This document shows, one piece after another, positions 1-64,000 of a DNA stretch of 64,000 nt. Origin of the DNA: Mobula hypostoma (taxonomy: Eukaryota); assembly GCF_963921235.1 (NCBI RefSeq), contig NC_086097.1, positions 80,788,001-80,852,000 on the forward strand, in the 5' to 3' direction. A program made the translations under genes and the position numbers. The number at the start of each line of letters is the position of its first letter. Positions within the stretch are counted from its first letter, which is position 1. The notes beneath the pieces were generated by a model that worked only from the letters and a program-made list of their open reading frames with translations, did no database searches and was not told the origin of the DNA.

Positions 1-970
1 TTAAACCTTTGCCCTCTAGTTTTTGATTCGCTTTCTCTGAGAAAGAAAAAGAAAAGATAGATTCCTCGATCCCAAAAGGTGATAGGTGAGGCCTCTACTT
101 ATACCACACCAACATAAATGGAAAACCGGTCAAGGATTGTTTTGGAGCATTGTTACATTTAAGAACATCTTTTGGTCAAGAATTATTTTCTTCGAATTGT
201 ATTGATTTTGTAATAATTTAAAATGAGCTCACTAAATTTGAAGAGAATCACCTCAGCAACATGAGGTTTGGAAGTGAGTGGAACTGCTTTGAGGTCCCAT
301 GTGCCATCACGTGGAATATCGCTCCCCCATAAGGTCACTTAGTAGGAATCCACTCAGCCTTACAGCACTGTAGTGATTATACCCAAGCAAAAAGTATCCG
401 TTGCCAAGAGCCTCTAACCAGGGGTGGTGTTCAGCTTGAAATGACTAGCCCTTTTAAAGAAAGTAGTTGGTGGTTAAGCCTTTAGCTTGCTGTGCAACAT
501 GAAGTTATAGAGTAAAGGAATATATATATTTTGGGGTCAGCCATCCTTTCTACAAGGCAGATATGGGCCTCTTCAGTTGAATAGGAGTATCAGCCTGATC
601 CAGTGTGAAATATGGAACCATACAGTGACTGTTGCATAAGAGAAAACATTAATTTGAGGCTGTGAAGAATGTTTTATTTGCCGCAAGGAAAGCCTAAATT
701 TAATCAGAATTAAGCGAGATTTTCTGCAATTTTTTTCTGTACATTTAATCATTCTCTGCTCTATAAAGCAGTCTGGTGATAAGCACTTTGCCTCTTCATT
801 ATCTATCTGAATGATCTCAGTTGGCAGAAGCCTGGCACAGATGGTACAGAGCTGGCAGAATGTACACCTCTGTGTACAAGAAGTGGATCTGTCCATCTTA
901 AAACTGTTTGGGCTGAGATTTTGAAAAGAAAAAAAAAATCATTTTGGCTACTTGTTTATCATTGTACTTA

Positions 971-1512
971 CATTCTGTGGCCACTTTATTTAGCACCTCT
1001 TATACCTAATAAAATACCCACTGTGTATGTTTGTGGTCTTCTGCTGCTGGAGCCCGTCCACCTGAAGGTTTGACGTATTGTGCATTCAGCACACCATTGT
1101 TATAACATGTCATTATTTGAGTTACTGTCACCTTCCGGTCAGCTTGAACCAGTCCCGACTTTCTGCTCTGACCTCTCTCATTAATAAGGCATTTTCACCC
1201 ACAGAACTGCTGCTCGCTGGATGCTTTGTTTCTCGCACCATTCCCTGAAAAACCTTAGAGATTGTTGTGCATGAAAATACCGGAGATCAGCAATTTCTGA
1301 AGTACTCAAACCACCCCTTCTAGCACCAAGAATCATTTCATGGTCAGATTCACTTAGATCACATTTCTTCCCTATTCTGCTGTTTTGTCTGAACAACTGA
1401 ACCGTTCGACTATGTCTAAATGCTTTTATGCCTTGAGTTTCTGCCACATGATTGGCTGGTTAGATATTTGCATTAGTGAGCAGGTGTACCCTAATAAAGT
1501 GGCTACTGAGTG
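971..1512 (-). mobile_element. Internally deleted Tc1/mariner DNA transposon
   Basis: Imperfect TIRs (cattctgtggccactttatt ... aataaagtggctactgagtg) flanked by TA at 969-970 and 1513-1514. ORF 1181..1447(-) contains GKKCDLSESDHEMILGARRGGLSTSEIADL, resembling a Tc1 transposase N-terminal HTH. Confidence 0.85.
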
Positions 1513-2549
1513 TATGTTACTATCAGATGACTGAATATCAGAGATGTTTAAAGGTTAACTTATATATTAACCCAAATACTGTGCATTTTGTCTAAAATTT
1601 ACTGAGATCAGAGTGCATTATGGAAAATGGCCTCCGATGTAAACTTTGTGGCTGATGTGTGATCCTTGTGTGCAAAGTTAATAAACACCACATACTCTTA
1701 GGGAAATCAGCAATGGTTTAAGATTGTTTCTGCCTCTGTGTTCCCTTTGTGAAAGAAATTAAACTTGCCACTCTTAAGTCACCTCTACAACACATTTGGA
1801 AGAGAAAATTTCTTCACAGCTAGAAGATACGCAGGACACAATCCCAGTACAAACTTACAACAATGCAACTCCCAAGCTCCTTGAGATCTTGATAGGATGC
1901 CTCTGACTTCAGACCAATAAGTAAGGCTGGGCTTGACCTTATTCACTTATTGCCTGCCTGGATCTTCCATTGAATAATGAAAAACAAGTTCTATAATTGG
2001 GCAGAAAAGTATCATTTTGTTTAAGGCTGCCCTGGCTGGGGTTAGGTAGAAGCTACTGATCCACTATATCTGCAGTGGCGGTCCATTCCTAAAAGAGAGT
2101 AAGATATGTACATTTAAAGCATGATGACAAGTATTCACACTTGCAACATTTAATAAAAGCCTATTTATAAGGTGGCTGATGGTTTGTCAAACTTTATTGA
2201 AGTTATTATTGAAATGATATCAACTCTAAGCAGTAGGGTATAAATTCCAAATTCAATCCTTTTTCATGATAAAGATGTGTATCATCAATATAGTAACCAA
2301 TTTTAATAGGGTTTTAATAGATACTAGATGTGCTATCTACAATTTCCCCATAATGGTGGCTCTGATTCTTTATGTAATCTTTATATATTGTTGCCATATT
2401 CAAAATAAAACTAATACTGTTCACAGCAATGTTAATACTCCAAATGCAGGTCACTTTGCCCACAATGTTGTGCTAAATTAATTACATTAGGATTCAAATG
2501 CCCAACTAAGCTAATCATTTCTGCCTGCATAAAATTTATAACGTTTATA

Positions 2550-3200
2550 TTCTTCTATTACATGCATATTCACATATTTATCTAAGACCCTCTTAAATGC
2601 CTCTATTTTATTTGCTGGCACTATCACCCCAGGCATTCTAGGCACCCACAGCTCTTTGGGCCCCACACATCTCCTTTGAACTTACCCCTCTCACCTGAAC
2701 TGCATGCCCTCCGGTATTAGATATTTCAGATCCGGGAAAGAAGATACTGGCAGTCTACTGTATCTATGCCTCTCATCATCTTATAACCCTCAAACAGATC
2801 CCACCCCCTCCCCCGCCCACCCAACCAGCCTCTGCAGTTCTAGAGAAAATAAACCAAGTTGTCCATCCTCTCCATATAGCACATGGCCTCTAATCCAGGC
2901 AGCATCCTGGTAAACCTCTTCTGCACCCTCTCCAGAGCCTTGACATCCTTCCTCTAATATGATGAATAAAAAGGCATCCGTTAGTCTTGCGAGACCATGG
3001 ATCTGCGCCTGGAAAGTCTTCACTCTCCAGGGCGCAGGCCTGGGCAAGGTTGTATGGAAGACCAGCAGTTGCCCATGCTGCAAGTCTCCCCTCTCCACGA
3101 CACCAATGTTGTCCAAGGGAAGGGCATTAAGACCCATACAGCTTGGCACCAGTGATGAATAGAAATGAATATAGTGCTCCAGATGTGGCCTAAATGAAGT
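2550..3200 (-). mobile_element. Degraded CR1 LINE 3' fragment, interrupted at 2969-3152
   Basis: Antisense CR1 ORF2 C-terminal sequence (atccaggcagcatcctggtaaacctcttctgcaccctctcc; ctccagatgtggcctaa), matching other CR1 copies in the window. Ends approximate. Confidence 0.7.
2969..3152 (-). mobile_element. Short retroposon insertion, probably RTE-related and non-autonomous
   Basis: 9-bp direct repeat tgatgaata at 2960-2968 and 3153-3161. Internal similarity (cccctctccac...tccaag...atacagcttggcaccag) to the element at 28877-29545. Confidence 0.6.
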
Positions 3201-3577
3201 TTATTTGAGGCAATTTGAATTGGGCATGAATTATTTTGATAATTATACAGGTACTCTTAAGTATTTGGTTTGAGTTATAATGCAGCAGAATGGCAATATA
3301 ATTATAAATAAATATTTAAACATCTTAAAATTATCCAATAAATGGAAGTTAAGTTCCTTCTGGTACTGACCAGGAAAGTAATATCTGTGCTGATTCAGAA
3401 ATGAATATAAATGATTTAGCTCTCTTCCTCATAGAACATGGACTGTGCTGTGAAATACCACATATTCATAGGAATTTTGCCTAAAATATTTGGGTTGCTC
3501 TTTGTGTGCAACTACCAGTGGCTTTGAATGGAACCATCAACATTTTTGCAATGGAACAGCAATAATAAGAGTTTAGA

Positions 3578-3870
3578 CACCATAAGATTTAGGAGCAGAA
3601 TTAGGCCACTTGGCCCATTGGACTGCTTTGCCATTCAATCATGGCTGATCTTTTTTTCTTCAACCCCATTTTCTCACTATCTCCTCGTGACCTTCAACCC
3701 TTTACCATTCAAGAACCTGTCAATCTCTACCTTAAATATACCTCCTGACTTGGCCTGCACAACCTTCCATAGCAATAATTCATCACCCTGAAAAAAAATC
3801 CTCCTCACTTCTGTTTTAAAGGGTTGTCCCTTCAGATGTCTCTGAAGCTGTGCCTTCAGATCTGAATTTC
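3578..3870 (-). mobile_element. CR1 LINE 3' end
   Basis: cataagatttaggagcagaattaggcca tail. ORF 3677..3904 reads KGQPFKTEVRRIFF...IFKVEIDRFL, a CR1 ORF2 C-terminus. Confidence 0.8.
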
Positions 3871-3974
3871 TCAGTATCTGGCTGCCTTCATAGTTCAACA
3901 TCAAGTTTACAATTAACAGTCTTGTTATGAAGAAAATGCATATTTCTTAATTGAACTAAATTCTCAAATATGCC

Positions 3975-4405
3975 TTGTGGTGAAAACTGCCCAGCGGATT
4001 ATCGGCACCCAATTGCCCACCATTGAGAACACCTACCATAAACACTGCCTGGGCAGGGCGAAAAGCATTATCAAGGATGCATCTCACCCTGACGATGGAC
4101 TTTTTACTCTCCTCCCATCCGGTAGGCGCTACAGGAGCCTCATCTCCCGCACCAGCAAGCACAGGAAGAGCTTCTTCCCTGAGGCTGTGACACTGCTGAA
4201 CCTCTCATCACAGCGCTAAGCAGTATTGCATCCGTATTGTACTGTCTCAGTACTTTTATATTTGTGTGCTGTAGCACTTTTTTTATTGGCAGTTATTTTG
4301 TAAATAACACTATTCTTTGCATTTCTGGTCAGAAGCTAAATGCATTTCATTGGCTTTGTATCTGTACTCGGAACAATGACAATAAAGTTGAATCTAATCT
4401 AAATC
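3975..4405 (+). mobile_element. Rex1/Babar-type LINE 3' end
   Basis: ORF VKTAQRIIGTQLP...IIKDASHP...LLPSGRRYRS...SFFP, followed by an aataaagttgaatctaatctaa tail. Confidence 0.8.
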
Positions 4406-4789
4406 AAACTGGACTCTTATATTACAATAAATTTCTATCGGCTGCGTTATCCTGGACTGCCTTCTGTCCAGATTTACAGCTCACAGTCCCTGTCTGTTCA
4501 CTGTTGCCTCTTTGGGTAGCTGACCAACTGAGTTTCCATACAAACAGACATCCAGCAAGGAGACCCATGCTCTTGGGAGACTAGACTTACGTCAGCACAG
4601 CCTCTGAATAGCATATTCAGAATTGTTGCCTGGTGAGTTGAAATTAAAATGCCAACAAATAATTAAAGACAATGAAGTTAAAAATAGCACATTTTCTGCT
4701 GGGTCAGTGATTACCTTCAGATGCATTTTAATGCAGCCCTCCGTGACAATAAGCAAGCCACCTGATGTGAACTGTATCCAAACTGGCAT

Positions 4790-5203
4790 GGAGGCCCCAA
4801 TGCACTGGATTGAAAAACGAGGCAGAGAGTTGTAGACTCAGCCAGCTACGTCATGGATACAGCCCTCCTCACCATTGAGAACATCTTCAAAAGGCAGTGC
4901 CTCAAGAAGGCAGCAGCCATCATTAAGAACCTGCACCATCCAGGGCATGCCCTCTTCTCATCACTACCATCAGGGAGGAGGTACAGGAGACTGAAGATCC
5001 ACACTCAACATTTTAGGAAGAGCTTCTTCTCCTCTGTTGTCAGATAATTGGACGGTCCATGAACTCGTGATCATGACCTCTCTATTGTCTATATGTATTT
5101 CTTATTGAAACCTACAGTATTTTATGTATTGCACTGTACTGTTGCTGCAAAGCAACAAATTTCACGACATATGTCAGTCTTAATAAATCTGATTCTGATT
5201 CTG
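4790..5203 (+). mobile_element. Rex1/Babar-type LINE 3' end
   Basis: HHPGHALFSSLPSGRRYRRLK motif and aataaatctgattctgattctg tail. Confidence 0.8.
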
Positions 5204-6049
5204 AAGATGCATACGTCAGGATGCTCTTCATTCATTACAGCACACCGTTCCACACCATCAGACTAATTACTAAGCTCTAAGAACTAGTCCTCAATAACTC
5301 CCTGTGCAATTGGATCCTTACTTTCTTCACTTGCAGACCCAGCAAAGGCACGCCACCAAAAGCAAAAGATGTGCTTAGCCCCCTGCTCAACTCACTTGAT
5401 ACCTATAGTTGTATGGTTAAGTCATGCCATATGCCATATTTAAGATAGCTGATGAAATTACTGGCTGAATCTAATGCAGTGACAAATCTTTATTTTCCTG
5501 TAAATGCCTGCAAGAAAATGAATCTCAAGGTAGTATAATGCTTTGATAATAAATTTACTTTGAACTTTCAGCTTTGATTCTAATTCTCTCTTTGTCGATC
5601 TGCTTTGTTGGTCTCAGTGAGGGGTCCAACAATGGAAAGGGCAGTTAGACGCACTGGCTTACGAACTCCAGTACACCCTTTTTCTCCTGGTTGACATTCT
5701 CTTTCTGGGTCTGATTCCATTTGTGCCTGTTTTGGTGTCTCATCAAAGCACCCATGGAAGAGGGGGAAAAATAATCCTACAACTTTTGACACACTTTTGG
5801 AAAGTGCCAATGGACTGCAAGTACCAAAATACTGCAAATTCTGGAAATCTGATACAAAAACTGAAGAAACTAAGAAAACTTTGGAGGTTGGGCACTATAT
5901 TTAGAGGGAGAACAGATCTAAAGTTTGTTATACCACCCTACAATGCAAGGTTTTTTTTCAATTGCTGCAGCCAGGGCAGCAGAGGGGAGGAGCCAGGCAC
6001 TTCTTCAAAAGATGTTTCTGATTAGCCAAGTATGTGGGAACTCCAGTGC

Positions 6050-8328
6050 TACTACTCAGAAAGGTTTAAATTCAAGTGTCAGGGGAATGGGGACCACAGC
6101 AACAAGACAATAGGTGGAGGATTTGGGCAAAAAAGATAGTATGACAATTAAGACTACAAGAAAGGATACTAAGAAGGCAAGTTTATAAACACCCTGGATC
6201 TGATGGGTTAAGTGTGTTTATTTTGATGCTCAAAGTATTATGGATAAAGAGGATGAATTTAGAGCCTGGAGAACTTAGATTACATGGAATTATGATGTTG
6301 TTGCCAATACAGAGACATGGTTGGGTGAGGGACAAGACTGGCATCTCAACGTTCTTTGGTTTCACTATTACAACATGATTAGGGAGAATGTCACAGTACT
6401 CAGAGAGGACACACTGGAAGGTACCTCTATGGAGGGAATTTGGGCGGAGCTCTGAAGTAGGAAAGGTACAGTTACACTAGTGGGATTATACTATGGACTC
6501 TGCAATAGCCACTGAGAAGTGGAGAGACAGACGTGTAAACAGATCAAGGAAAGATGCAGAAACAACAGGGTTATCATAGTGGGGGATTTTAACTTCCCTT
6601 GTATTGAAAATTAATCTCAGGGTTGCACATGCTGACATTTATGTACTTTGATAGTACATTTACTTTGAACTTCCTCAATACAAGAGACTTAGATGGTGCA
6701 GGATTTCTTAGTGGTTTCAAGGGGGGTTCTCAAAACAGTATGTGGACGGTCCAACTCGAGGAGAAAGTATACTGCCCCTGGAAATGAATTGATACGTGCT
6801 CACAACTGTTTTAAGATAATATGAGTAATGATAAAATCAGATCATGCAGGAAGGTACTAAATAGGGCAAGGCCAATTACAGCAGGATAAGACAGAAGCTA
6901 AGGAGTGTTGATGGGAGCAGGTGCTGTCAGTGAAGTCCACATCAGACATGCAGGAGTTGTTTAAAGACCAGCTGATCAGAGTTCAGGATCAGCATGTTCT
7001 GGTAAGGAGTAAGGACAAGGATGGTAAGGGAAGGGAACCTTAGGTAACCCAAATGGTCCTAAATTTAGTCAGGAAATGCAAGGAAGCATGTAAAATTTAG
7101 GAAACTAAAATCAAAATGTGTCCTTATGGAATATAAAAATAGCAGGAAAGTGCTGAATCGGATGATTAGGAAGGCCACAAGGAGCTACGGAAAGTCTTTG
7201 GTTTGCAGGGTCAAGGATAATCCTGATGCATTTTATACTTGTATTAAGAAAAAGAGGATAATTAAGGAGCAGGTAGCTCCATTCAAGAGTAAAGGAGAGA
7301 ATTTGTGCTTGGAGTCAGAGTAACTGGCTGAGGTACTAAAAGAGTGTTTTGAGTTGGTACTTGCTGAGGAGAAGGATTTGGAGGATATTGAGAACAGAAT
7401 GGGGCATACGAATGTGCTGGAATATTTAGAGATTAAGGAGAGGGTAGTGCTGAGTCTTCTGAAAGACATCAAGCTGGATAAGTCCCAGCACCTGATGACA
7501 AACATTCCAGAATATTAAAAGTAGAAAGTGAGGAGATTCCTGGGGCTTTGACAAAGATCCTGGTCCTCGCTGGCAGCAGGTAAGATCCAGAGTACCAAAT
7601 ATGCCTTCATTAAAGAAGGGAAATGGAGATAATGCAGATAATTATAGGCCATTGATTCTCAGCTCAGTGGTAGGGAAGCTACTGGAGAGTATACTGAAGG
7701 ATAGGATTTATGCCCATTTGGAAAGGCCTGGCCTGCTTAAACCTGATTTATACTTCTGCGTCAACTCGACGCCGTAAGTACTGCATCGCCGCAAAACCTA
7801 CGCAGAGCCGACGCGGATCCCTATGCCAGAGCCTGACACGCTCCTCTCCGAAAATGTAACTACGCGTTGTGGCAACGCAAAACACAACAGCTGTGATTAG
7901 TCCGCTTGGTAGCATTGCATTTCCTCCTAGGCTGCAACAGCTTCCTATTGGGCGACTGAAGGGCAGGAACTCTGACTGCAATGTTTTCCATACAGCTTTA
8001 CAGAGCTCCAAAATTATGGAGGGGACATTTCGCTTTTACGGAAAAAGACGCTCACTTTAAACTTGTTTACCCCGAGAAAGACTACCATGACCATGAAGCC
8101 TCGCACGGGCAGATGTGTGTGCATGCATGACGTGCCCGAATTGCAGAGTGATGCAGACACACCAAAGCACAAGTATAAATGCTCACAACGCGCGTAGGCC
8201 ACTTGTGTAGGTTACGGCGTCGAGTTGACGCAGAAGTATAAATCAGGCTTTAGGGACAATCAGCATGGCTTTGTGCAGGGCAGGTCATGCTTTATAAAAT
8301 GATCAAGTTTTTTTAGGAGGTGACAAAG
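6050..8328 (+). mobile_element. Old degraded CR1 LINE (endonuclease to RT), host of a Harbinger MITE
   Basis: Endonuclease-like segments (gttgccaatacagagacatgg, gtgggggattttaacttccc), ORF VKDNPDAFYTCIKKKR and the RT segment cagcatggctttgtg. Ends approximate. Confidence 0.75.
7740..8249. mobile_element. PIF/Harbinger-type MITE (510 bp)
   Basis: 38-bp TIRs at 7740-7777 and 8212-8249 (A[A/G]CCTGATTTATACTTCTGCGTCAACTCGACGCCGTAA, 1 mismatch). TTA duplication at 7737-7739 and 8250-8252. Removing the element restores the host CR1 (gcctgctta|gggacaatcagcatgg). Confidence 0.9.
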
Positions 8329-9010
8329 AATCAGAATCAGATTTCATATCATCGGCATATGTTGTGAAATTTGTTTACTTTATAGCAGCAGTACAATAAA
8401 ATACATGATAAATAAATATAGAGAAAAAATGAGTTACATGAAGTAACTGGAGATTGTATGTCTATAAAATTGTTAAGTTAAAATAAATAGCGCAAAAAAA
8501 CAGGAATCAAAAGGTAGTGAGGTAGTGTTCATGGGTTCAATGTCCATTTAGAAATCAGATGGCAGAGGGGAAGAAGCTGTTCCTGAATCGCTGAGTGTGT
8601 GCCTTTAGGCTTCTGTACCCACTTCTCGATGGTAACAATGTGAAGAGGGCATGTCCTGGATGGTGGGGATCCTTAATGATGGACATCGCCTTCCTAAGGC
8701 ACAGCTCCTTGAAGATATCTTGGATACCACGGAGGCTAGAACCTATGAAGGAGCTGACTGATTTTACAAGTTTTTGCAACTTATTTTGATCTTGTGCAGT
8801 AGCCCCACCCCTTACCCGGCGGTGATGCTGCCGGTCAGAGAGCTCTCCATGGTACACTTGTACAAGTTTTCGAATGTGTTAGTTGACAAAACAAATCTTC
8901 TCAACGCTGAATGAAGTACAGCTGCTCTCTTGCTTCTTGTCATTATGTTGCGTCCAGGTTAGGTCCTCAGACATGTTGACACCCAGGAACTTGAAATTGC
9001 TCTCTCTATT
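8329..9010 (-). mobile_element. Rex1/Babar-type LINE 3' portion
   Basis: aatcagaatcag tail. ORFs read IIKDPHHPGHALFTLLPS...FRNSFFPSAI and FKFLGVNMSEDLTWTQH. Confidence 0.8.
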
Positions 9011-10127
9011 CATTTTCATCAAATGACTGTAAACAATAGTGCAATGACAAATAAATTTTAAAATATTCATATCATCCAATAAAACTAGCGGAATTTCCCT
9101 TCCAAACATTGCTTTATTCGTAAGATCAATTGTTTCTCTCTTTGCTAGCCTTCACAAAATACTTAAATAATTAACAGTAAACATACGAATTTCATTTACT
9201 TAATATCCTGAATATCAATATGTTGCATCCATAGGAGCTTGAAGAGGCTTTTAGATATTCACATGAATCCGAAAGGAATAGAGGAATATGGTGAAAAAAA
9301 CAGGAAGACCTTTAGCAAAAATTGGCAGCAGATCAGTCCAACACTGTGCTGCACCATTGCGTGTGATATGTTTGAGTATATCATGATCAATAATAATTTG
9401 AGACTTTCAGATGACGGTTAAATATTCTTACCATTAATAATACAATCTCAAATCTTTATCCACACAGAATACTTGCATTCTTCAAACATGTGCAAGGTGG
9501 CAAACCCTGTAGCAAAACTGGAATACAAAGATGATAAACAACTTCATCACAAAATGACTCTGGAGCAGAATTTCCTTCAACATGAAATTGTTTTAACACC
9601 CCAAACTACTGTTCACTGCAGGAACCAATTTCATAGCCTTTCTTTCGGGCACAAAGGTTCTTCAATCTCACTGGAGATTACATGGCTTTCAAGAAGGAGT
9701 CACAGTGTCAAATTTCAGAGAGCCCACTAATCAATTCGCCTAACTCAGTCAGTTACAGATCTCAGCAAAACTCCCAAGGGATGTATAGGGTAAATTTGTG
9801 ACTTGACAAGCGGGATAAAGAAAGAAAGAAAGTGAAATTGTAGATAACCTGAGATTTCTTCAGCCACAAGGAGGCATTGATAGCAGTCCGGCTATAAATT
9901 ACCTCCTCTATTGCTAGAGGGTGGGAAAGCTGGATCACAATTTTATGTCAAGTTGGGTGGAGCAAGAAAGAAGCAAGGAGAGACTAGAACCCATGGAATA
10001 TTGTGTTGATCCTAATGGTCCGAAGCAAGAGAAATGCATCTCAAAGGGTGGTACAGAGAAACAAAACCATCTATGGAGCATTATATCCATTCAGATATGA
10101 CTGGGAAATATAAGGTTCTTTCTTTTG

Positions 10128-11870
10128 AAACATAGAAACATAAAAAATAGGTGCAGGAGTAGGCCATTCGGCCCTTCGAGCCTGCACCACCATTTATTAT
10201 GATCATGGTTGATCATCCAACTCAGAACCCTGCACCAGCCTTCCCTCCATACCCCCTGATCCCCGTAGCCACAAGGGCCATATCTAACTCCCTCTTAAAT
10301 ATAGCCAATGAACTGGCCTCAACTGTTTCCTGTGGCAGAGAATTCCACAGATTCACCACTCTCTGTGTGAAGAAGTTTTTCCTAATCTCGGTCCTAAAAG
10401 GCTTCCCCTTTATCCTCAAACTGTGACCCCTCGTTCTGGACTTCCCCAACATCGGGAACAATCTTCTTGCATCTAGCCTGTCCAATCCCTTTAGGATTTT
10501 ATACGTTTCAATCAGATCCCCCCTCAATCTTCTAAATTCCAATGAGTACAAGCCTAGTTCATCCAGTCTTTCTTCATATGAAAGTCCTGCCATCCCAGGA
10601 ATCAATCTGGTGAACCTTCTTTGTACTCCCTCTTATGGCAAGGATGTCTTTCCTCAGATTCGGGGACCAAAACTGCACACAATACTCCAGGTGTGGTCTC
10701 ACCAAGGCCTTGTACAACTGCAGTTGTACCTCCCTGCTCCTGTACTCGAATCCTCTCGCTATAAGTGCCAGCATACCATTCGCCTTTTTCACCGCCTGCT
10801 GTACCTGCATGCCCACTTTCAACGACTGGTGTATAATGACACCCAGGTCTCGTTGCACCTCCCCTTTTCGTAATCGGCCACCATTCAGATAATAATCTGT
10901 TTTCCCATTTTTGCCACCAAAGTGGATAACTTCACATTTATCCACATTAAATTGCATCTGCCATGAATTTGCCCACTCACTCAACCTATCCAAGTCACCC
11001 TGCATCCTCTTAGCATCCTCCTCACAGCTAACACTGCCGCCCAGCTTCGTGTCATCCGCAAACTTGGAGATGCTGCATTTAATTCCCTCATCCAAGTCAT
11101 TAATATATATTGTAAACAACTGGGGTCCCAGCACTGAGCCTTGCGGTACCCCACTAGTCACTGCCTGCCATTCTGAAAAGGTCCCCTTTATTCCCACTCT
11201 TTGCTTCCTGTCTGCTAACCAATTCTCTATCCACATCAATACCTTACCCCCAATACCGTGTGCTTTAAGTTTGCACACTAATCTCCTGTGTGGGACCTTG
11301 TCAAAAGCCTTTTGAAAATCCAAATATACCACATCCACTGGTTCTCCCCTATCCACTCTACTAGTTACATCCTCAAAAAATTCTATGAGATTCGTCAGAC
11401 ATGATTTTCCTTTCACAAATCCATGCTGACTTTGTCCGATGATTTCACTGCTTTCCAAATGTGCTGTTATCACATCTTTGATAACTGACTCCAGCAGTTT
11501 CCCCACCACCGACGTTAGGCTAACCGGTCTATAATTCCCCGGTTTCTCTCTCCCTCCTTTTTTAAAAAGTGGGGTTACATTAGCCACCCTCCAATCCTCA
11601 GGAACTAGTCCAGAATCTGACGAGTTTTGAAAAATTATCACTAATGCATCCACTATTTCTTGGGCTACTTCCTTAAGCACTCTGGGATGCAGACCATCTG
11701 GCCCTGGGGATTTATCTGCCTTTAATCCCTTCAATTTACCTAACACCACTTCCCTACTAACATGTATTTCGCTCAGTTCCTCCATCTCACTGGACCCTCT
11801 GTCCCCTACTATTTCTGGTAGATTATTTATGTCCTCCTTAGTGAAGACAGAACCAAAGTAATTATTCAAT
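10128..11870 (-). mobile_element. Young 5'-truncated CR1 LINE (RT domain plus 3' UTR)
   Basis: 431-aa ORF with NYRPVSLTS, QHGF..GKSCLTNL, YLDFQKAFDKV, GVPQGSVLGP and KFADDTKL. One frameshift leads into ORF 10222..10605. (tttctatg)n-type tail near 10128-10145. Confidence 0.95.
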
Positions 11871-12100
11871 TATGATTACCTATCATCCCATGAACCTCTT
11901 CATCCAGCACATCATCCTTCGCAACTTCCACCAACTTCAATGGGACCTACTTCCAAACAAATCTTTACTTGACCCCACTCCGGTTTTCCACGGGGATTGC
12001 TCTCCCTGTGATTCCCTTATCCCTGCAAGTCACAGCACTGATCTCCCTCCTGAAATTTATCCCTGCAAGTGGAAGAAGTGCTACACCTGCCCAGTCACCT
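11871..12100 (+). mobile_element. Penelope-like element internal fragment (RT-to-GIY-YIG linker, Neptune-like)
   Basis: Translation ITYHP..L.IQHIILRNFHQLQWD...YPCKWKKCYTCP matches the PLE linker with its C-x4-C-x2-C motif. Confidence 0.7.
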
Positions 12101-12837
12101 CTTTGCAGGATGGCCATTGTTGGGAGTAGGCCTGTGTTGAGTGTAGGAGTGTCAGGCTTTGGCTTGAAAGTGGCATTGGGCTCTGGGTAAGTTTCTGTTA
12201 AGATTCCCTTTTTTTTCTCTTACTGTACCTAGTGTAGTAATTGGCCATTGCATGTTCTTCATGCTGGATGTTGGAGTTCTAGGAGACCCAGAGTCTCCCA
12301 GGGAACTACATCTGTGTGAAGTGTATCCGATTGCAGCTTCTTGAAGACCATGTTAGGGATCTGGAGCAGCAGCTGGATGACCTTTGGCTTGTACAGGAGA
12401 GTGAGAAGATAATTGATCAGAGTTACAGGGAAGTAGTCAACCCTAAGTTGCAGGAGGCAAGTAGCTGGGGACTGTCAGGAGAAATGGAAAGGTCAATAGG
12501 CAGTTAGTGCAGAGCACCCCTGTGGTCATTCCTCTCAGTAATAGGTATACCATTTTGGATACTGTTGTGGGAGGTTGACCTCCCAGGGGAATGCCATGGA
12601 GACCGGACTACTGGCACTGAGCATGGGTCAGTGGTGCAGAAGGAAAAGAGGGAGAAGAGGGGAGCGGTAGTGTTAGGGGACTCAATTGTCAGGGGAACAC
12701 AGGAGATTCTGTGGATGTGAATGAGAAACTGGAATGGTACGTTGCCTCCTGGGTGCCAAGGTTAGGGACATCTTAGATTGTGACTACAGCAGTTTGGACG
12801 GGACATGGGGGAGAGCAGCGAGATGTCTTTGGTACAT

Positions 12838-15825
12838 CAGAAACAGGTTTGTTATCACCGGCATCTGAAGTGAAATTTGTTAACTTAGCAGAAGCAGTTC
12901 AATGCAATACATAATCTAGAAGAGAAAAAAATAATAAATAAAATAATAAGAATAATAATAAATAAGTAAATCAATTACAGTATAGGTATTGTTACGAGAA
13001 TACACATAAAATTAAGATGTTTGCTGGCCTGGGTTAGCATCAGTGACATCAGCAGTTGGTCTGCCACCTGCCCTCAGGGGAAGGAGAGATAAGGAACAAT
13101 GGAGCAGCGTCTGGAGATGTGTAATGAAGGGACGTGGGAGAGAGAGAGCTGTCTGGAGCCACTCCCCCTTTGAACCCTGAACTGTTTGAAGTGATGGAGA
13201 GGCGATACCCCAGCATGGGGATAAAAAGGGACAGGTTCGCTAAGACAGACACACGCCACCCGAGGTAACGAGACCCTGGAAGCGGTGCGCCTCTCACGAG
13301 TGGGTGAGAAGTATCAGACAACGGCCAGGGTGGAAAGGTACGATCAGCGGGAACCCGGTGTGTGTCCGCCCTTGCCTGGGTGCCGGGTTCACTGCAGAGG
13401 ATCGACCGCATCTGGAGGAGGGGTCACAGTCAGTGACCTCAGGTGACATCACCAAGGACCCACCCAAAAGTTGCTTGTGAGCAATCTCGCCGGTCTGTGA
13501 GTGAAGCTGTGTTCTGAATGATCAGTTGTTCCTGTTCTATCTCTCTCTTCCCCCACGTTGTCCATCGCCATGGCAACGATTACTGCGAACTGAACTGGAC
13601 TGAACTTTGAGTCATTTTGAAATTTGGTCATTTACCCCTAGACAACGATAGAGCTTGATTGATGCTGTTATCTTAATTCTGTGCACATGTGCGTTTATCA
13701 TCGCTGAACTGTTGCATTTATTATCCTTTCGATTACTGTGTTGCTTGTTTCTTTAATAAAACTTTCTTAGTTCTGGTACTCCAGACTCCAACTGAGTGAT
13801 CCATTTCTGCTGGTTTGGCAACCCAGTTACGGGGTACGTAACAGTATATTGAACAGATTAAAAAACATGCAAAAAACAGAAATACCGTGTATTAAAAAAG
13901 TGAGGTATTGTCCAAAGTTTCAATGTCCATTTAGGAATCGGATGGCAGAGAGGAAGAAGCTGTTCCTGAATTGCTGAGTGTGTGTCTTCAGGCTTCTGAA
14001 CCTCCTACCTGATAGTAACAGTGAGAAAAGGGCATGCCCTGGATCCTGAAGGTCCTAAATAATGGATGCTGCCTTTCTGAGACACTGCTTCCTAAGGATG
14101 TCCTGGGTTCTTTGTAGGCTAGTACTCAAGATGGAGCTGCCTAGATTTAAAACCCTCTGCAGCTTCTTTCGGTCCTGTGCAGTAGCCCCCCACCCCCATA
14201 CCAGACAGTGATGCAGCCTGTCAGAATGCTCTCCATGGCACTTCTATAGAAGTATTTGAGTGTATTTGTTGACATACCAAATCCATACCAAATGAAGTAT
14301 AGCCACTGTATTGCCTTCCTTATAACTGCATTGATATGTTGGGACCAGGTTAGATCCTCAGAGATCTTGACACCGAGGAACTTGAAGCTGCTCACTCTCT
14401 CTACTTCTGATCCCTCTATGAGGATTGGTACATGTTCCTTCGTCTTATCCTTCCTGAAGTCCTCAATCAGCTCTTTTGACTTATTAACGTTTGAGTGCAA
14501 TGTTGTGGCTGCGACACCACTCCACTAGTTGGCATATCTCGTTCCTGTGCATCCTCTCGTCTCCATTTGAGATTTTACCAACAAAGCGTTTCATCACTGT
14601 CGATGTGAGTGCTATTGGGTGATAGTCGTTAAGGCAGCTCACATTATTCTTCTTAGGCACTGGTATAATTGTTTCCTTTTTGAAGCAAGTGAGAACTTCT
14701 GTCTATAGCAGCGAGAGGTTGAAGGTGTCCTTGAATACTCCTGCTAGTTGGTTGGCCTTGTGAGGGTTCACTTTAAAGATAACCTAACATCGGCCTCTGA
14801 GATGGAGATCACAGGGTCATCCAGTGCAACAGGCATCTTCACAGCTGTAGTTGTGTTCTCCCTTTCAAAGCGTGCATAGAAGACGTTGAGTTCATCTGGT
14901 AGTGAAGTATCGCTGCTATTCATGCTATTGGGTTTTGCTTTGTAGGAAGTAATGTCTTGTAAACCCTAACAGAGATGTCGTACATCCAATATTGCTTCCA
15001 ACCTCATTCGAAATTGTCTCTTCACCCTTGAAATAGTCCTCCGCAAATCATATCTGGTTTTCTGGTACAGGCCTGGGTCACCAGATGATGTACCTCCTGG
15101 TTCATCCACGGCTTTTGGTTTGGGAATGTACAGTAAGTCTTTGTAGGCACAGACTAATCCACACAGGTTTTAATGAAGTCTGTAACAACTGCAGCATACT
15201 CATCCAGGTTCGAAGATGAAGCCCTGAATACAGTCCAGTCCACCGATTCAAGGCAGTCCTGTAGGCGCTCTTGTGCTTCCCTTGTCCATACCTTCTTGAT
15301 CTTCACTACTGGTGCTGCAGTCTTCAGTCTCTGCCTATACTCAGGGAGTAGAAGTACAGCCAGGTGATCGGACTTCCCGAAGTGAGGGCGTGGAATAGCA
15401 CTGTAGGCATTCTTGATGGTGGTGTAGCAATGGTCCAGTGTGTCGTTTTCTCTGGTATTGCAAGTGATCTGTTGATGGTAATTGCTTAGTGATTTTTTTC
15501 AGACTGGCCTGGTTGAAATCTCCTAAAACAATAGTGAAGGTGTTAGGGTGCGCTATTTCATGCATATTGATCCCATTGCTCAGATCTTCTAAAGCCTGCT
15601 TGATATTGACTTGAGGTGGAAAGTATACCGCTACCAAAATGACCCCGGAGAACTCCCGTGGTAGGTAAAAAGGACCAGCACTAGATATTCCAGGTCTGTT
15701 GAGCAGAATTGGGACAGCACTGATGTATTTGTGCACCAAGAAGAGTTGATCGTGAGGCATACTCCTCCATCTCTGCTTTTGAGAGACTCTATAGATCTAT
15801 CCTGACAGTGTATAGTAAACCCCTT
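12838..15825 (-). mobile_element. Rex1/Babar-type LINE nested in CR1
   Basis: Endonuclease PFYLPREFSGVILVAVYFPPQ...LGDFNQASL and RT C-terminus [23 protein letters not shown]. 3' tail near 12838-12860. Confidence 0.85.
12990..13843 (+). mobile_element. Solo LTR (854 bp; Ty3/Gypsy or ERV type)
   Basis: TGTTACG...CGTAACA inverted termini, 4-bp TSD gtat (12986-12989 and 13844-13847), TATA-like gataaaaa near 13220, AATAAA at 13755-13760. Confidence 0.9.
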
Positions 15826-18479
15826 ATATAAACATATTGGTACCAATGACATAGGAAGGAAAAGCAAAGAGGTCATGAAAAGAGAATTTAGAGAGCTCGG
15901 TAGAATGCTGAGAAGCAGGACTTCCAGGATAGTAATATCTGAAATTTCTGCCTGTGCCACACACCAGTGAGGGTAGAAACAGGATGATTTGGTGGATTAA
16001 TGCATTCTGAGCAGAAGGTGCAGGGGGCAGGGCTTCAGGTTATTGGATCATTGGGATGTCTTCTGGGGAAGGTGTGACCTGCACAAAAGTGACGGGTTGC
16101 ACCTGAACCTGAGGTGGACAAATATCCTCACGGGCAGGTTTGTTAGAGCTGTTGGGGAGGGGAAACTAATTTGGCAGGGAGGTGGGAACCGGAGTGATGG
16201 GACTCAGGATAGGACAGATGGTAAAAAAGCAAAGACAGCATGCAGTCAGACTGTTAGGAAGGGGAGGCTGATGATGGGACAAAATTGCAGCCAGTACGGA
16301 GAATATCAGTGCATTAAGGATGCAAAATCAAAAAGGGTAGTAAATACAGTATCAAAGTGTTATATCTCAATGCACAGAGTAAAAGAAATAAGGTGGATGA
16401 TCTTATTGCATCATTACAGATGTCAGGTATGATTGTCAGATTGCTGTCACTGAATTGTGGTTGAAGGATAGTTGTAGTTGGGAGCTGAATGTCCAAGGTT
16501 ACACATGGTATTGGAGGGATAGGAAGGTAGGCGGAGGGATAGGAAGGTAGGCAGAGGGGGTGGCATGACTCTACTGGTAAAGAATGGCATCAAATCAGTA
16601 GAAAAATGTGCCATAGGATCGGAAGATGTTGAATCCTTGTGGACTGTATTAAGAAACTGCAAGGGTAAAAGGACCCTGATGGCAGTTATATACAGGCCTC
16701 CCAACAGTAGCTGGGATGTGGACCACAGATTACAGTGGGAAATAGAAAAGGCATGTCAAAAGGGCAATGTTATGATAGTCAAGAGAGATTTCAACATGCA
16801 GGTCAATTGGGAAAATCAGTTTGGTAATGGATCTCAAGAGAATGAGTTTGTTGAATGCCCAAGAGATGGCTTTTTAGAGCAGTTTGTCGTTGAACCTACT
16901 GAAGGATCAGTATGCTCATACTGGATTGGGTGTTACGTAAATTGGGTGCTTAGGGAGCTTAAGGTAAAAGAACCCTTAGAGGCAGTGATCACAATATGAT
17001 TGAGTTCAACATGAAATTTAATAGGGAGAAATTAAAGTCTGGCATAGCTGTATTTCAGTGGAGTAAATGAAATGACAGTGGTATGAGAGAGGAGTTGGCC
17101 AAAGTAAATTAGAAGGAGATGCTGGCAGGGATGAAAGCAGAACAGCAATTGCGTGAGTTTCTGGGGAAAATAAGGAAGGTGCAGGATAGATGTATTCCAA
17201 AAACGAAGAAATACTCAAGTGGCTAAATCGTACAACCATGGCTGACAAGGGAAGCCAAAGCTAATGTAAAAGCAAAAGAGAGGGCATGCGACAAAACAAA
17301 AATTAGTGGGAAGACAGAATATTGGAGAGCTTTCAAAACATGACAGAGAGTAACTAAAAGAATCATTAAGGAGGAAGAATATGAAATCAAGCTATAGTGG
17401 GAATAAAAGGATCTTTTTCTGGTCAGCTGCCAGTGACTGGTGGTGTTCCACAGAGGTCATTCTGGGGACCGCTTCTTTTTACACTGCATATCAATGATTT
17501 AGATGGAGGAATAGATGACTTTGTCACCAAATTTGCAGATGATATGAAGATGAGTGGAGGGGAAGGTAGTGTTGAGGAAACAGAAAGGCTGCAGAAGGAT
17601 TTAGACAGATTAGGAGAATGGACAAGAGAGTGGCAAATGAAATACAATATTGGAAAATGCATGGTCATGCACTATAGTAGTAGAAATAAATGTGCAGAAT
17701 ATTTTCTAACAGGGAGAAAATCCAAAAACCTGAGAAGCAAAGGGACTTGGGAGTCCTTGTGCAGAATACCCTAAAGGGTAACTTGGTGGAAGAGTCGGTG
17801 GTGAGGAAAGCAAATGCAGTGTTAGCATTCATTTCAGGAGGTCTAGGATACAAGAGCAGAGATGTGATGCTGAGGCTTTATAAGATACTAGTGAGGCCTC
17901 ACCTTGAGTATTGTGAACTGTTCTGGGCTCCTCATCTGAGAAAAGATGTGCTGGCATTGGAGAGGGTCCAGAGGAGATTCACCAGGATGATTCTGAGAGT
18001 GAAGGGGGTTATCATACCAGGAACGTTTGATGGCTCTGGGTCTTTACTCACTGGAATTTAGAAAGATGAGGGGGGATCTCACTGAATCTTTCCAAATGCT
18101 GAAAGGCCTAAACAGAGTAGATATGGGAAGGATGTTTCCCATGGTGGGTGAGTCTGGGACAAGAGGGCATAGTGTCAGGATAGAGGGCCACCCTTTCAAA
18201 ACAGAGATGTGGAGAAATTTCTTTAGCCAGAAGGTGGTGAATTTGTGGAATTTATTACCACAGCAGCTGTGGCCAGGTCATTGGGTATAGAGGCCGAGCT
18301 TGACAGGTTCTTGATTGGGCACAGCATCAAAGGTTACAGGGAGAAGGCCAGGGAGCAGGGCTGAGAAGGGAAAGAAAGGATCAGCTATGATTGAATTGTG
18401 GAGCAGAACTGATGGGCCAAATGGCCTAATTCTGCTCCAATGTCTTATGGTCTTTTGGGACAGCAATTAAAGCAAAAGA

Positions 18480-20048
18480 TTTCTGGGAAGCCTTTAACAG
18501 CCAACAAAGGACAACTAAAAAAGTGTAAAGGAGGAGAATATGAAATATGAAGGTAAACTAGAAAATAATATGAAAAAAGACTACAAAAGTATTTCCACAT
18601 AAAGGATGAGAGGTGAAAGTGGAGATTGGGCTGTTTGAAAATGATGCTGGAGAAGTAGTAGAAAAGGCAGAGGAGCTCAATAAGTACTTTGTGTCAGTAT
18701 TCACCGTGGAAGTCACCGATAGCATGACAGAGGTGAGTGTAGTGGCCATTACCTAAGGAGAAGGTGCTGGGCAAGCTGAAAAGCCTGAACCTCGACTAAA
18801 TGGATTACATCCAGGGTCGTGAAAGAGGTCACTGTAGAGTTGTGGAGATATTAGTAGTGATCTTTCACTACTACTGCTTGGCATTGAACCACAACAAATT
18901 CTGTTATGTTTCACATACTGGCAATAGAGTGATTTTGATTCTAATTGTGACAAGGTGCACACACTAGATAACAGCCCATGGTGTTAGAAGCATCAATAGA
19001 AGATAGGCTGATGGGCAGAAGTCAGAGGGTGTCAATAAAGGATCCTTTACAGATTGGTGACCAGTGGAATTGTGCAGGGTCAATGTTGGGACTGCAGCTT
19101 TTCACTTTATACATTAATGATCTGAATGAAGAAACTGGTGACTTTGTGGTGAAATTCACAGATGATGCCAAAATAGGTGGAGAACAGGTAGTGCTGCGGG
19201 AGCAGGGAATCTGCAGAAGGACTTGGACAGATTGGGAGAGTGGGCATAGAAGTGGCAGATGGAATATAGTGTAGAGAAGTGTCGGGTTTCTCTACACTTT
19301 GGGAGGAGAAATTAAGGTGTAGACTATTTTCTAAGTGGAGAGAACATTCAGAAATCAGAGGTGCAAAGGGACTTGGGAGTCCTAGTTGAGAATTCCTTTA
19401 AGGATAACTTGCCAATTTAATTGATAGTAAGGAAGGCAAGAGGGCGAGGATATAAATGCAAGGATATAATGCTGAGGCTTTAGAAGGCATTGGTCAAAAC
19501 ACATTTGGAATATTGGGAGCAATTTCAGGCTCACATCTAAGAAAGGATGTGCTGGACATAAAGAGGGCTCAGAGGAGGTTCACAAGAATGTTTTCAGGAA
19601 TGAAAGGCTTAACATATGAGGAGTATTTGATGTCTCTGGCTCTGCACTCAGTGGAATTAAAAGGGTGGAGTGCGGGGAATCTCATTGAAACTTACCCGAT
19701 ACTGAAAGGCCTGGATAGAGTGAATGTGTAGAGGATGTTTTCATGTGTAGGAGAGTGTAGGATCTAAGGGTATAGCCTCAGAGTAAAGGGAAATGCCTTT
19801 AAAACTGAAATGATGAGGAATGGTGGTGGTGAATCTGGTGAATTCGTTGTCACAGAGTACTGCAAAGGCCAAGTCATTGGGTGCATTTAAGGCAGAGATT
19901 GATGCATTCTTTATTAGTAAGCAGGATTAAGGGTACTAAGGAGAAGGTGGGAGTATAGGGTTAAAAAAAAATCAGCCATGATTAAATGATGGAGCAGACT
20001 CCTTGGGCTGAATAGCCTAATTCTGCTGCTATATATTATGATCTAATG
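18480..20048 (+). mobile_element. Degraded CR1 ORF2 and 3' end
   Basis: GSMLGLQLFTLYINDL...KFTDDAKIGG and AQRRFTRMFSGMKGL. CR1 3' UTR ctaattctgctgct. Confidence 0.8.
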
Positions 20049-21149
20049 AAAATCTAGTGTTTTCAAATTTAAAAAATCACGGTCCCATGAAGTAATGGCT
20101 AACTTTTCCTTGTCTGGCTTTTCAATTATCTCACCAACTTCTCAATTATCTCATCTTCCTTGGTTTCACCTTATAAGTCAGTGGACTGCAAAATTAGCCT
20201 TATAACAAAAACACAGTAAAACTGTGTATTTCTGAATGCCAACTGATAGCTGGAATCATGATTTGATGATTGTTATTGATCTGCAGAAGTTCACGAAGAC
20301 GGAGGAGTTACATCTTTGAAAGCCCAGCACAATTAGACATTTCCCAAATGAATGTGACATATAATAAAGCTTTCTGTTTTACATGAAGTGATAATAGGAA
20401 TATATCTAATGCATACTCAGTATTACTGTACTAAAAGGAAGAGTTTCACTGGATCTACCACTGAGCATACAGTAATAGTGTACAAAGTATTCACCTATTT
20501 AGGCAGTTCCTGGGGATGCAGAAAAACTTGCTTGTCTCCTGTGTTTGTGAGTTGTAGAGCGACAGTTGAGGTCTCCTTCAGAGAGGGGAAAGGAGGTTCC
20601 TGATGGGGAGAGTGGGTGGGTAGTTTGCAGGGTACTCCACTGCTTCCACTATTTAAACTGGGCTCTGTGTACTCTTGACACGTGGACCTGAAATCCTTAA
20701 AACCACAGGAGTGCTCCTCTCTGTGGTATTGTCATATGCCAGAGATGTCCAGGAGTCGATAAGGATGCTTCAATTTTCGAGGAGGTTTTGAGGAACGTGT
20801 ATTCTTTTTTATGCACACGCATTCACTCACACTTCAGGTGATGCTGTCACATCCTTGTGGAAGGCCTTGCAGGTTTCAATCCCACTCCAAAGATGACACT
20901 CTACTCTACCACTGCTGTTACTTAGATAAATGTGGTTTTACAAGAGACCCCTTTGCCTATTCAAGCTGCAATAGGAGATTCTATTGTTGTATTTTAAACA
21001 AGATGAGGACATTCTCTCTCATATTCATCTTTAACTAACCAACAGAAATGATAACTCTACTTCTCCTTCAGGCCTGCTGGAATTTTCTGGTACTTTCAGC
21101 GAATGAAGTGAGCTTGGTGATATTTTTGAAAGGGAGAATACAATTGCAG

Positions 21150-22463
21150 CTGTGAAGATCCCTGCTGCACTTGATGACGCTGTGATCTCTGTCTTAGAGG
21201 CCGATGTTAGGCTGCCTTTAAAGAGAGTGAACCCTCGCAAGGCGGAAGGTCCCAGTGGAATACCTGGTAAGGCTCTGAAAACCTTAGGATGCTGTTCATC
21301 GACTATAGCTCAGCGTTTAAGACCATCATTCCCACAATCTTGATTGAGAAGTTGCAGAACCTGGGCCTGTGTACCTCCCTCTATAATTCGATCCTCTACT
21401 TCCTAACCAGAAGACCACAATCTGTGCGGATTGGTGATAACATATCCTCCTCGCTGACGATCAACACTGGCGCACCTCAGGTGTGTGTGCTTAGCCCACT
21501 GCTCTACTCTCTCTATACCCATGACTGTCTGGCTAGGCATAGCTCAAATACCATCTATAAATTTGCTGATGATACAACCATTATTGGTAGAATCTCAGGT
21601 GATAATGAGAGGGGGTACAGGAGTGAGATATGCCAGCTAGTGGAGTGGTACTGCAGGAACAACCTGGCACTCAACGTCAGTAAGATGGAAGAGCTGATTG
21701 TGGACTTCAGGAAGGGTAAGATGAAGGAACACATACCAATCCTGATAGAGGGATCAGAAGTGGAGAGAGTGAGTAATTCCCAGTTCCAGGGTGTCAAAAT
21801 CTCTGAGGATCTAACCTGGTCCCAACATATCGATGCAGTTATAAAGAAGGCAAGACAGTGGCTGTATTTCATTAGGAGCTTGAAGAGATTTGGTATGTCA
21901 ACAAAAACACTCAAAAACGTCTGTAGATGTAGTGTGGAGGGCATTCTGACGGGCTGCATCACTGTCTGGTATGGGGCGGCGGGGGCCGGGGGTGCTACTG
22001 CACAGGATTGAAAGAAGTTGTAAATTTAGTCACTTGGGCACTAGCCTACAAAGTACCCAGGACATCTTCAAGTAGCAGTGTCTCAGAAAAGCAGTGTCCA
22101 GTATTAAGAACTTTCAGCACCCAGGGCATGCCCTTTTCTCACTGTTACTATCAGGAATGAGGTACAGAAGCCTGAAGGCACACACTCAGTGATTCAGGAA
22201 TGGCTTCTTCCCCTCTGCCATTCAATCCCTAAATGGACATTGAACCCTTGGACACTACCTCACTTTTTTAATATATAGTATTTCTGTTTTTTGCATGATG
22301 TTGATCTAGTCAATATATGTATACAGTAATTTATTTATTTATTTATTTATTTATTATTTTATTTTGTTTTTATTCTTCTATATTATGTATTGCATTGAAC
22401 TGCTGCTACTAAGTTAGCAAATTTCACATCACATGCTGGTGATAATAAACCTGATTCTGAATC
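21150..22463 (+). mobile_element. Rex1/Babar-type LINE (RT domain plus 3' tail)
   Basis: 240-aa [18 protein letters not shown]...[22 protein letters not shown]...KFADDTT and aataaacctgattctgaatct tail. Confidence 0.9.
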
Positions 22464-23764
22464 TAAGGTGAGGGGATGGGGGAATGGAACTTAAACATAG
22501 AACATGGTAGCATCAATGTAAAGCAAGTAAACAGCTCTGTTCTGGGCAACTTCAAGTTGTCCAAGAATGTTCCTAGAAAATTAGCTTTGCCTTTATGGTG
22601 AATTTGCTGCATTCAAACTAACCTGCGTGAGCTTGGATCCTTTTGAAAGAGCTGGGTGCCTAGATCTAGCCTGCAAGCTCTTGCAAAGGAAACACTTATG
22701 ACTAGATTAATTGTAACGCAGTATTGGAAATATCAGCATTGGTTTCTGGTAGCAAAGATTTTATCCATGATTTAATACTCAAATGGAATGCCAACAGTGA
22801 AAATGAACAATTTATCAATCTTTTTATTTTTGCACCATTCTTGCCAGAAACTTATTTTGTGAGAAATGAAGAGTGAAAGCATGATAGCATTTCTAGCAGG
22901 CTTTTCAAACTCCCAGCCCTTTGATATTTGATTTGCTTCATGTTTCTCAGAGTATTTCATAACCTTGAAGATACTCAGTTTGTCAAAATTCTGTCAATTG
23001 AATTATCGTGTTTACTCAGGCAAGAGGAGAGAGAAATATATTTGCTGATAATATTTTCAGAGTACAAGGATCATTGTTATTTATGGTTAGAAAAGGTAGG
23101 ACACATCCACACTCTGTATTGACTCGTATCTAATTTAACAGGTTTGGACAGCTGTTCTGCTTGTCGGCAGATAGAATTTATTCCAAGTCTGGACTTTTAG
23201 AAAGAACTGAGTATGAAAGCATATGGCATTAATGTGAGTGACTGAGAAACTCTGGAACAGAATTAACATGAAATCTTCAACTGGAGCAACAGAACTTTCT
23301 AACACCAAACATTTTTTTTAAGGCCTTGTTAAGTAATGCGTGCAGGTCCATTCTCTTAGCCTTTGATGGGATATATTTATGACAGAGAGAATACAATGAA
23401 AATGCACCAGATTCACCAGGAACTTGCCTAAGAGGAGAAATCAAGCAGGATGGGTTGATCTCTCTAAAATTTAGGAGATGACCTTATTGCAAAACAAAAT
23501 TTTTTAAGAGCTTTGAGGGATGATGGCTCACCAGGAAGGGAACTAGAATTTCAAAATAAGGGATTGATTATTCAGAACTATTATTGAAAGTATGATCTTC
23601 TCCCAAAAGGTATCAACCGAAGAGAGCCCTCGAGGCTAAGTTGTTGAGTAAATTCAAGGCAAATATTGATAGATTCTTGGATATTAAAAGAATAAAGGGA
23701 TGAAGATCAGCCATGATCCTGTTGAGTGGTAGAGTACATACAGATCATAAACTATTTTATTGAT

Positions 23765-24058
23765 TTGTTTGTTTATTTATTTATAGATACAGCAGAGGAA
23801 TGAGCCCTTCCAGCCCAGCAAACCCGCATTGCCCAATTACACCCATTTTACCAATGAACGTATTCACAATTTTATTAATTTTATAATAGAAATACTAATT
23901 TCAATTAACCTACCAACCTCTACGTCTTTAGAATGTGGGAGGAAATTGGAGCCTCTGGAAGAAATCAACACGGTCACGGGGAGAACATACAAATTATTTA
24001 CAGACAGCAGTGGATTTGAACTCGGGTCACTGTAATAACATTACTCTAACTGCTATGT
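23765..24058 (-). mobile_element. tRNA-derived V-SINE (HE1-like)
   Basis: Minus strand has a B-box-like gttcaaatcc, a V-domain-like core (ttctccccgtgaccgtg...ttcctcccacattctaaagacgta) and an (aaat)n tail. Confidence 0.7.
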
Positions 24059-25799
24059 TTTCTACCACCAATTGATCACCAATAAACTCAATCAAAGAAG
24101 GATTTTAAGTGATGCCTGATTTCACAAGTTAGAACTTTTAGTTCTGTACCTTTGAGTTTTTGTTTAGGGTTTGACTCATGCTTTAGGCAACTTACTGCTG
24201 CAATGAAACCCACAAAACTGCTGCACCCATTTACTGTAAGTAGACATCAGATGCCAGTAATAAAAGAAATGATTGACTCTATATTGGAGGATCACACCCT
24301 ACCAATGTGAACTACGCAGAAGCTTTGGTTTTTGTCTAGCAACATATGTCAAGTTGATGAGGTGGTCTGCTTCCTGTCCAAGATACTGATGGCCGTTTGG
24401 CAGCAGTAACACTGGAAGCAGAAACTGCTTCATTATAATGCAGTGATAATCAATTTATTGGACAGTACTGACCTAAAGTGGATGGCAGTCATTTCTTGTC
24501 AAAACCAATCCTACGATTTGTTGGGTCTAAGGTGATGAGGGGCCAGGAAGGAAGCTCTTCTTCCAGAAAATGAAAGCAGAACACACAATTCTCTCTGGAG
24601 TGGCTGACAGTGAGAGCTTTGTATTTTTATTTACAACCATGAAGCAATTCTGCTGCAGGGAAAATAGGAGGCAATTTGTGGGGGAATGGGGCTGCTGTGT
24701 GAGACAGCACATAGACTTGATGGGACAAAATAACGCACTTCCATGTCTTGAAAAATGTGAAGTAAGAAACACTTAAGTAAAATGAATTCCTCCCAAGAGA
24801 TAAATGGCCTTGTTTTCTCCATAACTTATACTTAAGCAGCAGTTGTAGTTAGATGGATAACAAGAAAACTTGCTGTTTTGCTGGTTGGACAGTGATACCA
24901 GGGAATGTGTAAGACAACTGCCTGCAGATTCTATTCATTTGCAGTGGGTAACCTCTTGAGTCCCACGTGCCACCTCACAGTGTTTTAATGATCAAGGCAG
25001 TGATCTCAGCAAATGGCAGATGTACCATATATCTTCCAATCATTTGGCACAGGCCAAATATATTGGGCTGCAAGATAGTGAACACTGACAACAGATGACA
25101 AATGTCATTACCTGAACTGGATGAAAATACTGATGAAAAGCAAGCAAGCAATAAATTCAGCATCCAACCATGCATCTCTGTGCTGACTGCACCACAGGTA
25201 TGTAGACTGAATTACTACATTTAGAACTACTTCCACGGGAGGCTGTTTGGTCCATCATCTCTGAAACAGCTACGCTGTGCCATATTCATTTGTTGAGGAC
25301 TAAATCAGTGGCTTTCTGGTCCTGTGACCAAGGAAAGTGCAAGAAGTTTTGGTTTGACCTCTGTGAAGCCATCTCATGTGCAAAGTGGCAATTCCAGACC
25401 AAACTTGAATCAAAGAAGGATGCTTGACAGTTGTGGCAGGGCTTGAATGTTAAATAATAAAACCAAGTAGCACAGACGACAAAAAAATTTCACTCCCCAG
25501 TTGAGCTCAATGCCTTTTATGCTCACTCTGACCAACATACAATGGAGACACCTTCACAAACTTCCACAGCCTCTAATAACCCTTTGAGTTCAGTCTCTGA
25601 GGCTGATGTGAGAACATCCTTTAGGAGAGTGAACATATAGAAAGCAGGTGGTCCTGCAAATATGAAAGAACTATACTAATCAACTGGCTGGAGAGTTTTC
25701 TGATATTTACAAATGCTCTCTTCAGCATACTGAGGGAACCTCCTACTTCAAGTGGGCTTCAATCATACTGGTGCCCAAGAAGAACATGGCAACTTGCTA

Positions 25800-26608
25800 C
25801 AATGGGATAGGGAAGTGTATGGTCATGTGCTTTGGTAGAAGAAATAAAGGAGTAAACTATTTTCTAAATGGGGAGAAAATTCAGAAATCAGAGATACAAA
25901 GGGACTTGGGAGTCCTCATGCAGGATTCTCTAAATGATAACGTGCAGGCTGAGCTGGTGGTAAGGTAGGCAAATACAATGATGTCATTCATTTTAAGAGG
26001 ACTAGAAGATAAAAGCAAGGGTGTAATGCGGAATATTTATCAGGCATTGGTCAACAACACTTGAGAGTATTGTGAGCTGTTTTAGGCCCCTTAACTAAGA
26101 AGAGATGTGTTGACATTGATGGGGATGTTCACAAGAATGATTCTGGGAATGAAAGGATTAATGTCTGTGGAACGTTTGATGGCTCTGGGCCTGTACTTGC
26201 TGGAGGTCAGAAGAATGAAGGGGATCTCATTGAAACCTACTGGATTTTGACAGGCAGGATACAGTAGATATGGAGAAGATGTTTTCTGTAGTGGGGAAAT
26301 TCAGGACCATAGCGTACAGCTTCAGAATAGTGGGATGTCCTGTTAGAACAGATATGAGAAATTTCTTAAGCCAGAGGGTGGTGAATCTGTGGAGTTCTTT
26401 GCCACAGATAGCTGTGGAAGCTAAGTCATTGGGTGTATTTAATGCACAGGTTGATAGGTTCTTGATAACTAAGGCTGGCAAAGGTTATGAGGAGAAAGCA
26501 GGAGAAAGAAGTCAAGAGGAATAATAAATCAGCCATGATGGAAAGGTGGAGCAGACACGAGGGGCTGAATGGCCTAATTCTTCTCCTATGTCTTATGGTT
26601 TTATGGTC
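25800..26608 (+). mobile_element. CR1 3' fragment nested in Rex1
   Basis: YFLNGEKIQKSEIQRDLGVL, SQRVVNLWSSLP and tcttatggttttatggt tail. Confidence 0.85.
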
Positions 26609-27570
26609 TCAATGACTATTGTACAGTAGCAGCTACATCCACTGTGAGATGGAAGTCATGAAACATATCAACTTCTGCCAGAGGAGTGACTTAGATCCAC
26701 TCCATTTTGCCAACCATCACAACAGGTCAACAGCAGATGCCATTTCATAGGCTCTTCCTTCAACTCTGGAACATCTGGACAGTGAAGATATATTGACTAC
26801 AACTCTGTATTCAACATTATTATACCCTCAAAACTAATCAATAAGCTCTAAGACCAAGGCCTCAATAATTCCTTGTTCAACTGGATCCTTGATTTCCTCG
26901 TTTGCAGACACAAATCAGTTCAGATTGGCCACATCTCCTCCAGAATCATCATCAGCACAGGTACACCACAAGGCTTAGCCCCCTGTCTACTTGCTTTATA
27001 CTTATGACTGTGAGGCTAAGTACATCTCCAATACCATATTCAAATTTGCCGATGACACCATTGTTGCTTCCTAATTCAAGGGTGTTGGCTTATAGGAGAG
27101 AGAGTGAAAATCTGGTTGAATGGTGCCTCAACAACTACCTCATACTCAATGTCTGCAAAACCAAGAAGCCGAGGAGGAAGAAACTAGAGAGCCAATAGCC
27201 AGTCCTCTTCAAGGGGTCGGTGGTGGAGAGGGTCAGTAATTTTAAATTCCTCGGCATAATAATTTCAAAGGGTCTGTCCTGGGACCGGTACGTAAGTGGC
27301 ATTACAAAGAAGGCACTTTCCCTACTTCCTTAGAAGTTTGCATCCATTCAGCATATCATCTAAAACTTTGACAAACTTCTATAGATGTGTGGTGGAGAGT
27401 ATGTTAACTGGATACATCATGGCCTGGTATGGAAACACCAATGCACATGAATTGAAAAAACCTACAAAAAGTAGTGGATACAGTCCAGTCTATCACAGGA
27501 AAAACCCTCCCCACCATTGAGCACACCTACAAGGAGAGCGACCACAAGAAAGCAGAACCCAATATCAAGA

Positions 27571-27696
27571 TGCAAACACGAGGAAATCTGCAGACACTGG
27601 AATTTCAAGCAACACACATAAAAGTTGCTGGTGAACGCAGCAGGCCAGGCAGCAACTCTAGGAAGAGGTACAGTCGACGTTTCGGGCTGAGACCCT
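27571..27696 (-). mobile_element. PLE 3'-terminal repeat fragment with hammerhead truncated at stem II
   Basis: Near-identical to the arms of 61340-61590. Minus strand begins agggtctcagcccGAAACGTCgact and lacks CUGANGA. Confidence 0.8.
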
Positions 27697-28876
27697 CCAA
27701 CATCCAGTCCATGCTCTCATCTCACTGCTGCCATTGGGAAGGAGGTACAGGAGCATCAGGTCGCATACCACCTGGCTCAGAAACAGTTATAACCCTTCAA
27801 CCATCAGGCTTCCGAACCAGCATGGAAATTCCTCTCACCTTAACAGTGAACTGATTCTACAACCTACGGACTCATTTTCAAGTACTCTACAGCTCATGAT
27901 TCTCAGTATTATTTATTATTATTCTGTATTTGCACATTGGTTGTTTGTCCATATTTGTGTGTATCTTTTACTGATCCTATTGTGCTCCTTTGCACCTACT
28001 GTGAATGCCTGCAAGAAAATGAATCTCAGAGTGCTATATAGTAACATATACATATTTTGATAAAAATTTAAATTTACTTTACTCTTTTCCTTGTCACCTT
28101 TCAGAATTCCCTTTCTGAATATTTATCTATTTCCCATTTGCACTCAGGTGGCATGACTTAATTTATTTTAACAACAATCCTCTCAGCTGAGTAGAAAAAA
28201 TGTTTGACCTTGGCATCCAAGGCTTGTTGGAAAGAGGTAATAGGTATTTATCAAGAGGCCTGATTGCCTTATGATGCTCCCAGCTTCAAGTGCAAATGTT
28301 AGATTTCAGCTAATTATATTAGCTTGCTTGTGAGGCGTGATGCCTTTCACAATTAAATAATTTGGCATCATAATTAGACAGGATCGCACACTTAGACGGA
28401 ATCAAAGGCCATGGAACAGAGAACAGGGAAAATTGAAAACAAAAGCTCGTATCAAAATAGTTGTTATACCTTAAGAGCGTTTTGATTCCATGTGGGCAAA
28501 ATTTCACTTAATAACTTCAGCAAAAGTCAAAATGATCGAAGTGTTTTTCCATCATAATTAGCCATGAAAGCAGTCACAAAAAACATTACTCCCAATCTTT
28601 GCAGCACTGCATATAGCCGAGGATGAATGGAAGGCTTGCACCTTTAAGATTTTGGAAAGGATTTCAGCTGATTGGTTAGGAAATTAGCAGAATGAAGAGG
28701 AAATGGCTGAAAGCTGAAAGCAGTGATCGTTGGTTGGTTTTGAGACTTGGCTCCAGGATAAGATCCCATGTACCATCCACCCTTCAGGCCATGCCACTCA
28801 GGGACTTGTGTTAATATTATTTCTGTGATTGTATGTTCGATCGTAACTATATGTGCTGTCTGCTATATGTGAGTTC

Positions 28877-29545
28877 CTCTACTGGTCGGGGTGGACCATG
28901 GTTGCTGTGTCCTTTCTGTCTACATTGTTGGCGCAGTGCCATCAGTTGATAGGCAAGTCGTGGCAGTATGATATAGAGAGCAGGCTTCCCCTCTCCACAC
29001 AGCTAATATATCCAAAGGAACTACAGAACTGATACAGTTTGGGACCAGCAGTGCCGCAGAACTTGCCAGTCAATGCTGAACTCAATGCTGGACTGCTATA
29101 GGGACTCCAGCTCTGGATTTTTCCTCAGGGTTTACTCCAGAAGCCTTCCCCATGAGTGGGTGTAGAAGGGTCTCGCCCGAAACGTCGACTGTACCTCTTC
29201 CTATAGATGCTGCCTGGCCCTGTTGCGTTCACCAGCAATTTTTGCGTGTGTTGCTTGAAATTTCAGCATCTGCAGATTTCCTCCTGTAGAGGTTTGAAGT
29301 CAGAGTTTTCCTTCTCCAGTATAGGCTGCCAGCCACGGCTGATGAGCCCCATCTGGCCAAAGTGACTGGTTTTAAGGCACCAGTAATGTGCCTTTGCCCC
29401 TTCTCCTGTCAGTAGAAACAGTTCCACCGGGCTTAGCAGCTAAGCCTCATATGAAGGCCAGGAGCTAGACTTGTATGTCAGAGGCTATTTGGGATGCACA
29501 CCATTGGGAGAATTTAATAGGTGTTGGGAGCTTATCCCCACTAAC
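28877..29545 (-). mobile_element. RTE-clade 5'-UTR-like non-autonomous element
   Basis: Minus strand carries ggagaaggaaaactctga, a motif I associate with RTE 5' regions, and shares segments with 2969-3152. Family call is by recognition only. Confidence 0.5.
29165..29287 (+). mobile_element. PLE 3'-terminal repeat fragment with truncated hammerhead
   Basis: gaagggtctcgcccGAAACGTCgactgtacctcttcc...cagcatctgcagatttcc. Same family as 61340-61590. Confidence 0.8.
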
Positions 29546-29996
29546 AACCCCCCACACCCACTCCACCCGATCCCAGCGATGACAATCTTAAGGAACCATG
29601 TACTGTGTTTTACACCTTCACCCAGGAGGAATGCTGTTGCGATTAGCTGTATATATGTGTATAGTTGAATAACAAATAAACTTGAACTTCAATTTGAAGA
29701 TTTTGTACAAACTCATAAGCTGACTGTCTATCCACCCCCAATGGCCCTGGTGGTCTGTTTGTTCCCCTCGAGCTACAAAACGTTTTCTTTTTTTTCCACC
29801 TACAGTTGACACCCCCTGCCATCAGCACCACTCCTCAATCTCTGTGGCCACCGTCCGGCAGCAACAACCGACTGTAAGAACAGCTTCCTGAAATCAGAAT
29901 CTCCCTGACCATCACCTCAATGAACACCATTATGAAACAGTTTGAAACGGTTTGCTTTTTATTTACTGTAAATGCACAACTATCTTCTGCGTTTCT

Positions 29997-30408
29997 CCAA
30001 AGTTCAAAGTAAGTTTATTATCTAAGTACGTACATATATGTTACCTTATATTACCCTGAGATTCATTTTCTTGCAGGCATTTACAATAGAACAAAGGAAT
30101 ACAATAGAATCAATGAAAATCTAAACACAAACAAGACTGACAAACAACCAGTGTACAAAAGAAGACAAACTGTGCAAATACAAAAAAAATTAAGAACATT
30201 AATATTACTGAGAACATCAGTTGTAGAGTCCTTGAAAATGAGTCCATTGGTTGTATCCAGTGATCAGTTTAGTGTCATCATGAGTGAAGTTATCCACACG
30301 GGTTCAGAAGCCTAATGGTTGAAGGGTAATAACTGTTCCTGAACCTATTGGTGTGGGATTTAAGGTTCCTGTACCTCCTTCCCGCTGGCAGCAATAAGAA
30401 GAGAGATC
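29997..30408 (-). mobile_element. Rex1/Babar-type LINE 3' end
   Basis: caaagttcaaagtaagtttatt tail and ctgttcctgaacct...cctgtacctccttccc (antisense of GRRYR...FRNS). Confidence 0.65.
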
Positions 30409-31218
30409 CCCTTGCAAGTTCCTTCTTCAACCAGTCGAAGCAAGCTCCTAGCCCAGGAATCACACTGCCTGGAGCAGGAACCCAGCATAAAGAAGTCCTG
30501 GAGTTAAATTTGAAAAGATTGTATTAAAAAAAAGTATTTTGCTAGGCTGCCTTACCTCATAACAGCTCTTCCACAAAGAGCTCAGCCTAAGGTTATAATC
30601 CCATCCATCCGTTTATATTCCATTCAGGTTGCATTCCAATTAGCTGGCTTTAAACTTTTTGACAATCTGACCAGTGAAAAGCAGCTTCAAGTTAATTTTG
30701 ATGTAATTGTTACTGATTTCAATACAGGATTGAACCATCACTGTTAAAACAGACCTTGATATTGACTGTTATTATTCTACAGTAAGTTGCAGCTCACTGC
30801 TTAACCAAGTCTTGTTCCTGTGATCTCCTTGAGATGTAAACTAATTTTCACTATCGCATTCTAATAACATTGACCCCAATCAGTCAGTGAAACCATATTA
30901 ACATCTCTGACTGAAACACATACTCACACATCATATTATTGAGACAATGGGTATTAAGAATCTGCATAAATGTTTACAGTATAACACCAAAGTAGACAGG
31001 AACTTTGGCCAAAGGAAGCACACCTGGAGCACGAATCAATTAATTCAACAGCTCGGTTAAGCACTCCTGACAGAGAGCTGGGTCAGATGTCACTTCTTTG
31101 GTTTGCTGTGAAAATACGTGGTTGAAAACCAGTTTCAGTAGAGATAAGCAGGCACAGTCTCAGAGTTAAATCATGTTATGGATGGGGAAATAGTTTCAGC
31201 GATTAAGTGTATATGTGA

Positions 31219-31368
31219 AACAAGAGAAAATCTGCAGATGCTGGAAATCAAAGTAATGTACATAAAATGATGGAGGAACTTAGCAGGCCAGGCAGCATCT
31301 GTGGAAACGAGTAATCAGTGGACATTTCAAACTGAGCCCCCTCGTCAGGACTGGGCCTGTGTAAAAAT
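31219..31368 (-). mobile_element. PLE terminal-repeat insertion with degenerate hammerhead
   Basis: 12-bp TSD gtgtatatgtga (31207-31218 and 31369-31380). Minus strand reads cagtc-CTGACGA-gggggctcagttt-GAAAtGTC-cactg. Confidence 0.75.
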
Positions 31369-31548
31369 GTGTATATGTGAGCTGGAAGTATGACGACAAG
31401 ATTTCAAGTCATCTGCTTCAGCTTCACTGAGAAACATGGGGCCAGTGCAGAACAGTGTTTGCAGTTGTATCAGAAAATAATGTTCTCTGCCAACAGCTAG
31501 GTATCTGTTAATGATATTCATTTGTAAAATAACTTTAAAAGGATAACA

Positions 31549-32390
31549 AATAAACTCTTCTCGGGGTTCAAGCCGGGTACAGGTATCAATTTTAGCCGAC
31601 ATTACGATGACAAACTCTGCCATCTTCATAAGGGATGATGCCTGGGCCTGTTTAATCCGGTGGTATTTATACCCTTATCGTCCATCCCTCCTGACCGGCT
31701 AGTTCTCATCCAATCAGGTTTCCACTGTCCCACCTTGTTTACAATTGAATTCCAGTTCTTACTTTACCTTTGTTAAAATTCTTTCCTTCTAATTTTATTT
31801 CAATAGATTCCTTCACCAGGCAGCCCCAAAAGCCATTGGTGTGGCACAGTAGTTTTGTGTTATTGAAGTCAATCGTATGGCAACCCTCTGCAGGGAGTGG
31901 TGTATATCAGCCAGATGGGATGCACAGCGGGAACCTGTATCAAGGAGCAGAGGAGGTGTATTCATTTGGGCTACCCAGAGAAATCAGTGGTAGCAGAACA
32001 CTGTATTCGCAATAGCCATAGGATTGACTTCAACAGCACAAAACTACTGTGCCACGCCAATGGCTTTTGGAACCGCCTGGTAAAAGAAGCCATTGAAGTA
32101 AAACTAGAGGCAAAGAATTTTAACAAAGACAAAGGACTCGCTCTAAGTAAGAACTGGAATTTGATTGTAAACAAAGTGGGATAGTGGAAACCTGATTGAG
32201 TGAGGACTAACCAATCAGGAGGGACAGACTATGGGAGTATAAATACCACTCGACTAGATGCCCAGGCATCATCCCTGAAGAAGATGGCAGAGTCTGTCAT
32301 TGAAACTCCAGTTATAATCGATACTGTACCCAGCTAGAAGCCTGAGAAGAGTTTATTCACCATATACTCCAGGAAACCACTAGATCCTTC
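31549..32390 (+). mobile_element. 5'-truncated Penelope-like element: inverted pLTR + GIY-YIG C-terminus + pLTR
   Basis: ORF 31897..32184 reads VYISQMG...IKEQ...SVVAEH...HRIDF...RLVKEAIEVK...NFNKDKG..L..NW (GIY-YIG endonuclease). 31549-31881 is a diverged reverse complement of 32015-32357. Confidence 0.85.
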
Positions 32391-33371
32391 ATTAAGAGGA
32401 TAGATAGCATTTTAATACCATCAAATAACAGAAGACATTTTTACTAAAACTTCTTCTATTTTTTTAATGTGGAAAATACTTAAGTGACTGATGATCTGAA
32501 AATGCCACAATCTACTTTATACACCCCAGTGCTTTTAACCTCCAGTTCACCCTTGCCTTCTGTTCAAATTTCAAAATGCAAAGTAGATTTATCATCAAAG
32601 TACATATATGTCACCACATAATACCCTGAGATTAATTTTCTTCCAAGCATGCATTGTGGAATGAAGAAACACAACAGAATCAATGAAAAACTACACACAA
32701 AGCCTGACAATCAATTGCAGTGATAGTAGCTCAGAAAAAGTTATCTAGTAGTTCTGTGAGATGTTTGTAAAACATTGGTATATATCACCAACAGCGACAT
32801 CTTAGCACACCCCAGCCCCCAGACAGACAATATTCTCACCCTGGCTTACCAACCCATCCAGGATCTTCCTGCAATCTATGCAAGAATATTTTAAGGTGAG
32901 AGGACAATTTGATAAAGCTGTATTTATTTAAAATAGTAAGATCACTGGCTTTCTAAGTAGAAGCAGCTTAGGATTGAGTGATGTTGATTATGTGGAGAAA
33001 TCAGAAAAGCTGTGGTTGTTATTAGAGTAGAGAATCTTAGGAAGAGTTTTACTAGAGTACTCAACGTCATGAAGGGGTATGCTCATGTAAATGAGAAGAA
33101 ACTGCATCCCATGGCAGAAGACGCAGGAACCAGAGTATAAAATACTTTTGACAATTGTCAAATGAAGCAGGACTAAATTTTTCATAGCAAGTTTTATGAT
33201 ACATACAGTGACAGAAAGGGTGGTAAAGGTAGTTTCACTAATGACTCGGGGGGGAAAAATTTGAGTACCCAAGGGAGATAAAACTGAACAGAGAATGGGA
33301 AGGTGGGACCAATTACAGAGCTTTTTCAAAGATCAGGTTGTCTGACTGGCAGCCTTTGTCTTTGGAGAATA

Positions 33372-34661
33372 TGGTGGATTTGGTTAATTCGGACTCATTG
33401 GAACAGGTATATTTTGGCCTAATTAAGCGGATGCCCAATTAGCTGAAGTTTCATGGAAATAGTTAAAAATGTAGAAAAAGAACAAACTACCATTTAACTG
33501 AGAAACAAATTATGTATTTACGAATTACACTACCAATACTATTACAATACCATAAAACTGTGTATTGATGGAGGGTGTATGGTGTATTCAGAGAGGGATA
33601 ACACCTCTGGCGAAGGGGCTCGTCATATCTAATCTGGGGCAACTCACTCAGCTTTGGTCCCTACTGGATAATCGGCTCTCTCCTGTGGCTCCAAGTTGCT
33701 GTTTGTATGCAACAGCAGCTACATCCTGGTACACCATTTTGAAAGGTGGGCTAAACCAAGTGAGGGTAGTTGGTGGGTCTCATACCCCAGTGAGATAGGG
33801 ACATGCTTGTCCTAGATTCTGTGGAGTGAGTAGATGAGATCTACAGTGAGATCCAATGGCCAGGACTGTGGTTTTGCAATGCTCTGTGGAGAACTAAGGG
33901 CATGATGAAGCACTAATGAACTCATAGTCATCTACTGCAACCAAGGAGACCCTAGTTGGGACGACCACTTGTGTCATAGTACCTGGACTCCTGAGGTTGA
34001 GAGAATGGAACTGCCACAGTGCAATGGCTTTTCCACTTCAAAAAAACTTTCCTGCACAGGTTTCCTGTCATCACTGGATACAATGGACAACAACCAACCA
34101 ACCACTGCCATCAATGGAGGGATGAATTACACTATAAATGAACAAAATCAGCCTATACACCTTCAAACCGCGCTTTCAAAAATCGTATCTCCAAAATCTT
34201 CATTTTTATTGTAAGGTTCAAGATGATTGTCAAAACTTTAAATTCTTTGTAGTTCCTAACTTGTTGAAGTAGTGCAATTGTTTCATTTTCACTCCCAGCC
34301 GTTTCTCGCATCTCACAGCCTAAATGCTTGAAACCGCATGAGCAAAACAGTTTGGAATTGTCTTAATGCTTATTTCTTGATAACTATCAGTGATAAAAAT
34401 CACTGCTTTTTGAAAACAAACATGGAAGTAAGGCTATTTAAAACCTGTTCTTTCTAAGCATGGTGTAGTGCTTAATGGCCACATGATATGCATGCAACCG
34501 ACACTAGTTCAGCAAGTCGCCTGCGCCAATAAAACACCATAATATTGCGAGCAAATGAAGGGAAACCCAGCTACATTCATGATTAGTTTTTGTTCTTTAA
34601 GATTCATCCCAAATAAGGAGCTGCCTGATTATCTGGTGGCCCAATCAATCGGAACCTATTG
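33372..34661 (-). mobile_element. pogo/Tigger-like DNA transposon relic, interrupted at ~33570-34120
   Basis: Degenerate TIRs (tggtggatttggttaatt / ccaatcaatcggaacctattg). Minus strand near 34330-34410 reads AVIFITDSYQEISIKTIPNCFAH..GFKH, similar to the Tigger TI.NCF...GF motif. Confidence 0.55.
33570..34120 (+). mobile_element. Probable RTE-like 5'-region non-autonomous element
   Basis: GC-richer insert inside the Tigger relic, starting gagagggataacacctctggcgaaggggct, with several short hairpins. Family call is by recognition only. Confidence 0.4.
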
Positions 34662-35614
34662 TTTAGGATTCTACTTACACAAAATCACATGAGTTAAACC
34701 AAAAAAAAATTACTACTGTACTGGTGAAGGATGAAGTCTGAACAGGCTTGAAGAGCAGGAATAAAAATATAAAGGATGAGTTGAAGAGTGCATTAATCTT
34801 TGCCCAGGAAAGAGGATGATCATACTACATGGTGCCCTTAGTTAATTCGCAGATGGATCTTGAGAGTCTGTGGGGAAACTAGCAGGAGAATAGAGAAGGG
34901 TGAGTCAATGCAAACTCTTCCTAAACAGTGAGGGGGAAGGATGCAGGGAGCACAATTAAGATGAGGAGTACGATGAGAAATAGTCCCATGTCATTGATTA
35001 ATGAGTCCTGGGATTGTGCAGAGCCCCATGCTCATAAAAGCAGAATCACCAGGACCCTGGGAGGAAAGGTGTGATTAAAGGCAATCATTATGTTCTTGTC
35101 AGATACTGAGGAAGCAATAATTGACCAGTGATTAATATATCACAGATCAGTTGGTCCATATTTTCTGTATAAAAGCCATGACTACTTGCGATGTGATGGA
35201 AAGTCCTGTGTGCTCTTTCGGATATATGTATGCACTTCAACCACCTGCATCTTGAGATCAGATCACAAGTGTCACTTCTGTTATTGGGCACTGACCATTT
35301 AGTTTAGCAACCGGTAAATTGTGAATATAGGTCTTCAGTGGTTTCATTACTAGACTAACAGCCTAAGCTCTGAACCACTTTGTCAAAGGCATGAGTCTGA
35401 CTCTCGCTGTGGCACTGCACAATTTTTATTCCAGTTCCAAAGTTCAAAAAATACTAGTCCTAGTAATGACAACCATCAGACCCACTGGATTCTCATGGAA
35501 ACCCATCAGGAAAGGAAATCACCTCCCCTTGCACATTCTGGACTAGTCATTTACCTGGTTCATGGGTGAGAGGAGAATGCGGTCCTGCAAGCTGAACATA
35601 AGAAGTTAGGAGAT

Positions 35615-35992
35615 AACTCAAATATTGAATATTGAAAAGCCAAGATAGGGTGGGTGTGAAGAGGATGTTTCCTATAGTGGGGAAGACTAGGAGCAGAGGG
35701 CATAGCCTCAGATTAGCAGTTCACCCCTTTAGAACAGAGATGAGGAGGAATTTCTTTAGCCAGAGAATGGCGAATGTGAGAAATTCATTACCACAGACAG
35801 CAGTGGAGGCTAGGTCAGTGGGTATATTTAAAGCAGAGGTTGAAAGGTTCTTGATTACTAAGGGTGTCAAAGGTTAGAGGGAGAAGGCAGAAAATGAGGT
35901 TGAGAGAGATAATAAATCAGCCATGATAGAATGGCAGAGCTGACCAATGATCCAAATGGCTTAATTCTGCTCATACATCTGAGGGTCTTATA
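35615..35992 (+). mobile_element. CR1 3' end
   Basis: RMFPIVGKTRSRGHSLR...RNFFSQR...NSLPQ followed by a CR1 3' UTR. Confidence 0.85.
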
Positions 35993-36989
35993 AATTAAAA
36001 AGCAGTGACTCAAAGATTGTAATCTTAGAGTTACTATTAGTGTCATGTGCTAGCAAGAGAAGTAAGAGGATTTTCAATAAAGCGATTGGGAGCATGAGAA
36101 AATGTAGCTCACCGAGGTTAGCTGATTGAGTATATAAGGCAATAATTCACAGCGGTTTGGTGTTTGAACAGTGGAAAATTAGCAATCATGGTTGATTGGC
36201 AAGGAAAAATAAAAATAAAGCAAAGGCATGCAGAGCAGCCATTGTAGGAGCGGCCTTTGTTGGAGTGGACAGCATCAGAGTGGAGATTTCAGGCTTTAGC
36301 TCTTCAAGGCTTCCGTGAGAGAAAGTGAAAAAGCTGTAGCTGTTTCAAGTTTATTTATTATTTCCTTCTTTATACTTGTATAGTTAGAACAGAGGGATGC
36401 CAGGCAGGATAGTGGAATGCTCCTCTTGTGTCAAATGGAAAGACAGGGAGACCTCTAGTGTCCCTGACAACTTCAAATGCTAGAAGTGCATCCAGCTGCA
36501 GTTTCTAACACTCCGTGTTAAGGAGTTGAAGCTAGAACTGTCACAGCCATGGACTCTGCTGCAGGGTTTACGTGCCCCCGCAGGCAGGATTCGCAGCAGA
36601 TTTGACAATTGGTCTTGTGAATTATGTACATGTCAGCTAGTTACTATTTCATTATGGCAGAAATTAACTCTCTTCCTTTCGTTGTAGTCTCGTTGAGACT
36701 TGAGAAAACACTGCAATGTTACACTGCCTGCTTAATTTCGACTGCCTGAGAAAGTACACTATCAAGTTGACTGACACTTGAGACTAGCATTATTCATTTT
36801 ATACTTAGATACTCCTTTCAGTTGTGGAGTTGGCATCTAGTTTCCTATTTGAGAGTTTTAGCTAATGGCCCTGTTTGCCCCAGCATTTATTGTTTCATTT
36901 TCCCTTAAAATCCTGTTCACATTGAAGTCTATGAACTATTGACCTACTTCATTCACTCATTCATTCATTCATTTTCTCTCTCTCTCTCT

Positions 36990-39900
36990 CTCTCATTGAA
37001 CAGTGAATAAATAGTATTCAGTTTTGATTAGCAAGAATAAATTAAAGTAAGGCGGGGCAAGTGGACCGGCCATTGTTGGAGTGGTCAGAGTTAGAGTGGA
37101 GAATTTTTAGACTTTAGATCTTCAAAGCTTCAGTGAGAGAAGGCAAAAAAAGCTGCAGGTAAAGTCAACCCCCCCCCCCCAACACAGTTTGTTCTTTTTC
37201 TTTCCTTATATTTGCTCATTTAGAACACTAGAGATGCCAGGCAGGATAGTGGCATACCAGTTAAACAGCCAGTGCAGAGTACCCCTGTGGACATCCCCCT
37301 CAACTGCTCTGGATACTGTTGGGGGAATGACCTAGCAAAGGTAAGTCACAGTGGTCAGGTCTCTGGCACTGAGTCTGACTCTGTGACTCAGAAGGGAAGG
37401 GATAGAAGAGGTGAGTTGTGGTGGTAGAAGATTTGTTAGTTAGGGGAATAGAAAGCAGGTTTTGTGGAAGAGAGTGAGATACCCAGATGGTATGTTGCCT
37501 CCTGGGTGCCAGCAACACCTTGGATCAAGTCCTCAGCATTCTTAAGTGGGAGGGTGAACAGCCAGAGGTTGTGAGTCCACATAGGTACCAATGATATAGG
37601 TAGGAAGTGACAAGGTTCTGCAAAGGGAGTTCAGGGAGTTAGGTGCTAAGTTAAAGAGCAGGACCTCCAGGGTTGTGACCTCAGGACAGCTACCCATCCA
37701 TGTGCTGGTGATGCTAGAAATAGGAAGATTGTACAGTTTAACATGTGGCTAAGGAGTTGTTGTAGGATGGACAGCATATGAGTTTTGGATCATTAAACTC
37801 TCTTCGAGGGAAGGTGGGACCTGTACAGAAGAGACAGTTTGCACCTGAACTGTAAGGGGACTAATATCCTAGCAGGAAGGTATACTATTGCTGTATGGTG
37901 GGATTTAAACTGAACATGCAGGGGAATGGGAACCAGAGTGTCAGAACAGATAGTGGAGAGGTTGTGGAGACACATGCTGTTAAGACCTCAGACAAAGTCA
38001 AGAATCAAAAGGTTGAGCATGGTCCTGAGCTGTGTATATTTCAATGCAAGTAGTATTGTAGGAAAGGCAGATGAGCTCAAGGGATGGATCAGCACCTGGA
38101 ATTATAACATTGTAACCATTAGTGAGACTTGGTTGCAGGAGGGGTAGGATTGGCAACTGAATATTCCGGAGTTCCATTGCTTTAGATGAGACAGAGCGGG
38201 AGAGATTAATGTAGCATTATTAGTCAGGGACAATGCCATGGCAGTGCCCAGTCAGGACAGATTGGAGAACTCGTCTAGTGATGCATTATGGGTGGAACGT
38301 TAATGAGGCCACCCAAAAGTCTGAGGGACTTAGAGGAACAAATTTGTAGAGAGATCACAGATTATTGTAAGAATCATAAGATTGTTATTGTGGGTGATTT
38401 TAACTTTTTACATATTGACTGGAACTCCCATAATGTAGAAGGACTAGATGGAATAGAGTTTGTCAAGTGTGTTCAAAAAAATTTTCTTAATCAGTATATA
38501 GAAGTCCTGAGATAGTGTGTGATACTTGATCTGCTATTAGGAAATGAGAGAGGGCAGGTGACAGAACTTTTTGTAGGGGAACGCTTTGTATCTAGTGATC
38601 ACAACAATATTAATTTCAAAATAAATATGGAAAAAGATAGGTTCGGTCTGCAGGTTGAGATTCTAAATTGGAGAAAGGCCAATTTTGATGGTATCAGGAA
38701 ATATCTAGCAAGTATGGATTGGGACAGGCTGTTTTCTGGCAAAGGTGTACTTGGTTTTTTGGGAGTCATTCAAAAGTGATATTTTGAGAGCACAAAGCTT
38801 GACATACCTGTCAAAATAAAAGGTAAAGAGAATAACAGATTTAGGGAAACTTAGTGCTCAAAAGATATTGAGGACCTGGTTAAAAAAAAGGGAGGTGCAT
38901 ATCAGGTACAAGCAGATAGGGACAAATGAGGTACCAAGAGAACACTTGCATCAAAGATAAATCAGGAGGCTAAATGAAGACATGAGGTTGCCCTAGCAGA
39001 CAAGGTGAAGGAGAATCCCAAGGAATTCTACAGATATGTTAGAAGCAAAAGGATTGCAAGGGATAAAAATTGGTCCTCTCCTATGTGTGGAGCCAAAAGG
39101 ATAGTGGAAACCTTAAATGTATATTTTGCATCTGTATTTACTCAGGAGGAGGACACAGAGTCTATAGAGGTGAGAGAAAGCAGCAGTAAGGTCATGCACC
39201 CTATACAGATTACAGAGGCAGAGGTGTTTGCTGCCTTATGGCAAATTAGGGTGGATAAAACTCCAAGGCCTGACAAGCTGTTCCATCAGATCCTGTGGGT
39301 GGCCAGTGCAGAAAGTGCGGGGACCCTAGCAGAGATACTTAAATCATCATTAGCAGCAGCTAAGGTACCGGAGGATTTGAGGAAGGCTGATGTTGTTTCA
39401 TTGTTTAGGGAAGGTTCTAAAAGTAAACCAGGAAATTATAGGCTGGAAAGTTATTGGAAGGTGTTCTAGGGACCAGATATATTAGTATTTGGATAGTCAT
39501 GGACTGATTAGGGATAGTCAGCATGGCTTTGTGTGTGGTAGATCGTGTTTAACCAACCTTCTAGAGTTTTTCGAGGAAGTTACCAGGAAAGTGGATGAAG
39601 GCAACGCAGTAGATGTTGTCCACATGGACTTTAGCAAAGCATTTGACAAGGCCTTGCATGGGAAGTCTTTTGGAAAGGTTCGGTCAATTGGTGTTCAAGG
39701 TGAGGCAGTAAATATGATAACGTAGTTAAGCAAGTCAGCAAAATTGCGGATGACACCAAGATTGGGGGGTAGTGGACAGTGAAGGATACTATTAGAGCTT
39801 GCAATGGGATCTGGACCATCTGGAAAAAGGGGCTGAAAAATGGCAGATGGAATTTAATGCAGCAAGTGCATGGTGCTGCACTTTATTTGGATCAGCCAGG

Positions 39901-40628
39901 GTAGGTCTTACACGGTGAGCAGTAGAGCACTGAGGAGTGAGGTAGAACAGAGGGATCTGGGAATACAGGTCCGTAATGGTGATACCGGTAGATAGGGTCG
40001 TAAATAAGCTTTTGGCACATTGGCCTTCATAAATAAATGTATTGAATGCAGGGGTGGGATGCTATTTTGAAGTCGAATAAGACATTGCTGAGACCTAATT
40101 TGGAGAATTGTGTGCAGTATTGGTGACCTCCCTACAGGAAAGATGTAAATAAGTTTGAAAGAGTACAGAGAAAATTTACAAGGATATTGCCGGAAATGGT
40201 CGACCTGAATTATAAGGAAAGATTGAATAGGTTAGGACTTTGTTCCTTGGCATATAGAAGATTGAGGGGAGATTTGATAGAAGTATAGAAAATTATGAGA
40301 GGAATAGTAAGCATGCTTTTACTACTGAGGTTGGGTGGGACTATAACTAGAGGTCATGGGTTAAGGGTGAAAGGTTTGAAGAGAACCTGAGGGGAAACTT
40401 CTTTCCTCAGAGGGTTTTGAGAGTGTGGAATGAGGTGCCTGCACAAGTGGTGTATGCAAGCTTGATTTCAACATTTAAGAGAAGTTTGTATAGGTACATG
40501 GATGTTATAGGTATGGGGAGCTTATGGTCTGGGTGCTGGTTGATGAGATGAAGCAGTTTAAATGGTTTTCATGGACTAGATGGGCAGAAGGGCCTGTTTC
40601 GATGATGTACTTTTCTATGACTCTATGA
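36990..40628 (+). mobile_element. Near-full-length degraded CR1 (ORF1 esterase plus ORF2)
   Basis: cacataggtaccaatgat (HIGTND), CVYFNASSIVGK, IVGDFNF, QHGFVCGRSCLTNLLEFFEE, gcggatgacacc and ttctatgactctatgac tail. Confidence 0.85.
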
Positions 40629-41518
40629 CAAATGTATATCAAAAGGGATAACATAGAAAGATGGAAATTTATATTCCTAAAATACTGCAAATGGAAGGAG
40701 CAATTTGTACAAGCAAGGTGGCTTCCAAGCAGTTAGAAGTCTGAGTGATATCATCAGAAGTTTGTTGATTGTGCTATTGGGCAATGTCCAAATTAACATG
40801 GAAATGTATCTGAGTAGGATGTTAAAGGAGAGGGAAGAGAGTGTAGACATGAAAGAAAATAGAATGGAAAAAAAAGTAGGAGAAAGAGGAGGGAGAAGTA
40901 AATAGGGCAAAAATGGACCCAACATATGCAGTTGATATAGGGAAATATAGGAAAAAGAAATAACAGAGCTTTTATATGTAAATGCACATAATATTGGAAA
41001 TTAAATCAATGAACTAATAACACTAATTCAGGATGGACAAGAAACCTTAAGTATGACCAATGATGTTTATGTCGTAGAAGCATAAGACCAAAGTCTTTAA
41101 AAATGTAATTGGACTTATTTTAAGGCTGAAGTCAGCAGCATAGCCACTATATGGCACAATATTTTTACCATGACATCTGAAGTCAACAGACGGCAGATGC
41201 TGGAAAGCTGAAATGAAAACCGAAATATGCGCTATGTCAGGTTACTTCAGTGGGAAGAAAAACAGTTATTATTCCTGGCTTTACAATCTTATATCAAAAT
41301 TGAAAAATAAAGCTAGAAATGAAACAAGTTTCAATTTACAGAGACAGGTGGGGTGAAGAGAACAAAAGGGATGGGCTGTGATAGAGCCGTGACCCAGAGA
41401 GACGTGAGTGGTGTTAGCTGAAAAACAGCACTGTTGGTGTGTCTGCAGAAGGTGCAAACTGGAGACTTAAGAATTACAAAATCACAGTAAAGGCAAAGAA
41501 ACAAGTCAATGTGAGACT

Positions 41519-41655
41519 CACAGAATATTGAAGGAACTCAGCAGCATCTATGGAGAGAAATAAAAGGTCGACGTATCATGCTGAGACCCTTCATCAAGAC
41601 AGATGTTGTATGTGTTACTCTGGATTTCCAGCATTTGCAGAATCTCTTGTGTTTG
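41519..41655 (+). mobile_element. Older PLE terminal-repeat inverted insertion
   Basis: Left part ggaactcagcagcatctatgg...gtcgacgtatcatgctgagacccttcatcaagac is an antisense hammerhead relic. It is joined to the sense tail tttccagcatttgcagaatctcttgtg. Confidence 0.65.
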
Positions 41656-41814
41656 AAACAATGTGAGAAATGTGAAAATGGAATGACGAATTATCCAAAC
41701 TATTTCAGCTCAAGTCCTAAAGGCATGTAAATGTCAGAAGATGAGGTGATGTTCTTCAAACTGTAAAGGAGGCCAAAGGCAGAGTCCAGAAAATGTGTGG
41801 GATAAAAACTAAAG

Positions 41815-41894
41815 CAGGGGTTCCCACCCTTTTTCATGCCATGGCTGCCTACCATTAAATGAGGGTTCCACGGACTGCAGGTTGGAAACTCCTG
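41815..41894. mobile_element. hAT-type MITE (80 bp)
   Basis: TIRs caggggttccca / tggaaactcctg and a perfect 8-bp TSD aactaaag (41807-41814 and 41895-41902). Confidence 0.85.
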
Positions 41895-42199
41895 AACTAA
41901 AGTAACAATCAACTAGAACCTCAGGATCACGCCTGCACAATGAGTGGATGTAGTCTTAAATGGTTACTTTATCTGTGTTTGATATCCCCAAAATAGAATA
42001 GATTGCTTTGTGAGCACTGAATGCAGCTTCATAAATTGACAACACTCTAGTAGACATGCTGTTGTAGCTATAAGTTGTAAAATAACATCTATTAGTAATA
42101 TGCATTTTGAAATATTCAATGATATTAATAGAAAAGAAACTTCACCCTGGAGTAGGAAACTCAAATAGCCCTTTCAGAGTCAAACCTTTCCCTGCATGC

Positions 42200-44005
42200 C
42201 AGGATGGTGTGTTGCCAGGGTCAGATTGGTCTCAGAACAGCTCAAGGGGGCACATGGGATTGTGGTACACATTGGAACCAATAACATAGGTAGAAGGGGG
42301 AAGAGTTAGGAAGGAGGTTGAAAAGCTGGATCTGGTATGAATTAATTTCTGAAGTACTCCTTCAATGGAAGGAAATACTCCTGAGATGGATGGATTGAAG
42401 TGTGCTTATTTTAATGCTAGGTGTATTAGGGGTAAGGGTCATGAACTACTGGCACATGGGATTACAATGTTGTGGTAATACAGAGATTTGGTTGAAAGAA
42501 GACTGAACAGGATACTTAATGTTTTAGAAAAAGATATAGCAGGTAAAATGGGGAGGTGGGGAGGGGTTTGCACTATTAATTAGAGATACATCACAGCTGA
42601 ACTCTTTGGGGATAGGATGAAGGTCTAATCTACTGAGTGTATATGAACAGACATCAAATATAGCACAGGTGCCATCATTCTGAGGGGTCTGTAGTATATC
42701 CAGTGGCCACCAGGATTTTGAGGAACAGATTTGCTGGCAGATTAGGGAAGGTGTAAAAACAATGGGTGACTTCAACTTCCTTTATAAAGATTGTGACCTT
42801 CTTAGTTCAAGGGGTTTATTCAGGTCAAAAGTTGAGAGTGTGGCCAGGACTGTTTCTTAAATCAATATGTATGTAGTCCAGGGGCTGCCAGCCTGGGATC
42901 CACTGGCCAATTGCTTAATGGTATTGGTCCATGGTATAAAATAGATTGGGAACCCCTGACATAGTCCAATGAAAGGAAGGGTCATACTGGACCTGGTGTT
43001 GAGAAATGAGGTGACTGAGACACCAGTTAGGGAACAGCGATCACAACTCCTACAGGTAGGGATAAGTATCTGCCTTGCGGAAGGAAGGACAAGAATGGCA
43101 ATGTAAGAGAGCCTTGGATATCAAGATAATTTGTGAATTTTGTCAAAAAGTAAAAAGTAAGTATATGTAAGGTTTGGGAAGCTGAACTCAAAAAGTGGAC
43201 TTGAGGGTTATAGAGAAGCTAGAAAAGAACTCAAGGCATGAATTAAGAAAGCTAGGAGGAGCCACGCAAAGTCTTTGACCAGTAGAATTAAATAGAATGC
43301 TCAGGCATTTTATACATATATCAAGAACAAGAAAATAAAAAGAGAAAAGGTAAGACTACTCAAGGATAAAGAAGGGAACAAGTCCTTGGCGGCAGAGAAT
43401 GTGCGCAAGGTCCTAAATGAACACTTTGCATCAGAATTTACCAAGGAGAATGACATGAAGGATAATGAGATCAGTGTGGAGCATGCTAACTTGCTAGGAC
43501 ATTTAAGGTAATGTAGGAGTTACTGTTGGGTCTCTTTGGAGTGGGTGCAGAACACATTAACCAGGATACCGCCTGGATTTAGGGCATGCACTCTAAGAAG
43601 TAGTTAAACAAACTTGGACTGTTTTCTCTGAAGTGGCAGAGGCTAGGTGGAGACTTGATAGGGATTTATCAGATTATGAGATACTAGCTAAATATAGATA
43701 GCTAGTATCTTCTTCTCGCGGCTGAAAAGTCTAATACTAGTGGACATGCATTTAAAATGAGACTAGGTAAATTCAAAAGAGATGTGCAGGGCAAAGTTTT
43801 TGTAAACAGAGAGCAGTGAGTGTCTGGAATGCTCTGGTGGTGGTGGAGGCACAAGCTACAGAGATATTTCTTAAACAGGCATACAAATATACAAAGGATG
43901 GGAGAAGTAGACGGAAAGCATTAACTTGGTTAGGCATTCAATTACTAGCTTAATTTGTTTGGGCACAACATCATGGGCCCAAAGGCCTGTTCCTGTGCTG
44001 TATTG
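42200..44005 (+). mobile_element. Degraded CR1 fragments
   Basis: gcttattttaatgctagg, ggtgacttcaacttcc and CR1 3' end tgggcccaaaggcctgttcctgtgctgtattgt. Confidence 0.65.
42879..42958. mobile_element. hAT-type MITE (80 bp), same family as 41815-41894 in opposite orientation
   Basis: TIRs caggggctgcca / tgggaacccctg with 8-bp flanks atgtagtc / acatagtc. Confidence 0.8.
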
Positions 44006-44007
44006 TA

Positions 44008-44237
44008 ACACACACAAAGTGCTGGAGGAACTCAGCAGGCCAGGCAGCATCTATGGAAAAGAAGTACAATCGATGTTTCAAGCTGAGACCCGAAAGTCCT
44101 GCCGAAGGACCTCAGCCCAAAACGTCGACTGTACTTTTTTTCAATAGTTGCTGCTTGGCCTGCTGAGTTCCTCCAGTATTTTGTGTGTGTTGCTTGAATT
44201 TCCAGCAGCTGCAGATTTTCTCTTGTTTGTCTCTTGT
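44008..44237 (+). mobile_element. PLE terminal-repeat hairpin insertion with mutated hammerhead
   Basis: Inverted arms and 15-bp TSD ctgtgctgtattgta (43993-44007 and 44238-44252). Core reads agtc-CTGCCGA-...-AAAACGTC-gact at ~44095-44130. Confidence 0.85.
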
Positions 44238-45639
44238 CTGTGCTGTATTGTACTATGTTTTATGCATCAAACAGTAAATGAACATTAGTTAATAGGAACT
44301 GCAATCTTTTCCTTAAAAGGACAGACAAGCATAACCAACTTCACAATTGAAGAAATAGTCATGTTCTTTGCATTATTAATAATGAATCATCAGATCAGCT
44401 GAACACAACCATCAGTTAATATAAAAACACACAGTAAAACAATGTTTTTTATTAGATTGTTATGAAGTATCAGGGAGGGGTATGGTATTTGCTTAGGAAT
44501 GTTGTCATAAGGTATTTTTTTTATTTTCAATTAGCCTTAGAGAAGAATACAATAAAAACAGAAAATTCTTCAGCAATTCAGGCAGAATCGGACAGGGAGA
44601 AACAAGAATTTGCTTTCAGCAGAACAGAAAAAGTCAACACTTTAAACTTGCTGAATATCTTCAGCATTTTCTGGCCCTACTTCAGAATTCTAGTGTCTGC
44701 AGTCTTTTCCTTTTATGAAAGAGTATTTCCAATTCAATAAAAACTGTTAAGCAGAGAGCTTTCCTGGGGCTTCTCATATTAGATGGGAGGCAGAGGTTGG
44801 AGAAGGTATTTCATTGCTCAAATTGATGAATGTGAATATTCCACCCAACAGTCAGCCCAATAATGTTACAGTGTAGAGAAGCACAGGAGTCTCAAACAGT
44901 CCCTGTGATTCAGCTGCTTAAGATAAAATGAAATAAACTTTGGATAACAGGGTAGACCTTGATTTGTCATTCAGCCTATGTTGAGTATCGAAGAATTGGC
45001 CATGTACTTGGGAGGGTAATATCATTTAGAATTCCTGCTTGAACTACTATCCACTGCTTCCACTTCTGAACCTGCACCCCAACCAGGACTCCTGTTCTCA
45101 AGCACCATTCAAGATTCCCATTCCCGAACTCCACCCGATAATCCTGTTCCCAATCATTATTTAGTAACTCTAGCTTGAATTCAACTGTAGCAGGAGAGTT
45201 GGGCTAGTCCATTAGAAAAATTCGAGTCAATACTCTTTATCAAAACTTGAACATAAAAGTCATCAACTCAATAAAATAGTGTCCGACATGAAAATCAAGT
45301 TTGACACAGAGTGATAAATCTTCTTCTGCCATGAACAATACATTTTCTACTTCAGGGAACCTTGGAAACGATTTGGCATCACATTGTTTTATATTTCATG
45401 CAGATTTATTTAAAAAGGCGCAGTTCAGGAGATCAAATTTTGGGCATATTAATTTAATATCCAATGGTGTTAAATAACCATGTTAATAGTTAAGAGCTGA
45501 GTAGCATACAGTAATCAAACCTAAACTGCTGAAATAAAGGAGATTACAAACGTTCATGAGATTTGAAGGCTAATGCCACAAATGAATGCCACCCAAATCC
45601 TAAATATATCAACGACAATGAGGAAAAACACTAACTCAG

Positions 45640-46217
45640 TTGATTTCATTTAGATTTATTTATTTTTGTTATCAAAGACAATGTCTGGAAACATTATGTA
45701 TTAAAGATTCTGTCCATGATTTTTCTTTTACAAAAGACTGTGAAATGAGGATGTGCATTTGACATTCTGACCTTCCCTTCACCTACACTTGTAAAGGAGA
45801 AACACTTTCAATTCTTGCGAAAACGTCATCTTAAGAACTGGCTGCAGAATGGATTAAGTCTTCATGATTACATCTCTCCTGCCTGATAAGTTTAATGTTT
45901 TTCCTTCAAGCCAAGATTTCAAAGACATCTCACTGCTAATATTGGACATGGTTCTTCAGGAAGGTCAAAGGTTGAAGAATGTTAGGCACCATGACTGGAC
46001 AGACATTTGCTCATGCTCTAACCTGTACAATGGGTCAGTGTCAGTCACTGAGGATAACCGTGAATTATTGGCAGACAACCAAACACAACCAACAGCAGGA
46101 TAATGGAGAGAGATGGATGCATCTGCACAGAACTCAAAGTTTAAAAAACAATGTTGGCTTTCAGATTTCAGATTTATGGCGAGATACATTCACCGAGGCT
46201 GTGGAGTGTCCTTGCAG
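45640..46217 (-). other. FUT8: Probable FUT8 3' UTR
   Basis: Apparently TE-free sequence between the TAA stop and the polyA signal. Confidence 0.6.
45655..45664 (-). terminator. Probable FUT8 polyadenylation signal (overlapping AATAAA x2)
   Basis: Minus strand AATAAATAAA, followed ~12 nt later by CA and then a GU/U-rich tract (gagttagtgtttttcctcattgtcgtt). An alternative AATAAA lies at 45405-45410. Confidence 0.6.
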
Positions 46218-46547
46218 TTACTCTGGCTTCTCATTGTCAGCCTCTGGATAGGTTGGGTATTTAATGGTCTCGATGCTCTCCTTCACTTTGTAAGATGGAT
46301 ATAGGCCTGTTCGCCCAGATTTTCTGTTGATGCCTTTGGAATAACCATCCCAGTGGTTGCCAGCCACTCCAATCAGATCTCCAGGCTCCAATACAATTTC
46401 CTCTGGAGTCTGAGGTTTGTGAGGGTAAATTGCAATCTGATTGTGTGCATTCTGTCCACCAAAGTAGTATATGTCATCCAGAGAATGGAAATAACTTGAT
46501 GCGTCTGGGTGTAATGTTTGCATTATCTCATAGGCCACTCGACAAAC
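46218..46547 (-). CDS. FUT8: Alpha-(1,6)-fucosyltransferase, last coding exon (end of GT23 domain plus SH3 domain)
   Basis: Acceptor ttctatttcccag|GTT at 46548/46547. Translation [43 protein letters not shown]...[35 protein letters not shown]...[14 protein letters not shown] closely matches the vertebrate FUT8 C-terminus. TAA at 46220-46218. Confidence 0.97.
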
Positions 46548-47014
46548 CTGGGAAATAGAAACACAGAGTAATGGTTGTGTCAGTTTAAAGTGGCACTACT
46601 TTGCAGTATAATTAATAAAATTGTTCTTGACCTTCACCTGGCAGGTACTTAATGTTCTTGTGTAAAGTTTATAAAAGGATTGAGTTTGAATTTTCAACCA
46701 TGAAAAAAGCAAAATATTTTAAAGTTTTGTATATTTTATTGGAGCTCACATATTTCATCCTATGCCATCTGTGCAGTGATCGGTTCAACAATGCAAAATA
46801 CCTTCAACGGACCAAGGCATTGATGTTAGTTCAAGGACCTGTGGGATTCCATTAAAGTACAGAGAATTACTTATGAAAACATAGCCTGGATGTTTATAGG
46901 CTATTAAGTATTAGAAGCCAGGTGTTAGAAATATCAAGTTTTAGTTCTCTGCCCAATTTTAATCGCTTTGAATTATGGTACTCACTTGTAAAACCACATC
47001 TGCGTATCTGTTAT

Positions 47015-47520
47015 TAGACTCAGAGTCTTACAGTGTAAAAACAGGCCTACTGTCTCTATGCTGAACATCACACCTATCAAGACCAATCCAACTTGCCTGC
47101 ACCAATTCTATATTTCTTTATGCCCTGCTCATAAATTTACTCATTGTCCAGATGTCTCATAATTGTTGTAATTATTGCTAATTTCACCACCTTCTGTCAA
47201 TTCATACCAGATAAGAAACTAGTCTTTGCACAAATCCCCTTTAAACCTTAAATCTATGCCCTCTAGTTTTAGATGACCCCCTCCATGTTATCTCTCTAAA
47301 GTCTTTTATAACTTTGAATACCCCTTTCAGATCACTTTTCAGCATCCTTCACTCCAGGGAAAATAGACCTAGTCTATTCAATCACCACCGATAACCCAAA
47401 CCCTTCAATCCAGGCAATGACCTTGTGTATCTGTTCCGCACTTTCTCTAGATTGGTTGCATGCTTTCTATAGGCTGGTGAGCAGTACTTCAATGTGGCCT
47501 AACCAATAGGTTGTACAACT
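47015..47520 (-). mobile_element. Degraded CR1 3' end
   Basis: aaacaggcctactgtc tail region, aatctatgccctctagttttag and atccaggcaatgaccttgtg. Confidence 0.65.
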
Positions 47521-49254
47521 ATACCTTGCCTACATTATTGCCTGAGTATGTATCTACTGTACCTAAAACCTTACAGTACCAGGCTACTGGTTAACCTCGA
47601 CAAATGGCAAACACTGTCCGGGTAGATTTTTTTCCTCTCTGGACATCTCCTGTTTCCCCTCTCTAATTCAGCATGCTCCACTCACCAATTCACAGTAATT
47701 GAATACAGCCAGGACCACTTGTTTAAGAACAAAGCAGCTGTGATCACTTTTAAAAAACAGACCATTTTTCAGCAGTTAAAAGAATAGTTTTAAAAGCAAC
47801 ATAGAATAAAAAGAAAAGAAAACTGCAGTAACAGAAGCCAAGGATTTATCTGGTATAAGTGTGTTTACTGCTGAATGAGTATTATTAATGCCACCATCAC
47901 AATCCATCTACATTTCAGTTAAAGATGACTAAGAAAAATCTGACTGTAAACTTGAATCATTCATGAGTCAAACATAAAAGGGGACAATGCTGCAGGAAGA
48001 GAAATAAACATTGTCAATCTTCTTGATTTAATCTGAATTCTCACTCTTACTGAACTCTTTAATCACAGTGAAACACCGGATTTTGGGAAGACACACATTT
48101 CCACTTAGAAGGATAATAGCAGCTAAGTAAGGATGACTACTAGGAATTCTTCCCTGGTTATTAGCACTAAATGTGTTATACAGCTGCATCAATACTTTGT
48201 ACTCTGCTTTTGAAATTCAATTCTGATCACTTCAATGGAATGAATTATTTATACAGACTCCTACACACTGATGCTCAGTAAGTAATGCTCAATGTTGCAG
48301 GCCAGGATTGAAGATCTGTGTGCACCACTACAAGAGGAGCAAACACTCTACCATTCAGGAGGTTTGAACTACGAGCTCTTCATCCTTCAATCAAATAGCG
48401 AGGGACATTATTCTTGAAAGGTATTAGGTTACAACGATACTTATGCAGCCTAAATGAGGTACCATGGTATTACTTCCATCAAAAGGTGGAAACTTCAGCA
48501 AAATGGAGGTTGAAAGTAAAAGCTTTTCAGATATTCATCATTCCATATTCAAAAATGGACAGATCTTTAGTCTTTAAAATAGTCCAGGACTACAATGTAC
48601 AGGAAGGAAAATGGAGCTTTGAATAAATCAACCACGATCTCATTGAATGACTGAGCAATCTTGAGGGCCTATGAATCTAACCCCTATTCCAATTTCTTAT
48701 GCTTTTAGTCAATTCTCACAGCTTCTTCTCTGGATTGTTATCAATCTTTGCTAACATTTGTTAGGCCTAAAAGAATTCACTATTATTATTGATTCCATTT
48801 GGATCTGGTCTATTCTTTAGCAAAGTTAGGCAGGTTTGAAAGAAAGGCATCATGTGCTGGAACTGTAGCTTCTTGACGCTGTACATGGTACTTTAGCTCA
48901 ACCATCAAATATATTCTTGTTTTTCACTGTGATAGTCACCAAACCAACGGCTGTGATTTTTATATTAACATTTCTCTATCAATTAAACATAATTTCATTT
49001 CTGTGATGAAAGATCTCTTTTCTAAGTTAAAAGTTTTCTTTTGAGTAGCAGGCTTATGAAGTTTAGTACTGTTATGGCCACAAGTTTCTTGGATACCTGA
49101 TAACCTCCAGAGTGGGATGGTCCCAAGCTTACATCTGTGCTTCCTAACCTTTTCACTCTCTGAAGCCTGTGAATTTTAAGCAGTGAATTGATACTAGCTG
49201 ATACAACTTCTACCCTTTCACCTGCTCACTTCTCAAGGCCTTGTGAGAAAGCAA

Positions 49255-51742
49255 TAGAAAACCAAAGAAAAACTACAGCACAGAAACAGGACTTTTGGCC
49301 CTTCTTGGCTGTGCCAAACCATTTTCTGCCTAGTCCCACTGATCTGCACACGGACCATATCCCTCCATACACCTCCCATCCATGTATCTGTCCAATTTAT
49401 TCTTAAATGTTAAAAAAGAACCCGCATTTACCACCTCGCCTGGCAGCTCATTCCATACTCCCACCACTCTCTGTGTGAAGAAGCCCTCACCCTTAACCCA
49501 TGTCCTCTGGTTTTTTTCTCCCCTTGCCTCAGTGGAAAAAGCCTGCTTGCATTCACTCTATCTATACCTATCATAATTTTATATACCTCTATCAAATCTC
49601 CCCTCATTCTTCTACGCTCCAGGGAATAAAGTCCTAACCTATTCAACCTTTCTCTGTAACTGAGTTTCTCAAGTCCCGGCAACATCCTTGTAAACCTTCT
49701 CTGCACTCTTTCAACCTTATTTATATCCTTTCTGTAATTTGGTGACCAAAACTGAACACAATACTCCAGATTTGGCCTCACCAATGCCTTATACAACCTC
49801 ATCATAACATTCCAGCTCTTATACTCAATACTTTGATTAATAAAGGCCAATGTACCAAAAGCTCTCTTTACAACCCTATCTACCCGTGACGCCACTTTTA
49901 GGGAATTTTGTATCTGTATTCCCAGATCCCTCTGTTCTACTGCACTCCTCAGTGCCTTACCATTAACCCTTATTGTTCTACCTTGGTTTGTCCTTCCAAC
50001 GTGCAATACCTCACACTTGTCTGTATTAAACTCCATCTGCCATTTTTCAGCCCATTTTTCCAGCTGGTCCAAGTCCCTCTGCAGGCTCTGGAAACCTTCC
50101 TCACTGTCTACTACACCTCCAATCTTTGTATCATCAGCAAATTTGCTGATCCAATTTACCACATTATCATCCAGATCATTGATATAGATGACAAATAACA
50201 ATGGACCCAGCACTGATCCCTGTGGCACACCACTAGTCACAGGCCTCCACTCGGAGAAGCAATTCTCTACTACCACTCTTTGGCTTCTTCCATTGAGCCA
50301 ATGTCTAATCCAATTTACCACCTCTCCATGTATACCTAGCGACTGAATTTTCCTAACTAACCTCTCATGCAGGACCTTGTCAAAGGCCTTACTGAAGTCC
50401 ATGTGGACAATATACACTGCCTTCCCTTCATCCAGTTTCCTGGTAACCTCCTCGAAAAACTCCAATAGATTGGTCAAACATGACCTACCACGCACAAAGC
50501 CATGTTGACTCTCCCTAATAAGTCCCTGTCTATCCAAATGCTTGTAGATTCTGTCTCTTAGTACTCCCTCCAATAACTTACCTACTACCGACATTAAACT
50601 TACCGGCCTATAATTTCCCGGATTACTTTTCGATCCTTTCTTAAACAACTGAACAACATGAGCCACTCTCCAATCCTCCGGCACCTCACCTGTAGACAGC
50701 GACATTTTAAATATTTCTGCCAGGGCCCCTGCAACTTCAACACTAGTCTCCTTCAAGGTCCAAGGGAATACCCTGTCAGGTCCCAGGGATTTATCCACTT
50801 TAATTTTCCTCAAGACAGCAAGCACCTCCTCCTTTTCAATCTGTACAGTTTCCATGATCTCACTAATTGCTTCCCTTAATTCCATAGACTTCATGCCAGT
50901 TTCCTTAGTAAGTACAGACGCAAAAAACCTATTTAAGATCTCCCCCATTTCCTTTGGTTCCGCACATAGCCGGCCACTCTGATCTTCAAAAGGACCAATT
51001 TTATCCCTTACAATCCTTTTGCTCTTAATATACCTGTAGAAGCTCTTCGGATTATCCTTCACTTTGACTGCCAAGGCAACCTCATGTCTTCTTTTAGCCC
51101 TTCTGATTTCTTTCTTAAGTATTTTCTTGCACTTCTTATACTCTTCAAGCACCTTATTTACTCCCTGTTTCCTATACATGTCATACAACTCCCTCTTCTT
51201 CTTTATCAGTTGCAATATCCCTTGAGAACTAAGGTTCCTTATTCCTATTCACTTTGCCTTTAATCCTGACAGGAACATACAAACTCTGCACTCTCAAAAT
51301 TTCTCCTTTGAAGGCTTCCCACCTACCGATCACACCTTTGCCAGAGAACAACCTGTCCCAATCCACGCTTTTTAGATCCTTTCTCATTTCTTCAAATTTG
51401 GCCTTCTTCCAGTTCAGAACCTCAACCCTAGGACCAGATCTATCCTTGTCCATGATCAAGTTGAAACTAATGGTGTTATGATCACTGGAACCAAAGTGCT
51501 CCCCTACACAGACTTCCATCACTTGTCCTAACTCATTTCCTAACAGGAGATCCAATATTGCATCCCCTCTAGTTGGTCCCTCTATATATTGATTTAGAAA
51601 ACTTTCCTGAACACATTTTACAAACTCTAAACCATCTAGACCCCTAACAGTATGGGAGTCCCAATCAATATATGGAAAATTAAAATCCCCTACCACCGCA
51701 ACTTTATGTTTCCTGCAGTTGCCTGCTATCTCTCTGCAGATT
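49255..51742 (-). mobile_element. Young 5'-truncated CR1 (partial endonuclease, RT, 3' UTR) in FUT8 intron
   Basis: 155-aa ORF (VGDFNFP...SDHN) and 595-aa ORF (NYRPVSL, QHGFVRGRSCLTNL, GVPQGSVLGP, KFADDTK) separated by a TAG at 51229-51231. Confidence 0.95.
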
Positions 51743-52090
51743 ATGCAATATATGATTATTATTTGTTACTTACAATGGGGCCTTCTGTTCACTGAGGAGA
51801 TCAAGTGCACGTGAAATTATTGCTTTAGTGGACATATTAGCATAGTCCACTGATCTGAGCATGAACCTCTAGCCACCAGTCACTTCTATAATTCCTATTC
51901 GGAGCACTCCATCACTTGTTTCCTTTACAGTCCTAATGAAGGTAATTAGAGACTGGAGGAGCTGCATTTCATCTTTCAATTTAGCCATTTCTAGCAAAAT
52001 ACCCACAATTTTAGCTTTCAATCACTCATCCCATATCTTCAATGATTATGTGTTCATAGTGATTCTGCTATTCCCAATATTATTTCTTAA

Positions 52091-52289
52091 GCAAGAAAAA
52101 ATCTGCAGATGGTGGAAATCCAAGGAAAACACACAAAGTGCTGGATGAACTCAGCAGGCCAGGCAGCATCAATGGAAAAGAGTGAATAGAAAACAGTAAA
52201 ATGGTCTCAGCCCGAGACGTCAACTGTTTACACTTTCCTGTAAATGCTGCCTGGCCTGCAGATTTCCTCCAGCATTTTATGTATGTTGC
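52091..52289 (-). mobile_element. PLE terminal-repeat hairpin insertion
   Basis: Inverted arms (gcaggccaggcagcat / atgctgcctggcctgc) and 13-bp TSD tattatttcttaa (52078-52090 and 52290-52302). Confidence 0.85.
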
Positions 52290-53839
52290 TATTATTTCTT
52301 AACTTGTGTTACCACCATTGATTCTTGCCATGTCCACTGTCCTTTCTGTGCAACTCCTCACTCCATCCCTTTATCATTGCTGCCCTCAACCTTACCCTTA
52401 TATACTCTGAACCTCTTGTACTCACTCAAATACCGTTAAAACTTCTACTTATTTTTCAATTCTACTGAAAGCTGGAAGATCAACTCTATTTCTTCAAAGA
52501 TTCTACCTCACCTACAAGAACTGTCTTTTAGATTTCCTGTGGTGACGCCAACATGGTTTTACTGCTTCTCAGTAAATGTTTTTTCCAAACAAGTCAGCTT
52601 CAATTAATAGGCTTTGTCGACTGAAGATTACAAAGAGCTGATGAGCTTCTGAAGAAATCTGAGCTTTCACTTACTTTCAATCTAAAATATTCGCAATTCT
52701 GTGCAGTCTTACAACAAAATTCACCTGGCTAAAATTGAGATCTGCTCCTCCTGGAAAGAAAGAAAAGTCGAGTAGTAGTTGGGATCAAATTGAACTTATT
52801 TTAAATGCTACATTGAGCTACTTGGTTCACTTGATCAGACATTTTTTTCGTTTTACTCATTTCTCCCCCTCTTTCTCTACGACTGGAAATTAACTTGTCA
52901 TTACCCTTTTCCAATTCTGATGAAGGGTGCTGGACCTAAAATATTTAATGCTTCTCTTGCTGTCTGATCTACTGAGCATTTCCAGTATACTCTATTCTGA
53001 ATGCATTTTGATTTGCACTTACTCTCTATGATGGGCAGCAAAGATTGCCATCCACCTAAAACAGTGTTCAACCCTTTCTTTATGGTGGTGTTTGACGTTA
53101 TAACGTATCTGCCTCCAACTGAACCCTTTTCAATGCTGTTAAAAAGGATAAACCAATTCAATGACCCACAGTTGGATTTCCATATATTGTGTATATGCTT
53201 CGATTACTTTCTTATATCACTTGAGGTGCTCAGTAGTGAAATCAAATAAGAATTTTTTGACCCACAAGTTTCAGGAGTCGGTTTCATTTGGGAATCTGCA
53301 GCCATTTCAATTGAAATAAGAAATGTAGCATAATTAATATGACTGCTTTAAAAGCATTGTATTTGTCAGAACTGCCAATTTGAAACCTATCGTTCAAGCA
53401 AACAGAGAAAACAAACATAAACCTTTGTCAAGATGGAGCTGTGCTTGAAAATATTCGTACATCTGAGACAAGTTAAGCTGGCCTGGCTGAGCAGCAAGTG
53501 CTAAGGGAAGAGATTTTGCAAACAGTTTAAAGGAGACTATATCATTATGGAGGGCAGGTGTTATTAATTACAACAATACTTTAGTTAATTTCTGTCACAA
53601 TTTTAGATTTGATGGTGTAAAGTTTTAAATCCAGATCATTTGAGGCAGAGGATTAACAGAGGCAGAGAACTGATTTATAAGGTAGAATGGGGGAGGACTG
53701 GGGTGGGAGGAGAATAACTTTGAGCAATGTATCAAATTGTTACCCAGGATGACAAATTAAAAAATATTAACTTGAAGGAAAGAGGAATAAACTTAGGCTG
53801 TTCATACCCTCAGCTCTAGCTATTGTCACTTTATTTATT

Positions 53840-54095
53840 TATTTACTTTTATTTAGAGATACAGCATGGAACAGGCCCTTCTAATTAACCCTAGCCTAAT
53901 CACTGAACAATTTATACAAGACCAATTAACCTACAAAATGGTGTGACGTTGGACTGTTGAAGGAAACTGGAGCACCCGGAGGAAACCTACCCATTCATGG
54001 GAGGGACGTACAAACTTCTTACAGAGGATGTCATAATTGAACTCCAAACTCCAAGCTGTTGCAGCTTTGCACTAATTACTATGTTACTATGGTGC
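53840..54095 (-). mobile_element. tRNA-derived V-SINE (HE1-like)
   Basis: aggaaactggagcacccggaggaaacc is the antisense V-domain core. Same family as 23765-24058. Confidence 0.7.
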
Positions 54096-54226
54096 GCTCA
54101 ACTATTAATTCATAATTAGCAGTGAAGTTAAGGCCCTCACTAATAACTCATCACCTTGTTCTCAAAACCTGGCATTTGCTGAAACATGAAGTGCCCAATT
54201 TTGGAAAGAGGCAAATGATTTATCTT

Positions 54227-54453
54227 CAAACAACAGGAACTCTGCAGATGCTGGAAATTCAAGCAACACACATCAAAGTTGCTGGTGAACGCAGCAGGCC
54301 AGGCAGCATCTATAGGAAGAGGCGCAGTCGATGTTTCAGGCCGAGACCCTTCGTCAGGACTGACTGAAGGAAGAAAGTCTGAAACGTCGACTGCGCCTCT
54401 TCCTATAGATGCTGCCTGGCCTGCTGCGTTCACCAGCAACTTTGATGTGTGTT
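54227..54453 (-). mobile_element. Young PLE terminal-repeat hairpin insertion
   Basis: 75-bp inverted arms at 54265-54339 and 54379-54453 (1 mismatch). 14-bp TSD aaatgatttatctt (54213-54226 and 54454-54467). Confidence 0.9.
54325..54362 (-). ncRNA. Minimal type-I hammerhead motif (stem III variant AUC)
   Basis: cagtc-CTGACGA-agg gtctcgg cct-GAAAC-ATC-gactg. The 5-bp stem I and both core boxes are intact, but the palindromic ACGU is changed to ACAU. Confidence 0.65.
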
Positions 54454-54997
54454 AAATGATTTATCTTTGCTCTTCAGGCAAAACTCTTAGATACTGCCAT
54501 CCTTTAACACTTTGAAGGACTTAAATGAAGTCAGCATGGGAGGTCTCCAAAAAACAGTTGACTCACTCAAGGAAATGTGGTATTTGCTTTGAGAGCCCAT
54601 GCCGTTCAAGGAGAAAGTTAAACTGAGTGTTCAGTGCCAATGGTACACTTCCATGTAATTAGGACCGCGAGTATCTGTCCTTTAATGAGAGCAGCCACAT
54701 GGATGACTTATGTTCTTTGTGATAACTGTCAATAAACACAACCTCAGAGTTCAAACTTTTCCCTGCCCTTTAAAGTACTGCTCTACTATTAAAATAATTA
54801 GGGGCAAGCCAGGATGGTTTTAAAACTGTAACCTTATTGTGGGTTTAAGATGTTGCTTTACAACAACACAACATCATTCCAAGGAACTGAGAAATCACAA
54901 AAGCATCAAATATCCTGTGTAGGCTGTTCCGCCTACCGCACTGTGCTTGGCCTTTGCTTGTATAAACCAAACTCAATCCCTTTGTCAAATCTTAACC

Positions 54998-55885
54998 TGG
55001 GGGCAGATTTTACAATTAGTCAATACTTCCTCTATCTGTGCTAAACATTCCCTAATTCAATTTAAAGTTGTTCATAGAGCACATATGTCCAAAGGTAAGT
55101 TAGCGCACTTTTATTCTCATATTAATCCTTTTTGTGATAGATGTCCAGGGCAGATAGCCTCCTTAACTCATATGTTTTGGTCTTGCCCTACTTTGGAAAC
55201 TTTTTGGAGAGACATTTTTAATATTATCTCCAAGGTATTGAATATAGATATCTCTCCTCACCCTATTACTGCTATCTTTGGACTACCTAAAATTTCCAGT
55301 AATCTCTCCCCTTCAGCCCGTAGAATGATTGCATTTCTTACTTTAATGGCGAAAAGATGTATCTTACAACATTGGAAAGAGCTTAATGCTCCAACTACCT
55401 TTTTTTGGTTTTCTCAGACGATACTATGCTTGAATCTGGAGAAAATTAGAAGCAATCTTTATGACTCCTCATTTAAATTTGAACAGACTTGGAGATCTTT
55501 TATTCAATATTTTCATTTAATGTAATATATACCCTTCTTGTTTTTTTTTTACTGTTTTTAATGGAGGTCGGGATTGAGGACGTGATTTTAAGTTTAACTC
55601 TGTTTGGTTTCAAGTTAGCCCATTGCTTTGCTTTGCTTTTAGTTAGTTGCACGGTGGGTTTTTTTTGGGGGTTTTTTTTTTTCCTTTTCTCTATTGATAT
55701 ATATATATAAAATTAGTATACTATTATGTTACCTTGGTATGTTATGTTTAAATTACATTGTTTGTAGTATTTTTTTTGTATTAATATCTTCTGTAATTTT
55801 ATTATATTCTAACAGTGTATTAGTGTCTATATGGCTTACCTTTTTGTATACTTATTTAATAAAAAGATTTAAAAAGAAAGAAAGA
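54998..55885 (+). mobile_element. 5'-truncated L1-clade LINE (ORF2 C-terminus, 3' UTR, A-rich tail)
   Basis: LIQFKVVHR...CDRC....ASLTHMFWSCP (L1 CCHC knuckle), AATAAA plus (gaaa)n tail, and 11-bp TSD aaatcttaacc (54987-54997 and 55886-55896). Confidence 0.9.
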
Positions 55886-57361
55886 AAATCTTAACCACAC
55901 TCTGTCACCTGCCCTTCTTTTGAAAGATGCAAACCTCAATTATTCAGTGGGGGCGGGAGGGGGAGGGAAGCTGCACAGTAAACCTCTCCTTACATCCCAT
56001 TTAATAGTTCTCTTCTTAGGAACACTGTTGTAGCTCTCAAGGTTCTTGGCGCATGAAGCTGGCACTTCCAAACCAATTTCGCAAGGGCTTTAAGATTCCT
56101 CGTTTACCTATACAGTGTACTGTAGATGCCAGTCAAAGTGCCCAATCTCATGGATACTGTTCACCTCTGGTGCAGAATGAACCTGAGCAAGCAGGCTCTG
56201 ATACTCGATATCTAAGGGGACATTTTAAGCCAGTGAAATGGACAATGCACTATTGAAATTCAGGGTCAGTCTCAAGAGTATTTTTGTGGCAGAAAAACCA
56301 TGAATTTAATCTCCTGGAGTCAATTATGAAGAGAGCTTTTCTGAATAAATTTGAGTAAGAAATTCTCAAAGTTACATTGTTGCCATTAGCAAGGTGGTTG
56401 TTTCAATTTACTGACCATCAGCTATTTGTCACAAAGGAAAGATAAAGTTGATGGTATTTACATTTTAATACATAGCAGAATAGCAAGGCTAATAACAGTG
56501 TGGCACACTGAAAACAAACTGCCTGGAGCAGATATCATCAATGGGAACAGCACGAGTTGGATATTTTTGTCACTTTTCAGCTCCAACCAATGCACAATCA
56601 AATTTAAGGATAGAAAAATAATAATAGAACATATTGAATTGAGGTGAAAGTGAAATAAAGACCTCATTGGGAGAAATAGGTAACGACAAAGTGAAAAAAT
56701 TAAGACTAGTTTACTATTTGTGCATCTCCATTTACTATGTGTGAGTGGTACACAGTTTCAAACACTTCTGGCCTGTGTTTCAATGTTTAATTGCATTAGC
56801 AGAAGACTACAAGGCTCCTTGTGCTGTGAAGTATGAGTTCTCACATTCCAGTTCCTTCTCACAGCACAAATCAGCTGAGAGCGAGTTCCTCATTCTGCAA
56901 GACCTGAGGCAATAAATTGCAAATACTCCAAATCTACAGCAAATCCTTGCTCTTTAGCTTTTTCTTCATAGCTGCCAAATTCTGGATTATTTTACTCATT
57001 TCAACAGCTTTCCCAATAAACTCAATTATTCTGCAAGCAAATTCTGACACTTTATTTTCAGAAGCCAGTTTCAGGTCAGATGTATCTATTTCTGAAACGT
57101 TAAATTAAACTCCATAATGAAATCCATTTTATTGAAAATATTGAATTTTACTTTTACTGAAACTTGTTGTGATCCAGGTAATTGGGTAACATGAGTACTC
57201 TGTATTCACAAACAATGACATGGCTCACTTCTAACCATTCCAGCTTTAATTCATTTTCTTCCAATCTTCAATTCCCTCCCTTCTCAATGATTAAGTCTGT
57301 AGGCAATTTCCACCTATCACAATGGCACATGAATCACCAATGTTCCCTCTAAGAGGTAGGT

Positions 57362-57362
<1 letters not shown>

Positions 57363-57408
<46 letters not shown>
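57363..57408. repeat. (GT)n microsatellite
   Basis: Uninterrupted GT dinucleotide run of about 23 units. Confidence 0.95.
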
Positions 57409-57409
<1 letters not shown>

Positions 57410-57499
57410 TGTCTCTCTGCCTCTCTGCAGATTTTAGAACAGGCTTATTTATACTGCTTTTAGTTGAAGAAATTATTGATTGACTATGTCGAATTCCAA

Positions 57500-58812
57500 A
57501 GAAGCAAAGAACTGGTTATGGATTGCATTAAATCCCATCTTCCTGCTATATTGGTCCCTTTCCAGTTTGCTTATTGCTCAAATTGGTCCATTGATGATGC
57601 CATAGTCTGTGCACTCCATTCCACCATGTCCCATCCAGAAAATGGTGCCTTATATGCCGGGATGCTGTTTCTTGACTTCAATTGACTTCATTTAATATGA
57701 TCATCCCTTAGAATCCCTTGTTGGGCCTCAACCCCTCTTACTGCAATTGGATCCTGGACTTCCTGATAGAAAGACCACGGTCAGTCTATGTTGGCAGAAA
57801 CATCTCTAGCTCCATCATGTTGAGCACTGGTGCTCCCCGGGGCTGTGTGCTCAGCCCACTGCTGATACAGGACTGCACTGCTAGATCCAGTTCAAACAGA
57901 ATCAACAAGTTCACTGACGACACGGCAGTGGTTGGCTTCATCAACAACGATGACGAGATGGCATACTGAGAAGAGACAGAGCAGCTGGTAGAATGGTGTG
58001 AGTACAGCAATTTGAGTCCAAAGGTGGACAAGACCAAAGAGATGATTGTGGTCATCAGGAAGGAGCACGCTGACCACTCCTCGCTGCACATAAATGGCTC
58101 CTCCATAGAGAGAGTCAGGAGCACCAAGTTTCTGGGAGTCCCCATAACTGACGATCTCACCTCGTCCCTTAACACCACCTCTTTGGTCAAGAAAGCATAG
58201 CAGTGTCTCCACTTCCTGAGAAGACTGAGCTGATTGAGGATTTCTCCCCTCATTTTACCCAAGTTTCACAGCAGCACCACCGAGAGTGTCCTGACCAGCT
58301 GCATTGTCATCTGGTATGGGAATTGCAAGGCATCTGACCACAAGTCCCTACAAAGGATTGCGAGGGTTGCTGAGAGAATCCTTGGCTTCTCTCTTCCACC
58401 CATTAGAGATATTTATCAGGATTGCTGCATACCCAGGGCTCTTAGCATTATCAGTGATCCCTCCCATCCATCCAGCAATCTCTTTCACACCCTTCCGTCA
58501 GACAGGATCATCGCATTAGGACAAGAACTCTTAGGTTGGGAAACAGTTTCTTCCCCCAGACCGTTAAGGCTACTGAACTCCCTGCCACCACCCAGGTCTC
58601 ATCACATATGAAGCATCAGTAGCATTACACTGCTTACTTTTTAGCTTGATTTGTATATGCACCTTATTATTTGTTAATTTATTTGTGGTAATATTACTTC
58701 ATGTGTTATGTATGTGAATTATATGCACAGTGTTGTGCACTTTAGTCCGAAGGAACACTGCTTCGTTTGGCGGTATACATGTTTGCAGTTAAATGACAAT
58801 ATTCTGAACTTG
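57500..58812 (+). mobile_element. Degraded Rex1/Babar-type LINE RT and 3' end
   Basis: [45 protein letters not shown]. Confidence 0.85.
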
Positions 58813-59728
58813 GCTTTGATAATATTTATTTTGATCCCCATTTTGGTAACAGATTCCAGATTTTCACCACCATTTGGCTAAATAAATTTATTCTGAATTC
58901 CTTATTGGATTTCCTGGGGAGCACCTTACTTCAACAGCCTATAATTATATGCTTCCCTATAAGTGGAAGCATTCCCTCTGCAATACTCTATCAAAACCCT
59001 TGATAACTTTAAAGATATCCAAGTCACACCTCAGCCTTCTTCACTCGACAGAACAGAGACTAAATTCTAGTACAGGCTTTAAAATTTTCTACTGCACTCA
59101 TATAGATACCAGAATTATGAGCAGTATGCTTTAGTACAGTTTAACTTAAACCTGACATAACTTCCTTATTTTGAATTACATTCCTTTAGTAATAATGCCT
59201 ATGTTGCATTTTTTTTTGTTTTTCTATGGCTTTGCTAACTGTTAGATTAAACCTATCATGATTTTGTACTCCGAGGTCCCTTTGTTCTACTACCATTCCC
59301 TGACCTTCAAAGAAATAAGTGAATGCTCTCCTATCAAAATGTACCAGCTCACATTTACCTGTGCTGAACTCCATTTGCCAATTATATGCCCATTCTGCAA
59401 ATTTCTTAATGTCCTCTTGCAACCTGCTACAAATTTCCTCAGGATATTTTCCACATAGCCTCTAGCTTATTAATGCATTGTCTACCTTCCTCCTTAAATA
59501 CAGGGATCGGATTAACTACCAACCGGTCTTCTGGCACCACAGCTTTTTCTAACCAATTATTACAATTGGTTGGCCTATTATTGTCTCTGCTCTCTATTCC
59601 TCAGATTCTTTGAAAATGTGTGGACCACAGGTTTTATTCTCTTTGTGGTTGATTAATTCATTTAATAAATCTTCTTAATGTAAATGAATACAATTCAATA
59701 GCCATCTCATCATCTAATGTCATATCTA

Positions 59729-59795
59729 AAGTACTGTGCAAAAGTTTCAGGCAGATATATACAGCTAGGGTGACTAAGACCGTTGCACTGTACTG
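59729..59795. mobile_element. Small palindromic Tc1/mariner-type MITE
   Basis: agtactgtgcaaaagtttcaggca...tgactaagaccgttgcactgtactg, flanked by TA on both sides. Confidence 0.7.
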
Positions 59796-60208
59796 TATTT
59801 GTCAAAAACGAGCTTGCAAATCTGGCAGGAACATCAGGTGTTGGGAATGGTGAGGGTGGAGTGCCGGAAGAGGGACATGGAACAGGTGCACAGAAGGAGT
59901 GGCAGGGCCTGGGTGCTGGGTGGGATGGCACACGTGCAGACACACACAGCCCTGAGACACCAAGCAAAGTCACTTGATTCCAAACAGCCGGTTTGTTGAT
60001 CATTACAGAATGTCTCTCTGGTGCCTCCTGCACCCTCCCATCTCCCTTCCCCATATTCTAATTATGATTCCCCTCTCCCTGCCCCCTTCCCACTTTCAGT
60101 CCACAATAGAGACCTATATCAAAATCAGAATTATCATCAATCACTCACATATGTCATGAGACTTGTTTTTTTGGTGGCAACAGTACGGTGCAATACATAA
60201 AATTGCTA

Positions 60209-60412
60209 CAGAACTGTGGAAAAGTCAGGCACCCTAGCTACACACACACACACACATATATACACACATACATATATATGCATATATTATATATATATGT
60301 ATGTGATATGTATATTATACACACATATACATTATACACACACATATATGCATATATTATATATGTATGTAATATATATATTATATAATATATTATACAC
60401 GCACATACATTT

Positions 60413-60474
<62 letters not shown>

Positions 60475-60517
60475 CATACATATATGTGTGTGTGCCTAAG
60501 GCTTTTGCACAGCCTTG
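60209..60517. mobile_element. Second copy of the same MITE, inverted, with an internal (CA/TA)n expansion
   Basis: cagaactgtggaaaagtcaggcaccctagcta-[~250 bp CA/TA microsatellite]-gtgcctaaggcttttgcacagccttg, with TA flanks. Confidence 0.7.
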
Positions 60518-60959
60518 TACATTCCTTTGCTTTGCTATATCTCCCCGAATCCTTCTCTGGATTAAATTCCACCTGGCACATTTTGGCCCAGTTGACCAGA
60601 TCAGCTCTTTTCCTCTGAAGTTGAAAGCTTTCTTCCTCCATGTAAATCACAAGGTCCTTTTCTGTACATCTGCAATCTTCTTAATCAGGCTCTACACTTA
60701 GGTCTAAACAAAAATGTGCATCACAAAATCAAGGATCTGAGAAATGAACCTGAGAACTCAGTGGTAACAAGTCCTAAACCACAAGTCAACTATTATCCTC
60801 TGCTTCCTACCATGGAGCTACTTTACAATCCTTTTTTCACTTTATTGTTTATCGCAGGCACATTTACAGTACATTTTTAATCACATTTCTGTGCAGGTCC
60901 TTGTTAAAAGCATTACTTACATCTATGCAGACTACCTGAAATGCAGTATCCTTATCAAC

Positions 60960-61155
60960 CCTGTTGCTGTATGTAAGGAGTTTGTACATTCTCCCCATGA
61001 CTGTGAGGGCTTTCTCCTGGTGCTCTAGTGTCCAACACTTGGGTGTTATCCCCAGCACATCCTTAGGTTGTGCTGCTGGTTAATGCCAATGGTACATTTC
61101 ACTGTATGTTTCAATGTACAGCACACGTGAGAAATAAAGCTCATCTTTACCTTTG
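60960..61155 (+). mobile_element. V-SINE fragment
   Basis: ggagtttgtacattctccccatgactgtgagggctttctcctggtgctc V-domain core and aataaagc tail. Confidence 0.6.
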
Positions 61156-61402
61156 ATCCTCCTTGTAAGCTCCTCAAAAATGTAAGTGTTTGTCAAACAC
61201 TACCTTTCTTTGACATATTCATGCTGACTCCTTTTGACTAATCTGTGTCATTTTAAATGAGGGTTCACACTGTGTTTCAGAATTAACTTCATTGATTTGC
61301 CCAGCACTGAAGTTAAACTAACTGGACAGTATTTATGTGGCAACACACATAAAAGTTGCTGGTGAACGCAGCAGGCCAGGCAGCATCTCTAGGAAGAGGT
61401 GC

Positions 61403-61438
61403 AGTCGACGTTTCAGGCCAAGACCCTTCGTCAGGACT
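61403..61438 (-). ncRNA. Minimal type-I hammerhead ribozyme motif (FUT8 sense strand)
   Basis: agtc-CTGACGA-agg gtcttgg cct-GAAAC-GTC-gact. Confidence 0.75.
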
Positions 61439-61455
61439 AATGTCAGAACTAAGTT

Positions 61456-61491
61456 AGTCCTGACGAAGGGTCTCGGCCTGAAACGTCGACT
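61456..61491 (+). ncRNA. Minimal type-I hammerhead ribozyme motif
   Basis: Stem I agtc/gact, CUGACGA at 61460-61466, stem II agg/cct, GAAA at 61480-61483, palindromic ACGU stem III, GUC triplet. Predicted cleavage after 61487. Confidence 0.8.
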
Positions 61492-61844
61492 GCACCTCTT
61501 CCTAGAGATGCTGCCTGGCCTGCTGCGTTCACCAGCAACTTTTATGTGTGTTGCTTGAATTTCCAGCATCTGCAGAATTCCTGTTGTTTGAGTATTTATG
61601 TGCTGCTGTCATCCTCCTATTTAGAACAAGAGTACAACCTTAGTGGTAGCCCAAAGCTCCAGCATTATTCCTGCAGCCAGGAGCGATTGAAAATCATGGC
61701 CAAGGCCTCTGCAGTGTCCTCAATTGCTTCTTATAATTGAACAAGGTATACTTCAATGTGGCCTGGCAATTTATCCACTTTCAACAATGTTAAGTTCTTA
61801 ATACTTCCTCTTTTAGTCTGGTCATCCTGTCCAATATTTCCTAC

Positions 61845-63030
61845 ATGGAATCAAACAGCATGGAAACTGGCTCTCCAGCCCAACTGGTCCATGCTGAGTG
61901 TGTTTCCCAGTAAGTTAGTCTCATCTGTCTGTGTTTAGTCCATAACTCTTTAAACCCCTCCTATCCACAAACTGATCTACATTGCTGATATGCCCACCTC
62001 AAAAACAATGTCTGGCAGCTCATTCCAGAATGTATCACCTTTTGCATGAAGCTCCTGCTTCTGACGTCCCTTTTAAATCTCTTGCCTCTGATTTTAAACC
62101 TATTCCCTGTTGTTTTTAGCAGCCCTCCCTGGGAAAAAGACTACATGCTTTCACCCTATCTATATCCTTCATGACCTTATACATATCTCTGTCAGGTCAT
62201 CCCTCAATTTCTTACGTTACAAGGAATGAAGTCCTATTCTTCGCAACCTCTCCTTACAACTGAGGTCCTCAAGTCTAAGCAACATCATGGTAAATCTTCT
62301 CTGCATTCTTTCTAGTTTAATACCAGTATTCCATCCACAATGTGACCAAAACTGTACTCAATACTCCAAGAGCAGCCTTACCATTGTCTTATATAAATAA
62401 CTGTAACATAATTTCCCAACTCCTTTACTCAGTGCCCTGACTGATGAAAACCAGCATGCCAAATGCCCTCTTCACCACCCTTTCTACACCACTTCAATGA
62501 ACTTTAGCCCTGTTCTATAACACTCCTCAGAGCTTTACCATCCAGTGTATAAGTCCTACCTTGATGTAATCTCCCAAAATAGAATAGCTCACATTTATCT
62601 GGATTGAAAACTATTTGCCAGTCCTTAGCCTCATAACCGAGTTGATCAAGATCACCCTGCACTAGATCACACTACCTACAACACCTATTTTAATATCGTC
62701 CGCAGACTTACTAAACATGCCTTCTACATTCACAACCAAATCATTTATTTAAATTTCAAAGGTACCAGCACTGACCCGCATGGCATACCACTAGACACAG
62801 GTCTCCAGCCCAAGAAACAACCGTTGACCATAACCTCTGCTTCCTAACACTGAACCAATCTGCTATCTTCCCTTGAATCTCATGCTATCTAATCTTCCAG
62901 ACTAGCCTACAATGAGAGACCTTGTCAAGGGCCTTGCTAAAGTCCATATAGACAGCATTTCACTGATTTACCTTCATCTACTTTCTTGGTTACCTCCTCA
63001 AAGAACCAGAGGTTGTCAGACACACTATCT
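61845..63030 (-). mobile_element. Degraded CR1 RT and 3' end
   Basis: gcactgacccgcatggcataccactag (antisense SG.P.GSVL), gaccttgtcaagggccttgctaaagtccata and a catggaa...aaacagcatggaaactggc tail. Confidence 0.8.
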
Positions 63031-63380
63031 TCTATAAAAAACATGAATTATAAATAGAATTTTCAATTCTCATAAAAGATAAACTTTTATTTTTCGCATA
63101 TAGCTCTTGTTCAAAGATAAAATAATAGCTGTTTCCTAACTTAAGTCATCTGATATAATTAAGGAAAAATAATCCTGAAATGTTCATTGGTAATAGACTC
63201 CAACTACTTCATGTAATGAAAAGTGACTGTCAAATTCACTTAAGCTGCTTTTTACAAATTAAATGATGTTTGATTAGCAAGCTTGCTGTCTTCCTCACTC
63301 GATTTATTTCTGCATTTAAAAGATTTTGGAAATAGCAAACTTAATCAAACTCACAGTTTATTTGGTGACATTGGTGACAT

Positions 63381-64000
63381 TCGGTGGTGGGGAAACTGCT
63401 GGAGTCAGTTATCAAGGATGTGATAACAGCACATTTGGAAAGCGGTGAAATGATCGGACAAAGTCAGCATGGATTTGTGAAAGGAAAATCATGTCTGACG
63501 AATCTCATAGAATTTTTTGAGGATGTAACTAGTAGAGTGGATAGGGGAGAACCAGTGAATGTGGAATATTTGGATTTTCAAAAGGCTTTTGACAAGGTTC
63601 CACACAGGAGATTAGTGTGCAAACTTAAAGCACACGGTATTGGGGGTAAGGTATTGATGTGGATAGAGAATTGGTTAGCAGACAGGAAGCAAAGAGTGGG
63701 AATAAAGGGGACCTTTTCAGAATGGCAGGCGGTGACTAGTGGGGTACCGCAAGGCTCAGTGCTGGGACCCCAGTTGTTTACAATATATATTAATGACTTG
63801 GATGAGGGAATTAAATGCAGCATCTCCAAGTTTGCGGATGACATGAAGCTGGGCGGCAGTGTTAGCTGTGAGGAGGATGCTAAGAGGATGCAGGGTGACT
63901 TGGATAGGTTGGGTGAGTGGGCAAATTCATGGCAGATGCAATTTAATGTGGATAAATGTGAAGTTATCCACTTTGGTGGCAAAAATGGGAAAACAGATTA
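63381..64000 (+). mobile_element. Young CR1 RT fragment running off the window, same subfamily as 10128-11870
   Basis: Near-identical reverse complement of ~10900-11515. The shadow ORFs 10911..11315 and 63578..63982 differ at only two residues. Confidence 0.95.

Follow-up and report, generated by a model that had tools for sequence, protein, structure and literature searches.

The window, that is, the whole stretch of 64,000 nucleotides of DNA that was analyzed, includes the final coding exon of the minus-strand gene FUT8. The FUT8 exons form a chain on the C1 minus strand and span more than 200 kb (G000:C1:80864032-81043175 plus the exon in the window). The last coding intron measures about 29.5 kb, and the exon preceding it lies about 12 kb past the end of the window. 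About 56% of the window was masked by repeats that are common to a 1.5-Mb sample of the genome. Long reading frames of non-LTR retrotransposons were present at 10574-11869, 38978-39469, and 49428-51765 on the minus strand and at 21271-22011 and 54923-55525 on the plus strand; we take these frames to be CR1-, L2-, and L1-like. A weak Pfam match to TIG_plexin at 20498-20731 on the minus strand (E = 0.0024, under the cut-off) possibly marks an exon of a neighboring gene.

Inside this last coding intron, the initial annotation had noted two hammerhead ribozyme motifs. The feature at this site is larger than the ribozyme pair and is one insertion with two arms of a Penelope-like pLTR and a target-site duplication (TSD). 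Sequence comparison within the 64-kb window delimited an insertion of 251 bp at 61340-61590 with an exact 12-bp target duplication on each side. The features of the locus are as follows.

46221-46595, minus strand: FUT8, reading frame with the last coding exon (Pfam FUT8_N_cat and SH3_9)
61328-61339, plus strand: left TSD, 12 bp; exact 12-mer with two occurrences in the window, whose flanking bases are unlike on both sides
61340-61440, minus strand: inverted pLTR arm without tail, unit +3 to +103; 101 bp, 1 mismatch versus the right arm
61403-61438, minus strand: minimal type-I hammerhead, sense to the FUT8 pre-mRNA; C17 = 61407; C>T at the loop II CpG; predicted to be masked by the hairpin
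61441-61452, plus strand: junction insert, a second tandem copy of 61429-61440 with 10/12 matches; the right arm shares its final base
61452-61590, plus strand: direct pLTR arm, 3' end of a Penelope-like element (PLE), unit 1-139; 5'-truncated at +1/+2
61456-61491, plus strand: minimal type-I hammerhead with stem I at 61456-59/61488-91, core at 61460-66, extra A at 61467, stem II at 61468-71/61476-79 (G10.1-U11.1), GAAA at 61480-83, palindromic ACGU at 61483-86, and C17 at 61487; fits the consensus in the part of the PMC4209133 supplement compared
61555-61590, plus strand: PLE tail of 36 nt, in one arm only
61591-61602, plus strand: right TSD, 12 bp; exact match to 61328-61339

Positions in the repeat unit are numbered with +1 = 61452. 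The two arms were identical at 100 of 101 positions, and the direct arm shared 100% or 99% identity over the unit with copies that run upstream into an RT/GIY-YIG open reading frame (ORF). Loose ends at 61555 and 61590 were present in public contigs. The 31-nt central junction occurred a single time in the 3.48-Gb assembly, and the hairpin was therefore likely built on insertion. Judged from the near identity of the arms and the perfect TSD, the insertion appears to be very young. Taken together, it is very probably the 5'-truncated end of a Penelope-like retrotransposon with an endonuclease, inserted in fold-back form; its hammerheads are passengers of the pLTR that the predicted 101-bp hairpin would hold inactive. 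The appropriate annotation of the repeat is PLE end, and not SINE, MITE, or microRNA hairpin; a scan of 56000-64000 with Rfam gave a sub-threshold match to mir-2766.

Both 36-nt motifs were found exactly where the initial annotation had placed them (plus strand, 61456-61491; minus strand, 61438-61403), and the single loop II change that it had reported between them was confirmed as C at 61474 on the plus strand versus T at 61420 on the minus strand, a CpG position that is also the sole difference between the arms. A search with hammerhead models had been suggested as a check, and its outcome was divided. A minimal hammerhead (min-HHR) descriptor composed of the core boxes, a 3-bp stem II, the palindromic insert, and a 4-bp stem I recovered exactly these two motifs in the 64-kb window versus none in each of 10 dinucleotide shuffles, whereas the Rfam hammerhead models missed them, with no match at E ≤ 1 over 56000-64000 or at E ≤ 10 over 61445-61505. 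In 700 kb elsewhere in the genome, the descriptor found 13 motifs versus 1 in 10 shuffles; the loose pattern CTGANGA-N4-30-GAAA is weak alone (14 matches versus 6.9 expected).

One detail of the earlier description had to be revised. Folding gave the proposed 3-bp stem II (AGG/CCU) a pair probability of only 0.02 and favored an extra unpaired A after A9 followed by GGGU/GCCU, that is, the pairs G-U, G-C, G-C, and U-G (P = 0.87-0.97). The published PLE min-HHR consensus has the same register, as judged from the part of PMC4209133 used here. The CUGANGA, GAAA, and UH core elements, the extra base between 9 and 10, stems I and II, and the palindromic stem III were all present. The G10.1-C11.1 pair was absent and replaced by G-U in both arms. 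In the alignment of PMC4209133, as far as it was covered, G10.1-C11.1 is a >80% consensus and some rows have G-U, so that G10.1-U11.1 does not bar membership in the min-HHR class.

The assignment of the motifs to minimal type-I hammerheads in a Penelope-like pLTR, and not to a SINE, was borne out by longer copies in the genome, which continue into an ORF for reverse transcriptase and a GIY-YIG domain. From these copies we derived a parent element of ~3.7 kb with RT, a CX4CxxC linker immediately before the GIY-YIG domain, and this C-terminal GIY-YIG domain in a single ORF. Pfam gave RVT_1 with E = 2e-5 (24.8 bits versus a curated cut-off of 29.6) and GIY-YIG with E = 1.6e-4 (22.3 bits versus 22.6), and YIDD, DKG, and GIY-YIG-type motifs were seen in the ORF translations. 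By the CX2-5CxxC linker criterion given in the section of PMC8557442 consulted, the parent would be an EN+ Penelope-like element of the Neptune/Nematis type. Two of 20 long loci (L050 and L062) were partial tandems in which an upstream 3' end is followed by a pLTR and then by the ORF; the L062 tandem unit has 3,721 nt, with direct-orientation hammerheads at both pLTRs, 3.7 kb apart. The first ATG of the parent lies at about +177, about 140 nt downstream of the cleavage site. Ahead of the RT, the ORF also contains a tandemly duplicated stretch of ~213 nt that encodes a Pro/Ser-rich spacer (L031:4940-5320 and the N-terminal part of L050 and L062).

The abundance of the family was determined in 150 arbitrary 10-kb stretches of large contigs, amounting to 1.5 Mb. 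This sample contained 205 pLTR segments, 26 close back-to-back pairs and no convergent ones, and 32 intact hammerhead motifs, all of the same pLTR family as 61340-61590. Extrapolation to the genome, with Poisson limits, gave about 475,000 segments, 60,000 (39,000-88,000) fold-backs, and 74,000 (51,000-105,000) intact motifs. Since no pair with both motifs intact within 120 nt occurred in the 1.5-Mb sample (upper limit about 8,500 genome-wide), the window copy represents a less common, very young case; one both-intact pair within 1 kb was found. Exactly one arm was tailed in 24 of the 26 fold-backs and two tails were seen in none, and the 3' ends of the family were bimodal near +103 and +139, as were the loose ends in public contigs. 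L077, one of the 24 one-tailed fold-backs, may consist of two neighboring insertions of different age. The back-to-back arrangement emphasized in the initial annotation exists as an opposite-strand pair, but it is a known PLE insertion pattern and no special arrangement of ribozymes. Seven further insertions of the family lie in the window (27552-27696, 29165-29287, 31218-31352, 41567-41656, 44007-44229, 52089-52298, and 54227-54462). Four of them are fold-backs, the copy at 54.3 kb carries G16.2>A, and none of the seven passed the intact-motif descriptor. Perfect hairpins of ~100 bp in introns, here in FUT8, are a possible source of double-stranded RNA.

The 5' ends of the copies were mapped for 134 segments, comprising 50 tailed arms chosen by +80 to +139 only, 24 opposite-strand partners, and 60 young segments from the unbiased sample. 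The analysis left out 47 of the 134 ends, which mapped upstream of -100. Among the remaining 87, which lie between -100 and +80, the interval +1 to +29 holds 52 and the interval +5 to +9 holds 23 (2.4 expected), with the reservation that the ends of local alignments may shift by a few bases and that microhomology between the arms contributes. Solo copies, too, begin at +4 to +7. A pile-up of 5' ends at the cleavage site was absent (1 of 87 at +35 to +39). This accumulation at the 5' edge of the ribozyme suggests uncleaved templates with a fixed 5' boundary. Two further candidates were rejected. A gap from +20 to +40 had hinted at another cluster of 5' ends at the cleavage site, but tighter mapping removed it (2 of 87 at +34 to +40 versus 3.4 expected). 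An AGT microhomology with the target site had been read from the top 30 matches to a query that held flanking sequence; long loci chosen by internal sequence end at about +139.

Leader or ORF-start sequence was joined to short copies at four loci (L013, L024, L219, and L233), so that templates extended beyond the tail. At these loci, leader/ORF-start sequence that ends at about +197 to +213 continues in the sense orientation into the pLTR, with the joint at -8 to +5, or is inverted. The junctions resemble the outcome of template jumping after run-off, and retrozyme-like tandems of ~200 nt could arise from them.

The 5' boundary of the RNA could be a start site, with an initiator-like TCAGT, or a 3' splice acceptor. 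In the oriented copies L050 and L062, unit positions -15 to +6, just upstream of stem I, hold a heptamer resembling a branch point, a pyrimidine run, and two AG dinucleotides, overlapping initiator-like TCAGT motifs. Penelope is described as having an internal promoter with an Inr in the relevant part of PMC2377424, and for D. virilis Penelope an intron end at the 5' end of helix I is mentioned in the text of PMC4209133 available to us. Of 200 motif occurrences, 66 had a non-colinear upstream context, and none of these was a spliced retrocopy, with an upstream exon joined at +3 or +7, which leaves the splice-acceptor idea unsupported by the DNA.

We consider the following scheme of insertion, taken as a whole, to be fairly likely. 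The element protein would cut both target strands, 12 nt apart. The two 3'-OH ends would then act as primers within the 5' pLTR of uncleaved element RNA, so that reverse transcription would begin once at +139 and once at +103, in an order that is not readable from the DNA. Both cDNAs would run off near the 5' edge, at about +1 to +3 at 61340-61590 and near +1 to +9 in the family, and repair would join the cDNA ends with a templated re-copy of 12 nt. Two internal RT start sites that define the tail, as well as cutting and extension of both strands, are described in the portion of PMC11167929 consulted, and an inverted pLTR together with a one-sided 30- to 40-bp tail is described in parts of PMC8557442 and PMC3846280.

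A broader interpretation is offered tentatively, as we judge it to be somewhat short of an even chance. The stumps may constitute a genome-scale fossil record of Penelope integration, made of "strong-stop" cDNAs that were primed from both strands (+103 and +139) and ran off at a fixed boundary corresponding to the first bases of stem I, either an initiator-like start or a conserved 3' splice acceptor with the branch-point-like heptamer. If true, the near absence of ends at the cleavage site would give in vivo evidence for a Neptune element whose template is uncleaved RNA with the hammerhead at its very 5' end, and one vertebrate genome would owe about 74,000 intact hammerheads and about 60,000 loci with perfect hairpins to a single family. 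The family-wide distribution of ends is the only part of our results that could teach something new, and specialists in PLEs may find some use in the results at the level of the family.

It is unlikely that the inverted arm arose without a second target-primed event, with an antisense template, or the first cDNA, being copied through self-priming or fold-back. Such an origin was proposed for head-to-head PLE palindromes in the part of PMC3846280 consulted, and it agrees with arms that differ at one CpG site only. However, +103 and +139 are fixed sites for the outer ends of the arms, 24 of the 26 pairs have a single tail, and these ends match the two RT start sites of PAc in vitro (PMC11167929, same portion). 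Copying by fold-back offers no cause for a repeated stop at +103, and the inner ends of the partner arms vary widely. Dual priming from the two cut target strands is the reading that we favor.

The initial annotation had looked to preferential conservation of the core boxes and to covariation of the stems as signs of a functional ribozyme. Preferential conservation was seen between subfamilies, but the motif decays neutrally in old copies, and no two-sided covariation was seen within this genome. In a comparison of five clusters with 137 aligned segments, 3 of 37 hammerhead columns differed between the subfamily clusters versus 24 of 65 downstream columns (p = 0.002), a contrast that is inflated because the clusters were defined on non-hammerhead columns. 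Among old copies, private non-CpG changes amounted to 62/706 in the core versus 360/4545 downstream (p = 0.41). The youngest cluster had fewer in the core (2/448 versus 57/2798, p = 0.013), and this deficit goes against pure neutral decay. Two-sided covariation of stems was absent from the subfamily consensuses and the column counts of this genome, which contained only one-sided changes that preserve wobble pairs. At position 11.1, U was present in 30 and C in 18 of 50 young copies; since C>T at other CpGs occurred in 1 to 7 of 50, U11.1 was inherited from master copies. On this comparison, the motif appears to be kept in the replicating master lineage with some relaxation and is probably not maintained by the host, the genomic stumps decaying neutrally. 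An A6C exchange in the hammerhead core marks an older subfamily (15 of 137 segments and 11 of 23 in one cluster, e.g., L074:314-693, L098:417-896, L105:8678-8936, and 44095-44229 in the window); this natural variant was reported to favor Mn2+ in the part of PMC7151607 consulted.

The earlier suggestion that this copy may still be catalytically competent is not supported by folding of the motifs in place. As they lie on opposite strands, no transcript carries both, and neither can serve as the dimer partner of the other. As they diverge, the antisense arm of each motif is transcribed ahead of it and is predicted to capture it at a penalty of 58 to 63 kcal/mol. Forcing the hammerhead fold instead of the hairpin was calculated to cost 63.2 kcal/mol on the plus strand and 58.3 kcal/mol on the minus strand (the FUT8 direction), nascent transcripts included, in nearest-neighbor models that ignore proteins and co-transcriptional splicing. 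The whole insertion folded at -220 kcal/mol (z = -31). In a lone arm, the penalty for the hammerhead was about 4 kcal/mol, because the core pairs with the strand of stem III (P about 0.98). A modeled dimer hammerhead (-11.1 kcal/mol) was worse than two core-trapped monomers (-23.8 kcal/mol), a comparison that ignores tertiary energy and is a hint only. Both motifs are intact in sequence and are predicted to be masked in place by the 101-bp hairpin; the likely product of FUT8 pre-mRNA, according to these models, is a 101-bp double-stranded hairpin. We infer that the motif works, if at all, in the full-length or tandem RNA of the parent, as a slow self-cleaver assisted by dimerization or protein. 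In the published results available to us, min-HHRs showed no cleavage as monomers and weak cleavage as dimers (PMC4209133), the PAc hammerhead required protein for cleavage and was itself dispensable for insertion (PMC11167929), and one of nine dimers of Xenopus retrozymes cleaved (bioRxiv 10.64898/2026.07.22.740005).

An active or host-useful ribozyme, which would cut, for example, the intron of FUT8 or a local RNA that begins in one of the arms, is very unlikely at this locus. It is true that both cores are intact, that a transcript begun at the center of the insertion would have one arm only, lowering the predicted penalty to that of the lone arm, and that the 5' ends of the family suggest an RNA boundary at the ribozyme edge. 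Yet the insertion is very young, so that intact cores need no selection, and the copy lacks the upstream pLTR sequence. There is no same-strand dimer partner nearby, the 54.3-kb copy being itself a fold-back in addition to its G16.2>A change. The weak or absent cleavage of published dimers and monomers argues against activity as well, as does the exchange of G10.1-C11.1 for G-U in 30 of 50 copies of the youngest lineage. Masked passengers of a PLE end are the reading that we prefer.

Also very unlikely is a non-autonomous MITE- or retrozyme-like hairpin that was transcribed, self-cleaved, and re-inserted whole. In its favor, the fold-backs are very numerous (about 60,000 extrapolated) and one junction 20-mer recurs at more than one locus (L008, L017, and L114). 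Against it, this recurring junction rests on AG microhomology and its loci differ in the tailed arm, the junction of the window copy is unique in the genome, 48 young pairs had no ADAR-type A>G skew between the arms (A>G 18, T>C 17), and the motifs at 61340-61590 are inverted and not arranged as the head-to-tail tandem with a hammerhead in at least two consecutive units that defines a retrozyme.

As a single locus, the insertion carries little weight, being a young non-coding transposon stump of a kind described from 2013 to 2024; the ribozyme class, its location in PLEs, the inverted layout, and the tail are all already in print. A description of this pLTR family was not found in the literature by title or abstract, and the family may well be catalogued in Repbase or Dfam. 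It was absent from the covered rows of supplement file 2 of PMC4209133, where shark, Callorhinchus, Leucoraja, and milii had 0 mentions.

With the PLE min-HHRs of Cervera and De la Pena (2014, PMC4209133, as far as that source was covered), the motifs share the CUGANGA core, the unpaired base before stem II, G at 10.1, the loopless palindromic stem III (GAAA-CG-UC), a stem I of 4 to 5 bp, the location in the pLTR, and mass dispersal as single truncated copies. Opposite-strand min-HHR pairs, 100 to 700 bp apart, are reported there for Schistosoma. The family differs in its ~74,000 extrapolated intact motifs, compared to ~4,000 in coelacanth and ~9,000 in Xenopus, which were counted with a different descriptor, as well as in the G10.1-U11.1 pair of the youngest lineage, also seen in some published rows, and in the A6C subfamily. 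The non-LTR retrozymes of bioRxiv 10.64898/2026.07.22.740005, in the part of the preprint considered, likewise derive from PLE pLTRs, carry type-I hammerheads, and were reported in one chondrichthyan genome; those are head-to-tail tandems with a ribozyme per unit, in contrast to the inverted opposite-strand pair with a TSD described here.

The EN+ PLEs of the Neptune/Nematis type (Craig et al. 2021, PMC8557442; Arkhipova et al. 2013, PMC3846280; sections consulted) have in common with the parent element and its insertions the RT with DKG, the CX2-5CxxC linker, the C-terminal GIY-YIG domain, partial tandems, the tail-less inverted pLTR, a tail (36 nt here, 30 to 40 bp there), and a TSD of 7 to 15 bp. 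Unlike them, the window copy lacks the entire ORF and retains ~100 and ~139 nt of pLTR. A mechanistic parallel in the text of Frangieh et al. (2024, PMC11167929) that we drew on is PAc (Poseidon, Anolis carolinensis), with two internal RT start sites that are separated by the tail and lie downstream of the pLTR hammerhead, an uncleaved RNA template, and two target strands that are both cut and extended, as would also be the case here. PAc belongs to the Penelope/Poseidon clade, and its ORF begins inside the hammerhead, so that its RT start sites lie inside the ORF, whereas both start sites in the present family precede the first ATG and lie in the leader. With the ends of tens of thousands of copies, the in vitro model of PAc can be tested in a different clade and in vivo.
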